Positions 1-64,000 are shown, counted from the stretch's first letter. The stretch: 64,000 bases of DNA from Bacteroides sp. CAG:545 (GCA_963659725.1 CAVKUS010000002.1:31494-95493), one strand, 5' to 3'. Notes: generated by a model not told the origin, from the sequence alone. Made by a program: numbers and translations.

Positions 1-1403
1 CCAAACCATTGGAAGGCTGTATACGGCTTCGGCACAAAAGCGGAAGCACTTACGGTAACCTTGCAGCCACGCTTACCGGTAATCTGGAAATATTTATACT
101 GTACCTTGCGCGCCAAGTCGGCAATCGCCAGTACATCCTCGTCAGTTTCATATGGCAGACCAATCATAAAGTACAGCTTAACACTGTTCCAGCCGGATTC
201 AAACGCTGCACCTACAGCATTCATCAAATCCTCTTCGGTAACACCCTTATTGATAACGTCACGCATCTTCTGGCTGCCTGCTTCCGGAGCAAAGGTCAGG
301 CCGCTTTTACGCACTGCCTGTACCTCCTTGGCGATAGCAACACAGAAGCTGTCAATACGCAAGGAAGGCAGAGAAACGCTGACGCGTTCGTCCTTAAATT
401 CGCCAATCATCTTATGTACGAGCGGTGCCAGGCAGGAATAATCGGCACTGGACAGGGATACCAGGCTGATTTCGTTATAGCCGGTGTTATCTACCAGCTT
501 ACGCGACAGGTCCATCAGCACCTCAGGCTTGCGCTCGCGTACCGGACGGTAAACCATACCTGCGTGGCAGAAACGGCAACCACGGCTGCAGCCACGGAAA
601 ACCTCCAGCATAATACGGTCATGGACAATCTCTCCGAAAGGAACAATCGGAGATGTCGGGAAATCTACGCTGTTCATATCCTCTACAACACGCTTTTGAA
701 TAACAGCAGGAATATCCTCGCGCAACGGCTTAATTGCCTTAAAAGTGCCGTCCTCATTATATTCTGCTTCATAGAAGGAAGGTACATAAACGCCCTTGAT
801 TTTTACCGCACGCTGCAAAAATTCTTGTCTGCCGCCGGGTTTGCCTTCACGCTTCCACTCCTTGTAGCAACGCATTACCTCAATCAAAACCTCTTCGCCT
901 TCACCGATAACAGCAAAATCGAAGAAATCAGCCAAGGGCTCCGGGTTGTACACACAGGGACCGCCTACAATAACAAAGGGGTCTGCATCGGTGCGGTCCT
1001 TAGCCAGCAGCGGTACACCACCCAAATCAAGCATGTTTAAGATATTAGTATAGGAAAGCTCGTATTGCAGAGTAAAGCCTACAACATCACATTCGCTCAA
1101 TGCCTTTTTGGTCTCCAGAGTACAAAGCGCAATTTCACGCTCACGCATCTTCGCCTCCAGATCAATCCAGGGCGCATAAACGCGTTCTGCGGCAATACCG
1201 TCTTCCTTATTCAGCAGATGGTATAAAATTTTGAAGCCAAGGTAACTCATACCTACTTCATATACATCCGGGAAGGCCAGAGCAATAGTTGCCTCAACCT
1301 CATCAGCAGGCTTAACAATGCTGGCGAACTCGCCACCGGTGTAGCGCGCAGGCTTTTGCACGCTGCTTAAAATATCAATAGTTAAATCCTTTTTCAAATT
1401 CAT
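1..1403 (-). CDS. Radical SAM protein with an N-terminal B12-binding-like domain (TIGR03960-like). Partial: the C-terminus lies beyond the window edge.
   Basis: Absent from the ORF track because it runs off the edge. My reverse-complement translation from the ATG at 1403-1401 gives MNLKKDLTIDILSSVQKPARYTGGEF... and later ...EVFRGCSRGCRFCHAGMVYRP, which contains the CxxxCxxC radical SAM motif. The listed + ORF 9..1040 is its antisense shadow. Confidence 0.85.
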   Translation of the reverse strand, partial: MNLKKDLTIDILSSVQKPARYTGGEFASIVKPADEVEATIALAFPDVYEVGMSYLGFKILYHLLNKEDGIAAERVYAPWIDLEAKMREREIALCTLETKKALSECDVVGFTLQYELSYTNILNMLDLGGVPLLAKDRTDADPFVIVGGPCVYNPEPLADFFDFAVIGEGEEVLIEVMRCYKEWKREGKPGGRQEFLQRAVKIKGVYVPSFYEAEYNEDGTFKAIKPLREDIPAVIQKRVVEDMNSVDFPTSPIVPFGEIVHDRIMLEVFRGCSRGCRFCHAGMVYRPVRERKPEVLMDLSRKLVDNTGYNEISLVSLSSADYSCLAPLVHKMIGEFKDERVSVSLPSLRIDSFCVAIAKEVQAVRKSGLTFAPEAGSQKMRDVINKGVTEEDLMNAVGAAFESGWNSVKLYFMIGLPYETDEDVLAIADLARKVQYKYFQITGKRGCKVTVSASAFVPKPYTAFQWF

Positions 1404-1465
1404 TTTCTCCTCTATTTTTAATGATTGAAGGGTTTATCAAAAACAGTTTTCGTCAATATTTATCT

Positions 1466-1745
1466 GATATGATGCTTTAGCGTCTACCGATTCCTATATA
1501 GTTTTTATAAAAAGGTTGACTAGAAAGTGTCAGAGGCGAAGCGACAGCGACGACGGCGTACTAAACGTACTCCTAGGAGTCGTTGCTAAGCATATGGCAC
1601 TTTAGCGTCGACCGCTCCCTCTAGTTTTTTATAAAAAGGTTGACTAGAAAGTGTCAGAGGCGAAGCGACGGCGACGACGGCGTACTAAACGTACTCCTAG
1701 GAGCCGTTGCTAAGCATATGGCACTTTATCGTCGACCGATTCCTC
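1466..1745. repeat. Tandem array of about 2.3 units with a 124-bp period, belonging to the intergenic repeat family with core GACGACGGCGTAC
   Basis: The string aaaggttgactagaaagtgtcagaggcgaagcgac(a/g)gcgacgacggcgtactaaacgtactcctaggag(t/c)cgttgctaagcatatggcacttta occurs twice. Cores lie at 1549-1561 and 1673-1685. A partial junction module sits at 1466-1495. Confidence 0.9.
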
Positions 1746-2851
1746 TAAAATTGAAGGTTCTGCTTCTTCACCTTAATATTCAACAAAATCGCCACCAACA
1801 TCAGGTTTGTCGTCAGCGAGCTGACGCCATAGCTCAAGAACGGCAAAGGTACACCGGTTACAGGCATAATACCGGCAGTCATGCCAATGTTGACCATAAC
1901 ATGGAACATAAACATGGACGTTACACCGGTTGCCAGAAGCATACCGAAGGTATCATCGGCATCAAGCGCAATAGCAATACCGCGCCAGATAATAATCATA
2001 TACATGCTGATGATAAACACCGTTCCGATAAAGCCAAACTCTTCACCGGCAACAGCAAAAATAAAATCCGTATGGTTTTCCGGCAAAAAGTTCAGCTGGC
2101 TCTGCGTTCCGGCCAGCCAGCCCTTGCCAAGGAAGCCGCCGCTGCCGATAGCAATTTTAGACTGAATAACATGATAACCGCTGCCGAAAGGATCTAGCTC
2201 CGGATTCAGAAAAACGCGGATACGGTTCTTCTGATAATCCTTCAGAATCATCCAAAATGCCGGCAGCAAGGCCATAAAAGCCAGCCCCATGCGGAAGAAC
2301 CATTTATACTTGAAGCCGCTGACAAAAATCATACCTATAAGGATAGCAATAAAGGTCAGCGAGGTTCCTAAGTCCGGCTGACGCATAACAAGTATAAACG
2401 GCACCAGGATATATGCAAAAACCGGCAGGTAATCCTTAAATTCCTCCAGCCATTCAATTCGCTTATCCATAAATGTAGCTAAACAGATAATGAGAAATAC
2501 CTTAGCAAATTCACTGGGCTGAAATGACATAGAGCCTATTTGAATCCAACGCTGTGCACCCAATTGACTTTGTCCTACAAACATTACTGCCAAAAGCAGT
2601 ATGATATTGATTATATACAGCTTGGTGGCATAATTTTTGAGGACACGGTAATCAAAAGCCAACGATACAGTAACAATAGCCAGGCCAAAGAGCATAAACA
2701 TACTTTGGCGCTGCACATGCCAGGCCTTACCAGTGCTGACAGCAAAGGAATGGGTAGCACTGTCGATAAGTCCCAAGCCACAGCCCATAAGAATCAGCAC
2801 AGCAGCAATCAGCCACCAGTCAAGATTTTTCAGGATACGTTTTAAATCCAC
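1745..2851 (-). CDS. rodA: Rod-shape peptidoglycan glycosyltransferase RodA (FtsW/RodA/SpoVE family)
   Basis: A 368-aa polytopic membrane protein with SEDS-family sequence (...FQPSEFAKV..., ...PENHTDFIFA...). It lies directly downstream of PBP2. GTG start with a GGAGG Shine-Dalgarno 6 nt upstream. Confidence 0.9.
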   Translation of the reverse strand: MDLKRILKNLDWWLIAAVLILMGCGLGLIDSATHSFAVSTGKAWHVQRQSMFMLFGLAIVTVSLAFDYRVLKNYATKLYIINIILLLAVMFVGQSQLGAQRWIQIGSMSFQPSEFAKVFLIICLATFMDKRIEWLEEFKDYLPVFAYILVPFILVMRQPDLGTSLTFIAILIGMIFVSGFKYKWFFRMGLAFMALLPAFWMILKDYQKNRIRVFLNPELDPFGSGYHVIQSKIAIGSGGFLGKGWLAGTQSQLNFLPENHTDFIFAVAGEEFGFIGTVFIISMYMIIIWRGIAIALDADDTFGMLLATGVTSMFMFHVMVNIGMTAGIMPVTGVPLPFLSYGVSSLTTNLMLVAILLNIKVKKQNLQF

Positions 2852-2869
2852 AATGTACTCCTTCCTGCA

Positions 2870-4702
2870 TTATTGGATGGTGTCCTTCTTAGGGGCAGCC
2901 TTATCAGGGCGGGGCATATAACCCCTTTCCTGGAAAAATTCTTCAAATGCTTTATAAACAATAGGACCTGCAGCAACAGAGCCGAAACCGCCCTGTTCCA
3001 CAATGCAGACTACAACAAGTTCAGGATCATCTACCGGTCCATAGGCTACAAACAAGCCATGGTCACGTCCATGAGAGTTTTCGGCAGTACCGGTTTTACC
3101 GGCAATAGGCTTAGGCAGGCCGGCAAAGTACGATGCCGTACCACCCTCCTGTGTAGTAGCACTCATGCCCATGCGGATATAATCAATCGTCTGCTGCGAC
3201 ACATCGATATGCTTGCCTTCAGCGCGTTTAGGCTTTTCAAAAAGACTGCCGTCACTGTTTATAATACTGTCAACCAAATATGGCTGATACTTAGTACCGC
3301 CGTTAGCAACAATACTCAACATAACAGAAAGCTGAATCGGTGTCGTAAGGTTAAAGCCCTGACCGATAGCAGCATTGAAGGTATCACCTAAGCGCCAATC
3401 CTCGTCCCAGATTTCACGCTTAACCTTTTTAGAGGCAACAAGGCCCTTGCTTTCGCCTTCCAGGTCAATACCTGTGCGTTCGCCAAAGCCAAAGATATGC
3501 GCATATTTTTCAATATTATCAATGCCGACGCGATAACCGAGCTCGTAAAAATAAACATTATCACTCATCGCCAACGCTTTGATAAATGTCAGCCAGCCTA
3601 AAACCTCGCCGCCGGCATTACCCATAGTAGGAACCATCGGATGGAAGCCACCGTCAAAAATCGGCTCGTTCAGACCAACCTTTTTCAGCTCGAAGGCAGC
3701 ACTGCCAGTAACAATCTTAAAGGTAGAACCAGGCGGATATTCACCGGTGATAACCTTATTATTCATCGGGTAATTGGGATCATTATTAATGGAATTCCAA
3801 TTTTTAGAGGAAATGCCATGCACAAACCAGTTGGGGTCATAACCAGGACGGCTGACCATCGCCCTTACCGCGCCATTGCGCGGGTCGATGGCTACTACCG
3901 CCGCTGCTCTCGCTCCGGGAGCAATACCGGAGCTGCGCAGAAAAGCAAGATGCTTATCGGTAAAAGCTTCCAGCTCCTTTTGCAGCTCGTAATCTATCGT
4001 CAGCTTCAGATTTTTGCCGGGAATAGGCTGCACGGAATCGTAATGCTTGACAACGTTGCCGGCAACGTCAACCTCCTCCATAAAGGCGCCATCCTCACCG
4101 CGAAGATATTTATCATAAGTCTTTTCCAGTCCGGCCTTACCGACAAGGCTGCCCTGAGTAATATTCTTAAACAGCCCCTGCTCAATTTCATAGGAGCTTA
4201 CCTCACCTACATAACCCAAAGCATGTACGGCAAGCTCATGATAAGGGTAATTGCGGATAGGCTGCACGGAAAGCATAACCTCCGGCATATAGCGGCGCTG
4301 TTCCTCTATTTTCGTTACCATCTGCTGATCAAGATTATTTTTCAGCATAATAGGTTCATAAAAATTTTCGCTCGCCTTAATTTTAGCGTTAATCTCTGCT
4401 ACTGGCATCTGCAGCAGATTGCTGAGACGCTGCAGCGTTTCCGGTTTATAGCTGGATTGCTTTTGCAATACTACCGCATATCCCGGCAGATTGTTAACCA
4501 GCTCTTTGCCCTCACTGTCATAAATAATTCCACGGGGAGCAAGAATGCGTGACTGGCGCAGCCTGTTGCCGTCAGATTGCTTGGCGTAGTAATCACCGCG
4601 CCACAGCTGCAGATAAACCATTCGTCCCAGCAGCACAGCAAATAATACCAGACACACAACCAGCAAGGTGTGCAATCTGGTTATCCGGTTTCTATCTTCC
4701 AT
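2870..4702 (-). CDS. mrdA: Penicillin-binding protein 2 (elongation transpeptidase)
   Basis: 610 aa with an N-terminal TM anchor, a PBP dimerisation region and a transpeptidase domain (STFK and KTGT motifs are visible). Located between mreD and rodA. Confidence 0.9.
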   Translation of the reverse strand: MEDRNRITRLHTLLVVCLVLFAVLLGRMVYLQLWRGDYYAKQSDGNRLRQSRILAPRGIIYDSEGKELVNNLPGYAVVLQKQSSYKPETLQRLSNLLQMPVAEINAKIKASENFYEPIMLKNNLDQQMVTKIEEQRRYMPEVMLSVQPIRNYPYHELAVHALGYVGEVSSYEIEQGLFKNITQGSLVGKAGLEKTYDKYLRGEDGAFMEEVDVAGNVVKHYDSVQPIPGKNLKLTIDYELQKELEAFTDKHLAFLRSSGIAPGARAAAVVAIDPRNGAVRAMVSRPGYDPNWFVHGISSKNWNSINNDPNYPMNNKVITGEYPPGSTFKIVTGSAAFELKKVGLNEPIFDGGFHPMVPTMGNAGGEVLGWLTFIKALAMSDNVYFYELGYRVGIDNIEKYAHIFGFGERTGIDLEGESKGLVASKKVKREIWDEDWRLGDTFNAAIGQGFNLTTPIQLSVMLSIVANGGTKYQPYLVDSIINSDGSLFEKPKRAEGKHIDVSQQTIDYIRMGMSATTQEGGTASYFAGLPKPIAGKTGTAENSHGRDHGLFVAYGPVDDPELVVVCIVEQGGFGSVAAGPIVYKAFEEFFQERGYMPRPDKAAPKKDTIQ

Positions 4703-4734
4703 AGGCTACGTCTGTCTCCTTTCCTGCTTCCTGG

Positions 4735-5235
4735 TTAATAAGATATATCTTCTTTTCTGATCCATTCATAAATCATCTTCATTATAACTACAACAGGCCA
4801 TACCAACAGCGCATTGCCTATAATATAGCCCAGGGAATCCCATAAATATGCAAAAAATATGCTCCAGCGTCCGCCACTGCGCAAAAGTTCCAGCCACCAG
4901 TAAACAAAACGCAGGATAAAAGTAATCGTCGCAATAGCGCTCATATGATAAAGATAATTATCCTTAAACACCTTTTCCTTTGTCAGGCCTACTATATAAC
5001 CTACACAGATACGACTGAGAATATGGAAGCCAAAAATACCCACCGTCATTGCATCCTGCAGCAGTCCGGTGATACCGCCGACTACCGCACCAGCTTTTTC
5101 GCCGCGCAGCATCGCATAAGCATATACCGCCAAAAGCAGCAGATCACAGGAAAGCCAGCCTGTATAATATACGGACATCGAACCCTGCAGCAGCATTAAG
5201 AACAGAAACAGGACGGGCCAAATCAGTCTCCTCAT
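4735..5235 (-). CDS. mreD: Rod shape-determining protein MreD
   Basis: 166-aa multi-TM protein. It overlaps the mreC stop by 4 nt and sits in the mreBCD position. Confidence 0.8.
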   Translation of the reverse strand: MRRLIWPVLFLFLMLLQGSMSVYYTGWLSCDLLLLAVYAYAMLRGEKAGAVVGGITGLLQDAMTVGIFGFHILSRICVGYIVGLTKEKVFKDNYLYHMSAIATITFILRFVYWWLELLRSGGRWSIFFAYLWDSLGYIIGNALLVWPVVVIMKMIYEWIRKEDISY

Positions 5236-6080
5236 TTTGCCTGTCCTCCCTGTAATACGATTTTCGCTTCCGGCGTAAAGCCAACAATAACCAATACCTG
5301 TTCCACATCTGCAATATCAGCAGTAGGCGCGATATCTGCTTCCTGCAGCAGACCAACACTATCCATACGCGTTGCAGTTATCTTGCCGATAAGAATATCT
5401 GCAGGATGAGTGCCGCTATAACCGCTGGTGACGATGATATCACCCTCGTGCAGGCTTGCTTCGCGGTAAATGTGCTCCAACAGCAGCTTATCCTTGCCGC
5501 TGACACCGCCGGCTACACCGACAGCACGTGAATCAGCGCGCAATACCCTAGCACCTACACGACAGCGCGGAGAGGTGAGCAAAAGTACACGGGCATAATC
5601 ATCATATACCTCGTCAACCACGCCTACCAAGCCGCCGTTTACTACAGCCATATCAGGTGCCAGGCCTCTGTCCTTACCGGCAGCGATATATATGCAGTCA
5701 CGTAAATCGCCGAAGCTGCGGGCAATTACCTTTGCTGCTACAACCTTCTGCGATTTGTGCTGCTCCTTATATTCCAGCAAGCCTCTCAGCTGCCTGTTTT
5801 CTGCATACATCGAAGCCATCTGGATATTGGCATTACGCAGCTCAATATTTTCTTGTTTCAGCTTTGCATTTTCGCTCTGCATTACTGTCAGTGCCTTCCA
5901 ATAGCCACGCACGCCATCACCGGCATTGCCTAACCCGGTCAGCATACTTTCTACCGGCAGCACCACTGCCGCCACCGCTCTGTTGACCAAAGGAAAACGG
6001 CTTCTGCCTGCTACGGCCATCGCCAGCATAGAAAACAGGACCAGAACGAACAAAGCTACCAACATAACCTTCTTATTCAT
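5232..6080 (-). CDS. mreC: Rod shape-determining protein MreC
   Basis: 282 aa with a signal anchor, a coiled-coil region (KLKQENIELRNANIQM) and beta-rich C-terminal domains. Located immediately after mreB. Confidence 0.85.
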   Translation of the reverse strand: MNKKVMLVALFVLVLFSMLAMAVAGRSRFPLVNRAVAAVVLPVESMLTGLGNAGDGVRGYWKALTVMQSENAKLKQENIELRNANIQMASMYAENRQLRGLLEYKEQHKSQKVVAAKVIARSFGDLRDCIYIAAGKDRGLAPDMAVVNGGLVGVVDEVYDDYARVLLLTSPRCRVGARVLRADSRAVGVAGGVSGKDKLLLEHIYREASLHEGDIIVTSGYSGTHPADILIGKITATRMDSVGLLQEADIAPTADIADVEQVLVIVGFTPEAKIVLQGGQAK

Positions 6081-6093
6081 GCTGCATTCCTAC

Positions 6094-7137
6094 TTATTTA
6101 GAGGTCATAAAGCCTTTGCGGTAAATGTCAATATTTTCTACAGCAATACCGGTGCCGAGAGCAACACAGTTCAAAGCTTCATCAGATACGAATACCGGCA
6201 TACCGGTTTCCTGAGAAATAAGTCTGTCCAGATTGCGCAGCATAGAGCTGCCGCCTGTCATAACAATGCCACGATCCATAATATCAGCGGACAGTTCAGG
6301 CGGTGTACGCTCCAATGTGTTACGAACAGCATCCACAATCATGCTTACAGGCTCGTTAACAGCTTCGCAAACATGGTTGGCATTAACCTCTATACTCTTA
6401 GGCAGACCGCTGAGCAGGTCGCGGCCGCGAACCTCCATAACAGCAGGCTCATCAACCTTCATTGCGGTACCGATTTCAATTTTAATATTTTCTGCTGTAC
6501 GCTCACCGATAAACATATTAAAGGCTTTGCGGATATAACGTACAATAGCACTGTCGATAGCATCGCCGCCGCAGCGTACGCTCTTGCTGACAACAATGCC
6601 GCCCAGAGAAATTACGGCAACCTCACAGGTGCCGCCGCCGATATCAACAACCATGCTGCCGGTTGCTTCCTGTACAGGCAAGCCTGCACCGATTGCTGCC
6701 GCCATCGGTTCTTCAATCAAGTAAGCCTCACGCGCACCTGCTTCAATAGTAGCATCAACAACTGCACGCTTTTCTACTTCGGTAACACCGGAAGGCACAC
6801 CAACCAGAATACGCGGACGTACAAAGGTACGGTTGCCCATAGCCTGCTTAATAAAATATTTCAGCATAGACTGAGTAATTTCATAGTCGGCAATAACGCC
6901 ATCCTTCATCGGACGGATAGCGACAATGTTACCGGGAGTACGGCCAATCATTCTCTTAGCCTCCGCACCGATTGCCAGTACCTCGTTAGTGTCCTTTTCA
7001 ACAGCTACTACCGACGGTTCGCGGATAATAATACCCTTATCCTTGCAATGCACCAGCGTATTCGCAGTGCCCAAATCTATACCCATGTCATCCGACATAT
7101 TGTTAAAAATACTGATATTAGGGAAAGTAAACTTCAT
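6094..7137 (-). CDS. mreB: Actin-like rod shape protein MreB
   Basis: Carries DLGTANT..., ...PMKDGVIAD..., ...DIGGGT... ATPase motifs. AGGAGG lies 10 nt upstream of the ATG at 7137. Confidence 0.95.
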
Positions 7138-7151
7138 TTCCGACTATCCTC

Positions 7152-7910
7152 CTAAACTTCTAATGCTCCATCTTCCTGAAAGCTGTAATAAGCACCGTCC
7201 CCGATAATCAGATGGTCCAGAAGCGGAATCCCCAACGTTTGTCCTGCCGCCAGCAAAACAGCTGTCAGCTGCCTGTCCTCAATGCTTGGCATCGGATCAC
7301 CCGAGGGATGATTATGTGCCACGCAGATAGAGGCTGCATGCTGCAGAATCGCCGGCAGAAATACCTCACGCGGATGCACCACCGAGTTGGTCAGCGAGCC
7401 CTCTGATACCAGCTCTGTGCCTATTACTTTATTCTTACTGTTTAACAAAATTACCAAAAATTGTTCCTTTGTGGCGTAACGCAGACGCGGCATCAAAAAT
7501 GCCGCACCATCCTGCGGACAGCCAAAATGGATTTTATCCAAAGGGCGGGCCGACGCAATACGTCTGCCTATTTCCAGAGCTGCCAAAACTGTTGCTGCCT
7601 TAGCCTGCCCCATACCCTTGATTTGCATAAGCTCATTTAAGTCCCTCACTCCTGCCAGACGCCTGTACAGACCGCCGTCAGCAGTAAGCTCCTTAGCAAT
7701 TTCCAACGCTGATTTTTGCGCAGTGCCTGTGCGCAGCAATATTGCCAGCAGCTCTGCATCTGTCAGCGCGTTCACTCCACGCAGAAAAAGCTTTTCCCGT
7801 GGTCTGTCCTCTAAGGGAAGGTTTTTAATTTTTTCTGTGTTTGTTGTCTGGTCGATACTACTAAAATCACTGCGAAAATCGCAGGTCCTGCTTACTGCAG
7901 GATTAGTCAC
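7152..7910 (-). CDS. radC: RadC-family JAMM/MPN domain protein
   Basis: Helix-hairpin-helix N-terminal half (LSDAELLAILLRTG-like) and the C-terminal motif HNHPSGDPMPSIED. Confidence 0.9.
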   Translation of the reverse strand: MTNPAVSRTCDFRSDFSSIDQTTNTEKIKNLPLEDRPREKLFLRGVNALTDAELLAILLRTGTAQKSALEIAKELTADGGLYRRLAGVRDLNELMQIKGMGQAKAATVLAALEIGRRIASARPLDKIHFGCPQDGAAFLMPRLRYATKEQFLVILLNSKNKVIGTELVSEGSLTNSVVHPREVFLPAILQHAASICVAHNHPSGDPMPSIEDRQLTAVLLAAGQTLGIPLLDHLIIGDGAYYSFQEDGALEV

Positions 7911-7923
7911 TCTTCATAGCTCC

Positions 7924-8484
7924 TCATACTCCTAGTCTTTGCATCATTAAGTACAACAATGACAACGGCAGACCTACAACATTGTTATAGCAGCCATTGA
8001 TTTTTTCCACCAGGACAGCTCCTCTGCCCTGAATGCCATAGGCTCCTGCCTTATCCATAGGCTCACCTGTAGCAATATAAACATCTATTTCTTCAGCAGT
8101 CAGCTGACGAAAGCTTACATCGGTAATGCACACCTCGGACAGCTGCTGTCCCTTATAGCGCACAGCAACGCCTGTCATAACCTGATGTGTACGTCCGGAC
8201 AAACGCTGCAGCATATCCTTGGCAGCTGCTGCATCCAGTGGCTTGCCCAAAATAACATTATCAATTACTACGATTGTATCTGCAGCAATAACGGGAAGCT
8301 CATCTCCCATTTTTGCTGCTACAGCGGCGCATTTGCCGGCTGCGTTATGCAAAGCAACCTCCTGCGCCTGGCTGGCAGTGCCGCTGCCTTCGGCAAAATC
8401 CGCAGGACATACCAGCGGAGTAATACCTATTTGCTGCAGCAGCGCCTGTCTGCGCGGAGAAGCTGATGCCAAAATAACCTTCAT
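7924..8484 (-). CDS. maf: Maf-like nucleoside triphosphate pyrophosphatase
   Basis: 186 aa with ILASASPRR...ADTIV...AGAYGIQG motifs. Confidence 0.9.
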   Translation of the reverse strand: MKVILASASPRRQALLQQIGITPLVCPADFAEGSGTASQAQEVALHNAAGKCAAVAAKMGDELPVIAADTIVVIDNVILGKPLDAAAAKDMLQRLSGRTHQVMTGVAVRYKGQQLSEVCITDVSFRQLTAEEIDVYIATGEPMDKAGAYGIQGRGAVLVEKINGCYNNVVGLPLSLLYLMMQRLGV

Positions 8485-8492
8485 GCTTCAGC

Positions 8493-8942
8493 CTATTCCT
8501 TTTTACCCATATCAATAACAATCTTCGGCTGCTGGATTTCAAAAATAACAGCCTGCTTGCCTTCGCGAACTGCATCGCGTTTAAAAATACGTGCATAGTT
8601 GATGGTTACCAAAAGCCACAAAACAATGCAGCCGGCAATAAACGGCAATTCATCCATATGAAAGAACGTAGCCATACTGTGTCCGCAGGCAACACCTGCA
8701 AGAATGCCTGCTACCGGCAGTCCGTAAATAACCAGCTTAGCCTTGCGCTGGTCAAAATCACGGTATTCCGCACCAACCACATCGCCGGCCTTGGCACCTA
8801 CCGGGTTCCAGCAATCTATATATTTAGGCAGGCCTGTCAGTTCGCTTTCAGCTTTATCAACCTTTACCTCAGCGCGCTCGCCCTGCTTTTTAACAATAAT
8901 ACCTCTAATTTCTGCCATTGAAGCAAATCCTTCCTCTACCAA
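8493..8942 (-). CDS. RseC/MucC-family small membrane protein (SoxR-reducing-system type)
   Basis: The architecture matches: an N-terminal beta domain (VGAKAGDVV...) followed by two TM helices. The Cys cluster seen in many family members is absent. The alternative start is M9. Confidence 0.5.
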   Translation of the reverse strand: MVEEGFASMAEIRGIIVKKQGERAEVKVDKAESELTGLPKYIDCWNPVGAKAGDVVGAEYRDFDQRKAKLVIYGLPVAGILAGVACGHSMATFFHMDELPFIAGCIVLWLLVTINYARIFKRDAVREGKQAVIFEIQQPKIVIDMGKKE

Positions 8943-8951
8943 ATATTTAGC

Positions 8952-9242
8952 TTAATAAGCGTGTACGAAAATATACCAATAGCCAAAGCCGAAAACTACG
9001 CCGTAAATCGCCAGGAAAACAAGAACGCCTTGCCAGCATACAGGATAACCAAAGTTAATATCCTCACCGAAAATACCACGGCGGTTAAAAAAAGTATATT
9101 TTTTACGTTTTCTGAACCAAGCCAATTTATTATCGGGGCCAACCAGCTTGGCAATCAGATAAATGTAAATAAAAGAACCAAAAAATATTTGCATAACGCG
9201 GGCGCATACTGCCACCGGTTCTACGTTAGCTATTGTTTCCAT
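8952..9242 (-). CDS. Hypothetical small membrane protein
   Basis: 96-aa ORF with two hydrophobic helices, co-oriented with its neighbours. No family recognised. Confidence 0.5.
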   Translation of the reverse strand: METIANVEPVAVCARVMQIFFGSFIYIYLIAKLVGPDNKLAWFRKRKKYTFFNRRGIFGEDINFGYPVCWQGVLVFLAIYGVVFGFGYWYIFVHAY

Positions 9243-9276
9243 CTGTCAAAGCCTCCTATACCAAAACAATCATCAA

Positions 9277-9783
9277 TTAAAGCTGAATGAATTTATCCGG
9301 CATTTCTTTACGCAATACACGGACAAACTCATCACTGGATTTAAACAGCAAACCCGCCAGCTTATTTTTCTTGCCTTCGGTAAATACCAGCAAGCGCTGC
9401 GGATTTTCATCAAGTGAATTATAGCGATGGATGTAATGCTTAATCGCTGTTTTACGGAAAAAGCTCTTTACATATTTATCGGTAAAGCTTTCTGTACGGG
9501 TCAGGTCAACAGCATAACTGCGTTTAATAAAGCCTAAGCCGTGGCTGATTACCTCAAGCTTCATATCCTTGTAGAGTATCAGAGTATAGCCAAAGGCTAC
9601 GCGCCAAATCCACAGAGCCAAAAGCACTGTATCCATACCCCAGCCCAGCATATCAAAGCGTCTATGTTCCTGCAGCCAGGTCCATTCATGCCAATAAAGG
9701 CTCGCAATCATCAGCAAGGCAATCACTGCAAAGATTTTTCTTTGCGTACTTGTTCCAGATTCTTCACGATACAATTCTTCCAA
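9277..9783 (-). CDS. Hypothetical membrane-anchored protein
   Basis: 168-aa ORF with two N-terminal TM helices and a soluble C-terminal domain. No family recognised. Confidence 0.55.
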   Translation of the reverse strand: MEELYREESGTSTQRKIFAVIALLMIASLYWHEWTWLQEHRRFDMLGWGMDTVLLALWIWRVAFGYTLILYKDMKLEVISHGLGFIKRSYAVDLTRTESFTDKYVKSFFRKTAIKHYIHRYNSLDENPQRLLVFTEGKKNKLAGLLFKSSDEFVRVLRKEMPDKFIQL

Positions 9784-9934
9784 AAGAGTTCCCTCCAGCT
9801 TTCTAAATTGTGCAATAGCAACAAAGCAATCTTATCCAATTAATTATATCAAATTTTACACTTAAAGCATATACCTCAGGCAATAAAAATCGGTGCAAAA
9901 ATGTGAATTTTACCTGCATCAGACAGCTTTCCTG

Positions 9935-9978
9935 CAAAAGCAAAACACCGCTTCGCCGGCTTACGCCATTGAAGCGGG
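9935..9978 (-). terminator. Intrinsic terminator downstream of proA
   Basis: On the minus strand, cccgcttc...gaagcgg forms a 7-bp stem followed by tgttttgctttt. Confidence 0.6.
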
Positions 9979-10099
9979 TTTCAGTAAGTATTATGCTTTA
10001 TTAAAATATAGCATCTGATATTACGTCAGCCTTAAGTAACATCTGTCATCCCTGAGGTTTTTCATTGCTAACCATTCAGCAACACCGTTACATATGAAC

Positions 10100-11356
10100 T
10101 TATTTGCGCACCTGACCGTTACCGTTAATCAGATACTTCGTACTCGTAAGCTCCGGCAGCGCCATAGGTCCGCGGGCATGCAGCTTTTGTGTGCTGATGC
10201 CGATTTCCGCACCGAAGCCGAATTCGTTGCCGTCGGTAAAGCGGGTAGAGGCATTGACGTAAACAGCAGCAGCGTCCACGGTATATTGGAAAAGCTGTGC
10301 CGCCTGATAATTATCGGTAACAATACATTCGCTGTGACCGGTGCCGTATTTAGCAATATGAGCCATGGCCTCCTCAATGCTGTCCACAATCTTGACGGAA
10401 AGGCGCAAATCGCCGTATTCCGTAGACCAGTCTTCTTCAGTTGCCGGATGCACCTGACCGCTGTACTCCTGCACAGCTTCATCACCGCGTATTTCTACGG
10501 CGGAGGAATTATACATCATCAGCATCATCGGCAAAAATTTATCTGCGATATCCTTATGCACTAGCAATGTTTCCATCGCATTGCATACAGAAGGACGCTG
10601 CACCTTAGCGTTGAAGGCAATCTTCATCGCCATCTCCACATCTGCATCCTTGTCAACATAGGTATGGCATACGCCCGCACCTGTTTCGATAACCGGCACG
10701 CTGGCATTACGCACTACCGCCTGAATCAGGCCGGCACCGCCGCGAGGAATAACCACATCCACCAGGCCGTTCATATGGATTAAATCCTGCACAGCCTGTC
10801 TGTCACTGGTATCAACAAACTGAATAGAGCCGGCAGGAATACCTGCGCCCTCAGCAGCCTGCGCCAAAATCGCAGCCACAGTTTTATTGGACTCCATTGC
10901 CTCGCTGCCGCCCTTAAGGATAACAGCATTACCTGATTTCAGGCAAAGTCCTGCGGCATCCGCAGTAACGTTGGGACGTGCCTCGTAAATAATACCGATA
11001 ACACCTAAGGGAACGCGAATTTTAGTAATATGCAGACCGTTAGACAGAGTTTTGCCGTCAATAACATTCCCCACAGGATCAGCCAGGCCTGCTACCTGAC
11101 GCAGGCCGTCAGCCATACCGCTGATGCGCTCAGCAGTCAGCTTCAGACGGTCCAGCATTGAGCTTTTCATGTCCTTGGCTGCAGCCGCAGCCATGTCGCG
11201 CTCATTTGCAGCCAAGATTTCAGCCTGCTGTGCCTCCAGCGCAGCAGCCATCGCCAAAAGTGCCGCATTCTTAACTGCGGTAGAAGTAACGGCAAGCTTG
11301 GCAGCAGCCTGCTTCGCAGCCTGCGCCTTAGCCTGCACCAATTCATACGTTGCCAT
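10100..11356 (-). CDS. proA: Glutamate-5-semialdehyde dehydrogenase
   Basis: Full-length ProA-like sequence, including the catalytic-Cys region ...GHSECI... The start was moved to the ATG at 11356 (MATYEL...), which has an AGGGTGAG Shine-Dalgarno. The ORF-track start at 11365 is a GTG. Confidence 0.92.
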   Translation of the reverse strand: MATYELVQAKAQAAKQAAAKLAVTSTAVKNAALLAMAAALEAQQAEILAANERDMAAAAAKDMKSSMLDRLKLTAERISGMADGLRQVAGLADPVGNVIDGKTLSNGLHITKIRVPLGVIGIIYEARPNVTADAAGLCLKSGNAVILKGGSEAMESNKTVAAILAQAAEGAGIPAGSIQFVDTSDRQAVQDLIHMNGLVDVVIPRGGAGLIQAVVRNASVPVIETGAGVCHTYVDKDADVEMAMKIAFNAKVQRPSVCNAMETLLVHKDIADKFLPMMLMMYNSSAVEIRGDEAVQEYSGQVHPATEEDWSTEYGDLRLSVKIVDSIEEAMAHIAKYGTGHSECIVTDNYQAAQLFQYTVDAAAVYVNASTRFTDGNEFGFGAEIGISTQKLHARGPMALPELTSTKYLINGNGQVRK

Positions 11357-11371
11357 AATTCTCACCCTGCC

Positions 11372-12511
11372 TTATAAAATAACCAGGTCATCGCGGTGGA
11401 TAACCTCATCAAAATTTTTATGTCCCAGAATATTTGCAATCTCACCGGAATTGCAGCCCTTAATCTGCTCCAGCTCGGCAGAAGAATAATGCACTAAGCC
11501 GCGTGCCAGCTCATGCGCATCCTTGTCGATAACGCTCACCGTACTGCCCGGCAAAAATTCACCCTGCACGGCAAACACGCCTGCCGGCAAAATACTGCAG
11601 CCGCCGGCCTTGCGAACAGCCTTGGCACAGCCGTCATCCACAACAATACTGCCGGCGATTTTGGCGCCAAAGGCCAGCCAGCGCTTGCGGAACTGCAGAC
11701 GGTTTTCGCGGCTGACGAACAAGGTTCCCAGCTCTTCTCCCTGCAGCACACGTGTAATAGCGTTCTTTTCGGTACCGCTGGCAATCACCAGATGAATGCC
11801 GCTGCTTGTCGCAGCCTTGGCAGCCTGAATCTTGGTCGCCATACCGCCGGTACCGCGGGCAGAGCCTACGCCGCCGGCACTTGCTTCAATCTCCGGAGTG
11901 ATTTCCGCAACCTCAGGCACAATCACAGCATCCGGATGCGTTTGCGGATTAGCGGTATAAAGACCGTCTACATCCGAAAGAATGATAACAAGGTCAGCAT
12001 CCACAATGCCTGCAACCAGTGCCGACATATTATCGTTATCGCCGATTTTCAGCTCATCGAGTGCCACAACGTCATTTTCGTTGACAATAGGGATGACACG
12101 CTGACGCATCAGCTCCATAAAAGTATTACGTGTATTGGTATAGCGGTGGCGGTCAATGGCCTCTGTTTTAGTAATCAGCACCTGCGCCACAATCTGACCG
12201 TAATCAGCAAAGAATTTTTCGTAGGTGTGCATCAGAACGCCTTGGCCTACAGCAGCAGCAGCCTGCTTGCCGGGAATAGTTTTAGGCTTGCCCGGCAAGC
12301 CCATACGGTCCACGCCCACAGCCACAGCACCGCTGGTAACCAGAATCATTTCCTTGCCCTGATTCTGCAAATCGCTGATTTCACGTGCCAGACGATCAAT
12401 CTGACTAAAATTGCGCTTGCCGTTGACATAGGTAATCGTGCTCGTACCAACCTTAATGACAATACGCTTAGCCTTTTTTAAAGCCTCACGGCTTGCTTCA
12501 TTGTTTAACAT
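11372..12511 (-). CDS. proB: Glutamate 5-kinase with a C-terminal PUA domain
   Basis: 379 aa with RIVIKVGTS..., the amino-acid kinase fold and a PUA tail. GGTGAGGGG Shine-Dalgarno. Confidence 0.92.
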   Translation of the reverse strand: MLNNEASREALKKAKRIVIKVGTSTITYVNGKRNFSQIDRLAREISDLQNQGKEMILVTSGAVAVGVDRMGLPGKPKTIPGKQAAAAVGQGVLMHTYEKFFADYGQIVAQVLITKTEAIDRHRYTNTRNTFMELMRQRVIPIVNENDVVALDELKIGDNDNMSALVAGIVDADLVIILSDVDGLYTANPQTHPDAVIVPEVAEITPEIEASAGGVGSARGTGGMATKIQAAKAATSSGIHLVIASGTEKNAITRVLQGEELGTLFVSRENRLQFRKRWLAFGAKIAGSIVVDDGCAKAVRKAGGCSILPAGVFAVQGEFLPGSTVSVIDKDAHELARGLVHYSSAELEQIKGCNSGEIANILGHKNFDEVIHRDDLVIL

Positions 12512-12527
12512 TTCCCCTCACCTGCAG

Positions 12528-12677
12528 TTCTAGTTTTTTTATTTTGTGCGTTATCCGCAATCCATCTCTTTCGCCAAGGGCGCAGAGAATGTGTCGGATG
12601 CTAAATGAAATTGACGACGGCGTACTCCTCATACGTCGAGGAGGATTCGTGACGCAGATGATGCATTATCTGCGTCC

Positions 12678-12678
<1 letters not shown>
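12528..12678. repeat. Single copy of the intergenic repeat family (core 12613-12625)
   Basis: Shares ctagttttttat, gtgtc(g/a)ga, gacgacggcgtact and gcagatg..tta modules with the 1466-1745 array and with the copy at 14094-14236. Confidence 0.8.
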
Positions 12679-13970
<1,292 letters not shown>

Positions 13971-14093
13971 TTAGCTATTGCTAGGTATATTTATCTATAT
14001 TATAGCTTATCTTGCAGGAAAAGTGCAACGTGAGAACAATCAAATCCGCAGAAAAGCTTTGAGTTTGCGAAGATTTCACTTTCTGTTGGTATA

Positions 14094-14236
14094 ATGCAGA
14101 TGGTGCGTTAGCTACAGCCGCTATTATTTCAAGGCAACAGATAATGTGCCAGATGCTAAATGAAGTTGACGAAGGCGTACTTCTTGTACGTCTAGGAAAC
14201 TTCATGACGCAGATGGTGCGTTAGCTGTAGCCGCAC
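14094..14236. repeat. Copy of the intergenic repeat family (core 14168-14180) flanked by a 26-nt direct repeat
   Basis: gcagatggtgcgttagct(a/g)cagccgc occurs at 14096-14121 and 14209-14234, bracketing gatgctaaatgaagttgacgaaggcgtac.... Confidence 0.85.
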
Positions 14237-14309
14237 CTAAAAAGACGTGCCTGCAGCCTATAAAAAGCCACAAGCACGTCTATATAAAGAAAAAGGAGAA
14301 CCTTATTAC

Positions 14310-15779
14310 TTATTTCTGCAAAAATTTATCAACTGCATGGGCGGCGCCACGCCCTTCGGCAATAGCCCACACCACCAGGCTCTGCCCGCGACGTGCGTCA
14401 CCGGCAGCAAACACACCGGGTACATTGGTCGCATAGCTGCTGTCATCAGCTGCTATACTGCCGTTAGGAGCCTTCGCCAACTTAAATTCCTCGAACAAGC
14501 GCTCCTCACTGCCCACAAAGCCCATAGCCAGCAGCACTAGCTGTGCCGGGGCAATGCGCTCTGTACCGGGGATATCTGTCGGCACACTGCGCCCATTCAC
14601 CTGCTTCCATTCGTTTTGGCACAAGCGCAGACCGCTAACCTTGCCGTCCTCACCGATGAATTCCTTGGTAGTAATGCAGAATTCACGCGGGTCCTGCTTA
14701 AATTTATGGATAGCCTCCTCCTGACCGTAATCCGTTTTAAAAATACGCGGGAACTGCGGCCAAGGATTATCTGCTGTGCGGCTGTGCGGCAGACAGGGTG
14801 TAATTTCTATCTGACGCACGCTGCGACAACCCTGACGGATAGCTGTTGCCAGGCAATCGTTGCCGGTATCACCGCCGCCGATGATAACAACATCCTTATC
14901 CTTGGCATCAATAGCCAGTCCATCCTTCAGATTACTGTTCAGCAGACTTTTGGTTACGCTTTCCAGATAATCCTTAGCGAAATAAATACCCTCCAGCTTG
15001 CGTCCGGCAATTGGTAAATCACGCGGCACTGTCGCACCGGTGCACAGCACTACGGCATCATGTTCCTCCAATAATGTGCTGGAGGCAAGCTTTACGCCAA
15101 CCTCGCTGTTTAAGACAAAGTTTACACCGCTGTCCTCCATCAGTTTGACGCGACGTTCTACCAGCTTTTTATCCAGCTTCATGTTAGGAACACCATACAT
15201 CAAAAGTCCACCGGCACGGTCGGCACGCTCGTATACAGTAACGCTGTGACCTGCCTTATTCAGCTCATCGGCACAGGCAAGGCCTGCAGGGCCGCTGCCG
15301 ATAACAGCAACCTTTTTTCCGCTGCGCTTCGCAGGCTTATTGGGCTTTACCAAGCCATGCTCGAAGGCGTTTTCAATAATATATTGCTCAATGTTGCGAA
15401 TGGTAACCGGGTTATTCACCAGACCTGCATTACAGGCACCCTCACAGGGAGCCGGGCAGACATGGGAGGTAAATTCCGGGAAATTGTTGGTTTTATTAAG
15501 ACGGGCATAAGCATAATCATCCATCCCGTGATAAACAAGGTCGTTGAATTCCGGCATCAGGTTATGCAACGGACAGCCGGAAACCATACGGTTAATCATC
15601 ACACCGCTATGACAAAAGGGAACGCCGCAATCCATGCAGCGCGCTGCCTGGCAGCGCAGCGCTTCCTTATGCGGCAGGCTGCTCGTCTTAATTTCCTGCC
15701 AATCCTTAATTCTTTCTTCGGGGGCACGCAAAGCAAGCTCCGCACGCTTGTAATCCATAAATCCTGTTGGCTTACCCAT
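14310..15779 (-). CDS. gltD: Glutamate synthase (NADPH) small subunit
   Basis: 489 aa with an N-terminal Fe-S Cys cluster (CMDCGVPFC) and the FAD/NAD dinucleotide folds VAVIGSGPAGL and VVIIGGGDTG. Its start overlaps the gltB stop (TAATG). Confidence 0.93.
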   Translation of the reverse strand: MGKPTGFMDYKRAELALRAPEERIKDWQEIKTSSLPHKEALRCQAARCMDCGVPFCHSGVMINRMVSGCPLHNLMPEFNDLVYHGMDDYAYARLNKTNNFPEFTSHVCPAPCEGACNAGLVNNPVTIRNIEQYIIENAFEHGLVKPNKPAKRSGKKVAVIGSGPAGLACADELNKAGHSVTVYERADRAGGLLMYGVPNMKLDKKLVERRVKLMEDSGVNFVLNSEVGVKLASSTLLEEHDAVVLCTGATVPRDLPIAGRKLEGIYFAKDYLESVTKSLLNSNLKDGLAIDAKDKDVVIIGGGDTGNDCLATAIRQGCRSVRQIEITPCLPHSRTADNPWPQFPRIFKTDYGQEEAIHKFKQDPREFCITTKEFIGEDGKVSGLRLCQNEWKQVNGRSVPTDIPGTERIAPAQLVLLAMGFVGSEERLFEEFKLAKAPNGSIAADDSSYATNVPGVFAAGDARRGQSLVVWAIAEGRGAAHAVDKFLQK

Positions 15780-18700
15780 TATGCCTTCACCTCCTCAAAT
15801 ACCTTCAGGGTGGCAGCGTCCGCGCTCATTCCCTGCTGCAGATACTCATTAAGCTTCTGCGTAACAAGCTTATATTCTTTAGGGATAACCTTAACAAATT
15901 TATCCTGATACTTATCCCAGTTATCCAAAATCTCTAAAGCCAGCTTACTGCCGGTATGCTCTGCATGCTGCAGCAGCATTTTCTTTACCGTCAGGCTGTC
16001 GCCGATTGCTTCCAGCTTTTCCAACAGCACGATTTCTTTATTGCAGTAGGTGGCAAAATCTCCCTGCATATCCAAAACATAGGCCGTGCCACCGCTCATG
16101 CCGGCAGCAAAATTACGTCCTGTGCGTCCCAAAATAACTACTGTACCGCCGGTCATATATTCACAGCCATGGTCACCCACACCTTCAACAACAGCGTTCA
16201 CGCCGCTGTTACGGATGCAGAAGCGTTCACCGGCAGTACCGCTGATATACGCTTCACCGCTCGTCGCACCATAGAAGGCAACGTTGCCGATAATAACATT
16301 TTCATGCGGATTAAAACGTGCCTCGCTGTCAGGATAGATAATCAGATTGCCGCCTGAAAGTCCCTTGCCTACATGATCATTGGCATCGCCCTCCAGCTCC
16401 AGCGTAACGCCCTTAGGCAGAAAGGCGCCAAAGCTTTGGCCGGCACTGCCCTTGAAGTGCAGGTTGATGGTGTCGGCAGGCAGTCCCTCGGCGCCGTAGC
16501 GACGGGTAATTTCACTGCCCAGAATAGTGCCGACAACGCGGTCCGTATTCTTAATCGGCAGTGTAATCGAAACAGGCTTTTTAGTTTCCAGATTACTGCG
16601 GCAGATATCCAACAGCTCACGCATATCAAGCGATTTTTCCAGCTGGTGGTTCTGCTTTTTAGTGCAAACCTGGCTGGCACCCGGCTCAACCTCCGGCTTA
16701 TACAGCAGCGGTGCCAAATCCAGATTCTTATTCTTCCAGTTGCGCTCCTCTGCCGGCTTAGGCAGCAGTACCTCAGTACGGCCGACCATCTCATCGATAG
16801 TACGGAAGCCGAGCATCGCCATATACTCACGAACCTCCTGCGCAATGAAGTGCATGAAGTTGACAACATATTCCGGCTTACCGTGGAAATTCTTGCGCAG
16901 CTCCGGATCCTGCGTTGCCACGCCCATCGGGCAGGTATTAAGATTGCATACACGCATCATGATGCAGCCGATAGCTACCAACGGTGCTGTTGCAAAGCCG
17001 AATTCTTCCGCACCCAGCAGAGCGGCGATAATAACATCGCGTCCTGTCATCAGCTTGCCGTCTGTTTCCAGTGTTACACGGTCACGCAGATTATTCAGCA
17101 GCAGCGTCTGGTGCGTTTCCATAAGTCCCAGCTCCCACGGCAATCCGGCATGGTTGATGGAAGTACGCGGAGAAGCACCGGTACCGCCGTCATAACCGCT
17201 GATAAGCACAACATCAGCACAGGCCTTAACTACGCCGGCAGCAATCGTACCGACACCCACCTCACTTACCAGTTTGACGCTGATGCGGGCACGAGGATTA
17301 GCATTCTTCAGGTCGTGAATCAGCTCAGCCAAATCTTCAATGGAATAGATATCATGATGAGGCGGAGGTGAAATCAGGCCAATGCCTGCCGTTGTACCGC
17401 GGCATTCGGCAATCCAGGGATAAACCTTGCCGCCCGGCAGCTGTCCGCCTTCACCCGGTTTAGCACCCTGAGCAATTTTGATCTGGATTTCGTCCGCATT
17501 GACAAGATAATTGCTGGTCACGCCAAAACGCCCGCTGGCAACCTGCTTAATCGCACTGCGCTTGTTGTCACCATTAGGCAGCGGCGCAAAACGGTTGGGA
17601 TTCTCGCCGCCTTCGCCGGTATTGCTCTTACCGCCGATACGGTTCATGGCAATAGCCAAGCATTCATGCGCCTCCTGGCTCAAAGAGCCGTAGCTCATAG
17701 CACCGGTCTTAAAGCGATGACAAATGCTTTCTACAGATTCTACCTCGTCAATATTTACCGGCAGACGCTGCGGTGTAAAGGTCAGCATACTGCGCAGATT
17801 CTGGTTGGCAAAGGCACTGCCGCGCAGCTGCTTGCTAAACTCCTTAAAGAGCTTATAATCACCTGTCTTGCAGGCCTGCTGCAGCTTGACAATTGTTTCC
17901 GGATTAAGCATATGCTGCTCACCGCCGTTACGCCATTGATAATGAGAGCCTGATTCATAGCTGAAAAGGTCAATGTTTTGCTCGGCAAACGCAGGCTCAT
18001 GACGCATGGCAACCTCTCTGGCAATCTCGTCCAATCCGATGCCTTCAAGACGCGACGGAGTTCCTGTAAAATATTCTTCGATAACAGCGCTGCTGATACC
18101 GATGGCTTCAAAAATCTGTGCGCCACGATAGGACTGTACAGTAGAAATACCCATCTTCGACAGGATTTTAGCAATACCATGAGTGCAGGCGCTGATATAA
18201 TTTTCAGCAGCCTTTTCGAAGCTGATATCCAGCATTCCGTCAGCACACATATGCTCCAGGCTTTCAAAAGCAAGATACGGATTGATACCGCTGACGCCAT
18301 AGCCTAAAAGCAACGCCATATGATGTACCTCACGCGGCTCAGCAGATTCTATGATAATTGATGCGCGCAGACGCGTACCGTTTTTAATCAGATGATGATG
18401 CAGACCTGCACCTGCCAGCAAGGCAGGAACTGCTGCCATTTCTTTAGTAATGCCGCGGTCGGATAAAATTAAAATACACTTTCCTTCCGCAATATATTTA
18501 TCAGCAGCAGCAAAGATTGCATCCAACGCCTGCTTTAAGCCGGCACCGCCGTCAGCAACCTTGTAAAGCATAGGTATTGTTGCTGCCTCGAAATTAGGAA
18601 TATTCTTAAGCTTAGCAAGCTCAATATTGCTTAACACAGGAGATTCGGCCGAAATCTGGTGGCAGCTTTCCGGCTGCGGATCAATCAGATTCAGTTCCGG

Positions 18701-20359
18701 ACCGATACCACTGGTTGTATCCGTGAAAACCTCCTCACGAATAGCATCAATCGGCGGATTTGTTACCTGCGCAAAAAGCTGTTTAAAATAATTATATAAG
18801 AGCTGCGGCTTTTCGCTGAGCACTGCTAGAGGTGCATCATTGCCCATTGCTCCCAACGGGTCAATACCCTTCTGCGCCATAGGACGTAAAAACTTAGTCA
18901 AATCCTCCAACGTATAGCCAAATGCACGCTGACGCTGCATAAGTGTCTGAGAATCTGTCACCGGCAGCTCACTCTTAAGCGGAATATTTTTCAGCTTGAT
19001 AGAATTTTCTTCCAGCCATTTATGATACGGATGCTCGCAGGCAATTTGGTGCTTAATCTCATCATTGCCGATAATGCGTCCCTGCTCCGTGTCAATCACC
19101 AGCATACGTCCGGGACGCAGGCGGTCTTTTTTGACAATAGTTGCCGGGTCAATATCTACGACACCAACCTCAGATGCGAGAACAATAGTATCATCATTTG
19201 TAATATAATAACGCGACGGTCTGAGACCGTTGCGGTCCAAAGCAGCACAAATAGTACGGCCATCCGTAAAAGCCATAGCAGCAGGTCCGTCCCATGCCTC
19301 AATCAGCGAATTATGATATTCGAAGAAGGCCTTCAGGTCATCATCCAGATGCGGATTTTTGCCCCACGGCTCAGGAATCATCATCATGACAGCATGCGGC
19401 AGACTGCGTCCGCTCATCAGCAAAAATTCCAAAACATTGTCGAACATGCCGGAATCGGAACCGGTTTCGTCAACAATCGGCATAACCTTCTGGATATCAT
19501 TACCCCAAAGACTGTTGCCGCACATCGTCTGGCGCGCACGCATCCAGTTGATATTACCGCGCAATGTATTTATTTCACCATTATGCATCAGGTAACGATA
19601 GGGATGAGCACGCTCCCAGCTGGGGAAGGTATTCGTGCTGAAGCGGGAATGGACCAAAGCCATTGCCGTTTCAATCGAGCTGTCCTCCATATCGGCATAA
19701 AATGTTCGCAGCTGTTGTGTTGTAAGCATGCCCTTATAGACAATAGTACGTGATGACAGACTTGAAACATAAAAGTACTTGCCGCCGCGCAGCTTGCCGT
19801 AACGGATATAATTCTCGGCCTCACGGCGGATGCAGTACAGCTTGCGCTCAAAAGCATTATCATCAATATCCATGCGGTCCAGGACATCAGCCGACGGACG
19901 GATAAAAACCTGTGCCATAAAAGGCATGCTTTGGCGTGATTTTTCACCTAAAACCTCCGGATGCACCGGTACCTTACGCCAGGCAATAATTCCCTGACCA
20001 TTCGCTTCGACAATGCGTTCAAAGTGGCGCTGAACATTTTCTCTTTCTACAACATCCGGTGGCAGAAAAATAAAACCTACGGCATATTTTCCTGCTTCCG
20101 GCAGCTCCACATCCTGCTTAGCGCATTCCTTGACAAAAAAGTTATGCGGAATCTGCAGCAGCACACCGGCACCGTCACCGGAGTTCATATCTGCTCCCTG
20201 ACCGCCGCGATGGTCCATGTTATGCAGAACCACCAGAGCCTGTCTTAAAATTTTATTAGACTTCTTGCCCTTAATATTGGCAACTACACCAACACCGCAG
20301 GCATCGTGTTCAAACCAAGGATCATACAATCCCTGTTTCTTGGGCAGCGAAGTATTCAT
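15779..20359 (-). CDS. gltB: Glutamate synthase large subunit
   Basis: N-terminal amidotransferase with ...HDACGVG..., followed by FMN and GXGXG domains. The start was moved to the ATG at 20359 ([10 protein letters not shown]...), which has a GAGGGG Shine-Dalgarno 7-8 nt upstream. The ORF-track start at 20377 is a TTG. Confidence 0.95.
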
Positions 20360-20452
20360 AATAAATTCCCCTCTCAAAGCATTTTATCAGTAAATCTATT
20401 AACAGTTCTATTAGTGTTTCTATTAAAGACCACCACGTCAACTGTAATTTTA

Positions 20453-20481
20453 ATTATAATACCACACCATTATGATTGCAA
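20453..20481 (-). promoter_or_regulatory. Candidate sigma70-type promoter for gltBD
   Basis: Minus strand reads TTGCAA-17 nt-TATAAT, about 95 nt upstream of the gltB ATG. Confidence 0.4.
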
Positions 20482-20535
20482 ATTGTATACATGTATATTT
20501 TAAAATTCACCTCTCGTACTATACACACAGTAACA

Positions 20536-20580
20536 AAACATAAATTATACTACACCATGGCAGTAGTATAATTTATGTTT
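20536..20580. terminator. Bidirectional intrinsic terminator (perfect 18-bp inverted repeat)
   Basis: The stem is aaacataaattatactac / gtagtataatttatgttt with a 9-nt loop and A/T runs on both sides. It lies 20 nt downstream of the helicase stop. Confidence 0.75.
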
Positions 20581-20599
20581 TCATGTCCAACAGCATCTA

Positions 20600-23500
20600 T
20601 TACTTCTTTTTGCTTTTACGAGGTATAAATCTACCTTCTTCCAAAGTATACTTCGTCTGCTTCGTATAATCATCATTAGAGCAAACAAAGTAACTTCCAT
20701 ACCTACTATATCTCTTTAATATGTAACGTGTTACCCCATAAAGCTTCTTGCAATCATCACAGATTTGAAAAACAGGCGCATTATTATAATCAGCATAGGA
20801 ATGCTTTCCGCTAGAACATTTCCAATAACTCTCTTCACCATCTACTCTTCGTAAAGCTGTTTTGCAAATTGGACAAACAAGTTCTTTTTTGCTTAAAGCC
20901 AAAGCTTTCTTGACGCAACTGCACTGCTTATCTGTTTTCAAACAATCTGCTTTCGCCACTGGAACAGCATCAGCTATATGCTTTTCCCTAATCGAGCTTG
21001 CAGAAGCTGCGCAATTTTTCTCTTTTAATGCATTACTTACTTCCTCCCAACTAAGTACACTCTGCCTATCTTTAAGAATATGATACATTTTATAGACAGG
21101 TCCGTTTTCGCCCTGCTTAGCCCAGGCGTCCTCGAACTGAGCCACAACATAAAAACGATTTTTTGCTCGAGTTGCTGCAACGTTAACAATATTATTATTA
21201 ACCCACTTAATCGCACCCTCTGAACCCTTTTGATTATCACATCCTAACAGGAAGATAACCTCAGCAGCCTCTTTGCCTTGGAAAGTGTGTACAGTGCCAA
21301 TTTTATTATTCATATTATAATTAGGCCGCTTCTTTTTAAGAAATGCTTTAATTCCTTTTACAACCGAAGTAAACGGACTAATAATGTAGATTGAAGGATT
21401 GCCGTGTTTGGAAACGTCTTCATCGTTATATGAATTTGCAAAAGCTCTATCAAGCAACTCACAAACTATAGCAGCGTGCGCCTCAACAAAATGATTCTTA
21501 TTGCCAATTTCAGCACCGGCAGCCTCTATCCACAATGATTTTTCAAATATAACCGGTTTATTTTTTACCGGCGTACTTTTCTTCATAATACCGTTATAAG
21601 AAATTTCATTGGAGATATCAAACATAGGACTTATGCAGCGTCTATGCACCAGCAGAGGACAGCCAAGCCATTCGTATTGCTCATTTTCCGCATCATACAT
21701 GTAAGTGCCTATCTTATTTATTAAATCAGCACATCTCTGAACGGAAATGGTTTTATCCTTATACGGAGTATATTTCTCTTCATGAAAAAGTCGTCTTAAA
21801 ATGTCCAACTCATCGGTAACAACAGGCTCCACCTGCTTAGGATCGCCCACGATAATTGCTTTGCGCGCTCTTAACAAGCTACCAACAGCCATCTGTGGCT
21901 GTGCCTGTCCCGATTCATCAACAATCAACAAGCCAAAGAGATTGCGTTCAGGTAAATCCTTGAAGAATCTTTGTACAGAAGCAAAGGTAGAGGAAATTAC
22001 GGGTACAAGCAAAAATAACGTCTGATAGGCAGCTCTTGCAATTACAGCTTTATCAGTAGCATTAAACTTTAACGGCTGTCCAGCAAATTTGCCTGTCCAC
22101 AGAGCCTCCAAAAACTTAAGATTTGTCTGACATTCAAACGAAGCCAAAACAAAAGTTTCAATAACTCTCAAAGCACAATATAATAGTTTTTCTCTCTGCC
22201 TGTCATATTCAGGAATAAACCAGGGATCCTGCGTCTGCGCCCCTTTATAGAATTCATCACCCTTAGGTTCAAAACGTTCTAAAACTCTATCTACAAATCC
22301 TTCATCGACATAAACAACCTTCTCATGCTTCTGCTTAAATTTCTCTAAAAACTTCTTAGCAGCATCTTTTTCGCTTACGGAAGCTTCTGAAGTACAAATC
22401 CGCGCCATCCGGCAACACTCCTGCAAGTCTTTGCGCAACCTGAGAACCTTATCTCTTTGTAAATTATAAGCAGTAGCAGCATCTCTAAAATTGTTCTTAT
22501 CATGTCCTTCGCCGTCTTTGGAATAACGCTGGAGAATCTTTTTCAGCGCCTTCCATAAAAACTCATTAATATTTTTCTTTTTTCCTAAGGGCGCAGCAAT
22601 TAACCCCCAGATATCCGGATTGCCCTTTTCATCTCGCAAATCAAATAAGCTTATAGCCTCATCAGTAAAATAAACATCTTTGACCATCTGCGTAGCTTCC
22701 TGCTCAGACCCTTTGCCATCTGCTTTTTCATTAGCAGGCTTTGGCGAAACCTCTGCCGAAGAATCTTCAGCCAAAGTCACTGTAAACAAGTCCTTAATGT
22801 GTTCATCCTTGATATCACCTAAAAGCTTACTTTGCTGAGGCAGCTCCTTGCTTATATTCTCCACAGCCGTATTATTACAAGAAGTCACCAAAATACTGTA
22901 ATCATTGAGTTTATCCGCTTTATCATTAAATAGATGGCATTCTGTATCTACATGCTCTCCATATAACTCACTAAGCTTATGCGGCTTAAAAGCCTGCTCA
23001 GGATCATTAAGCTGAGCAAGAACATTAGCCTTTTCGATAATACAATGCACAATAATTTCTTTTAATAAGGTAGTTTTGCCAGTACCAGGAGGCCCGTTGA
23101 CAGAAAAAATATTTTTTTCATCAAAACCATCTTTTCTTTCAATAATGCTAACCATATTATTGATAGCAATTTGCTGAGTAAGGGACGGACTGAATTTGGA
23201 AGGCCACTTGCCTAAAGGTGCTTTTTCTACATCCAAAATATACTGTAAATATCGCAGTAGTTCCCCATGATCAGAATTTACTATATCTATGCGTTTAACA
23301 TCTGAACGTTTCAAATTTTTTGGTGTATGCACCATTTCACTATAAGCGCTAGTTATATAATTAACAAGATCAACAGTAGTTACAGCTTTATTTTGCAGAG
23401 TTTGTAATGCCAAATTCAAATCATCGCAGAAAAAACTATTGAAAAGTGGCATATAATCGTTGTCATCTTCTACATCTTCACCGCTAGAGCACAATTTATA

Positions 23501-24400
23501 GCTGATACCGCAATAAACATCATAACTCTTACCAGCATAATCATCTGCCAAATATTCTTTATAGCTTGCTTCTAAGAAAGGCTGAACAAAATCCTTATAA
23601 ACTAAGCTGCAAACCTTAGCAATACGTTCTTCATCAATTGCATCTTCAGCTAAGGCAGGATAACCATCTGCCTGCAAAGAAGTTTCTTCGCCTTCCTCTG
23701 GTAAGCTGTCATTTTCTAATAAGCCTTCACCTGCAAGTATTTTTTCTAAACGTGCATTAGCCTCATCATATATCTTTTTATCAAGAGTAGCCGCATCAAA
23801 ACCACTTCTTTGGCTTAAACGGCTTAATATCCATAAATTAGGCGAAAGAGAAAATGATCCCTGTTTATAACTGCCATGTGCATCCAATTGAAAAGTAAAC
23901 CACGCCAGCTTTGTCTCATTTTTTTCTATTCTTGTGTCTACAAGCTCTTTAATCTTAGGATTGGTTTTCTCCAAAAACTCAGCAAATTTATTAATACAAG
24001 CCTCTCTACTAATTTTGCCAACATAAAAGGTTAAATCACTCCAATTTCTAAAACCGGCAGCCTTAGCATTTTCCTTAAGCCTGTCCTCTATTTTTTCGCT
24101 GACAGCAGGCTTTGAGGTAATAACCGGCGGTAAATTCAACACGATAAAATTCTTGAGAAATTTAGGCTTCTTTTTACCAGCTGAGCATGAATTATTTTTT
24201 ACTACAGCCTTAAAATTATCAGCATCTTTTTTAGCGTCAGCATAATAATCCTCTTGACTAAATACTTCTGAAATATGCCAGAACTCTAGTATAGATTTAG
24301 CTACAGGTTCTAATTTTTCCGCTTCTTTTTTAGGCTCTGCTTGTGCAGTTGAACCTATAGCAATGTACTTTTTTATACCATTTTTAATAAAATCAAACAT
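20600..24400 (-). CDS. Large SF1B (Upf1/DNA2-like, AAA_11/AAA_12-type) helicase. The N-terminal ~430 aa are unassigned and the C-terminus carries tandem zinc ribbons.
   Basis: Motifs seen: Walker A GPPGTGKTT (~23069-23098), Ia ILVTSCNNTAVENI, II LLIVDESGQ (~21901-21940), III IIVGDPKQVEPV, V TVHTFQGKEAAEVIF and VI NVAATRAKNRFYVV. The C-terminus has CPICKTAL...YWKCSSGKH and CDDCKK...YFVCSND. The gene is visibly AT-richer than the flanking genes. Confidence 0.85.
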   Translation of the reverse strand: MFDFIKNGIKKYIAIGSTAQAEPKKEAEKLEPVAKSILEFWHISEVFSQEDYYADAKKDADNFKAVVKNNSCSAGKKKPKFLKNFIVLNLPPVITSKPAVSEKIEDRLKENAKAAGFRNWSDLTFYVGKISREACINKFAEFLEKTNPKIKELVDTRIEKNETKLAWFTFQLDAHGSYKQGSFSLSPNLWILSRLSQRSGFDAATLDKKIYDEANARLEKILAGEGLLENDSLPEEGEETSLQADGYPALAEDAIDEERIAKVCSLVYKDFVQPFLEASYKEYLADDYAGKSYDVYCGISYKLCSSGEDVEDDNDYMPLFNSFFCDDLNLALQTLQNKAVTTVDLVNYITSAYSEMVHTPKNLKRSDVKRIDIVNSDHGELLRYLQYILDVEKAPLGKWPSKFSPSLTQQIAINNMVSIIERKDGFDEKNIFSVNGPPGTGKTTLLKEIIVHCIIEKANVLAQLNDPEQAFKPHKLSELYGEHVDTECHLFNDKADKLNDYSILVTSCNNTAVENISKELPQQSKLLGDIKDEHIKDLFTVTLAEDSSAEVSPKPANEKADGKGSEQEATQMVKDVYFTDEAISLFDLRDEKGNPDIWGLIAAPLGKKKNINEFLWKALKKILQRYSKDGEGHDKNNFRDAATAYNLQRDKVLRLRKDLQECCRMARICTSEASVSEKDAAKKFLEKFKQKHEKVVYVDEGFVDRVLERFEPKGDEFYKGAQTQDPWFIPEYDRQREKLLYCALRVIETFVLASFECQTNLKFLEALWTGKFAGQPLKFNATDKAVIARAAYQTLFLLVPVISSTFASVQRFFKDLPERNLFGLLIVDESGQAQPQMAVGSLLRARKAIIVGDPKQVEPVVTDELDILRRLFHEEKYTPYKDKTISVQRCADLINKIGTYMYDAENEQYEWLGCPLLVHRRCISPMFDISNEISYNGIMKKSTPVKNKPVIFEKSLWIEAAGAEIGNKNHFVEAHAAIVCELLDRAFANSYNDEDVSKHGNPSIYIISPFTSVVKGIKAFLKKKRPNYNMNNKIGTVHTFQGKEAAEVIFLLGCDNQKGSEGAIKWVNNNIVNVAATRAKNRFYVVAQFEDAWAKQGENGPVYKMYHILKDRQSVLSWEEVSNALKEKNCAASASSIREKHIADAVPVAKADCLKTDKQCSCVKKALALSKKELVCPICKTALRRVDGEESYWKCSSGKHSYADYNNAPVFQICDDCKKLYGVTRYILKRYSRYGSYFVCSNDDYTKQTKYTLEEGRFIPRKSKKK

Positions 24401-24675
24401 AAACCGCTCTCCTTTACTTTCGAAAAATATATGATAACTAAATAGTAATTTCAGAAAGCATTACTCACAGTCAGCATATATTTCTTGCTATTTATATACT
24501 TCTTAAAACATTATTTTTATTATACAACAGTAAATTACAAAAGCAAAGAACTTAGCCTCCTCATTTCTACAATCTAAAAAAGTATTGATGTGCTTAAAAC
24601 GCCAAGTATCCATTGTACACTTTCCACTCAACAAGGACGTAAACGTTACTTTTGAGCGAAAGTTAAAATTCACAC

Positions 24676-24704
24676 TTGACAAACCGTGAAATTATTGCGA
24701 TAAT
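24676..24704 (+). promoter_or_regulatory. Sigma70-type promoter of the leu leader
   Basis: TTGACA (24676-24681), a 17-nt spacer, then GATAAT (24699-24704). Confidence 0.65.
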
Positions 24705-24739
24705 GTGAAGAACACAGCGATGTGTTTGTTTTAATTTAA

Positions 24740-24990
24740 GAACAAAAAATGCAATGACCGGGAAAAATTACCTGCCCCAGCATCCAGAGAGACGGCGTAT
24801 GGTGCAAGCCGCCAGCAAGCAGGCAAAGAAGCTCACCCGTGAGCAGCTTCTCTGAACCAAGTAGGAGCAGACGTTTCCAGCACGTTACGTTGCCGATCCG
24901 CTAATCGGGAAAATTAAGTACAACTTAGGGTGGTACCGCGAAAAAATTTCGCCCCTATCTGCAAGCGCAGATAGGGGCTATTTATTTCAT
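24740..24990 (+). promoter_or_regulatory. T-box leader, probably Leu-specific (CUC specifier)
   Basis: AGAGAG bay (24786-24791) and GGTGCAA distal element are present. The specifier loop ...AAGAAG-CUC-A... (CUC at 24832-24834) lies between the cctgc/gcagg and cggg/cccg helices. The T-box sequence is ttagggtggtaccgcg (24925-24940). The terminator gcccctatctgc...gcagataggggc (24951-24978) is followed by a T-rich tail. leuCDB lies downstream. Confidence 0.85.
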
Positions 24991-25026
24991 TGTACACTCT
25001 TTCTAACTTAAAAATTTTACAGGCTG

Positions 25027-25125
25027 TCTAGAGGAGCGTCAGATGCGAAGAAGCGCGACGACGGCGTACATACCAGTACTCCTAGGAGCGCTTCTGAAGC
25101 AGATGGCCTCTTATAGGCAGCCCCT
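25027..25125. repeat. Copy of the intergenic repeat family (core 25057-25069) inside the leuC 5' UTR
   Basis: The sequence is gtctagaggagcgtcagatgcgaagaagcgcgacgacggcgtacataccagtactcctaggagcgcttctgaagcagatggcc.... The arms agaagcgc/gcgcttct form an 8-bp stem. Confidence 0.8.
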
Positions 25126-25145
25126 AAAGAAAGAAGGACTATCTT

Positions 25146-26411
25146 ATGGGAATGACAATGACGCAAAAAATCTTAGCCAAGCACGCTCACCGCGACAGCG
25201 TAAGCGCCGGCGACCTGCTTGTTTCTCAGGTAGATTTAGTATTAGCAAATGATATCACCGGTCCTCCGGCAATCAATGAATTCGAAAAAATCGGCAAGCC
25301 GGTATTTGATAAAAATAAAATTGCTCTGGTTCCGGACCATTTCTCTCCCTGCAAGGATATCAAATCCGCAACCATGTGCAAGCGTATGCGCGACTTCGCC
25401 CGCAAGCACGAAATCAAAAACTACTTTGAAGTAGGCCAGATGGGTATCGAGCATGCACTGCTGCCTGATAAAGGCCTTGTTGCCCCCGGTGAAATCATCA
25501 TTGGTGCCGATTCCCACACCTGCACCTATGGCGCACTCAATGCGCTGAGCACCGGCATGGGCCAGACCGATATCGGCTGCGCTATGGCCAGTGGCACCTC
25601 CTGGTTCAAGGTTCCGCAGGCTATCAAGGTTAACCTGACAGGCAAGCTGCCGAAATACGTTAAAGGCAAGGACATCATCCTGACCATCATCGGTATGATT
25701 GGCGTTGACGGTGCCCGTTACCAATCTTTGGAATTCACTGGCGAAGGCGTCAGCGAGCTTTCGATGGCCGACCGTTTAACTATCTGCAACATGGCTATTG
25801 AGGCCGGCGGCAAAAACGGTATTTTCCCCGTTGACGAAAAAACCATCGAATTCTTGAAGGAACGCGGCGTAACCCGTGAATGGGAAGCAGTTACTGCGGA
25901 CGAAGACGCTGAATATGCCCGCGTACTCGATATTAAGCTCGACGAGCTTGTTCCTGTTGTTGCTTATCCGCATCTGCCGGAAAACACTCATCCTGCTAAG
26001 GAAGGTCATGCAATCAAAATCGACCAGGTTGTCATCGGCTCCTGCACCAACGGCCGTTTGGAAGATCTTGAACAGGCTGCCGAAATTCTCAAAGGCCACA
26101 AGGTTTGCGACCATGTGCGTATGATTATCATCCCGGCAACCCAACAGATTTATCAGGAAGCTATGCACCGCGGTTACATTGATACCTTTATTGATGCAGG
26201 CGCAGCCGTTTCCACTCCGACCTGTGGTCCCTGCCTGGGCGGTTACATGGGTATCCTCGCAGCAGGCGAGCGCGCTGTTTCCACCACAAACCGTAACTTC
26301 CGCGGCCGCATGGGCCATGTCGACAGCGAGGTTTATCTGGCAAGCCCCTATACCGCTGCAGCCAGTGCCATCACCGGTTATATCACCAGCCCTGAGGAGG
26401 TAGTAAAATGA
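25146..26411 (+). CDS. leuC: 3-isopropylmalate dehydratase large subunit
   Basis: 421-aa aconitase-family protein (short LeuC type) with cluster Cys motifs (GSCTNGR, CGPCLG). It follows a Leu T-box and is followed by leuD and leuB. Confidence 0.92.
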
Positions 26412-26902
26412 GCAAAGTTTGGCGTTACGGCGACCACATTGATACAGACGTTATTATCCCGGCAAGATATCTGAACATTGCCGATTTCAAAGAATTAGCA
26501 GAGCACGCAATGGAGGACGCGAAGGAAAACCTGGAAATTAACTTCGCTGCCAACGTACAGCCCGGCGATTACATCGTAGCAGGCAAAAACTTCGGCTGCG
26601 GTTCTTCCCGTGAGCATGCTCCGGTAGTATTAAAGGTTAAGGGCATCAAATGCATCGTAGCAGACAGCTTTGCCCGTATCTTCTATCGCAATGCGATTAA
26701 CATCGGCCTGCCGGTGCTGGAAATCGGCGCCGACGTAGAAAAGATCGAACCCGGTGACGAAATTGACGTTGACGTCAACAAGGGTGAAATCAAAATCCTT
26801 AATAAAAACATTACGATCAAAACAAAACCGTTGCCGGAATTTATCCAGCATATCGCAGACTGCGGCGGCCTGATTAATTATATTAAAGGAGAAAACAAAT
26901 AA
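26408..26902 (+). CDS. leuD: 3-isopropylmalate dehydratase small subunit
   Basis: 164-aa aconitase swivel domain ([13 protein letters not shown]). Its start overlaps the leuC stop (ATGA). Confidence 0.92.
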
Positions 26903-27975
26903 TGAAGATTTGCTTACTGCCCGGTGACGGCATTGGTGTAGAAATTGTTGATGCAGCGGTAGAGGTTCTCGACGCTGCTGCCAAAAAATTCGGCTTTGAA
27001 ATTGAATATGACAAGCAGCTTATCGGCGGCTGTGCTATCGACGCAACCGGCGTTCCTCTGCCGGAAGCAACCATCGCCAGCGCTAAGGCTGCCGACGCTG
27101 TACTGCTCGGTGCTGTCGGCGGACCGAAATGGGATAATGTTGCTCCGGATATCCGTCCGGAAAAAGGCCTGCTTGGTATCCGCAAGGCTTTGGGCCTGTA
27201 TTGCAACCTGCGCCCGATGACCGTTTCCAAATTCACTGCGCATCTTTCTCCGCTGAAAACAGAACGTGCAGAAGGTGCCGACCTGTTAATCGTACGCGAG
27301 CTTACCGGCGGCATTTACTTCGGTGAGCACAACGAAGCGCACCTCAACGCTGACGGTGTTGAGGAAGCAAGCGACGTTGAGCTTTACACCCGTCCGGAGG
27401 TAGAACGCATTGCCCGTTTTGCTTTTGAAGCTGCCAAAAAACGCCGCGGTAAAGTAACCAGCGTTGATAAAGCCAACGTATTGGGCTCCAGCCGTATGTG
27501 GCGCAAGATTGTTGCCGAAATGCAGGCTAAGGATTATCCTGAAATCGAGCTGAACAATTTCTATGTTGATAACTGCGCTATGCAGTTAGTGCTGAATCCG
27601 AAGCAATTCGACGTTATCTTGACCAACAATATCTTTGGTGATATCCTCAGTGACGAAGCCAGCACGATTGCAGGCAGCATCGGCCTGCTTCCGAGCGCCA
27701 GCCTCGGCGACGGCACCGGTATGTACGAGCCTATCCACGGCAGTGCGCCTGATATTGCCGGTCAGGGTATTGCTAACCCGTTGGCAACCATTCTCAGTGT
27801 TGCTATGATGCTGCGCTACTCTCTGAACCAAAACGAAGCAGCAGACGCTATGGAAACAGCTGTTGACGCAGTTATGGAGCAGGGCTACCGCACTCCGGAC
27901 CTTTATGCAGAAGGTCTGAAGAAGGTTTCTACCTCTGAAATGGGCCACCTTGTTGCTCAGGAGCTGCTGAAATAA
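26902..27975 (+). CDS. leuB: 3-isopropylmalate dehydrogenase
   Basis: 357 aa with [12 protein letters not shown]..., ...[12 protein letters not shown]... and ...[12 protein letters not shown].... Confidence 0.95.
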
Positions 27976-28023
27976 ACATTCACGGTATAACGCCATCCCC
28001 TCAGCGTTTACCAAAGCATTTCT

Positions 28024-28062
28024 ACCCGTAAGCCTTACGTTTGGGGCTTACGGGTAAATTTT
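28024..28062 (+). terminator. Intrinsic terminator after leuB
   Basis: An 11-bp stem acccgtaagcc/ggcttacgggt followed by aaatttt. Confidence 0.7.
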
Positions 28063-28133
28063 CCAACATTTAAGCATTATTATATTTTGATTTTTTTGTT
28101 TTTTGGATTTTTTTATGATTGTTGTGGTGTATT

Positions 28134-28898
28134 ATGATGCAAATTTCAACTGAAAACATTAATTCCGTATACACTAATAGTGTTTCAAGCAATGCTACAG
28201 CCTTCCGCCAAGGCTTGCACGATGGCATCCCCATAGGATTGGGGTATTTTGCTGTAGCCTTTTCCTTAGGTATTATTTGCCGCACATCCGGTCTTTCTGT
28301 ATTACAAGGCTTTTTAACAAGTCTGCTCAACAACACTTCAGCCGGTGAATTTGCCGCCATTACCCTCATAGGGCAAAACGCCAGCTATACAGAAATAGCA
28401 CTGGTCACACTCATCGCCAATGCACGCTACATGCTAATGAGCTGTGCTCTTAGCCAAAGGCTTAGCAGCGCACAAAGCTTTTTACATCGTCTGGCTATGG
28501 CCTTCGCTGTAACGGATGAACTTTTCGGTATCGCTATCTCCCGTCCCGGTGTTTTGAATCCCTACTATTACTATGGCGGTATGGCTGTAGCAATTCCCGG
28601 CTGGTCGATTGGCACAGCCTGCGGCATTATCGCCGGTGCAGCGTTGCCAGAGCGCATTGTCAGCGCACTGAGCGTAGCACTGTTTGGCATGTTCCTCGCT
28701 ATTATCATGCCTCCGGCGCGCGAAAGCCGTATCATTCTCACTGTTGTAATCACAAGCTTCATCGCCAGCTTTGCAGCAACATATCTGCAGCCGTTGGCAC
28801 AGCTTACCGGCGGTACGCGTACCATTATCCTCACTGTAGTCATCGCAGCGGCTGCAGCCTGGCTAAGACCGGTGCAGTCCCAGCAAAAGGAGGATTAG
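28134..28898 (+). CDS. azlC: AzlC-family branched-chain amino acid exporter subunit
   Basis: Polytopic membrane protein with AzlC-like sequence (GIPIGLGYFAVAFSLG...NARYMLMS...). It is followed by azlD. The start was set at the first ATG (28134); the ORF-track start at 28119 is a TTG. Confidence 0.8.
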   Translation: MMQISTENINSVYTNSVSSNATAFRQGLHDGIPIGLGYFAVAFSLGIICRTSGLSVLQGFLTSLLNNTSAGEFAAITLIGQNASYTEIALVTLIANARYMLMSCALSQRLSSAQSFLHRLAMAFAVTDELFGIAISRPGVLNPYYYYGGMAVAIPGWSIGTACGIIAGAALPERIVSALSVALFGMFLAIIMPPARESRIILTVVITSFIASFAATYLQPLAQLTGGTRTIILTVVIAAAAAWLRPVQSQQKED

Positions 28899-28901
28899 CA
28901 G

Positions 28902-29213
28902 ATGGAACACAATATTTACATTTATATTGCAGTCATGGCGCTTGTTACCTATGCTATCCGAGTGCTTCCCCTCACACTCATCCGTAAGGAAATCAAAAAT
29001 CCCTTCATCCGTTCGTTTTTATATTATGTTCCCTACACGACGCTCGCAGTAATGACCTTTCCTGCTATCCTGCAGGAAACACAAACACCTGCTGCAGGTG
29101 CGCTTGCCCTCGGCGTCGGCGTTGCCACCGCCTGGCGCGGCATGAGCCTTTTTCATGTGGCTTGCTGCTGCTGTGCAGTGGTGTTTATCGTAGAATTTAT
29201 CATGGTGCCGTAA
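28902..29213 (+). CDS. azlD: AzlD-family small membrane subunit
   Basis: 103 aa with 3-4 TM helices, immediately after azlC. Confidence 0.8.
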   Translation: MEHNIYIYIAVMALVTYAIRVLPLTLIRKEIKNPFIRSFLYYVPYTTLAVMTFPAILQETQTPAAGALALGVGVATAWRGMSLFHVACCCCAVVFIVEFIMVP

Positions 29214-29277
29214 GGCGCAAAAAAGCCGTCGGCTCAAGAGATTTTTCTCCGGGCCGGCGGCATTTTTGCTTCTGTAA

Positions 29278-29676
29278 TCAACGTGCGTTTAAGCCTAATT
29301 CGTTAATCAAGGCGCGCTGCAACAACTTTGAAAAATTGATATCGTTATCAATTGCCATATTATTAAGCCATGCAGGAATCGAGAGCGTCTTTTTTACAGC
29401 CTTTGCATTATATTTTTTATCATACGCCAGCTTATCAAAAGCGACCATCATCACAAACTGACCGCCTTCAAGTTTAATTTCATTTGGTTTTGATGCCTGA
29501 GGATATTCTTCAGGCTTCTTACCTTCCAACATCAGGCCTATCACTTCCTGCACCATCTCCAAAGCTTCTTCCAAGGAATCTCCTTGCGTATTGCAGCCGG
29601 GAATATCCGGAACATAAACGGATACGCCTACTTCCTCAGGCTCAAAAATTACCGGATAAAAATATTTTTTAGACAT
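29278..29676 (-). CDS. hicB: HicB-family antitoxin
   Basis: N-terminal HicB fold (YPVIFEPEEVGVSVYVPDIPGCNTQGDSLEEALEM) and a C-terminal DNA-binding tail. Located 20 nt downstream of hicA. Confidence 0.85.
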   Translation of the reverse strand: MSKKYFYPVIFEPEEVGVSVYVPDIPGCNTQGDSLEEALEMVQEVIGLMLEGKKPEEYPQASKPNEIKLEGGQFVMMVAFDKLAYDKKYNAKAVKKTLSIPAWLNNMAIDNDINFSKLLQRALINELGLNAR

Positions 29677-29696
29677 AATACGTTCCTTTCCTCTGC

Positions 29697-29891
29697 TTAT
29701 CGCTTTAATCCAGCCTGTTTTAGAATAGCCTGTTCCAAACCTTTCTTCAATTCTTTAGCATGTAAAGGTACAGCAATGGTTATATTCCGCTGTGGGTTAA
29801 AATATTTTTGATGAGAACCATTATTGCTCTTCACATAAACAAAACCATTTTGTAAAAGCAATCTGATCATTTCTTTAGGGGTTAGTGGCAT
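29697..29891 (-). CDS. hicA: HicA-family mRNA interferase toxin
   Basis: 64 aa with ...LLQNGF...GSHQKY...VPLHAKELKKGLEQAILKQAGL, typical of the HicA/YcfA family. Confidence 0.85.
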   Translation of the reverse strand: MPLTPKEMIRLLLQNGFVYVKSNNGSHQKYFNPQRNITIAVPLHAKELKKGLEQAILKQAGLKR

Positions 29892-29954
29892 AAACGCAAC
29901 CTCCTTTAATTTATTATACTACGTAATATTACGTATGTAAAGAAATGCTTGCTT

Positions 29955-29996
29955 CAACAAAAAAGTCTTCGTACATACCTGAATATGCACGAAGAC
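29955..29996 (-). terminator. Intrinsic terminator after the permease gene
   Basis: On the minus strand, an 8-bp stem gtcttcgt/acgaagac is followed by ttttttg. Confidence 0.65.
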
Positions 29997-30021
29997 CAAA
30001 ATATTTTACGAAATTTTTATC

Positions 30022-31269
30022 TCACAGCAGCCAGTGGAACATGCCGAAATAAGAGAATACGCACAGCACCGAAACCCCCAGCGCCGAAACGCCGAACATT
30101 TTCATAAACAGGCTCTGCTGCTGCTTCTGATTGGCATTGGCAGCCGAAGCATAAGCTGCCAGCGCCAACGCACCACCTGTAGAAAGCGGACTGATGGCAG
30201 CGACATGCGAAATCGTTGTAATAGAAGACGCCAGCTCCAACTCATTCACACCGCCAAGCTGCTGAGCAACATGCGGCACTGTCGGCAGCAGCGTAGGCAT
30301 AACAACACCGCTGCTTGAGCTGAACCAGCTCATAACACCGGATGTAAGGCCCATAACAGCGGCAGCACTTTTAGCACTCATCAGCGAAACAAGTACATTG
30401 GAAAGCACCTCAATACCGCCAAGATCTATAATCAGCTGCATCAAAACACCGACACCGGTAATCAAAAGCAACGTATTCCAGGGAATATGCCTGATTGCTT
30501 TTGTTTCATCGGAAACACGCAAAAAGGACAGTACCGCAGCAACCGCAAAGCTTACCAGGCCAACATTAATGCGTAAAAGCATAACCATAAGAACCATTGC
30601 CACAATACCGGCCATAGTCGTCAGCTGCTTTTTATTGAAGCTGGGAACTTCTTTTTTCTGCTCTGTAGCAGCAGAACGCAGCTTATAACCGCCCAACAAA
30701 ATATAGACAATAACGGCATAAATAGTAAAGGAAAAAATACCATTCATCAGAAAATCATTTTCAATACCGGTCAAGCCAAATTCTGCACACAAATTTGCAC
30801 CGATAATACCGGTAGCAGCGAGCGGCGATAAACCGCCGGCGCAGGCACCCAAAACAGTTAAGGTTGAAAGCAGCACAGGACTGATTTTCATCTCTGCTGC
30901 CAAGGACATGGAAAAAACCATCATTATTGCCATAGTCGGTACGGAGCCGGGACCAAGTGCAGCAAGTATAATAGAGAATACATAAATGATGACAGGAATC
31001 AGATAAACACGCTTGCCCGCTAAGGAAATCACCTTCTGCGCCAGTAAATCAAGACTGCCGTTAATCTGTGCCAGGCTGAACAAGTAGGTTACACCCAAAA
31101 GCATCAGGAACAAAGAAGCATTAAAGCCTTTAATAATTTCTGCATCGCTAACGCCTGCCATACGTCCCAAAAGTAAGGCAAAAGCTATGCATAACAGACC
31201 CGTATTCATCTTACGGATAAAACCAAGCATAATCGCCAGAAGTAAAAAACCCAAGGATAACAGAGCCAT
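30022..31269 (-). CDS. Ion-transporter-superfamily anion permease (CitMHS/MatC/SLC13-like)
   Basis: 415 aa with about 12 TM helices and an internal two-fold repeat. Family assignment is by general resemblance only. Confidence 0.5.
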   Translation of the reverse strand: MALLSLGFLLLAIMLGFIRKMNTGLLCIAFALLLGRMAGVSDAEIIKGFNASLFLMLLGVTYLFSLAQINGSLDLLAQKVISLAGKRVYLIPVIIYVFSIILAALGPGSVPTMAIMMVFSMSLAAEMKISPVLLSTLTVLGACAGGLSPLAATGIIGANLCAEFGLTGIENDFLMNGIFSFTIYAVIVYILLGGYKLRSAATEQKKEVPSFNKKQLTTMAGIVAMVLMVMLLRINVGLVSFAVAAVLSFLRVSDETKAIRHIPWNTLLLITGVGVLMQLIIDLGGIEVLSNVLVSLMSAKSAAAVMGLTSGVMSWFSSSSGVVMPTLLPTVPHVAQQLGGVNELELASSITTISHVAAISPLSTGGALALAAYASAANANQKQQQSLFMKMFGVSALGVSVLCVFSYFGMFHWLL

Positions 31270-31594
31270 CGGAAACCTCCAAAAAAATTATTTGAGAGTG
31301 TATTTGAGAGTGTAGTAACAGGAATATTAAATATAACAGAATCGCTATTTATATAATAACACTTGGGCATTACTTTGTAAAACAGTAGTTTCGTTTTGCC
31401 TATTCTTGTTTAGCATCAATATTATTCCGTTTAGGAATAGTCTTTTTATTATCACGGTTACGCAGATATAGTCTACGCTATTCCAACTCTTTATAGTAAA
31501 ATAGTTTATTTCCTGCAAAATAAATGATACAATAAATAATTGAGAGAAGATTAGACAATTTTCATGGTTATAACAGCACAGTGAAAATTAGATT

Positions 31595-32446
31595 ATGGAG
31601 ATGATTGCTTTGCCGAATTATGCAGATATAAATGGACGGCCGATGAAGAAGCTGCAAATAGAACAATACCTGCGCAAGCTGCAGCTTAACAACTTTGAGC
31701 CGGCTGTTAATTTAGCAACCCTGACTAAATTACAGGATGCGCACCTCAAATATATTCCCTACGAAAATTTTGACTGTCTTAACGGCAAAATTACTTCGCT
31801 CAAACGCCATGATATGTTCAATAAGATTATTATGCATAACCGCGGTGGCATCTGCTTTGAGCTGAACGGACTTTACAACTGGCTTTTGGAATCCCTGGGC
31901 TTCGACGTAACAAGCTACGCTGCCCGCTTTATCGATAAAATGGAAACCTACCAGCTGCGCCGCCACCGCGTAATGTGTGTAGCTTTAGGTGATAAGCGTT
32001 ATCTTACCGATGTCGGCGTGAACAGCGAGAGTCCGCGTGTTCCGCTGGAGATTGTGGAAGGACTGATTCAAAGTGACGGCATCAGCCAATACAAATTTAC
32101 CCGCAGTGAATTTTGGGGCTGGCTGCTTTGGCAGAAGGAGCGCGGTAAAATCTGGAAGCGTCTCTTCGGCTTCACAGAGGAACCGCAGATAGACAAGGAT
32201 TTTATTACCGCCAGCTTCTGGTGCGATGCCCATCCCGACTCACCGTTTATCAAAAGCAAAAAGCTGTCTATTTTCCGCGAGGACTGTAATATTACCATCC
32301 GCGGTAATTATTTGAAATTTTACCTTGGCGGTCGCGTTAAGTACCGCTATAAAATCAACACCGGTGTCGAGCTTAAGGAGATTCTTTGGGAGTATTTCGG
32401 TATTAATGTAGAATACCGCCTCAAGGATGATGGTATAGAATACTAA
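31595..32446 (+). CDS. Arylamine N-acetyltransferase (NAT family)
   Basis: IPYENFD... and the catalytic-Cys motif RGGICFELNGL. The likely true start is M17 at 31643 (MKKLQIEQYLRKL). Confidence 0.8.
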   Translation: MEMIALPNYADINGRPMKKLQIEQYLRKLQLNNFEPAVNLATLTKLQDAHLKYIPYENFDCLNGKITSLKRHDMFNKIIMHNRGGICFELNGLYNWLLESLGFDVTSYAARFIDKMETYQLRRHRVMCVALGDKRYLTDVGVNSESPRVPLEIVEGLIQSDGISQYKFTRSEFWGWLLWQKERGKIWKRLFGFTEEPQIDKDFITASFWCDAHPDSPFIKSKKLSIFREDCNITIRGNYLKFYLGGRVKYRYKINTGVELKEILWEYFGINVEYRLKDDGIEY

Positions 32447-32466
32447 GCCGGCAGGAGATTTATAAC

Positions 32467-33987
32467 ATGCCTGATTTATTTTTTCCCAGTTATACCAAAA
32501 AAATACTGTCTGCTTTGAACGCTGCCGGCTATGAAGCCTATCTTGTCGGCGGTGCTGTGCGCGACCTGCTTTTGGGCAAGTCTCCTGATGATTATGATAT
32601 CACTACCAATGCTCTGCCGGAGCAGGTTTTGGCAGTTTGCAAGCAACAAGATTGGAAAACTGTTGACCAATTAGGTCACAACTTCGGCTGCGTAGTTATC
32701 GTTATCAACGGCGTCGCTACCGAAGTAACAACCTTCCGCGGCGAACGCTATAACGACGAAGATATGCATCGCCCTGCCGCGACATGGTTTTGCAGCAGTC
32801 TGCGCGAGGATTTGAGCCGTCGTGATTTTACAGTCAACGCTATGGCACTGTCACTTGATGGCACATTGTATGATTATTTTGGCGGTCAGCAGGATTTGCA
32901 ACGGAAAATTTTACGTACCGTAGGTGACGCCAAGCAGCGCTTTCACGAGGACGCGCTGCGTATGCTGCGCGCCTGCCGCTTTGTGGCGCAGCTTGGCTTT
33001 ACGTACGAGCAGGCAGGCTGCGAAGCATTGCCTGCCTGCGGAGCGCCGAATACACCCTACTACCTGCCGCATGGCTTCAGCTTTCCAATAGAACGTTGCG
33101 CCGGCCTTTCGTTGGAGCGTGTGCGCAAGGAATTGGAAAAGCTCATTACATCTGAATATGCAGGCACTGGCTTAATGCTGATGATGGCAACAGGCCTTTT
33201 AGGTGTAAGCTGTCATGCCCGCGAAAACGGCAGCGATACTGTCATTCCCATTCTTCCGGAAGCACTGCACCTTTTAGGTCTGCACCAAAATCCACGCTTT
33301 CATTTATATGACACCTGGGAGCATACACTGCTGGCAATCGACAACAGTCCACGCGATTTAGCCATCCGTTGGGCACTGGTACTGCACGATTTAGGCAAAG
33401 GCTTGCCCGGTATCCGCAAGCTCAACAAGGAAGGCCAGCCGTCCGATCCGGGGCATGAAGCTGAAAGCGCAATTATGGCTCAAGCAATTTTAACGCGCCT
33501 CGGCTACAACAAAAGCTTCGTGCATCTGGTAACCTGGCTGGTAGCGCAGCATATGCGCTTTGCGCCTATGCTGCTCACCGGCGAGCGCACCCTGCTGCGC
33601 TGGGTGCGCAGCGAAGCTGGCAACTCCGGCTTCCGCACGCAGGCAGAGCTGACGCAGGCCTACAGCCTGCTGGTAGAAGTTTTTCTTGCAGACATGGGAG
33701 CAACCCACGCCCGCGAAAACGAGCAGCTAATGGCTGAAGGACGCCTTCTGGGCCGTCAGGTTGTAGAGCTGGTACGTACACGCATGCCTGTATGCAGCAA
33801 GGATCTTGCCATCGGCGGACGCGAGCTGCTGGAGCTTGTTCCCCAAGCTGAAATCAAAAATATTTTATCCTACCTGCTGGAGCGCGTACAGTCAGGCAAT
33901 CTTCCCAACGAAAAAGAAGCTTTGCTCACAGCAGTCCATAAGCATCTTAAGCGCAAAGCTACAATCAGTTCAGGAGACACCATATGA
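32467..33987 (+). CDS. cca: CCA tRNA nucleotidyltransferase / poly(A) polymerase family protein with an HD domain
   Basis: Contains LVGGAVRDLLLGKSPDDYDITT and RRDFTVNAM, plus an HD region (LVLHDLGK). At 506 aa it is longer than typical Firmicute Cca. Confidence 0.75.
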   Translation: MPDLFFPSYTKKILSALNAAGYEAYLVGGAVRDLLLGKSPDDYDITTNALPEQVLAVCKQQDWKTVDQLGHNFGCVVIVINGVATEVTTFRGERYNDEDMHRPAATWFCSSLREDLSRRDFTVNAMALSLDGTLYDYFGGQQDLQRKILRTVGDAKQRFHEDALRMLRACRFVAQLGFTYEQAGCEALPACGAPNTPYYLPHGFSFPIERCAGLSLERVRKELEKLITSEYAGTGLMLMMATGLLGVSCHARENGSDTVIPILPEALHLLGLHQNPRFHLYDTWEHTLLAIDNSPRDLAIRWALVLHDLGKGLPGIRKLNKEGQPSDPGHEAESAIMAQAILTRLGYNKSFVHLVTWLVAQHMRFAPMLLTGERTLLRWVRSEAGNSGFRTQAELTQAYSLLVEVFLADMGATHARENEQLMAEGRLLGRQVVELVRTRMPVCSKDLAIGGRELLELVPQAEIKNILSYLLERVQSGNLPNEKEALLTAVHKHLKRKATISSGDTI

Positions 33988-34730
33988 AAACAAAACGCAT
34001 TTTACTGGCCGTTATTTGTCTGCTAATCATTTTAGGCGGTCTTAATTATCTTTTGCAGCAATCCCCTATGCCCATCGGCACTCCCGGCAGTACACCGGCA
34101 GCCGGTGCCGCACAATTCGTTGGCAAACATGATATCAAGGATTCACCTTATTTTAAGCATCCTGATTTTTATAATATGCAATCTGACGAGCATCTTACCA
34201 TCCTGCCGAAATTTGCCACTACACAGCAAATCACTCATTATACCTGTGGTCCGGCAGCAGCGAATATGGTTGTAAAATATTACAAGGGCAAGACGCTTGA
34301 TGAAGAGCTGGCCGTTGCCAAAATCATGGGCAGCAGCAAAACCGTCGGCACCAACACCAAGGGCATGGTAAACTACTTTGAAAAAATCGGTTGGGAGGTT
34401 CATTCCTCCATCAAAGATAAAACTCCCGACAGTTATAAGGAGTTCCTCAAATTTGTCGAGAGCAATCTGAAAAACAACACACCTATCATTGTAGAAAACG
34501 TCGATTGGGGCGGGCACTGGCGTGTCATCATCGGTTACGACAGCATGGGCACCACACACAAAAGTGACGATGTGCTTATTATGGCAGATCCCTATGATAC
34601 CACCGACCATCTGCAGGACGGCTACAGCATTGTACCGGCAGAACGCTTCTTCTATATGTGGTTTGACCACCAGCTTTTCCCGCAAAGTGAGCAAAAACGC
34701 CAATGGCTGACGGCCAAACCAAAAGATTAA
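33984..34730 (+). CDS. Secreted or membrane-anchored C39-like (papain-fold) cysteine peptidase family protein
   Basis: Signal anchor, the motif THYTCGPAAANM (catalytic Cys) and GGHWRVIIGYD (His). Its start overlaps the cca stop by 4 nt. Confidence 0.65.
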   Translation: MKTKRILLAVICLLIILGGLNYLLQQSPMPIGTPGSTPAAGAAQFVGKHDIKDSPYFKHPDFYNMQSDEHLTILPKFATTQQITHYTCGPAAANMVVKYYKGKTLDEELAVAKIMGSSKTVGTNTKGMVNYFEKIGWEVHSSIKDKTPDSYKEFLKFVESNLKNNTPIIVENVDWGGHWRVIIGYDSMGTTHKSDDVLIMADPYDTTDHLQDGYSIVPAERFFYMWFDHQLFPQSEQKRQWLTAKPKD

Positions 34731-34816
34731 AAAGCGCTCCATAATGTTTTTTCAAAATAAAACCGTTGCCGCATTTTACCTGCAGCAACGGTCTTTTATT
34801 TTATATGTATAAACTT

Positions 34817-36055
34817 TTAGCTTGCAGCTTCCTGCTCCGCTCCGCGCACATGCTTGAAATAAGAGTACACTGCTACGCTCATCAGGACGCAGCCGGCAAA
34901 TACAAGCACATAACGCGAGCTCATAAAGCTTCCCAAGGCACCACCTACGAGCGGCCCCACGACACCGCCAAACTGCTGCGCACTAGTAACCAGGCCAAAG
35001 GCCTTACCTCGCATATTGGCAGCAGTAACACGCGTCAGGTTAGCATTGATATTAGGCACAGCGCCTGCCAGGAACAAGCCGTAAACAAACTGGATAGCTG
35101 CAAACTGCCACACAGTATTGATGAACAGCTGGAAAAGGTTAATAAAACCGGCAATAAAGGTTACAATGCAGAATACGCGCACGTAACCGAAGCGCTGACC
35201 GCGTTTTCCCCAAAACGGTGCCGCCACAATTCCGGTAATACCGGACAGCGAGAAAACAACACCGGACATCTTGATAGCAGCATCACCCATATCATGCATC
35301 AGCTCGCCTACGTACAATGTAATCAGCGGCTGAATCAGCATTATGCAGGTCTGCACTACAAAAAACATTGCCATAATATACAGCAAGCCCTTGTTATGCA
35401 AAGCGTTCTTTAAATCTGCCAGCAGATTACTTGCTTCGCGGGCGCCCTTATTCAGCACGGACATATCCTTAACGATAAATACAACGGCACTTGTAGCAAT
35501 AAACAAGGCAAAACTGCCTACATAAAACGAAGCACGCATGCCAAACCAGCTGCTCAGATAACCGCCCATCAACGGTCCCATAATAGTGCCGCTGGCTACC
35601 GCAGTCTGCATCAAGCCCATGCCCCAACCCATGCGCTCCTCCGGCAAGGATGAAGACGCCATCGACATACAGGCAGGCACAAAGCCGGCAACAACACCGC
35701 ACACAATGCGCACTATTAAAAGCTGATAGACGTCCTGGCAGACACCGGTCAGAAAATAGGTCAGCGCCAGGCCATAGCCGGCGCGAATCGCCATCTTTCT
35801 CTGCCCGACATGGTCAGCCAAAGCGCCCCAATATGGTGCCATCACGGCAGAACCCATAAAGGTTACGGCAAAGGTAATACCTGCCCAGAAGTTAACATCA
35901 GATTGAGCAACATGCAGCTCACGCAAAAGATATACAGGCAAAAACGGTATACACATCGTATAGCTGGCGCAGCACAAAAATACTCCCAGCCACAATACCG
36001 GCAAATTAGCCTTCCAATTGCATTTGCTGTTAGAAGTAAAAGCTTTAATTGACAT
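34817..36055 (-). CDS. MFS transporter (DHA1-like efflux type)
   Basis: 412 aa with 12 TM helices and the MFS motif GALADHVGQRKM. Confidence 0.8.
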   Translation of the reverse strand: MSIKAFTSNSKCNWKANLPVLWLGVFLCCASYTMCIPFLPVYLLRELHVAQSDVNFWAGITFAVTFMGSAVMAPYWGALADHVGQRKMAIRAGYGLALTYFLTGVCQDVYQLLIVRIVCGVVAGFVPACMSMASSSLPEERMGWGMGLMQTAVASGTIMGPLMGGYLSSWFGMRASFYVGSFALFIATSAVVFIVKDMSVLNKGAREASNLLADLKNALHNKGLLYIMAMFFVVQTCIMLIQPLITLYVGELMHDMGDAAIKMSGVVFSLSGITGIVAAPFWGKRGQRFGYVRVFCIVTFIAGFINLFQLFINTVWQFAAIQFVYGLFLAGAVPNINANLTRVTAANMRGKAFGLVTSAQQFGGVVGPLVGGALGSFMSSRYVLVFAGCVLMSVAVYSYFKHVRGAEQEAAS

Positions 36056-36143
36056 TTTATCTCCCTCTTATCTCTTCTAATTGCTATTATAACACAAGAC
36101 AGGCAGATAGTCACAGCAGATAAATGCCGAAGCTTTTTCTTTC

Positions 36144-36173
36144 TAGACAATAGATACACTTTTAGCGTATAAT
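36144..36173 (+). promoter_or_regulatory. Candidate promoter driving a long leader
   Basis: TAGACA, an 18-nt spacer, then TATAAT (36168-36173). It lies about 600 nt upstream of the next + strand gene. Confidence 0.35.
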
Positions 36174-36772
36174 ATTGTTTAGATTAAATTCGTATTGTTA
36201 GCGATAAAATAAACCGCCGACAAACTTTATCAGCGTAAAAATCAAATGCAAACCTTGAGCCTGTAAAGGAGGTATATTAAGTAACTAATTTTATAGATAA
36301 TTGTGTAAAAATGCTGTCAAATATGACAGAAGAACTTAAAAAGCCATTAAGTTTAGTTTATGCTGACTTTATAGCAGTCGGAGCAGATGGAAAGAAACCA
36401 GTGACAGTTGAAAAAGTCTGTCTAACTATGGGATAGAACCCTGATGGTATCTGCTGGACAGTGGTAAATGCGAAAACCAAGCACGGTTGGCGAACCTGAA
36501 CGCAAATAAAAATATTATGAAAGGAAAAGCTACTTTTGATGTAATCGACAGACTTTCATAGACAAAATACTGTCGATATGTACCGATGGCTAGTCGGGAA
36601 TTTACGCCTTCGGAGTGTACAAGAACTTGTGAGTAGTTAAATCCTTGTGATTTAACCAAAGCATACACGATGAACAAGGAACTACAAATCGTGAGATTGT
36701 AGCGAAACATCTAGTATAGATATATTGGTCTATATTTTTAGTAGCAGAGTGCAGAATTTGAAACCATATAGC

Positions 36773-37843
36773 ATGCAAGAATTAGAAGAATGCGGCTTTT
36801 TATCAAAAATGTTCGGCAGCAAGCCTACCGAAAACGGCTGGAAGGAGCTCAACAATCTGTTGGCAGAAGCCCCCGACGCTTTAGCTGTCAGTGCCGATGA
36901 TGTGCATCATGCCCTGAAAAAATGGGGCGTAAAATTCCATGATGATAATTTCAACCAACGCAGCGGTATTTACCGTAAGCTGGCAGATGTTGTCTTTACT
37001 GAAGTGCAGTCTAAAGAAGACAGCCTTTGGACACAGCTTGCACATATGGCTGAAATTTTGGAGCTGCCGCCGCATCTGGCAAAGCAGGCTGATAAGGCAG
37101 CCAAAACTGCTGCTTATTTTGTCCGTTGCCGCGATTTGCTTGCAGGCACCGAAAAGCTGAATATTAAACAATTGAATGACCTATTCGGCTATGACTACGA
37201 AGACAGCCTTTCCATGCGTAAGCAGGTTTTTCAGGCTCATTTCAACCAGAAGTTTGATAAAATCAGCAGCGCACAGCGCTATACCCCGGAAGAAGAAGCT
37301 TCCCTGCGTGCCGACTGCGCAACTCTGGATATTCCCTACGAATTAAAGAATAATATTGTCAGCGCTCTGGAAAAATACCGCAGCCTGTGGAATGCAGAGC
37401 ATATGCCTTTAGGCGATATCAAGCAGGATGCCTTCCCGCTCAACCCCGGCGAAATCTGCCACGCTTATACCAACTGCGGTCTCTGCCAAAATAAAATGAT
37501 AGAACGCGAAGACAACTACTATGAGCTGACACGCAAATTCCGCATTGATGAAACTGTTGCCTTCAAGGGCGAAAAAATCGAGCATCCCAAATTCACCGAA
37601 GAAATGACTATTATCGAAGAGCTCGGTATGTTCTTCCTTACCAACCAACGTTTAGTTTACATTGGTAAGAAGAATGCCTTCCATATCCCGCTCAACGTTC
37701 TCAGCGGTGCTGATTTTGACGGCATCAATATAGTAACCTTCCATCACACCGATGGTACAGACAGTATCTTTAAATTCAGCGACGAGGCTGCCGGAGTTTT
37801 GTACATCCTGTTCGAAAGAACCTTAAAGGCTGCCAAAGCATAA
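36773..37843 (+). CDS. Hypothetical protein with a C-terminal bacterial PH-like (GRAM/YokE-like) domain
   Basis: The ORF track gives 36725..37843. The probable start is M17 (MQELEECGFLSKMFG). The C-terminus reads ...GMFFLTNQRLVYIGKKNAFHIPLNVLSGADFDG.... The helical N-terminal ~230 aa are unassigned. Confidence 0.6.
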   Translation: MQELEECGFLSKMFGSKPTENGWKELNNLLAEAPDALAVSADDVHHALKKWGVKFHDDNFNQRSGIYRKLADVVFTEVQSKEDSLWTQLAHMAEILELPPHLAKQADKAAKTAAYFVRCRDLLAGTEKLNIKQLNDLFGYDYEDSLSMRKQVFQAHFNQKFDKISSAQRYTPEEEASLRADCATLDIPYELKNNIVSALEKYRSLWNAEHMPLGDIKQDAFPLNPGEICHAYTNCGLCQNKMIEREDNYYELTRKFRIDETVAFKGEKIEHPKFTEEMTIIEELGMFFLTNQRLVYIGKKNAFHIPLNVLSGADFDGINIVTFHHTDGTDSIFKFSDEAAGVLYILFERTLKAAKA

Positions 37844-37864
37844 AACCGCATACATAACAAAATA

Positions 37865-37900
37865 CCCCTGCAGGAAAATTTCTGCAGGGGTTAAATTTTT
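37865..37900. terminator. Bidirectional intrinsic terminator between convergent genes
   Basis: A 9-bp stem cccctgcag/ctgcagggg with T-rich tracts on both strands. Confidence 0.75.
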
Positions 37901-37942
37901 GTTACCTATAAAATTGGTAAATCAACTTAAGGCGTCAAAGAA

Positions 37943-39121
37943 TTACATGCACTCTTTGATTGCTTTAGCCATGCGTTGGATACCTTCAACAATGCGGTCA
38001 TCCGGCATGTTGGAGTAGTTGATACGCATGCTGCGGTCAGTCTTTTGGTTCGGATAGAAAGCATCACCGATAACGCCGGCAACCTTCATCTCGATGCATT
38101 TGTTAAATACTTTGCGTGCGCTTACGCCTTCAGGGAAGGTCAGCCACAGGAACAGACCACCTTCCGGATGAGTCCATTCGGTGCCAGCCGGGAAGTATTT
38201 CTCCATGGATTCAAGAATCAGATCACGACGATGTTTGTACAAAGCAACGATTTCTTTAACATGTGCATCCAGATCGTATTGTTCCATGTATGCATCTGCA
38301 ACGCCTTGGTCAAAGTTAGAGGTGTGCAGGTCAGCGCTTTGTTTGATTTTAACAAACTCGCTCAGCAGGCTATGCTCTGCAGCGATCCAGCCAAGACGCA
38401 GGCCCGGGCAGAAGATTTTAGAGAAAGTACCCAGGAACATAACCAGGCCTTTGGTATCCATAGATTTCAAGGACGGCAGAATAGTGCCTTCATAGCGCAG
38501 TTCGCCGTACGGATTATCTTCGAGTACCGGCAGGTTGTGTTTGTTAACAACTTCCATGAATTTTTGACGGCGTTCCATGGACCAGGTACGGCCGGTCGGG
38601 TTCTGGAAGTCAGGAATTACATAGATAAATTTGCAGTTCGGAGTGGTGGACAGGATTTTGTCCAGTTCTTCCGGAATCAGGCCGCCGTTATCGGTCGGAA
38701 CCTCAACAAATTTCGGTTGGTAAGCGTTGAATGCGTTCAAAGCGCCGAGGTAGGACGGGCTTTCGCACAGAACAACGTCGCCGGGATCCAGGAACAGCTT
38801 GCCTGCAAAGTCCAGGCATTGTTGAGAACCGGTGGTAATCAGAATGTCATCAGGATCAACATTGGTGTGGTATTTATCAGCCATGCGTTTAGCAATTTTT
38901 GCACGCAGGGACGGACGGCCTTCGGTAGTTGCATATTGCAGCAGTTGACGACCTTCCTTCAGTACCAGGTCATGAGAAACCTTGGCAATTTCTTCTACAG
39001 GGAACAGTTCCGGTGCAGGCAGACCGCCGGCAAAGGAAATAATATCAGGCTGAGCAGTTAATTTTAACAGCTCGCGGATTTCAGAAGCTTGCATACGCTC
39101 CATACGTGTTGCGAATTTCAT
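37943..39121 (-). CDS. PLP-dependent aminotransferase, class I/II (LysN/Aro8-like subgroup)
   Basis: 392 aa. N-terminus ...ASEIRELLKL...ISFAGGLPAPELFP, plus ...NPTG... and ...TFSKIFCPGLRLGW (the PLP lysine region). Confidence 0.8.
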   Translation of the reverse strand: MKFATRMERMQASEIRELLKLTAQPDIISFAGGLPAPELFPVEEIAKVSHDLVLKEGRQLLQYATTEGRPSLRAKIAKRMADKYHTNVDPDDILITTGSQQCLDFAGKLFLDPGDVVLCESPSYLGALNAFNAYQPKFVEVPTDNGGLIPEELDKILSTTPNCKFIYVIPDFQNPTGRTWSMERRQKFMEVVNKHNLPVLEDNPYGELRYEGTILPSLKSMDTKGLVMFLGTFSKIFCPGLRLGWIAAEHSLLSEFVKIKQSADLHTSNFDQGVADAYMEQYDLDAHVKEIVALYKHRRDLILESMEKYFPAGTEWTHPEGGLFLWLTFPEGVSARKVFNKCIEMKVAGVIGDAFYPNQKTDRSMRINYSNMPDDRIVEGIQRMAKAIKECM

Positions 39122-39285
39122 GATTAAAAACCTCTCTTCATTGGAAACTATATTATTTTACCGTAACATTTATTGTAGCACCACAATCTAAAACAAACAA
39201 GCAAAATACCGTTTTCGATTAATTCTATCTATTTTTACGGTAAATTATGTTAACTTGTTAACGGTTTACACGGAAATTTGTTTTT

Positions 39286-39741
39286 TTAATATTTCAGATA
39301 CTTCAGTAAGCCATCCAGGCCTTCCATGATATCATCATAGGTCACTTCAAAGTCACCGGTATACCACGGATCAGCAATGCTTGCGCCCTTGCGCTCGGTA
39401 TAATCCAAAAGCAGATGTACCTTATCCTGCGTATCTTCACCAATTACTCTTCGCAAATTACGAATATTATTGCTGTCCATCACCAGCAGCAAGTCATAAT
39501 ATTCGTAGTCACGCTTTGTTACCTGTACTGCATGCTTTCCTGCAACGCTGATGCCAAGCTGCGCCAGCTTGTTGCGCGTGCCGTAATGTACAGTATTACC
39601 GATTTCTTCTCTGCTTGTCGCTGCCGAAGCAATTTCAAAATCAGCGGCAATACCGCGCTTTTTTACAATGTCCTTCAATAAAAACTCTGCCATCGGCGAA
39701 CGACAGATGTTGCCGTGGCAGATAAAGAGAATTTTATGCAT
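39286..39741 (-). CDS. Low-molecular-weight protein-tyrosine phosphatase
   Basis: The P-loop ILFICHGNICRSPMAE and a DP motif near the C-terminus (ADPWY). Confidence 0.9.
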   Translation of the reverse strand: MHKILFICHGNICRSPMAEFLLKDIVKKRGIAADFEIASAATSREEIGNTVHYGTRNKLAQLGISVAGKHAVQVTKRDYEYYDLLLVMDSNNIRNLRRVIGEDTQDKVHLLLDYTERKGASIADPWYTGDFEVTYDDIMEGLDGLLKYLKY

Positions 39742-39780
39742 TGGTGTATCCTTTCTAAAACTTAAGAATTAATTAGAGCC

Positions 39781-40791
39781 TTATTTAATCCGTTTCTGAA
39801 TATCTTCAACAGATGGCAGTTGCTTTTCCAGATCATCCGGCAGGCTACTGGTTATTTTGTATTCGCTTACACCAATCGGCTTTGAAATATCCTTGAGTGA
39901 ATATTCTGCAACCACATTGTTTTTGCTTTTGCACAGAAGCAAACCAATGGACGGATTATCCTGCTCTTTTTTCAAAATGCCGTCCACGGCTGACAGATAA
40001 AAGTTTAGCTGACCAGCATATTCCGGCTTGAAATCACCGGTTTTCAATTCGATAACTACATAACAGCGAAGATTCAGGTTATAGAACAACAAATCAATGT
40101 AAAAATCATCGCCGCCTACATTCAGGTGATACTGGTTTCCCAGAAAAGCAAACCCTGTTCCAAGCTCCAGAAGGAGCTTTGTGACATCCCTAACAAGTGC
40201 CTGCTCAATATCCCGTTCGAGCATATCCTCCCGGAAAGGAATAAAATCAAATACATATGGGTCTTTCATTGTCTGCACCGCAAGTTCACTTTGCGGAGAC
40301 GGTAAGCGGTGATTAAAATTTGTAACTTTATCTGCCAGAACCTGCCGCTGATACAAACCGCTTTCGATTTGATGAATCAAAACATTGTGAGACCATCCAT
40401 TCTCAGCCGTTTTTTCAATGTACCATATACGCTGTTGTGGGTCTTTGACTTTTTCCAAAATTGCAATATTATGGGACCACGGAATTTGTGCAGACACCGT
40501 CTGCACAAATTCCCGATTTGGATAGATCTCAGCAAATTTTGCCATATATTTTAGATTACGAACAGAATATCCCTTACTTTCTGGAAAGGCAATCCTAATA
40601 TCAGTGGCAAGATTGTCAATAAACTTGTTGCCCCATGATTTATGTTCATTAATCACACAACCTATATCATGATAAAGGAGCAACATATCTCCATTCGCAT
40701 GAACTGCTGCACGGTACTGTGCAGCCCTGATTTCGCTCTTGATATTTTCGATAATGGAGAGATACTCAGATGTATTCATTAACACACGCAT
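39781..40791 (-). CDS. YhcG-like PDDEXK nuclease-domain protein (DUF1016)
   Basis: The N-terminal region ...YRAAVHANGDMLLLYHDIG... and a C-terminal PD-(D/E)xK-like core (...DLLFYNLNLRCYVVIELK...). An alternative start is the ATG at 40779. Confidence 0.7.
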   Translation of the reverse strand: MRVLMNTSEYLSIIENIKSEIRAAQYRAAVHANGDMLLLYHDIGCVINEHKSWGNKFIDNLATDIRIAFPESKGYSVRNLKYMAKFAEIYPNREFVQTVSAQIPWSHNIAILEKVKDPQQRIWYIEKTAENGWSHNVLIHQIESGLYQRQVLADKVTNFNHRLPSPQSELAVQTMKDPYVFDFIPFREDMLERDIEQALVRDVTKLLLELGTGFAFLGNQYHLNVGGDDFYIDLLFYNLNLRCYVVIELKTGDFKPEYAGQLNFYLSAVDGILKKEQDNPSIGLLLCKSKNNVVAEYSLKDISKPIGVSEYKITSSLPDDLEKQLPSVEDIQKRIK

Positions 40792-40841
40792 CGCCTCGCT
40801 TTCACATAATTCTTATCATTATTTTCTCTATATAAGATGTT

Positions 40842-41732
40842 TTAATACTCAATCCTAAAATAATCAAGATATGCCTTATATCTATCCTGCGCAGCAAGGC
40901 AGGTATCCATCAGATAACCATTTTCCTTGCCCCACTCTTTTAAGCCACGATAGTAAAACATTTTCAGATTATCCTCTATAATAAACGGAACAATATGATA
41001 CTTTAGGCACTCTTTAAACATAATCAGCCTGCCAACGCGACCATTACCATCCTGAAACGGATGAATCCTTTCAAACCGCACATGGAAATCCAAAATATCT
41101 TTAAACGTCTTACTTTTTTGCGCATTATATTTTGCCAAAAGCGCTCGCATCTGCTCGCTAACCTCTTCCGGTAAAGCGGTATCTCTGCCGCCAACCTCGT
41201 TCGGAAGCTTTTTATAATCACCGACAGCAAACCAATCCTTACGCGCATCACTCGTGCCGGTTTTCAAAATAAAGTGCAATTCCTTAATCAGCTTTTCGGA
41301 TAAAGCAGTCTTTGCCTTATCTATAAGCAAATCAATACAGCGAAAGTGATTAGCAGTTTCAATAACATCATCCACGTTCAAAACTTCATTTTCCACACCA
41401 ATCGTATTCGTTTCAAAAATATAACGCGTCTGCTCATGTGTCAGTCTGCTGCCCTCCATATGATTAGAGTTATAGGTCAGCTCAATTTGCGTTTTATGAT
41501 AGATGCCGCCTGCATATCTGCTTGCTTTTTCTTCCTGCAGAACCTTTAACAAGCTACGCTCGCTCTGCTTAATCTTATTAACACGCTCCGGTTTTACTGC
41601 CGTTTCAGGAATACTCCATACTCTGCCATTCAGTTCTGCTCCCTGCACACGTCCCTGCGCACAATAATTACGCACGCTGCGCTCGGATATCTGCCACTTT
41701 TTCGCTGTTTCCGCTACTGAAATATACTTCAT
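40842..41732 (-). CDS. Fic-family protein (AMPylase type) with an N-terminal HTH
   Basis: The Fic motif HPFQDGNGRVGRL and a MerR/excisionase-like N-terminal HTH (ISVAETAKKWQISERSVRNYC). Confidence 0.85.
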   Translation of the reverse strand: MKYISVAETAKKWQISERSVRNYCAQGRVQGAELNGRVWSIPETAVKPERVNKIKQSERSLLKVLQEEKASRYAGGIYHKTQIELTYNSNHMEGSRLTHEQTRYIFETNTIGVENEVLNVDDVIETANHFRCIDLLIDKAKTALSEKLIKELHFILKTGTSDARKDWFAVGDYKKLPNEVGGRDTALPEEVSEQMRALLAKYNAQKSKTFKDILDFHVRFERIHPFQDGNGRVGRLIMFKECLKYHIVPFIIEDNLKMFYYRGLKEWGKENGYLMDTCLAAQDRYKAYLDYFRIEY

Positions 41733-41960
41733 CTGCTCACCTCCGTTACGTTATATCTAAGAATAGTATAGCATGTTGACGGCAAAAACTTCAATTAATT
41801 TGTTTTGATAGCCAAATATTTTTGCCGTTAAACTTTCTTTTCAAAATTCTATTATTGCTTTTGGCTTATTTACGCATTCTCACACATAGAAAAAATAATC
41901 AAGGGACTGTCACCACAAGTAAGTTTTACTTACGCGACAATCCCTTTAAAATTATCAATA

Positions 41961-42401
41961 TTACTTCAGCAATTCCTTTTCTTCCAGATACACAGCCAAC
42001 AGCTGCGCCACCTTATTCACCAGCTTCAGACAGTTTTTCAAATGCTCACGCGTATTAAACTCATACGGCATCAAATCACCGCAGGCGCAGGAGCCAAATT
42101 CTTTGGCAAAGCGCTCATGGAATTCCAATGTCAGCGGATAAATTTCTGCCAACGGTTTGTCACTCGGCTGATTGCGGCCTGCCAGCGTACTGATGACCAT
42201 TACGCAGCCTGCCATCGCCCCGCACAAATCGCGCGCATGGCCAATACCACCGCCAAAACCGGAGCACAGACGGAAAGCGTTATCATCAATATTCACGCCT
42301 GCCTCCTTGCGGAAGGTTTCCACAATCGCTTCGCAGCAGTTATAACCGCTCTTAAAATTGTTGCCTGCTGCCATGCCCATTTTTTCGCTAAATTCACTCA
42401 T
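41961..42401 (-). CDS. C_GCAxxG_C_C-family redox protein
   Basis: SGYNCCEAIV..., ...LCGAMAG... and ...CACGDL.... The start was moved to the ATG at 42401, which has a strong AAGGAGGAG Shine-Dalgarno. Confidence 0.75.
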   Translation of the reverse strand: MSEFSEKMGMAAGNNFKSGYNCCEAIVETFRKEAGVNIDDNAFRLCSGFGGGIGHARDLCGAMAGCVMVISTLAGRNQPSDKPLAEIYPLTLEFHERFAKEFGSCACGDLMPYEFNTREHLKNCLKLVNKVAQLLAVYLEEKELLK

Positions 42402-42436
42402 GCTTTTCTCCTCCTTGCATAACAATATTAAAATGC

Positions 42437-44134
42437 TTACTTTTTATCGTTATCGCTTTCTGTTGCATACGGCCAACCGCTCATGCCTCCCTCCAGGCTG
42501 TAAACATCACGGAAGCCACGGGCGCGCAGGATAACCTCTGCTTCGTAGCCACGCAAATCAATCTGGCAGGCTGTAACTATTTTCTGCTCTTTATCCATCT
42601 TGCTGATATCCGCTGTCCGCAAGGTATCAAGCGGAAGATTTACTCTCGACGGAATGTCGGCAATACGCTTAGCTGCCACCTCTGCCGGCGTGCGTACATC
42701 AACGAATAAATAATCCTCCTGCATGCGGTTCTTTTCAAAGTCTACAGGATTAATGCTGCGCAGCTGTCCGTCAAGTTTATTTTGCAGGACATTGGCTGCA
42801 GTTGCGATATTCTCAATCGGCGTATTAAACGGCGGAGCATAAGCCAGATCAAGTCCGGACAAATCCTCCAGAGTTGCACCTAAAGAAATTGCCGCCGCCA
42901 ATGTATCAATACGCTTTGCTACGCTCGCTCCGACAGCCTGTGCACCCAATACGCGTCCGCTGCTCTTTTCCGCCAACAGCTTCAGCACAATACGTCCTAC
43001 TCCCGGCATATAACCCAAACGATCGAAGCCGGGCACAACTACGCTTGCAAATTCAATACCGGCCTGCTGCGCAGTCCGCTCGTTCAAACCGGTTGCCCCA
43101 GCTTCCTGCGTAAAGAAGCGACAGGCGGCAGTTCCCAGGACACCGGGATATTGCTTTTGCGCTCCGCAAATATTATCTGCAATCACACGGCCATGCTTGT
43201 TGGCGGTAGAACCCATAGGCACAAACACCTTGGCTCCGCTGACACGATGAGTGTTTTCCGCACAGTCACCTCCGGCATAAACTGCATCATCGCTTGTCTG
43301 CAGGTATTCGTTAACCGCAATACAGCCGCTCGGACCTATAACAAGGCCGGCCTCACGCGCCAGCTCCACGTTCGGACGCACGCCGACGGCAACGATAACC
43401 AGCTGTGCCGGGATTACACGTTTATCTGTCTGCACTCCGCTAACTTTACCGTTTTCTACGGTAAAGGCACCTGCTCTTTCCTCCAGATAAATATCGAGCA
43501 GCGGATTTTTCGTATCACGCAGCAGCAGTGCTGCCATATCCTCATCAAGCAGCTGCGGCAGCAGCCTGTCCTGCTGTTCCAGAACGCTGGTATGCAAACC
43601 GCGGCGCACAAAAGCTTCTGCCAGCTCCAGACCGATAAAGCCTGCGCCGATGATAACTACATCCTTAACGCCGCCTTCGGCAATTTCCTTATCTACCGCT
43701 TCAACATCCCACGGGAACCAGAAGCTGTGAATACCTGCGGCATCAGCATTAGGCAAGGGAAGCTTCACCGGCGTACTGCCTGTTGCCAACACCAGCACGT
43801 CATAAGACAGCTGTTTCAGCTCTCCCTTTTCCATATAATGCACGCATTTTTGCATTCTGTCTATTTTTTGCACATTACAGCCACAGCGAGCGTCAATGCC
43901 CTTCACGGCCGCAAAATAATTACTGTCGCGCAAGGCTCCCTGCGGTGTATGGTCAAAGCTATCCATGCTCTTGACCTCACCGCTGATAAAATACGGGAAG
44001 CCGCAGGCGCCATAGCTCAGTTGCGGTCCGCGTTCCAGCACGATAATCTCTGCTTCGGCATCCAGCCTACGCAAGCGCGCCGCCGTTTTCATACCGGCGG
44101 CCACCCCGCCGACAATTACTACACGTTTACCCAT
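42437..44134 (-). CDS. CoA-disulfide reductase/NADH oxidase-family flavoprotein fused to a C-terminal rhodanese domain
   Basis: VVIVGGVAAG FAD fold, redox Cys in SYGACGFPY, a second dinucleotide fold VVIIGAGFIGLE, and a C-terminal rhodanese with the active-site loop (VTACQIDLRG). Confidence 0.85.
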   Translation of the reverse strand: MGKRVVIVGGVAAGMKTAARLRRLDAEAEIIVLERGPQLSYGACGFPYFISGEVKSMDSFDHTPQGALRDSNYFAAVKGIDARCGCNVQKIDRMQKCVHYMEKGELKQLSYDVLVLATGSTPVKLPLPNADAAGIHSFWFPWDVEAVDKEIAEGGVKDVVIIGAGFIGLELAEAFVRRGLHTSVLEQQDRLLPQLLDEDMAALLLRDTKNPLLDIYLEERAGAFTVENGKVSGVQTDKRVIPAQLVIVAVGVRPNVELAREAGLVIGPSGCIAVNEYLQTSDDAVYAGGDCAENTHRVSGAKVFVPMGSTANKHGRVIADNICGAQKQYPGVLGTAACRFFTQEAGATGLNERTAQQAGIEFASVVVPGFDRLGYMPGVGRIVLKLLAEKSSGRVLGAQAVGASVAKRIDTLAAAISLGATLEDLSGLDLAYAPPFNTPIENIATAANVLQNKLDGQLRSINPVDFEKNRMQEDYLFVDVRTPAEVAAKRIADIPSRVNLPLDTLRTADISKMDKEQKIVTACQIDLRGYEAEVILRARGFRDVYSLEGGMSGWPYATESDNDKK

Positions 44135-44232
44135 AATGTCACCTCCAAGAACGGATTTAACGTTGTCTTACTATTTAGAAAATTTAACCCTCAAAACTGC
44201 TTCATTCAGCAAATATTGCTCTATACTCATTA

Positions 44233-44270
44233 TAACAAAACAGCCTTCGAAAGCAAAGCTACGAAGACTG
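44233..44270 (-). terminator. Intrinsic terminator at the end of the aro operon
   Basis: On the minus strand, a 9-bp stem cagtcttcg/cgaaggctg with one G-U pair, followed by ttttgtt. Confidence 0.6.
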
Positions 44271-44290
44271 TTTACCAAAAATATTATATA

Positions 44291-44728
44291 CTATTTTGCT
44301 TCGTACACGCTCAGCGCTTCCATTGCCAACGCGTAACCGGCGAAGCCCAGGCCGCAAATCTGGCCGACACAGCCTGCTACAGTTACAGAATGATGTCGGA
44401 ACTCCTCACGCTGATGGATGTTGCTGATATGCACCTCAATCGCAGGAATGTTTACTGCCTTCAATGCGTCCAGAATTGCTACGCTGTAATGCGTAAATGC
44501 TGCCGGATTGATAACAATGCCGTCAAAGTGGCCGTAAGCATTCTGAATAGCGGTAACAATATCGCCCTCATAATTGCTCTGCAGCAGCTCCACCTCTACG
44601 CCAAGGCGGTCAGCCGCTGAACGGATGTAAGCACACAGGCTGTCATAATCATCACGGCCATAGATATTTTTTTCGCGGATGCCCAGCATATTAATGTTAG
44701 GACCATTCAAAACTAAAATTTTACGCAT
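44291..44728 (-). CDS. aroQ: Type II 3-dehydroquinate dehydratase
   Basis: 145 aa with ILVLNGPNINMLGIRE... and ...SNIHQREEFRHHS.... Confidence 0.95.
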   Translation of the reverse strand: MRKILVLNGPNINMLGIREKNIYGRDDYDSLCAYIRSAADRLGVEVELLQSNYEGDIVTAIQNAYGHFDGIVINPAAFTHYSVAILDALKAVNIPAIEVHISNIHQREEFRHHSVTVAGCVGQICGLGFAGYALAMEALSVYEAK

Positions 44729-44730
44729 CT

Positions 44731-45231
44731 TTATCCCTCCAGCTTAGCGGCTACATTCAGCAGCTCATGCAGAACTCTGCCGAAATCGCCGTTATTATCA
44801 ATAGTATAATCAGCATATCGGCGGTACAGCGCAATACGCTCGTTATATAAAGTATAAAGCTTCTGCTTATCGGCAGCAAGCAGCGGACGTGCATCGCCGG
44901 CAATACAGCCGATGATGTTTTCCGGCTTGCGGTCAATAAAAATTACAACGCCACCTTGCTTCAGCAGCTCCATGTTTTCGGCACGCTTCACAGCACCTCC
45001 GCCGGTTGCGATAACAGCTCCGTCACATTCCGCCAGATACGCCAGCGTGCGCGTTTCCGCTGCACGGAACGCATCCTCGCTTTCCGCGAAGAACGCCTTA
45101 ATCGTGCGCTGCTCTCGCTCCTCGAGTACGTTATCGGCATCATAAAACGGCAGCTGCAAGCGCTTCGCCATGCGCTTGCCAAAGGTGCTTTTGCCGCAGC
45201 CCGGCATACCAATCAGCACAATGTTTTTCAT
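44731..45231 (-). CDS. aroK: Shikimate kinase
   Basis: 166 aa with Walker A GMPGCGKST. Confidence 0.9.
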   Translation of the reverse strand: MKNIVLIGMPGCGKSTFGKRMAKRLQLPFYDADNVLEEREQRTIKAFFAESEDAFRAAETRTLAYLAECDGAVIATGGGAVKRAENMELLKQGGVVIFIDRKPENIIGCIAGDARPLLAADKQKLYTLYNERIALYRRYADYTIDNNGDFGRVLHELLNVAAKLEG

Positions 45232-46043
45232 ATATTCTGCTCCAAATCCTGCATAATTTTGACGATAAGCTCGCTGTCATATTTTTCGCCCTGCCAGATT
45301 TCCTGAGCAGCCACAGCCTGCGCCACAAGCATGAACAGACCATTGACAGTCTGCATCTTCGCCTCGGCAGCCTGCTTCAAGAACAATGTCTGCTTAGGAT
45401 TATAAATCAAATCTACAGCAGCATCAAAATTGCTGATTTCCTCCGGCGTAACCGGTGCAGCGTTAACTTTGGGATACATGCCCACAGGCGTGCAATTGAC
45501 AATCACATCTCCGGTCAGCGCTGCCAAGCCGTCATAATCAATAAACTTACACTTAGGCGCAATCTTAAGGAAATCCTTATCAACATGGGCAACATCTCGC
45601 GTAACAAGATACAGCTTGCCGACACGCTTATCAACCATATATTTGACAACCGCACGCGCAGCGCCGCCGGTGCCCAGCACCGCAACACGCTTAGCGCGCA
45701 CATCAATATTATTGTATTCCAGCATTCTGCCAAAGCCGAAGTAATCGGTATTGTAGCCTTCGGCACCGTTTTCATCAAATTTAATCGTATTTACAGCGCC
45801 GATAGCCTTAGCCTCACGTGTAATGCTGTCCAACAACGGCATAACGTGCAATTTATGCGGAATGGTAACATTGCTGCCTGCATAGTTGGCACGCAGCTCC
45901 TCCATACGCTTAGGCAAGTCCTCCTGCGGTGTTTCCAGCAGCGTATAATCGCCCTCGATGCCTGTATACTTAAAAAACAGCTCGTGAATCTGCGGTGAAA
46001 GGCTGTGTCCCAGCTTACCGCCTAAAAGTCCATAATGCTTCAT
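45228..46043 (-). CDS. aroE: Shikimate dehydrogenase
   Basis: ...GHSLSPQIHE..., ...NVTIPHK... and VLGTGGAARAV. The start was set at the ATG at 46043 (MKHYGLLG), which has an AAAGGA Shine-Dalgarno. The ORF-track start at 46082 would overlap pheA. Confidence 0.9.
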   Translation of the reverse strand: MKHYGLLGGKLGHSLSPQIHELFFKYTGIEGDYTLLETPQEDLPKRMEELRANYAGSNVTIPHKLHVMPLLDSITREAKAIGAVNTIKFDENGAEGYNTDYFGFGRMLEYNNIDVRAKRVAVLGTGGAARAVVKYMVDKRVGKLYLVTRDVAHVDKDFLKIAPKCKFIDYDGLAALTGDVIVNCTPVGMYPKVNAAPVTPEEISNFDAAVDLIYNPKQTLFLKQAAEAKMQTVNGLFMLVAQAVAAQEIWQGEKYDSELIVKIMQDLEQNI

Positions 46044-46047
46044 CTGT

Positions 46048-47166
46048 TTATTCCTTTCGCTCGTAAGCACGATAATTGCCAAGAACCTTGCAATAGGTGC
46101 TCTTCGATTTTATTTCTTCCATCACATCAATAACCAGCGGATCTGCCAGATTACCGGTGACATCGATGTAGAAAAAGTATTCCCACGTTTTGCCGACAAT
46201 CGGACGCGATTCCAGATTCAGCATATTCAGGCCCATATGGTAGAAGCTGGCAAGCATCTTATACAGTGAGCCGGTTTCGTGCTTAACGGCAACAATCAAG
46301 GTAATCTTATTCGCGTTCGCTACGATTTCCGGTTTTTTAGCGATAATAACAAAGCGAGTGTAATTATTGCTGTTGCTGTTAATCGCCGGTGCAATAACCT
46401 TCAAATTATATAGCTCTGCTGCCTGCTTACCGGCAATAGCGCCTAAGGTTACATCCTGCTTTTCGGCAACCTCCTCCGCACTCTTGGATGTACTGAAATA
46501 AGGAATCTGCTCTATATCCGGATAATCATGGAAGAAATCAGCGCACTGCTTCAAGCCCTGCGGATGCGAGTAAACTGTTTTAATCGTGCCAAGTGATGCA
46601 CCCTCACAGCCTAAAAGATTTTGCTCAATCTTTACGCACTGCTCGCCTACGATACTGCAATCATACTGACGCAGCAAATCATATACCTCGGTAATACCGC
46701 CGGTCGAAGAATTTTCAATAGGCAGTACGGCGTAATCCATCGTACCGTCGCTGATACCGGAAATTACCTCTTCAAAGGTCTGGAAGTGATGACGATTGTA
46801 GCGGCGTCCATGAAAATATTCCTCTAACGCCTGATGCGTAAAGGAGCCTGCAGGACCGAAGCAAGCAACCTCATAGGTTTTGTCGTTTGCTTCCGACAGA
46901 GCAGTTTCTTCCAGCAGACAGGCCTGATCGATAATACCGCGCATAATATTTTTTACAGCCACGGAATATTCCTTGTTCTCCAAAAAGCCTGCAACCTTTT
47001 CGATAACCTTAGCCTCACGGTTTTTATCCTTCACAGGCAGTCCCTTGGATTTTTTATAGGCAGCCACCTGCATTACCAGGTGCAAACGGCTTTCCAATAC
47101 GTCTGCCAGCTGCTGGTCAACCTTGTCTATTTCTTGGCGGATTTTTTCTAAATCAAGCTCCTGCAT
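46048..47166 (-). CDS. pheA: Bifunctional chorismate mutase / prephenate dehydratase (P-protein) with an ACT domain
   Basis: N-terminal AroQ-type CM helix (LEKIRQEIDKVDQQLADVLESR), a PDT domain (...TRFVIIA...) and a C-terminal ACT (ESRP...). Confidence 0.9.
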   Translation of the reverse strand: MQELDLEKIRQEIDKVDQQLADVLESRLHLVMQVAAYKKSKGLPVKDKNREAKVIEKVAGFLENKEYSVAVKNIMRGIIDQACLLEETALSEANDKTYEVACFGPAGSFTHQALEEYFHGRRYNRHHFQTFEEVISGISDGTMDYAVLPIENSSTGGITEVYDLLRQYDCSIVGEQCVKIEQNLLGCEGASLGTIKTVYSHPQGLKQCADFFHDYPDIEQIPYFSTSKSAEEVAEKQDVTLGAIAGKQAAELYNLKVIAPAINSNSNNYTRFVIIAKKPEIVANANKITLIVAVKHETGSLYKMLASFYHMGLNMLNLESRPIVGKTWEYFFYIDVTGNLADPLVIDVMEEIKSKSTYCKVLGNYRAYERKE

Positions 47167-47167
47167 C

Positions 47168-48262
47168 TTATTTCTCCCATTTCTTCGCTTCTAAAAGTAA
47201 ATCCCACAGCGTCCACGCTACCACTGCTTCGATAACAGGCACAGCGCGCTGCACAATACATGGATCATGCCTGCCGACAATCGCCAGCGTTGTATCCGCC
47301 TGCTCCTTAAGGCTCACCGTCTGCTGCTCGCGCGCAATCGACGGTGTCGGCTTAATGGCCACGCGCACTACCAAAGGCATACCGTTGGTAATACCGCCGG
47401 TAACGCCGCCGTTGTGGTTCGTCAGTGCCTGCACCTGGCCGTCAGCGTAATGCAAAGCATCATTCGCTTCGGCACCCGTCAGTCCGGCAAAGCCAAAGCC
47501 GTCGCCAAATTCCACCCCTTTAACGGCAGGTACGGAAAACAGCGCATGGCTCAGCATGCTCTCCACGGAATCAAAATACGGTGCGCCGATGCCAGCAGGC
47601 AAATGCAGTGCAATGGCTTCAATTACGCCGCCCACACTGTTAAGCTCACTCTTGGCCTGCAAAATGCGCTCCTGCATTTTTGCGCCGACAGCGTCATTCA
47701 TAACAGCAAACTTTTTCGTATGCAGCTCAGCTAATTCTGCATCACTTACACCCATAGGATTGAAGCGCTCTTCTTTGATATCGTTAATCTGCAGAATATG
47801 CGAACCGACAACAATACCGTATTGCGCCAGCGCCTGCTTGGCTACAGCACCGGCAAAAACGAGCGGTGCCGTCAGTCGACCGGAAAAGTGCCCGCCGCCG
47901 CGATAATCGTTAAAGCCCTGATAACGCACATGCCCTGCGTAATCTGCATGACCGGGACGCATTTTATCTGCCAGAATGCTGTAATCCTTGGAATGCTGGT
48001 CGCTGTTGACGATACGTGCGCACAGCGGTGTACCTGTCGTAAAGCCATTGAAGAAGCCGCTTTGGATTTCTACCGTATCGCTCTCCTTGCGTGCTGTGCT
48101 CAACGCATTCTGTCCGGGAGCACGACGCGCCATTTCCGCAGCAATCGCCGCTTCATCCAGGGCCAGTCCCGGCGGCAGTCCATCCAGCACTACGCCTATG
48201 GATTTGCCGTGCGATTCGCCGTATATCGCCATCTTTATATTCATGCCAAAAATTCCGCTCAT
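47168..48262 (-). CDS. aroC: Chorismate synthase
   Basis: ...YGESHG..., ...RPGHADY... and ...GRHDPC.... Confidence 0.95.
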   Translation of the reverse strand: MSGIFGMNIKMAIYGESHGKSIGVVLDGLPPGLALDEAAIAAEMARRAPGQNALSTARKESDTVEIQSGFFNGFTTGTPLCARIVNSDQHSKDYSILADKMRPGHADYAGHVRYQGFNDYRGGGHFSGRLTAPLVFAGAVAKQALAQYGIVVGSHILQINDIKEERFNPMGVSDAELAELHTKKFAVMNDAVGAKMQERILQAKSELNSVGGVIEAIALHLPAGIGAPYFDSVESMLSHALFSVPAVKGVEFGDGFGFAGLTGAEANDALHYADGQVQALTNHNGGVTGGITNGMPLVVRVAIKPTPSIAREQQTVSLKEQADTTLAIVGRHDPCIVQRAVPVIEAVVAWTLWDLLLEAKKWEK

Positions 48263-49560
48263 GCCAGCACCTCAATTTTTCCGCCTACGCTTTGGTAATC
48301 CTCCCAGAAGTCAGGATAAGACTTGCTTACACTGCCTGCGCCCGTTAAAGTAATCGGTTCAGCGCAGCACTGCGCAGCAATTGCCAGGCTCATAGCAATA
48401 CGATGGTCGTTCCAGGCATCTGCCTCTACGCCGCCGCGCAGTCCCTCAGGCTTGCCGGTAATTGTCAGACCTTCGGCCTCTTCCGTAATTTCTGCGCCCA
48501 TTTTATTTAATTCACTCGTCATAGCCGCCAGTCTGTCGCATTCCTTGATACGCAGGCGTCCTGCGTTGATAATCTTCGTTGTTCCCTCGCTGACTGCAGC
48601 CAGAACTGTAAGCACAGGAATAATATCGGGGCAATTTAAAGCGTCTATTACCGTTGCCTTCGTTGTACTGCTGTTTACGGTTACGCTGTCATCTGTTTTG
48701 GCAATATCAGCACCCATGCGCTGCATAATTTCTACCACAGCCTTATCACCCTGCAGAGAAGCAAAGTCAACACCGCTTGCCGTAATGCCTGCGCCCAAAG
48801 CACCGCCGACAGTCCAAAAGGCTGCCTGCGACCAATCGCCCTCAACCTTGCTGTCCTGCGCTTTAAAATGCTGCTTGCCGGGCACAAGATAATGACGATG
48901 TGCACCATCTACATTTTCTACTTTAACACCGTACTTCGCCAAGCAGTTCAGTGTCATATCTACATAAGAAGCAGATTCCAGCGGCGAAGTAATAATAATT
49001 TCGGAATCGCCCTTTAATAACGGTAAAGCAAAAAGCAGACCGCTGACAAACTGACTGCTGACATCTCCCGGCAGCTCAAATTTACCCGGCATCAGATGAC
49101 CGTTGACTGTCAACGGCAGATTGCCATTATCATTAAAATACTGCACAAACTGCTTATCAAGAATATCGTAATACGCCTGCAAAGGACGCGATACCAGCTT
49201 GCCATGACCGATAAAGGTCAGCGGACAGCCAAGATTTGCTCCCAAAGGAATAAAAAAGCGCAAGGTAGAACCGGATTCACCACAATCAACATTATCTGCC
49301 GCTGCAATCGGATGACCTGTGCCCGTAATCTGCAAAGCCTTACGTCCCTCTATCATGCTGGGGATTTCGTCCACGCTCACATTCATAGCACGCAGAACGC
49401 GCATCGTTGCTTCAATATCCTTAGACATGCTGATATTATCGACAATGCTGGTGCCGCCTGCAAGACCTGCACAAATGATTTCTCTGTGTCCCATACTTTT
49501 AGATGACGGCACCTGCACCGTTCCTGCCAATTTTGCAGGATAAATTTTTACCTTTTCCAT
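48259..49560 (-). CDS. aroA: 3-phosphoshikimate 1-carboxyvinyltransferase (EPSP synthase)
   Basis: 433 aa with ...PSSKSMGHR... and ...KECDRL.... Its stop overlaps the aroC start. Confidence 0.95.
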   Translation of the reverse strand: MEKVKIYPAKLAGTVQVPSSKSMGHREIICAGLAGGTSIVDNISMSKDIEATMRVLRAMNVSVDEIPSMIEGRKALQITGTGHPIAAADNVDCGESGSTLRFFIPLGANLGCPLTFIGHGKLVSRPLQAYYDILDKQFVQYFNDNGNLPLTVNGHLMPGKFELPGDVSSQFVSGLLFALPLLKGDSEIIITSPLESASYVDMTLNCLAKYGVKVENVDGAHRHYLVPGKQHFKAQDSKVEGDWSQAAFWTVGGALGAGITASGVDFASLQGDKAVVEIMQRMGADIAKTDDSVTVNSSTTKATVIDALNCPDIIPVLTVLAAVSEGTTKIINAGRLRIKECDRLAAMTSELNKMGAEITEEAEGLTITGKPEGLRGGVEADAWNDHRIAMSLAIAAQCCAEPITLTGAGSVSKSYPDFWEDYQSVGGKIEVLA

Positions 49561-49566
49561 TTAGCC

Positions 49567-50631
49567 TCACCCCAAATACTTTGGCACTTCCTGCCAATCA
49601 ACTTTCTGCAGTACGCCCTCGCCTATCTGCTGCAAAATAATGAGGGTAATGCTGTTGCCGTTCTTTTTCTTATCTCTTGCCATTGTATCAAGCAGCTGCG
49701 CTTTTTCTACGCCCGCAGTCAACGGCAAATTATACTTTTCAAGTACGCTCTTAATACGCTCGGCGCTGCCTTTGGCTGTCATTCCCAGCTCTTCGGTGCG
49801 CTTAGTCAGCTGATACATGCCAATCGCCACGCCCTCGCCGTGCGTAAAGCAGCTGTAGCCGAAATGCTGCTCTACCGCATGTCCCAAGGTGTGACCGAAA
49901 TTCAGCAGCATACGCAGGCCCGTATCAAATTCATCCTGCTCTACAATGCGCGCTTTTATTGCACAGCAGGTGGCAACAACACTGTCAATATCTGCCAACA
50001 GCTCCGCATCATCGGCATAGCCGGCAATTTTTTCAAAAAGCGCCGCATCCTTAATGCAGCCGTATTTAATCGCTTCTGCCAGACCATCGTGCAAAAATCT
50101 GGTAGAAAGCGTTGCCAGTAAATCTGTGTCGATAAATACAGCCTTCGGCTGATAAAAAGCACCGGCAAGGTTTTTCCCGGCCTTTAAATCTACAGCAACC
50201 TTGCCACCCACACTGCTGTCAATCTGCGCCAAAAGCGAAGTCGGTATCTGCACAAAGGCAATGCCACGCATAAAGCTGGCAGCGGCAAAGCCGCCCAAAT
50301 CACCGACAACACCGCCGCCAAGCGTCAGCACAACGTCAGTGCGCGTAAGCCCTGCTGCAGCAAGCTGCTCCAACACATCGCTGAGCACCTGCATGTTCTT
50401 GCTTTGCTCACCGGCTTCAATTACCACCTTATGCACAACAAGGCCAGCCTCTTCGAGGCTAGCCTGTAATTTTGCTGCATATAACGGTGCAACATTTGTA
50501 TCGCTGATAATTGCAGCCTTGCGTGCCTTCGGCAGTAAAGCTGCAACCTTAGAGCCGACCTGCGGCAGCAGGCCGGCGGCTATTTCAATATCATAGGCAT
50601 GAGCGCCTAATGCAACATGAATTTTCTTCAT
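49567..50631 (-). CDS. aroB: 3-dehydroquinate synthase
   Basis: 354 aa with ...LGGGVVGDLGGFAA... and ...GHTLGHA.... Confidence 0.95.
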   Translation of the reverse strand: MKKIHVALGAHAYDIEIAAGLLPQVGSKVAALLPKARKAAIISDTNVAPLYAAKLQASLEEAGLVVHKVVIEAGEQSKNMQVLSDVLEQLAAAGLTRTDVVLTLGGGVVGDLGGFAAASFMRGIAFVQIPTSLLAQIDSSVGGKVAVDLKAGKNLAGAFYQPKAVFIDTDLLATLSTRFLHDGLAEAIKYGCIKDAALFEKIAGYADDAELLADIDSVVATCCAIKARIVEQDEFDTGLRMLLNFGHTLGHAVEQHFGYSCFTHGEGVAIGMYQLTKRTEELGMTAKGSAERIKSVLEKYNLPLTAGVEKAQLLDTMARDKKKNGNSITLIILQQIGEGVLQKVDWQEVPKYLG

Positions 50632-51524
50632 TAAAAAAGCTCCCTTCTCCGTGCTCCCGCCTTGCGCATCAGCTCCTTCAGCTTTTCGCCGTCATCACTG
50701 CGCAGAGCGTCGCGCCACAGCGCCAGCTGCTCCATATATTTGTCTATTTCATCCGCAACCTTTTCCCTGTTGGCCAGGAACAGATTGCACCATAATTCAG
50801 GATTGATATCTGCTACACGAGTGCCATCTCGGAAGCTGCCGGCAACGAAGTACTTGGTCTTATCATCAAAGGAAGCGCTGTCCATGAGCGCTACCGCAGT
50901 AACATGCGGCAAATTGCTGGTATAGGCAATCGTGGCATCATGCTGCGCCGGTGTTACCTGCACCGTATGCTTGCAGCCAAGAGCCAAAGCAAATTGCTCC
51001 AGCCAGCTAACAGCAGCCTGTGTGTTATGCTTTTCCGGCACGATGATGTAATTCGCATTCTGAAAAATATGCGCATCGCTCATGCCCAAGCCGCTGCCCT
51101 GACGTCCGGCCATCGGATGGCCGGAAATAAATTCCATGCCATCCTTTAAAAGTGCCTGCCCTCTGCTGATCATATCGTTTTTAATGCCTGCAACGTCAGT
51201 CAGCAAAACGCTTTCGTTAAAGAAATCAACGTTTGCAGCTATAAAGCCCACGATTGCTTCAGGATAAATAGCGCAGATGATTACGTTAGCCTCTTTAAGC
51301 CTCACATCAGGATTTGCCATACCAATGTCTATTATTCCCTGCTGCTTGGCCTCCTGCAATGTTGCTGCATCACGCTCTACGCCAATAATCTGCTTAACGC
51401 CCAGCTTCCGCAGCGCTTTGGCATAGGAGCCGCCAATCAGCCCCAGGCCAACGATAGCAAAGCTGAGCTCCTGCCACTTTGTACTTCTATTTTCGCCACC
51501 AAAATCAGCTTCCAAAAAAATCAC
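50631..51524 (-). CDS. tyrA: Prephenate dehydrogenase
   Basis: Rossmann motif IVGLGLIGGS and ...SGHPMAG.... The likely real start is the TTG at 51515, which lies 7 nt after an AGGAG Shine-Dalgarno. Confidence 0.88.
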   Translation of the reverse strand: MIFLEADFGGENRSTKWQELSFAIVGLGLIGGSYAKALRKLGVKQIIGVERDAATLQEAKQQGIIDIGMANPDVRLKEANVIICAIYPEAIVGFIAANVDFFNESVLLTDVAGIKNDMISRGQALLKDGMEFISGHPMAGRQGSGLGMSDAHIFQNANYIIVPEKHNTQAAVSWLEQFALALGCKHTVQVTPAQHDATIAYTSNLPHVTAVALMDSASFDDKTKYFVAGSFRDGTRVADINPELWCNLFLANREKVADEIDKYMEQLALWRDALRSDDGEKLKELMRKAGARRRELF

Positions 51525-51545
51525 TCCTAAACTGCCATACTACTA

Positions 51546-52559
51546 TTATAACTCTCTGCCGACAATGTTCGCAATGCCTCTGAGGTCGCCCATCAGCTTA
51601 GCAAAACGGTCCGGCTTTAAGGATTGGGCACCATCGCACCATGCTGCTTCAGGATTGTTATGTACTTCAATAATCAAACCGTCCGCACCTACTGCAACCG
51701 CAGCCTTAGCCAAGGGCTCTACCATCCACCACATGCCTGCTGCATGGCTCGGGTCAACTACTACCGGCAGATGGCTGAGTCTTTTTACTGCAGGAATAGC
51801 GCTTACGTCAAGCGTATTGCGGGTGTAGGTTTCAAAGGTACGGATACCGCGTTCGCAAAGGATAACATTCTCGTTGCCCTCGCTCATTATGTATTCCGCT
51901 GCCATCAGCCATTCCTCAATCGTTGCCGCCAAACCGCGCTTCAAAAGAATAGGCTTATTGGTTTTGCCCAATTCCTTCAGCAAATCGAAGTTCTGCATAT
52001 TGCGGGCACCGACCTGAATCAGGTCAACATCCTCAACAAAGCGTTCCACCATGTAAGGTGACATGATTTCCGTAACAATCGGCAGGCCGGTTGCTGCTCT
52101 GGCATTTTTCAGGAAATCCAGGCCTTTTTCCTTTAAACCCTGGAAGGAGTACGGAGAAGTGCGGGGTTTAAACGCACCGCCACGCATCAGCGTAGCGCCT
52201 GCGGCCTTAACATCCTCGGCAATTTCCGTTACCTGCTCCTGGGTTTCTACGGAACATGGACCTGCAATAACCTGCAGCTTTTTGCCGCCAAACTTTCTGC
52301 CTGCAACATCTACAATGCTGTCCTCGGGATGGAACATGCGGTTCGCACGTTTGAAAGGCTCCTGCACACGCATTACCTTTTCTACACCCTCGACAACACG
52401 CAAAAGGTTGATATCCAAAGCGCTGGTATCACCAACAACACCAAACAGAGAGGCATTTACGCCATCACTGGCATGAATCTGGAAGCCCTTGCTTTCTAAT
52501 TGGTTTTTCAGCTTAGTTTTTTCCTCAACAGTTGCATTTTGTTTGAATACGATAATCAT
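51546..52559 (-). CDS. aroF: 3-deoxy-7-phosphoheptulonate (DAHP) synthase, type I-beta, with an N-terminal ferredoxin-like regulatory domain (copy 1)
   Basis: 337 aa. A TIM-barrel core (...IAGPCSVE..., ...LKRG..., ...DPSH...) follows a ~70-aa ACT/FL-like N-domain, as in the Thermotoga-type enzymes. Confidence 0.9.
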   Translation of the reverse strand: MIIVFKQNATVEEKTKLKNQLESKGFQIHASDGVNASLFGVVGDTSALDINLLRVVEGVEKVMRVQEPFKRANRMFHPEDSIVDVAGRKFGGKKLQVIAGPCSVETQEQVTEIAEDVKAAGATLMRGGAFKPRTSPYSFQGLKEKGLDFLKNARAATGLPIVTEIMSPYMVERFVEDVDLIQVGARNMQNFDLLKELGKTNKPILLKRGLAATIEEWLMAAEYIMSEGNENVILCERGIRTFETYTRNTLDVSAIPAVKRLSHLPVVVDPSHAAGMWWMVEPLAKAAVAVGADGLIIEVHNNPEAAWCDGAQSLKPDRFAKLMGDLRGIANIVGREL

Positions 52560-52669
52560 GATAAAATCTCTCCTTTAATCTAATCTACTATGCTACAATA
52601 CTACTCCCAGATCAGGAGTTATTACAAACCCTTACGCTTTTTTATATTGCTAAGGGATAATGCCTTAAC

Positions 52670-53683
52670 TTACATATCTCTGCCGACAATTCTGGCAATG
52701 CCCTTCAGCTCGCCCATCAGTCTGGCGAAGCGTTCAGGTCTTAAGGACTGTGCGCCGTCACAAAGCGCTGCTTCCGGATTGTTGTGGACTTCTATCAAAA
52801 GTCCGTCGGCACCGACTGCTACAGCAGCCTTCGCCAGCGGCTCTACCATCCACCACAAGCCTGCTGCATGGCTCGGGTCAACTACTACCGGCAGATGGCT
52901 GAGCTTTTTCACAGCGGGAATTGCGCTTACATCCAGTGTATTGCGCGTATATGTTTCAAAGGTGCGGATACCGCGTTCGCAAAGGATAACGTTTTCATTG
53001 CCTTCGCTCATGATATATTCCGCTGCCATCAGCCATTCCTCAATCGTTGCTGCCAAACCGCGCTTTAACAAAATCGGCTTATTGGTCTTGCCCAGCTCCT
53101 TCAGCAGTTCAAAGTTCTGCATGTTGCGGGCGCCAACCTGAATCAAATCTACATCCTCTACAAAGCGCTCTATCATATACGGTGACATGATTTCTGTTAC
53201 TATCGGCAGACCTGTTTCCTTTTTGGCACCCTTTAAATAATCCAGGCCAACCTCCTTCAAGCCTTGGAAGGAATACGGCGATGTGCGGGGCTTGAAGGCG
53301 CCGCCGCGAAGCATTGAGGCGCCGCCAAGCTTGATGGACTTGGCAATATCCGTAACCTGCTCCTGCGTTTCTACGGAGCAAGGACCTGCGATAACCTGAA
53401 TCTTGCGTCCGCCGACTTCAACACCGCCGACATTAATCACTGAATCCTGCGGATGGAACATGCGGTTGGCCCGCTTGAACGGCTCCTGCACTCGCATTAC
53501 CTTGTCTACCGCATCATCAATACGCAGCATATTGATATCAAGTGTGCTCGTATCGCCGATGATACCGAAGATGGTCATGTTGACACCATTAATTTCGTTA
53601 ATTTGGAATCCCTTGCTTTCCAAATTGCTGCGCATTTTCGCTTTATTTTCCTCCGGTGCTCCCGGCTTGAATACTATTACCAT
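52670..53683 (-). CDS. aroF: DAHP synthase, type I-beta, with an N-terminal regulatory domain (copy 2, first gene of the operon)
   Basis: 337-aa paralog of 51546..52559. The catalytic core is almost identical and the N-terminal ~70 aa are clearly more diverged. Confidence 0.9.
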   Translation of the reverse strand: MVIVFKPGAPEENKAKMRSNLESKGFQINEINGVNMTIFGIIGDTSTLDINMLRIDDAVDKVMRVQEPFKRANRMFHPQDSVINVGGVEVGGRKIQVIAGPCSVETQEQVTDIAKSIKLGGASMLRGGAFKPRTSPYSFQGLKEVGLDYLKGAKKETGLPIVTEIMSPYMIERFVEDVDLIQVGARNMQNFELLKELGKTNKPILLKRGLAATIEEWLMAAEYIMSEGNENVILCERGIRTFETYTRNTLDVSAIPAVKKLSHLPVVVDPSHAAGLWWMVEPLAKAAVAVGADGLLIEVHNNPEAALCDGAQSLRPERFARLMGELKGIARIVGRDM

Positions 53684-53751
53684 AAATTGTCTCCCCTTCG
53701 TTCTGACACCCTTGTCATTTAATTTACCCTACTGCTATAAGCTACCATGCT

Positions 53752-53786
53752 ATAAAAAAAGCAGGCTCCCGTAAAAGAGCCTGCTG
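53752..53786 (-). terminator. Intrinsic terminator, candidate attenuator, upstream of the aro operon
   Basis: On the minus strand, a 9-bp stem agcaggctc-ttttacgg-gagcctgct is followed by ttttttt. It lies 70 nt upstream of the aroF ATG and 40 nt downstream of the leader ORF stop. Confidence 0.7.
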
Positions 53787-53827
53787 TAAAAGCTAAATCT
53801 TAATTGCAAGCACTGCGCTCGCAAATA

Positions 53828-53968
53828 CTATTTATAGTCTCCAATACGATGATTACTGCTATATGATTTTTTCCATGCAAAATAACCGGTGCTAAAATAA
53901 TAGTTAAAGACCGGTGCGTAATAAAAACCATATTCAATTGCAGTGTTCATCATTTTAGATTCCATCAT
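53828..53968 (-). CDS. 46-codon aromatic-rich leader ORF (candidate leader peptide)
   Basis: My translation is MMESKMMNTAIEYGFYYAPVFNYYFSTGYFAWKKSYSSNHRIGDYK*, with 8 Tyr, 4 Phe and 1 Trp out of 46. An AGGTGA Shine-Dalgarno lies just upstream. The ORF is below the size cutoff of the ORF track. Confidence 0.45.
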   Translation of the reverse strand: MMESKMMNTAIEYGFYYAPVFNYYFSTGYFAWKKSYSSNHRIGDYK

Positions 53969-54037
53969 TTTCACCTGCAACAACTTCAGCATTTCCGTAT
54001 GCTTCAAATTTTATCGCCGCAATCAGCGATTGAAGTT

Positions 54038-54067
54038 ATTTTACTCCTATCACTCTGCAAACGTCAA
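54038..54067 (-). promoter_or_regulatory. Candidate sigma70-type promoter for the aro leader and operon
   Basis: Minus strand reads TTGACG (54067-54062), an 18-nt spacer, then TAAAAT (54043-54038). Confidence 0.5.
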
Positions 54068-54175
54068 GGAAAAAGCTTAATTTTATTTATTTTTTATCTT
54101 ATCGCATTATTATTGTAAACTAGGTTACAGTAATAATACCAATTACAAAGCTTACATAGATTTTTTGTTACTGAC

Positions 54176-55006
54176 TTATAAGCTCGCTTCCAAAGCGCAG
54201 GGATTCATCAATGCGCCTACAGCATCTGCCCGACAACGGTTGCAATGCTGCATCTGCGGCATCCACTGCCTGCAAACATTACGCAGCTGCATAATTTCTT
54301 CGGCCGCAGGTTCCGCAAGATGCGCAAAGCCGGTTCCCTCCACCGGCAGCATCGGTAAAATATTCTGCAGCTTCGCTCCCAACAAAGCCATACGTCTGGC
54401 AATCGCCGGGATTTCCTGTATATTCACGCCGGGTATCGCCACCGTATTTATCTTCACCTTCACGCCGTATTCACCAAACAGCTGCAATCCTTCTATCTGT
54501 CTTTCCAACAACAGCGCAGCAGCCTCTTCGCCGACATATTTTTTGCCGTCATCATTGATAAAGCTGTAAATATGCGCCCCTGTATTGCTGGTAATTGCAT
54601 TCACCGTTACCGTAACATAATCAATACCTAAGGCTGCTATCTCCTTGGCATACTTCGGCAGATAAAGTCCATTAGTCGAAAGGCAGAAGAAAACATCCTT
54701 ATCAACCTCACGAATCATGCTCAGCGTTCTGCTGACCGCCGGCCAGTTGGCCAGTGCATCGCCGGGGCCGGCAATGCCTGCTACCGTCAGTTTCGGTACC
54801 TTAGCCTTCATCTGCAAATACCACTCGACTGCATCCTCCGGCACCATAACACGAGCTACGACACCGGGACGGCTTTCATTTACACAGCTATATTTGCGCA
54901 GGCAATAGTTACACTGCATGTTGCATTTGGGTGCGACTGGTAAATGAATGCGGGCATAATCGCTGCATTTAGCGGTAAAACAGGGATGTGTTTCAAGCTC
55001 ACTCAT
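54176..55006 (-). CDS. NifB-like radical SAM protein (radical SAM core only)
   Basis: From the ATG at 55006 the sequence is MSELETHPCFTAKCSDYARIHLPVAPKCNMQCNYCLRKYSCVNESRPGV..., the NifB-type N-terminal signature with CxxxCxxC. The ATG overlaps the upstream stop (ATGAGTGA). The longer ORF-track start at 55114 is unlikely. Confidence 0.8.
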   Translation of the reverse strand: MSELETHPCFTAKCSDYARIHLPVAPKCNMQCNYCLRKYSCVNESRPGVVARVMVPEDAVEWYLQMKAKVPKLTVAGIAGPGDALANWPAVSRTLSMIREVDKDVFFCLSTNGLYLPKYAKEIAALGIDYVTVTVNAITSNTGAHIYSFINDDGKKYVGEEAAALLLERQIEGLQLFGEYGVKVKINTVAIPGVNIQEIPAIARRMALLGAKLQNILPMLPVEGTGFAHLAEPAAEEIMQLRNVCRQWMPQMQHCNRCRADAVGALMNPCALEASL

Positions 55007-56234
55007 GATTAACCTCACAAATACTTTCACGCAAGCCGGCATACCGGCCATCGGATTTATACTGCTGCTGCAAGGCGCCGTTAACAATCTGCTCAATGAG
55101 CAAGGCAGCGCCACGCGCTCCTACAAGCGTATTATCGGTAAAGCACAGCCGGTCAAAGGCAGGATAGGCGCAGCGCACTAACGGCACCTGATATTTATCT
55201 GCCAAATTCTTTAAAAAAGAAGAACCGCAAAGCAATACAGGCTTGTGCTTTGCTGCAGTCGCTTCCATTTTATCCAAGCTAAATTCCGCCGTATCCTCTG
55301 CAATAACAACGCGCATGCCCAATTCTTCGGCAAAAAAGCTCTGTAAGCCCGCTAAATGTGCCTTGTCCGTAGCTAAAGCTACAGGCAGCTGATACAAATT
55401 CACCAGATAATCCGCACAGCGATAAACGAGCTTTTCAGCCGCAGCCTCCAGCTCTGCAAGCTCATCGGAAAAATCAATTTTCAATGCTTCGCCCAGCTGA
55501 CGCAAAAAATCTTGCATTCCCGCCACACCGTAAGGATAAGCGCATTTGATGTATTGCACGCCAAATTTTTCCTGCATTTTCTTCGCTAACGGCTCGCCAT
55601 AGCCGAAGCAGATATTCAGCTCTGCCTGCGGCATTGCTGCAATATCGCGCAAGCTGCAATCCTGCAGTACGCAGTTAATTTTAACCTTGGAACCTAAAAA
55701 TTTCTTCAGTTCTTCCAAATCATTATCCGCATAGGGATCATCATTCATTATGCCAAGAATATTTATCGTAGCAGCTTGTTTTTTCTCCGCAGCTCGGAGC
55801 AAGGGCACCAACGCTAAATAAGCTGCTTCTGCACCGCTGTCAATATTCCCTGCATATCCCGGCGCTTTTACATGCAATAATTTTTGTGAGCCTTCTGTCG
55901 TAGCCAAAATGCCGTCCACATCATCACCAATCATATTCGGCACACAGCCGCTGACTACAAAAACAGCTCCGCAATGCGCAAAAATACGCTCTGCCTCCTG
56001 CAAAGCTTTACGCAAAACCTTCTCGCCGCCATTGACAACATCTTCATCATAGATAACATCAGAGACCTGACGTACATCATAAGGCTTACCGGCATATCTG
56101 AATGCCAGGCTGCCCCACTGACAGCCTACAACAGAATGCTGCAGGATTAAGGCATCCTTAATTCCGCCAAGAGCACGTACAGCACCAAACAACGCACAGC
56201 TACTTAATGGTTTCATTATTTTCTCTGCCTCCAT
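54999..56234 (-). CDS. Nitrogenase component-1-family protein (NifK/NifN/BchB-like subunit)
   Basis: ...LILQHSVVGC..., ...DVVNGGEKVL... and ...VSGCVPNMIGDD... are Oxidored_nitro-type motifs. The alternative start is M7 at 56216, which overlaps the upstream stop (TAATG). Confidence 0.75.
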   Translation of the reverse strand: MEAEKIMKPLSSCALFGAVRALGGIKDALILQHSVVGCQWGSLAFRYAGKPYDVRQVSDVIYDEDVVNGGEKVLRKALQEAERIFAHCGAVFVVSGCVPNMIGDDVDGILATTEGSQKLLHVKAPGYAGNIDSGAEAAYLALVPLLRAAEKKQAATINILGIMNDDPYADNDLEELKKFLGSKVKINCVLQDCSLRDIAAMPQAELNICFGYGEPLAKKMQEKFGVQYIKCAYPYGVAGMQDFLRQLGEALKIDFSDELAELEAAAEKLVYRCADYLVNLYQLPVALATDKAHLAGLQSFFAEELGMRVVIAEDTAEFSLDKMEATAAKHKPVLLCGSSFLKNLADKYQVPLVRCAYPAFDRLCFTDNTLVGARGAALLIEQIVNGALQQQYKSDGRYAGLRESICEVNHE

Positions 56235-57715
56235 ACTCTGCTATACAGCTCGCGTGACGCTTTACTGTCTTTATCCGCCTCACGCATCGGATAAAATACC
56301 GGGTCATAAGCCAGCTTGCTCAGCAAAAGACTGCTGCCTGTACGCTGCGGTTGCTGCAGCATCTGCCAAACCTCTTCCATAATATCCACAAAGCCCTGAT
56401 AATTCCACACCGAACGGTCAAACAAATTATAGAGCACCGGAACATTTAAAGAAGCATAGCGCGGATGACCGTTGCAGATAACAAAATCACAGCTCTGCGC
56501 AGCTTCACGCAAAGCCTCTTCCGAAGGCTCCAGTAAAATTTCCGCATCACAGCCATACTCTGCTTTGGCAAGCTCAATTCTGTCCTTAAATCTCTGCATC
56601 ATTGCATCATCCAACCCGGTTTCTGCCTGATAAGAGGGATTCATGATAATGCATATTTTCGTAATCGGCAGACCATAATCCTGCTGGTAAACGCGCAGCG
56701 CATCCGGCAAATAGGCAATACCATGCGCAATCAGGCAGAATTTATACTTGGCAAATTCCGCACGCAGTTCCTGATACCGGGCGGCAACCCGTTCATATTC
56801 TTCCTGTAAAACGTGTTCGACAGCGCTCTCACAGCCAAGCATTTTGCCTATCTGTCTGTATAAATCACTGATTCCTTCAATGCCATGCCACTCCTGCATA
56901 TCGGCAACATGCAGAAACGGCGTGCCAAAGCGCTGCTCCATCGCCAATGCCCACTTCTTGCGACGTACTATATTCAGCGCTGCCCGCGGAGCCTTTTTGA
57001 TTGTCTGCAAATCAGCGGCAGGCAGATAAGCATTAACGGTAATTCCCATTTTCTGCAGCATATCGCTCATGCCCTGCAGCTTATCCTCACCATTATAACC
57101 CCAGACAAAGGCTTCAATATTTACGCTCAACGGCTCTACGCTTTGAGGCTCCATCACCTGCTCAACCAGCGCATCCATCACCTCTACATAGCCACAGCCG
57201 GGATAGACCGCACTGGAAGAAAACTTTTGCTTCTGCTTTTGGCAAGCCTTTTCACGCAAAACCTTGCGGCCGTTGCTCTTGTCCATATGCGAAAAAACCT
57301 GCGACGTAACCGGTACCAGCTTCGCTTTAAACTGCGGCTGCAGGCTGCAGGCCAAGCCAGCCAAATCGTCATTGATAATATCCGACACCACGGAAGGCAG
57401 CAGAAAAATAATCTCCGGCTGCTGCTCACGTTCCACCTTTTGCAGTAAAGCCGTCAGCTTTTTTTCACCGCCGAAAATTACATCATTGTTGCGTAAATCC
57501 GCACATTCCAGCTCATAAACCGGGCTTTGGCCGCTGCGCACATGACAGCGGTAATGAAAGCCGCAACCGCGCGGACTATACAAGACCACGGCAGCATTTT
57601 TGATTTCACTGATGCAGGCAAGATTTCCCGACACCTTGCCATTGACAGCATAGCGATGCAGATAACTTGAAGGGTTCATGCCAAAAAGCATGTTATCCTG
57701 ATAATATTGGTTCAT
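56216..57715 (-). CDS. Nitrogenase component-1-family protein (NifD/NifE/BchN-like subunit)
   Basis: ...VLYSPRGCGFHYRCH..., ...DVIFGGEKKL... and ...LLPSVVSDIINDD.... The third cluster Cys of canonical NifD/E is missing. AGAGAGGAAAAC Shine-Dalgarno. Confidence 0.75.
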   Translation of the reverse strand: MNQYYQDNMLFGMNPSSYLHRYAVNGKVSGNLACISEIKNAAVVLYSPRGCGFHYRCHVRSGQSPVYELECADLRNNDVIFGGEKKLTALLQKVEREQQPEIIFLLPSVVSDIINDDLAGLACSLQPQFKAKLVPVTSQVFSHMDKSNGRKVLREKACQKQKQKFSSSAVYPGCGYVEVMDALVEQVMEPQSVEPLSVNIEAFVWGYNGEDKLQGMSDMLQKMGITVNAYLPAADLQTIKKAPRAALNIVRRKKWALAMEQRFGTPFLHVADMQEWHGIEGISDLYRQIGKMLGCESAVEHVLQEEYERVAARYQELRAEFAKYKFCLIAHGIAYLPDALRVYQQDYGLPITKICIIMNPSYQAETGLDDAMMQRFKDRIELAKAEYGCDAEILLEPSEEALREAAQSCDFVICNGHPRYASLNVPVLYNLFDRSVWNYQGFVDIMEEVWQMLQQPQRTGSSLLLSKLAYDPVFYPMREADKDSKASRELYSRVWRQRK

Positions 57716-57752
57716 AGAGTTTTCCTCTCTTCATAATATATCATTACAATTT

Positions 57753-59288
57753 TTACTCATCATCTGTTACAAGTTCAATTTTATTGATGGCACCGTAATT
57801 TTTTATACGACTGCTGGTCGCAGCAATTGCCATATCGTTGAACAAAGGAACTACAGGCTGCTCTTCAACAGCAATTTCTTGTATTCTATTGAATATCTCC
57901 CGTCGTTTCTGCTCATTTGTAGTATGCTTTACCTCGTTCATCAATTCAACAATTTCATCATTTTCATACGCAACGCTGTTGTTCTTGTTTAACGCTCCGT
58001 CAGGCATTACAAAGGGATACAAGGCAGTATACGGATCTCCGTTAGCCAAACCCTTTTGCAAACGAACTATATTACACTCTCCTTTCCGTATCATTTTTAA
58101 TAAGGTTGCATATTCCAATACTCTTATTTTAACATCTAAACCAATATCTTTCAGCCAATAAGCAATAATTTCTGCTTCGCCTTTTTGCAAAGGCTCCGCT
58201 CCGTTAATTCCGTAAACAACCTCAATACGCTTATCTCCAAGCACCTCATGTGCAAGACGTTTCGCTTCTTGCAAGTCATGCCTTACTGGGAACTCTTTAT
58301 ATCCCGGACTGCAATAATTCAAAATGTTAACAGTCGGTATGGCATAGCCCATATATAGAGCATTAACTAAATCCTGCCTATCAATTGCCAGACTTACAGC
58401 CTGCCTCATCCTGACATCATTAAAAGGAAATTTAGTACCGTTTAATGCCAAATAGCGTACCATCGTCGATTTATTTTTATAAACAACAAAATTGCTATCC
58501 TTTTTCAGTTCTTCCGCTAAAAAAGGCGGTATTGCATTCAAATCGGTTACACCGTCAATTTCGCCGGATTTTAATGCAGCATAACGTGTATCCGTATTAG
58601 GTATTTTGCGCACAATAAATGTTTTTATTTTGCCCTTTTCACCCCAATAATTATCATAACGCTCTATCTTAACATGACTGTTCAGTTTATTTTCTATTAT
58701 TCTATATGGTCCGGTGCCTATTGCGAAGGTTTTAAAATTACCATCTTCAGCGAAGCATTCCGGAGCATAAATCGGACTGCCAAAATCAGTCATCTTATAC
58801 AGTTCGTTTATATTCGCTTCTTTAAAGGTCAATTTAACAGTATACTCATCTAATTTTTCATATTTCAACAGCGAAGGATAAAATGCATCTATATTCAAGC
58901 CATAAAAGGTTGAACGCTTAACACCCTTTTTCATCCGGTCAAAATTAGCAATCACCGAATCCGCATTAAATTTTGTTCCGTTATGAAACAGGACATTTTT
59001 ACGCAGATGAAAAATCCAAATTTTACCATTGTCCTGCATCTCCCAGCTTTGCGCCAGACAAGGTGCAGGCTTATTATCCTTGTCCTTAGTAATCAAAGGC
59101 TCCCAAACACCTAATGAGCTGCTGCAATAATAGGCATCCTTATTACCAGGAGCAAGCTGACGATAGCCGGCAAGAATCACTGTATCATTATCTTTATTTA
59201 TAGTATTTTCTTTGATATCTTCCTGCTTGCCGCAACCGGTCGCAAGAACGAGTAATATAAGAGCAATAATACAATATATTTTTTTCAT
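57753..59288 (-). CDS. Family-5 (NikA/OppA/DppA-type) solute-binding lipoprotein, orphan (copy 1)
   Basis: From the ATG at 59288 the sequence is MKKIYCIIALILLVLATGCGKQ, which contains a lipobox. SBP_bac_5-type sequence follows (...LAQSWEMQDNGKIWIFHLRKNVLFHNGTKFNADSV...). No permease or ATPase gene is adjacent. Confidence 0.85.
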   Translation of the reverse strand: MKKIYCIIALILLVLATGCGKQEDIKENTINKDNDTVILAGYRQLAPGNKDAYYCSSSLGVWEPLITKDKDNKPAPCLAQSWEMQDNGKIWIFHLRKNVLFHNGTKFNADSVIANFDRMKKGVKRSTFYGLNIDAFYPSLLKYEKLDEYTVKLTFKEANINELYKMTDFGSPIYAPECFAEDGNFKTFAIGTGPYRIIENKLNSHVKIERYDNYWGEKGKIKTFIVRKIPNTDTRYAALKSGEIDGVTDLNAIPPFLAEELKKDSNFVVYKNKSTMVRYLALNGTKFPFNDVRMRQAVSLAIDRQDLVNALYMGYAIPTVNILNYCSPGYKEFPVRHDLQEAKRLAHEVLGDKRIEVVYGINGAEPLQKGEAEIIAYWLKDIGLDVKIRVLEYATLLKMIRKGECNIVRLQKGLANGDPYTALYPFVMPDGALNKNNSVAYENDEIVELMNEVKHTTNEQKRREIFNRIQEIAVEEQPVVPLFNDMAIAATSSRIKNYGAINKIELVTDDE

Positions 59289-59305
59289 AACACTACCAAA
59301 ACAAT

Positions 59306-59341
59306 GTAATTTAAAGAAAAGAGGGCGTAAAACCGCCCTCT
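59306..59341 (-). terminator. Intercistronic terminator-like hairpin between the receptor and lipoprotein genes
   Basis: On the minus strand, an 8-bp stem agagggcg/cgccctct is followed by tttctttaaa. An equivalent hairpin occurs at 63615-63653. Confidence 0.55.
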
Positions 59342-59354
59342 TAAACATCATAAA

Positions 59355-61547
59355 TTAAATATCAAATTGAGCAGACAGCATGAAAGTTCTGGGGCTGGAC
59401 AAATGCAAGCCGGAACCATAAGCAATCCAATAATCTTTACCGGTCAGATTATAGCACATAGCACTCAATGTAACAGGCATTTTATTAATTTGTGTCTTGT
59501 AATTAACGCCTGCATCAAAAGTAGTATAAGAAGGAACTTCCCATTCAATCGCATTGCTTGCGGGGAAAATAGGAGTAGGACCAACATATACGGCTCTTGC
59601 CAAAATTGACAAATCATTATTCGGTTTATATTGTAAGCCGGCAACAGCGTTGAATCTCGGAATCCCGCCTACTCTGTAGCCATCATAGGTACCTTTATTG
59701 GTTCTTACTCTTTCTGTATCAAGATACATTAAACCGCCAAAAGCATTCCATTTATCTGCAATGGCTCCGTTGATAGACAGCTCAATACCCTTATACTCAT
59801 TTTCGCCGTCATTGGTAACCCAATACCAATCAGGCTTTTTATCGTCATATACGTTTAAGGTAGAGGACTCTCTGTTTTTAAACAAAGCCAGTGTAGCCAA
59901 GAAATTCTTGTTGCTGTATTTAACACCGATTTCGTCCATTTTTGTTTTAGACGGGTCTAAGATTTCATCTGCGTTATAAGCGTTTGCACCGCTTACTCTG
60001 CTGCCTGCATCAAAAAATTCGGAATGGCTGGCATAAATGGATACTTCATCGGTGGGCTGGTAAACAAAGCCGTAAGCAGGACAAACAGCGCTGGACTTAA
60101 CACTTGCTACCTTGCCAGATTTAGTCGGATCTGGATAGGTTACAGCATTGGATTCATGCTTATGCACGCCTAACATCATCTGAGCCTTGCCTAATTTCAT
60201 AGTATCTAACAGAGACACACCCCAGAAGGTTCTTGTACTGTTATGGAAATTACTAAAGGTAGGAATATTTACGCTCTCATTAGGATTAACGCCACCTGCC
60301 AAGGTACCGCCTAAGCCTTTGAAGTTAGTCAGGCCATAACCGCCGACAACACCGGTCCAGGACTTAGACCAGGATTTGTCAACTGCCAAAACCACATCAT
60401 GTTCAACCTCACCGGTTTTAAAAGTGTTCTCGATACCGGTCTGTACATAATATTTATGTCCAGGAGTTCTTCTGGTAAAATATTTGCCTGCATAATTGCC
60501 TGCATCATCAAGAATATATAAGCGGCTGCCTTGACCGGTAATATTTTTACGTAAATTGCTTCTTGTCCAACCGCCGTTAAAGAAGGCCTTGGTGCCGTGA
60601 CCGATTACCTGCTCATGGTTCAGTACCATCAATGCGCCTTCAGAGGCTTTGGTCATGCCGGGGAAGCTGTAATTGTTTTTGGAATTCGGAGCAGAGGGAA
60701 CATGAGTCAAAAGACCTTTTTTTACATTATTAGCATCAAAGCCAAACCATCTCATACCATCATCAACTTCATAATATTGATAACCGACAAGCAAATTAGA
60801 TTTGCTGTTAGCATCCTGATGATCGATGTTGGCAAAAATGCTGGAAGACTCTTTGCTGGCTTTATAATGACCGGGGTTACCATTTAAGATCTCTGTATTT
60901 ACTCTAACGCCCCATTCGTCATTCTTACCAAATCTTTTGCCGATATCCAGATATTCACCTAAGCCACTTTCACCGGAGAATACTTGTTTATATCTGAGCA
61001 CGGGCTTATCAAGTGCTTTTTTGGTATCGACGTTTACTACTGCAGCAACACCGGTGCCTTCACCTGTGGGGAAAGAGCCGGAAATAGCTTTATTCGGACC
61101 TTCTGTAACCTGAATACTCTCAGCCATAAAAGTCGGAACTAAAAACTGACCTAACATACCGGGAACACCATTCAGATAGAAGAAGGAACCATTGGTAGAT
61201 TTACCTCTTACAGAAAAATCGCCATGCAGCATGGTACCGGTCTGACGCACGGAAGGAATATTTACCAGAATATTATCCAAAGGCTGGTTCATACCGCCAA
61301 AGGTTTCCATAGCGTCAGCTGTAACATTGGTTTGAGAAAAAGGCACATCCATTACATTTTTATTGCCAATAATACCGACATTACCGGTTTTGGTAACCAT
61401 ACCACCCGGCAGTACATCTGCACTTCCCTCAACAATAACCTCTTCCAGATTACCATGCATAGTTTCTGCACTTGCGCTCATCACAAAGCCTATGCTTGCT
61501 ACTGCGCACAGCACTGACATTGCCAATGCTTTTTGGTTTTTCATCAT
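59355..61547 (-). CDS. TonB-dependent outer-membrane receptor
   Basis: From the ATG at 61547 (GAGGTG Shine-Dalgarno 7 nt upstream) the signal peptide is MMKNQKALAMSVLCAVASIGFVMSASA. A plug domain and beta-barrel follow, ending with an aromatic-containing C-terminus ...SAQFDI. The ORF-track start at 61697 runs into the riboswitch. Confidence 0.88.
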   Translation of the reverse strand: MMKNQKALAMSVLCAVASIGFVMSASAETMHGNLEEVIVEGSADVLPGGMVTKTGNVGIIGNKNVMDVPFSQTNVTADAMETFGGMNQPLDNILVNIPSVRQTGTMLHGDFSVRGKSTNGSFFYLNGVPGMLGQFLVPTFMAESIQVTEGPNKAISGSFPTGEGTGVAAVVNVDTKKALDKPVLRYKQVFSGESGLGEYLDIGKRFGKNDEWGVRVNTEILNGNPGHYKASKESSSIFANIDHQDANSKSNLLVGYQYYEVDDGMRWFGFDANNVKKGLLTHVPSAPNSKNNYSFPGMTKASEGALMVLNHEQVIGHGTKAFFNGGWTRSNLRKNITGQGSRLYILDDAGNYAGKYFTRRTPGHKYYVQTGIENTFKTGEVEHDVVLAVDKSWSKSWTGVVGGYGLTNFKGLGGTLAGGVNPNESVNIPTFSNFHNSTRTFWGVSLLDTMKLGKAQMMLGVHKHESNAVTYPDPTKSGKVASVKSSAVCPAYGFVYQPTDEVSIYASHSEFFDAGSRVSGANAYNADEILDPSKTKMDEIGVKYSNKNFLATLALFKNRESSTLNVYDDKKPDWYWVTNDGENEYKGIELSINGAIADKWNAFGGLMYLDTERVRTNKGTYDGYRVGGIPRFNAVAGLQYKPNNDLSILARAVYVGPTPIFPASNAIEWEVPSYTTFDAGVNYKTQINKMPVTLSAMCYNLTGKDYWIAYGSGLHLSSPRTFMLSAQFDI

Positions 61548-61659
61548 ACTCATACACCTCATCAAAAATTTATTTTCTAACCTTAGCTGCCGAGCTGTCC
61601 GAGTTTCGCATGCAACGACGGTTAAAAGCCATGTGTTGCGGGATTTGCGTTTTCCAGCA

Positions 61660-61895
61660 AGAAAAACGCCTTCCTGCAAAATTACAGAAAGGCGCACTCA
61701 TTCCCTAGTAGCCTCCTGTCACTCGCAGTACACTCCCGTTAACTTTTTCAGGCAATTCTTCTGGCTCAGTTTCTTCGCAAGTCTTGCCTTCCCGGTTTCC
61801 CAGTGACGTAATTAAGGCTTGCTCCACTTTACAGCTGCGTGACAGCGCAGGCTTCGCACCTGCTTATTTATTAAGTCTTTCGACACCTGATAGTT
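61660..61895 (-). promoter_or_regulatory. Cobalamin riboswitch with a terminator expression platform
   Basis: The minus strand reads ...aGGTGcgAAgCCtgcGCTGtcaCGCAgCTGTAAag...gtCACTGGgaaaCCGGGAAGGCaag...GAGCCAGAAGAATTGCCtg (a B12-box-like element at 61751-61767). A 10-bp terminator stem cgcctttctg/caggaaggcg plus ttttt lies at 61660-61695. Confidence 0.8.
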
Positions 61896-61946
61896 CAAGC
61901 ATTTTTTGTTTTTAATATTATATTTGTTACATTTTTATTTGTCAGA

Positions 61947-61975
61947 ATTATAACACATCTATATATTCATGTCAA
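61947..61975 (-). promoter_or_regulatory. Consensus sigma70-type promoter upstream of the riboswitch
   Basis: Minus strand reads TTGACA (61975-61970), a 17-nt spacer, then TATAAT (61952-61947). Confidence 0.7.
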
Positions 61976-62038
61976 GAAAGCCTACTGCTTGCGAAACTAT
62001 CCTGCAATAATCGGCTAATCACTTATAAGTCCACAAAA

Positions 62039-63595
62039 TTACTCATGCTCATTCATCAGCTCAACCTTACTCAAATCCACTCCATAAATTAAAGGCTTGT
62101 AGTTTTTCAAACGCTTATTGTAAGCAACAATATTCATATCGTTAAAAAGCGGAATAACAGGCTGTTCATAGCCAATAATGTCCTGCACCCTATCAAAAAC
62201 ACGCTGTCTTTCTTTCTCATCAGCTATATGCTTCACGTTATTCATTAAAGTAATAACCTCAGTATTTTTATAAGCAAAACGATTGCTTACATTCAACGCG
62301 CCATCAGGCATTACAAAGGGATATAAAGCACTGAAAGGATCACCATTTGCCAAGCCTCTTTGAGTTCGCACAATATTGAAATCACCCTTGCGCAACATTT
62401 TCGCCAATGTAGCATATTCTATCGACTTAATTTTTACATCCAAGCCAATTTCCTGCAACCAATAAGCAATAAGCTCCGCTTCACCCTTTTGCAAAGGCTC
62501 GCTGCCATTGATGCAATACGTAATTTCGCATCTATTATCGCCTAAGACCTCATGCGCTAATCTTTTTGCTTCCTGCAAATCATATATAACAGGCAAAACC
62601 TTATAACCGGGACTAGTGTAATTTAAGATATTAACCGTCGGCTCGGCATAATCCAAGTACATATTATGCACCAGATTTTTTCTGTCGATTGCAAGGCTTA
62701 CAGCTCTGCGCATACGAATATCATTAAAAGGGAACTTGGTACCGTTAAGTCCCAAATAACGAATCATTGTTGATTTATTTGTTCCGACCTTAAAGCGCGG
62801 ATCTTTTTTTATTTCCTCAGCCAAAAAGGGTGGTATAGCATTGATATCAATAACTCCGTCTATCTCTTCAGATTTCAGTGCAGCATAGCGTGTATCCGTA
62901 TTGGGAATCGTCCGCACAACATACTTAGCTATTCTGCCCTTTTCTCCCCAATAATTTTCATTTCGCTGAAGAACAACATATTTATTTAAAGCATTCTCTG
63001 TTATTTTATAAGGTCCCGTACCAATTGCAACACTCTTAAAATTGCCGTCTTCGGCAAAGCAGTCTGGTGCATAGATAGGACTGCCAAAATCAGTCATCTT
63101 ATACAGTTCATTGACATTTGCTTCTTTAAAAAGCAGACGAATAGTGTAGTCATCTATCTTTTCATATTTTATGAGAGTCGGATAATACGTTTCCATATTC
63201 AAGCCATAAAAAGAAGAACGCTTATAACCTTTCTTCATGCGATCGAAGTTGGCAATTACAGAATCCGCAGTAAATTTTGTGCCATTGTGAAAATACACAT
63301 CCTGACGCAGGTGAAAAATCCATTCTTTGCCGCCATCACGCATCTCCCAGCTTTGCGCCAAGCAAGGAGCCGGTCTGTTATCGGCATCCTTGGTAATAAG
63401 CGGCTCCCATACTCCCAGAACGCGACTGCAATACAATCCATCTTTGTTGCCGGGAGCAAGATGCCTGTAAGCTGCCAGAACAACAACATTCTTCTCACTG
63501 CTTTTATCTATATTCTTTTGTTCTTGCTTTTGATTCCCGCAGCCTGTTAATAATATAAACAAAAGCAGAAATATAATGCTTAAAATTTTTTTCAT
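62039..63595 (-). CDS. Family-5 solute-binding lipoprotein, orphan (copy 2)
   Basis: MKKILSIIFLLLFILLTGCGNQ contains a lipobox. The protein is a close paralog of 57753..59288 over its full length. Confidence 0.85.
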   Translation of the reverse strand: MKKILSIIFLLLFILLTGCGNQKQEQKNIDKSSEKNVVVLAAYRHLAPGNKDGLYCSRVLGVWEPLITKDADNRPAPCLAQSWEMRDGGKEWIFHLRQDVYFHNGTKFTADSVIANFDRMKKGYKRSSFYGLNMETYYPTLIKYEKIDDYTIRLLFKEANVNELYKMTDFGSPIYAPDCFAEDGNFKSVAIGTGPYKITENALNKYVVLQRNENYWGEKGRIAKYVVRTIPNTDTRYAALKSEEIDGVIDINAIPPFLAEEIKKDPRFKVGTNKSTMIRYLGLNGTKFPFNDIRMRRAVSLAIDRKNLVHNMYLDYAEPTVNILNYTSPGYKVLPVIYDLQEAKRLAHEVLGDNRCEITYCINGSEPLQKGEAELIAYWLQEIGLDVKIKSIEYATLAKMLRKGDFNIVRTQRGLANGDPFSALYPFVMPDGALNVSNRFAYKNTEVITLMNNVKHIADEKERQRVFDRVQDIIGYEQPVIPLFNDMNIVAYNKRLKNYKPLIYGVDLSKVELMNEHE

Positions 63596-63614
63596 AGCAG
63601 ACTTACCACCAATA

Positions 63615-63653
63615 CAATCAGAAGAAAAGAGGGCAGCTTAAACCACCCTCTTT
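63615..63653 (-). terminator. Intercistronic terminator-like hairpin (second module)
   Basis: On the minus strand, an 8-bp stem aaagaggg/ccctcttt is followed by tcttctg. It occupies the same position as the hairpin at 59306-59341. Confidence 0.5.
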
Positions 63654-63665
63654 ACAAATGAATTA

Positions 63666-64000
63666 TTAAATATCAAACTGCGCAGACAGCATAAAGGTTC
63701 TGGGAGCACCAAGAGCTACAGAAGTACCTCTGGAAATCCAGTAATTCTTGTCAAACGCATTGTAGCACATTGCATTCAAGGTTACCGGAACATGGTTGAT
63801 AGCAGTTTTATATTTTACGCCAAAATCAAAGGTCATGTAGTCAGGAGCTTTTACACCATTATCATTAACATGGGATTCACCAACGTAATTAGCTCTGCCG
63901 ATAAAGGAGGTGTTTTTATCTGCTTCATATTCAGCAGCTAAAACAGCATTCCACTTCGGAGTACCGGTAGCAAACTTGCCTTCCAGGTTTTCCTTACCCA
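63666..64000 (-). CDS. TonB-dependent receptor, C-terminal fragment. The gene continues beyond the window.
   Basis: Reverse translation ends ...MLSAQFDI*, the same C-terminus as the receptor at 59355..61547. The preceding beta-strand-like sequence is also similar. Confidence 0.8.
   Translation of the reverse strand, partial: GKENLEGKFATGTPKWNAVLAAEYEADKNTSFIGRANYVGESHVNDNGVKAPDYMTFDFGVKYKTAINHVPVTLNAMCYNAFDKNYWISRGTSVALGAPRTFMLSAQFDI

Follow-up and report, generated by a model that had tools for sequence, protein, structure and literature searches.

The riboswitch-headed operon

Within the window, as we call the whole 64,000-nucleotide stretch of DNA analysed here, five co-directional genes on the minus strand follow a promoter and a cobalamin riboswitch leader. 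The features are listed below in the direction of transcription, beginning with the preceding cassette.

63666 to 64000, minus strand: 3' end of a further TonB-dependent receptor (TBDR) gene, cut by the window edge (phmmer match to TBDR seeds, E = 3.5e-28)
62039 to 63595, minus strand: paralogous SBP_bac_5 lipoprotein of the preceding receptor/binding-protein cassette, 518 aa (PF00496, 266 bits; 69% identical to the operon lipoprotein)
61947 to 61975, minus strand: sigma-70 promoter, TTGACA-17-TATAAT, extended by TG (12/12 consensus positions matched; top candidate of the region scanned)
61734 to 61903, minus strand: cobalamin riboswitch aptamer (RF00174, 85.1 bits, E = 1.6e-19, full model 1-189)
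61656 to 61695, minus strand: intrinsic terminator of the riboswitch expression platform (stem 61695-61666, then TTTTTCTTGCT)
59355 to 61553, minus strand: TonB-dependent outer-membrane receptor of the siderophore-receptor type (Pfam Plug and TonB_dep_Rec_b-barrel)
59319 to 59342, minus strand: GC-rich hairpin and weak T tract in the gap that separates the receptor gene from the lipoprotein gene (9-pair stem, 6 GC; AAGAGGGCGGTTTTACGCCCTCTT then TTCTTTAAAT)
57753 to 59288, minus strand: SBP_bac_5 substrate-binding lipoprotein, 511 aa, lipobox LATGC, NikA/CntA/HbpA-like (PF00496, 266 bits)
56216 to 57715, minus strand: NflD-like nitrogenase-component-1 protein (Oxidored_nitro), 499 aa (PF00148, 145 bits)
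54999 to 56234, minus strand: NflK-like nitrogenase-component-1 protein (Oxidored_nitro) (PF00148, 234 bits)
54176 to 55006, minus strand: NifB-core radical SAM enzyme, 276 aa from the overlapping ATG, without a NifX-like domain (TIGR01290, 308 bits)

An initial annotation had described a consensus promoter, a cobalamin-riboswitch-like leader with its own terminator and five genes for a receptor, a lipoprotein, two component-1 proteins and a radical SAM enzyme; all of these were confirmed, the genes by profile matches. The RF00174 search that it had called for gave a strong match (gathering score, 31.5 bits), and the same aptamer reached 150.9 bits with model R1, partly by construction because R1 was built from six Rfam-confirmed family riboswitches that include this one. 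The terminator stem has 13 pairs (6 GC) and a 4-nt loop, and the hairpin is also contained in the minimum-free-energy fold. The assignment of the Nif-like genes to the riboswitch operon likewise stood: no separate promoter is assumed, because only 37 nt separate them from the lipoprotein gene and because in other loci the riboswitch lies directly before them. Direct reading also verified the described start/stop overlaps, with the NflK start at ATG 56216 overlapping the NflD stop as TAATG and the NifB-like start overlapping the NflK stop as ATGAGTGA. Taken together, the data show a five-gene operon, predicted to be one transcription unit that adenosylcobalamin-type corrinoids would repress via the RF00174 riboswitch and its terminator. 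The hairpin at 59319-59342 could be a partial terminator or a processing site.

The receptor starts at one of the ATGs at 61553, 61547 and 61544, scores just below the TIGR01783 cut-off (216.7 versus 223.5 bits) and is closest to FemA and BauA among solved structures, a comparison that gave no match to BtuB. For the lipoprotein, the true start is that of MKKIYC..LATGC, and a longer ORF was rejected. Its best NCBIfam matches, NikA (185 bits) and CntA (152 bits), are both under cut-off, and the closest PDB entries are 5u4o, HbpA, DppA and NikA. Paralogues with 69% and 40% identity occur here, and the second receptor/binding-protein cassette, directly upstream of the operon, is complete in the sister contigs L019, L021 and L027. 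As annotated initially, no ABC permease or ATPase gene homologous to the importers of the family was found in the 64-kb window. The description of the lipoprotein as an orphan was not upheld, since oppBCDF-type permease and ATPase genes are present in the near-identical sister contigs L019, L027 and L018, one or two cassettes upstream and past the corresponding window end; the orphan appearance is artefactual, produced by the window edge and by cassette differences between strains.

The nitrogenase-like pair and its NifB-core partner

Invariant NflD residues in 69 family sequences are C51, the equivalent of NifD Cys88, together with C174, H20, H54 and H143. An AlphaFold model of the protein (pLDDT, 82) aligned in Foldseek with MarD, NifD, NifE and BchB at a TM-score of about 0.5. 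NflK, which is 405 aa long from ATG 56216 or 411 aa from 56234, has three Cys residues, C13, C38 and C97, that are 100% conserved in 59 sequences and align with the cluster Cys of NifE/NifD in HMMER alignments. The asymmetric Cys pattern of the two subunits pointed out earlier is therefore real and conserved across the family. Such a 1+3 site implies one bridging [4Fe-4S] cluster, and we infer that NflD would give one Cys and NflK three to a single cluster at the subunit interface. Known FeMo-co/L-cluster ligands are absent from the pair. Neither protein reached an equivalog cut-off for NifE, NifN, NifD or NifK, the best score being 89 to 104 bits against 505 for NifE, with 54 bits against 327 for NifN. 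As judged from their sequences, the two proteins are shown to form a distinct, uncharacterised nitrogenase-like (NFL) clade with the 1+3 Cys pattern published for IsrDK, which describes them better than the earlier label "NifD/K-type."

The TIGR01290 match of the third protein spans model positions 5 to 276 of 441 only, and hence the protein is a NifB core lacking the NifX-like tail. H43, C45, H57, C64/C68/C71, C77, C144, C291 and C294 are conserved in 52 sequences, so that the full set of cluster ligands is kept across the family. This enzyme is predicted to build a carbide-type [8Fe-9S-C]-like cluster, for which invariant residues of NflD, Cys174 and the His residues, would probably serve as ligands. 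With regard to an electron donor, the initial annotation had noted the lack of a NifH-type ATPase gene. Indeed, tblastn found no NifH-like sequence in the 64-kb window, nor was one present at the 33 other Negativicutes loci within flanks of 10 kb; however, this absence is limited to the Negativicutes branch, as the operons of every other branch include a gene for a NifH-like ATPase, placed after the second Nif-like gene and before NifB. The reported lack of nifHDK extends from the window to all 80 fetched loci.

Recurrence across phyla and possible functions

As a conserved family, the Nif-like trio occurs in 67 species of Negativicutes, Clostridia, Chloroflexota and Actinobacteria, covering at least three phyla. 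Of 68 loci, at least 45 are preceded on their own strand by a cobalamin riboswitch (42 by an automated upstream walk and three more by reading gene strings), and in 16 loci the walk placed it directly before NflD. Riboswitches were confirmed with Rfam in members from Clostridia, Peptococcaceae, Chloroflexota and Propioniciclava, and one locus, L046, carries six in tandem within 13 kb. Importers of the Peripla_BP_2/FecCD/ATPase or SBP_bac_5/OppBCDF type precede NflD in a co-directional run, with tight gaps or gene overlaps, in 42/68 loci, and some of the remaining loci have importer genes downstream of, or divergent from, the NFL genes. Fec-type or Nik/Opp-type importers thus adjoin the trio in most loci, and the Negativicutes add TonB-dependent receptors. 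Besides importers and TetR (6 loci), no neighbour family recurred across genera. NFL genes are found under cobalamin riboswitches and beside chelate-type importers in distant phyla, and these comparative data make the link to B12 far stronger than a single window could show. Our literature search found no description of a B12-riboswitch-controlled nitrogenase-like module; new here are the Nif-like trio as a conserved family in these 67 species and its recurrent control by B12 riboswitches.

Processing of an imported corrinoid or cobalt chelate and a B12-sparing enzyme, both named in the initial annotation, are the leading explanations. The best reading, which we hold tentatively and at somewhat less than even confidence, is a salvage module for B12 starvation in which an imported tetrapyrrole is reduced. 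Under B12 shortage, the operon would be switched on and the cell would take up a B12-family tetrapyrrole through the TonB receptor and binding protein, using permeases in common with neighbouring cassettes. Conceivable cargoes are corrinoids, including damaged ones and analogues, and oxidised precursors, for example uroporphyrin or sirohydrochlorin. In the cytoplasm, the NFL enzyme might then perform an ATP-driven reduction at low potential that turns the cargo into a form on which the B12 pool can draw, with electrons presumably donated by the NifH-like ATPase, which is operon encoded outside the Negativicutes. A tetrapyrrole substrate is suggested by the neighbours: the lipoprotein is nearest heme-binding HbpA and NikA, the Peripla_BP_2 proteins are related to IsdE, BtuF and siderophore binders, L077 encodes a secreted CbiK-like protein and a NEAT-like protein, and L078 encodes CobN-like and Peripla_BP_2 fusion proteins. 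The many paralogous binding proteins and receptors, such as the five tandem SBP genes in F. plautii, are a further hint, since they resemble multi-transporter corrinoid scavenging. Tetrapyrroles are reduced by the NFL enzymes DPOR, COR and CfbCD (PMC13474568), in the MCR activation complex NifB-type [8Fe-9S-C] clusters serve as electron donors to Ni-F430 (PMC12176620), and such a cluster adjoins the corrinoid of Mtr (bioRxiv 10.64898/2026.07.03.736320). Speaking against salvage, the known tetrapyrrole-reducing NFLs use simple [4Fe-4S] clusters without NifB, and the NifB-associated Mar, Nfa and nitrogenase reduce small molecules (PMC13474568). Also against it, the sequences carry no substrate-specific signature, the receptor is siderophore type rather than BtuB type, the binding proteins are below every equivalog cut-off, the window and the flanks of the other Negativicutes loci gave no NifH-like partner, no cbi/cob biosynthesis genes adjoin the NFL genes, and a few members (TetR-linked L009 and L025 and Selenomonas L040 and L043) lack the riboswitch.

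A B12-sparing bypass, which the small-molecule substrates of NifB-associated NFLs would fit, is an explanation that we regard as rather unlikely. The NFL enzyme would be a Mar/Isr-like reductase cleaving a small molecule, for instance a C-S compound to give methanethiol for B12-independent methionine synthesis; like metE or nrdDG, it would switch on when B12-dependent enzymes fail, and the importers would be independent B12 or cobalt uptake genes of the same regulon. B12-independent isozymes are classical targets of B12 riboswitches. The genuine NifB core with all cluster ligands and the IsrDK-like Cys pattern fit this proposal, as do the 16 loci in which the NFL genes have their own riboswitch with no importer gene before NflD. 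Importer cassettes are interchangeable, and because even strains of a single species differ in importer type, importers and NFL may merely be co-regulated. In about 10 Phascolarctobacterium loci, nifB is followed by a gene of the TauE/SafE (sulfite-exporter) family, but neither the window nor any non-Negativicutes locus has it, and unlike at Mar and Isr loci, no sulfur, methionine or other metabolic gene recurs beside the family across genera. Moreover, NflD is joined to importer operons by overlaps or gaps of <40 nt in many independent lineages, equivalents of MarD Cys270/His429 are missing, and IsrB is a BciD-like radical SAM enzyme, unlike NifB.

Release of cobalt from a non-tetrapyrrole metallophore, in which the siderophore-type receptor and the NikA/CntA-like or Fec-type importers take up a cobalt chelate and the NFL enzyme, by breaking the ligand reductively or by reducing inert Co(III), sets cobalt free for de novo synthesis of B12, is in our view unlikely. 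B12 riboswitches are known to control Ni/Co-type ABC importers in cobalt uptake, and the FemA/BauA-like receptor, which fits the TonB-siderophore subfamily, and the best named matches of the lipoprotein, nickel-binding NikA and the staphylopine binder CntA, agree with this reading; however, every transporter match is below the family cut-off, the divergence among the several receptor and binding-protein paralogues suggests ligands of varied chemistry more than a single cobalt chelate, the CbiK-, NEAT- and CobN-like neighbours point to tetrapyrroles, and metallophore biosynthesis genes were not found nearby. That an iron or heme acquisition module lies by chance behind a riboswitch-like element is very improbable: the siderophore-type receptor, the HbpA/IsdE-like binders and the NEAT-like neighbour would suit it, but high-scoring RF00174 riboswitches rather than Fur-type control precede the family in at least three phyla, with several in tandem at single loci. 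Ordinary NifE/NifN/NifB FeMo-cofactor assembly genes of a diazotroph have a negligible probability, as the best named matches, to NifE and NifEN, the conserved NifB-like ligands and the 3+1 Cys site of NifEN are outweighed by scores far short of the NifE and NifN cut-offs, by a NifE cofactor-ligand Cys that just 32% of members have at the aligned position, by the absence of nifHDK from the window and the 80 fetched loci, and by a context of riboswitch and importers in gut fermenters.

Comparison with known systems

Identity with NifEN, Mar, Cfb, DPOR/COR and Group VI was rejected. The corrinoid uptake loci (btuB/btuFCD and the multi-transporter loci of Bacteroides) share with the B12-linked family the RF00174 leader, a TonB receptor and binding protein, diverged paralogous cassettes and, in many relatives, a Fec-type ABC importer; they differ in that the receptor of the operon is siderophore type and its binding protein SBP_bac_5, and to our knowledge no known btu locus carries nitrogenase-like or NifB genes. 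DPOR (BchLNB), COR (BchXYZ) and CfbCD have the same asymmetric single [4Fe-4S] cluster with 3+1 ligands, as in BchN/BchB, the longest single-stretch alignment of NflD is with ChlB, and the neighbourhoods have a tetrapyrrole flavour in common. However, those systems lack NifB and are located in pigment or F430 biosynthesis clusters, and all their equivalog models score far below cut-off. NifEN/NifB provide the best HMM and PDB sequence matches, the asymmetric 3+1 Cys site and a NifB core with radical-SAM (RS), K1 and K2 cluster ligands, but in the B12-linked family the three-Cys subunit is the second, shorter gene, control is by B12 and no nifHDK is nearby; NifEN identity was rejected on the equivalog scores and the nonconserved cofactor Cys.

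MarBHDK (methylthio-alkane reductase, Group IV-C) is likewise an NFL with a NifB-like maturase lacking the NifX domain, and MarD is the top structural match of NflD and a good sequence match, albeit with a TM-score of only ~0.5 and ~20% identity. Mar has six P-cluster Cys plus Cys270/His429 for its L-like cluster, whereas the NflDK family has four Cys and neither ligand, on which grounds Mar identity was rejected, and the family lacks a sulfur-metabolism context.

The gut Phascolarctobacterium operon unites nutrient-uptake proteins, an uncharacterised nitrogenase-like enzyme and a NifB-type cluster maker, and this recurrent B12-controlled module points to an undescribed role of nitrogenase relatives in B12 supply. 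IsrBHDK, the isethionate reductase of Rhodobacter capsulatus (NFL Group IV-F), has the same B/H/D/K-type gene set. In both systems, D keeps only the NifD-Cys88 equivalent and K three NifK-type Cys, predicting a single interface [4Fe-4S] cluster, and FeMo-co and mar2-cluster ligands are absent. IsrB, however, is BciD-like and only 13.8% similar to NifB, whereas the B protein of the B12-linked family is a true NifB core; gene order is B-H-D-K in Isr and D-K-H-B here; and Isr is sulfur regulated among sulfonate genes, while the B12-linked family is riboswitch regulated among chelate importers.

The operon and its leader

All elements that the initial annotation had described for the operon at window positions 54176-61975 were found on the minus strand where it had placed them. 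A perfect-consensus promoter is followed by a leader, a TonB-dependent receptor (TBDR) gene, the gene of an SBP_bac_5 lipoprotein (SBP), and a Nif-like trio that encodes NflD and NflK, the two nitrogenase-component-1 proteins of a nitrogenase-like (NFL) system, and a NifB-like radical SAM protein. Both NflD, with 499 aa, and NflK, with 405 or 411 aa, are Oxidored_nitro proteins. The cobalamin riboswitch proposed for the leader was borne out by a full-length RF00174 aptamer match far above the gathering threshold.

Features of the leader, the junctions and the adjoining cassette
63666-64000, minus strand: end of the TBDR gene of the preceding cassette; the corresponding receptors in L027, a homologous locus, are 40% identical
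62039-63595, minus strand: second SBP, belonging to the preceding cassette, 69% identical to the SBP of the operon
61975-61947, minus strand: sigma-70 promoter with TG extension, 12/12 consensus, the top-scoring promoter of the region scanned
61903-61734, minus strand: cobalamin riboswitch RF00174, 85.1 bits against a gathering threshold of 31.5, E = 1.6e-19, model positions 1-189 of 189
61695-61666, minus strand: intrinsic terminator, a 13-pair hairpin followed by TTTTTCTTGCT, 39 nt 3' of the aptamer
59342-59319, minus strand: GC-rich hairpin of 9 pairs and a weak T tract, inside the 66 nt that separate the receptor gene from the lipoprotein gene
59288, minus strand: start of the SBP_bac_5 lipoprotein, with the true N-terminus MKKIYC…LATGC

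The terminator hairpin is also present in the minimum-free-energy fold of the leader, and the terminator appears to serve as the expression platform of the riboswitch, able to switch the downstream gene, presumably with OFF logic. The 9-pair hairpin behind the receptor gene might be a partial terminator or an RNA-processing site that attenuates read-through, so that the level of the receptor and that of the downstream products would differ. The lipoprotein gene is separated from the first Nif-like gene by a gap of 37 nt, within which a ribosome-binding site is located, and the overlapping starts and stops noted for the Nif-like trio were read directly as TAATG and ATGAGTGA at the two junctions.

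The remainder of the window is ordinary chromosome, with genes for glutamate synthase, PBP2, a leuC-like gene behind a T-box, and aro genes.

Other features of the window
24745-24959, plus strand: T-box leader, 109 bits, upstream of an aconitase-family (LeuC-like) gene at 25146-26411 (plus strand)
36607-36681, plus strand: RAGATH-18 RNA, 69.7 bits, immediately upstream of a 372-aa open reading frame at 36725-37843 (plus strand) that has no Pfam match
51546-52559 and 52670-53683, minus strand: genes of two DAHP synthase paralogues in tandem, each with a regulatory (FXD) domain at the N-terminus

The DAHP synthase pair lies directly downstream of the operon, heads the aro cluster and is syntenic in sister strains.

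Cluster ligands of NflD and NflK and their NifB-like and NifH-like partners

The best named match of both NflD and NflK is the NifE equivalog (TIGR01283), at 89 and 104 bits against a cut-off of 505; scores were lower still for NifN (TIGR01285; 54 bits, cut-off 327) and for the BchN/B, BchZ and CfbD equivalogs (at most 70 bits, cut-offs 268-529). Among solved structures, the family profile matched fused NifEN (3e-33), NifD (1e-24), MarD (1e-23) and ChlB (1e-17). A Foldseek search with the AlphaFold model of NflD (pLDDT 82) placed MarD, NifD, NifE and BchB about equally close, with TM scores of about 0.5 and 14-21% identity. When the profile was run against 1.84 billion representative sequences, 112 proteins scored below 1e-30, and the more remote full-length relatives were unnamed NFL proteins.

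Within the family, C13, C38 and C97 of NflK are invariant, and HMMER aligns all three with cluster cysteines of NifE/NifD. In NflD, C51, the equivalent of NifD Cys88, is the only cysteine kept at a P-cluster position; C174 (in a GCG motif), H20, H54 and H143 are also invariant. This site of one plus three cysteines predicts a single bridging [4Fe-4S] cluster. A further cysteine of the window's NflK, in the sequence LNICF, aligns with NifE Cys250/NifD Cys275, but it is present in only 32% of 59 members, most of which have Val, and is therefore not a family ligand. None of the known ligands for FeMo-co or for the L-like cluster of Mar (methylthio-alkane reductase) is found in the NflD/NflK pair.

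The radical SAM protein scored 308 bits against TIGR01290, under the cut-off of 343.65; the alignment is confined to model positions 5-276 of 441 because the NifX-like C-terminal domain is absent, and the protein is thus a NifB core without that tail. In 52 sequences, H43, C45, H57, C64/C68/C71, C144, C291 and C294 are 96-100% conserved, and C77 is 92% conserved. The corresponding HPC motif, His57, CxxxCxxC, Cys77, Cys144 and the C-terminal CxxC-RADA are presumably the ligands of the RS, K1 and K2 clusters.

An intact NifH-like gene accompanies the NFL genes in 31 loci, all outside the Negativicutes. Its products keep the Walker A motif and both cluster cysteines and score just under the NifH and CfbC cut-offs. 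The reported lack of NifH in the window was upheld by tblastn, which detected no NifH-like sequence in the 64 kb, nor within the 10 kb flanking each of the other 33 Negativicutes loci. When a NifH-like protein of the family was searched against a database, it gave 8000 matches, few of them named; there was no Negativicutes protein among the best 120.

Distribution, riboswitches and importer cassettes of the family

In a scan of one genome per species, the NflD family was found in 67 species. Its members are spread over the Negativicutes (Phascolarctobacterium, Succiniclasticum and Selenomonas) and the Clostridia (Flavonifractor plautii, Intestinimonas, Oscillospiraceae, Lachnospiraceae, Clostridium arbusti, Peptococcaceae, Tissierella and Christensenellales), with one Chloroflexota metagenome-assembled genome and the actinobacterium Propioniciclava in addition. 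The core gene string, as obtained from phmmer-seeded gene strings, is invariant, NflD-NflK-(NifH-like)-NifB-like, and NifB adjoins in 54 of 68 loci. Clustering of all other unclassified neighbouring open reading frames revealed no further partner family that recurs across genera.

Riboswitches were counted with R1, a MAFFT-based covariance model built from six Rfam-confirmed riboswitches of the family and used for screening only; it detected 65 cobalamin riboswitches in family loci. Walking upstream along co-directional genes met a riboswitch in 42 of the 68 loci (directly before nflD in 16), and three more loci (L054, L060 and L070) can be added in which the walk missed the riboswitch only through spurious antisense reading frames; these counts rest on the screening model, with Rfam re-confirmation in 22 loci and the window, and in about 13 loci the contig ends within the upstream genes. 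Rfam confirmed the riboswitch wherever a lineage was sampled, among others in Chloroflexota (L045), Propioniciclava (L064), Peptococcaceae (L067), F. plautii (L075) and Intestinimonas (L049). In Flavonifractor sp. An306 (L046:1-13228), six RF00174 matches fall within 13 kb, forming a dense B12-regulon island. True exceptions without a riboswitch are the TetR-linked Phascolarctobacterium variants and two Selenomonas loci. We conclude that B12 control of the NFL family is ancient and conserved and did not arise locally by chance fusion of operons.

Some individual loci deserve mention. The two Selenomonas loci, L040 and L043, contain nflD-nflK alone, flanked by genes on the opposite strand (that of a methyl-accepting chemotaxis protein, MCP, in L040), and no riboswitch, nifB, nifH or importer was found within 10 kb. 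In F. plautii (L075:1-8400), five SBP_bac_5 genes stand in tandem under a riboswitch that is divergent from the NFL operon. In another family locus, a full-length RF00174 match (L057:14703-14876, 92.9 bits) is located right after the NFL operon and upstream of the genes for the small and large subunits of methylmalonyl-CoA mutase (15240-19603); a B12-dependent enzyme under a B12 riboswitch is the reverse of the usual logic. Two public bins seem to be mislabelled: L027, which is 98% identical to the Phascolarctobacterium locus, is filed as 'Escherichia coli', and L024, a 73%-identical locus with a TonB receptor, is filed as 'Ruminococcus intestinalis'.

An importer, of either the Peripla_BP_2/FecCD/ATPase or the SBP_bac_5/OppBCDF type, is encoded in the co-directional run upstream of nflD in 42/68 loci. 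Stop-start overlaps are common in these importer/NFL runs, TBDRs are added in the Negativicutes, and in some of the remaining loci the importer genes are downstream of the NFL genes or divergent from them. The window's NflD shares 93-98% identity with proteins from assemblies of Phascolarctobacterium succinatutens, and the region from riboswitch to nflD differs among these sister strains.

Gene orders upstream of nflD in loci related to the window
L018 (type strain YIT 12067): riboswitch-TBDR-SBP-oppBCDF-nflD
L019, L021, L027: the window's arrangement, with an oppBCDF set and one or two more TBDR-SBP cassettes in front of it
L016, L020: TBDR-Peripla_BP_2-FecCD-ATPase
L014, L015: riboswitch directly before nflD
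L025 (CAG:287), L009: TetR-linked Fec-type version without riboswitch

Strains of P. succinatutens with 93-98% identical NflD thus have at least five importer arrangements between riboswitch and nflD, namely, none, TBDR+SBP, TBDR+SBP+oppBCDF, TBDR+Peripla_BP_2+FecCD+ATPase, and the TetR version without riboswitch. Comparison of L014, L016, L018-L020, L025 and L027 with the window (57716-61975) identifies the locus as a hot spot of cassette exchange. The lipoprotein had been called an orphan, a description that does not hold in the light of the sister contigs, which place the permease genes beyond the window edge or in adjoining cassettes.

None of the transport proteins of the family loci reaches an equivalog cut-off. 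The receptor of the operon has Plug and barrel domains and fits the TonB-siderophore subfamily, below the equivalog cut-off; its closest structures are FemA and BauA, and no BtuB signal was seen against BtuB models or structures. The lipoprotein scored 185 bits against NikA (cut-off 393) and 152 bits against CntA (cut-off 800) in NCBIfam, and its nearest solved structures are the heme-binding lipoprotein HbpA, DppA and NikA. The Peripla_BP_2 proteins of relatives fall between the 'F420-0'-type, EitA, IsdE and BtuF models.

Occasional extra genes in two relatives have a tetrapyrrole flavour: L077:4192-6461 encodes CbiK-like and NEAT-like (lipoprotein) proteins, both with signal peptides, after the riboswitch and ahead of the Peripla_BP_2/FecCD/ATPase and NFL genes, and L078:14145-20394 encodes a Peripla_BP_2 fusion and a 1252-aa CobN-like protein after nifB. 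In a distant NifH-containing clade (L005:1-4730), a second cluster beside riboswitch-controlled importers encodes a methyltransferase-Peripla_BP_2 fusion, FecCD, an ATPase, and FmdE-domain, DUF2284 and DUF2115 proteins. About 10 Phascolarctobacterium loci have a membrane protein gene of the TauE/SafE (sulfite-exporter) family after nifB (L019:13676-14416; also L014, L018, L020, L021, L027 and L009). In the window, this gene is cleanly absent, with 493 nt (53684-54175) from nifB to the DAHP synthase gene; being genus-restricted and missing here, TauE was dismissed as a sulfur clue.

Possible roles and relation to known nitrogenase-like systems

Cobalamin riboswitches repress uptake genes everywhere, and since the NFL genes share their leader with uptake genes of the kind repressed, the riboswitch would be an OFF switch. 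A NifH-like ATPase would give electrons to NflDK, where they would arrive at the interface [4Fe-4S] cluster held by NflD C51 and NflK C13, C38 and C97 and move on to an active site in NflD; the NifB product would be bound there, possibly by C174 and the invariant histidines. As the leading reading, we propose tentatively that under B12 starvation a B12-family tetrapyrrole is imported, whether a corrinoid, an analogue of one or an oxidised precursor, and that the NFL enzyme then reduces it so that the cell can use it. Arguments for this salvage are the neighbours of tetrapyrrole type, the large number of paralogous binding proteins and receptors, and the precedent of DPOR, COR and CfbCD, which are tetrapyrrole-reducing NFL enzymes (PMC13474568). 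We also count in its favour that NifB-type [8Fe-9S-C] clusters pass electrons to Ni-F430 in the MCR activation complex (PMC12176620) and that a NifB-type cluster is found beside a corrinoid in Mtr (bioRxiv 10.64898/2026.07.03.736320). On a wider reading, of which we are somewhat less confident, an NFL clade with its own NifB-type carbide-cluster synthase may be dedicated to the B12 economy of anaerobes, carrying out an ATP-driven reduction at very low potential under B12 starvation, with a cobalt tetrapyrrole or an oxidised precursor of B12 as the imported substrate. Candidate reactions are the reduction or repair of corrinoid Co and the conversion of porphyrin to porphyrinogen.

Three observations speak against salvage: known NifB-linked NFL systems, the receptor type and the interchangeability of the importers. 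The NifB-linked NFL enzymes so far described reduce small molecules (PMC13474568), and a B12-sparing bypass enzyme resembling Mar or isethionate reductase (Isr) is an alternative that we regard as rather unlikely. The receptor is of the siderophore type and the importers replace one another among sister strains. That the enzyme reductively frees cobalt from a metallophore other than a tetrapyrrole is again improbable, slightly more so than a bypass enzyme. Uptake of iron or heme, with FemA, BauA and HbpA among the nearest structures and a cobalamin riboswitch in the leader, seems very improbable. An ordinary NifEN/NifB assembly system can practically be discarded: NifE is the best named match, but the NifE/NifN scaffold was rejected on equivalog scores far under the cut-offs and on a poorly conserved cofactor cysteine, and a search of the 64-kb window and of the 10 kb flanking 80 loci found no nifHDK.

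In a search of full text outside subscription journals, no publication was found that ties nitrogenase-like or NifB genes to cobalamin riboswitches or B12 uptake, and an earlier mention in comparative-genomics supplements is possible; the supplements of a cobamide comparative-genomics paper contain none of the relevant genera. A review of NFL enzymes from July 2026 does not use the word riboswitch and gives sulfur and tetrapyrrole associations as the only contextual clues (PMC13474568). New here are the regulatory and genomic setting of the NFL system and its distinctive combination of ligands and maturase. Here the regulation itself labels a whole NFL clade: its genes stand under the cobalamin riboswitch in at least three phyla, are physically joined to importers, and are present in gut genera that are both abundant and cultivable (Phascolarctobacterium, Flavonifractor, Intestinimonas, Succiniclasticum and Selenomonas), so that an 'unknown NFL' becomes directly testable. 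For the B12 field, the B12 regulon of gut bacteria that form propionate and butyrate gains a large, energetically costly and unexplained member. Bioinorganic chemistry is offered a NifB-dependent enzyme with a D/K pair that is devoid of every known L/M-cluster ligand and, in the Negativicutes, also of an obvious Fe protein. If the salvage reading is true, abundant human gut bacteria would have a B12 salvage step for which there is no known enzyme, as well as a new physiological role for [8Fe-9S-C]-type clusters.

With regard to known systems, DPOR, COR and CfbCD were set aside on scores far under the cut-offs. Mar (Group IV-C) was rejected on its ligands, as the family has four conserved cysteines at P-cluster positions (one in D and three in K) compared with six, and the MarD pair Cys270/His429 is lacking, the equivalent of Cys270 being unconserved. 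Assignment to the Group VI NFL enzymes (Elusimicrobia type) was also rejected, on the NifB core that adjoins in 54/68 family loci; genomes with only Group VI NFL enzymes are without NifB, and the group has a context rich in tetrapyrrole and radical SAM genes (PMC13474568). The closest likeness is to IsrDK of isethionate reductase (Group IV-F), for which the pattern of one plus three cysteines has been published (PMC13474568): in both, cysteines are present solely at the NifD-88 and NifK-70/95/153 equivalents. However, IsrB is BciD-like with a radical SAM domain only, whereas a NifB core is found here, and the Isr locus is sulfonate-linked, whereas the neighbours here are importers and riboswitches. 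The family thus appears to be an uncharacterised NFL clade that combines an Isr-like electron-transfer cluster with a Nif/Mar-like maturase.
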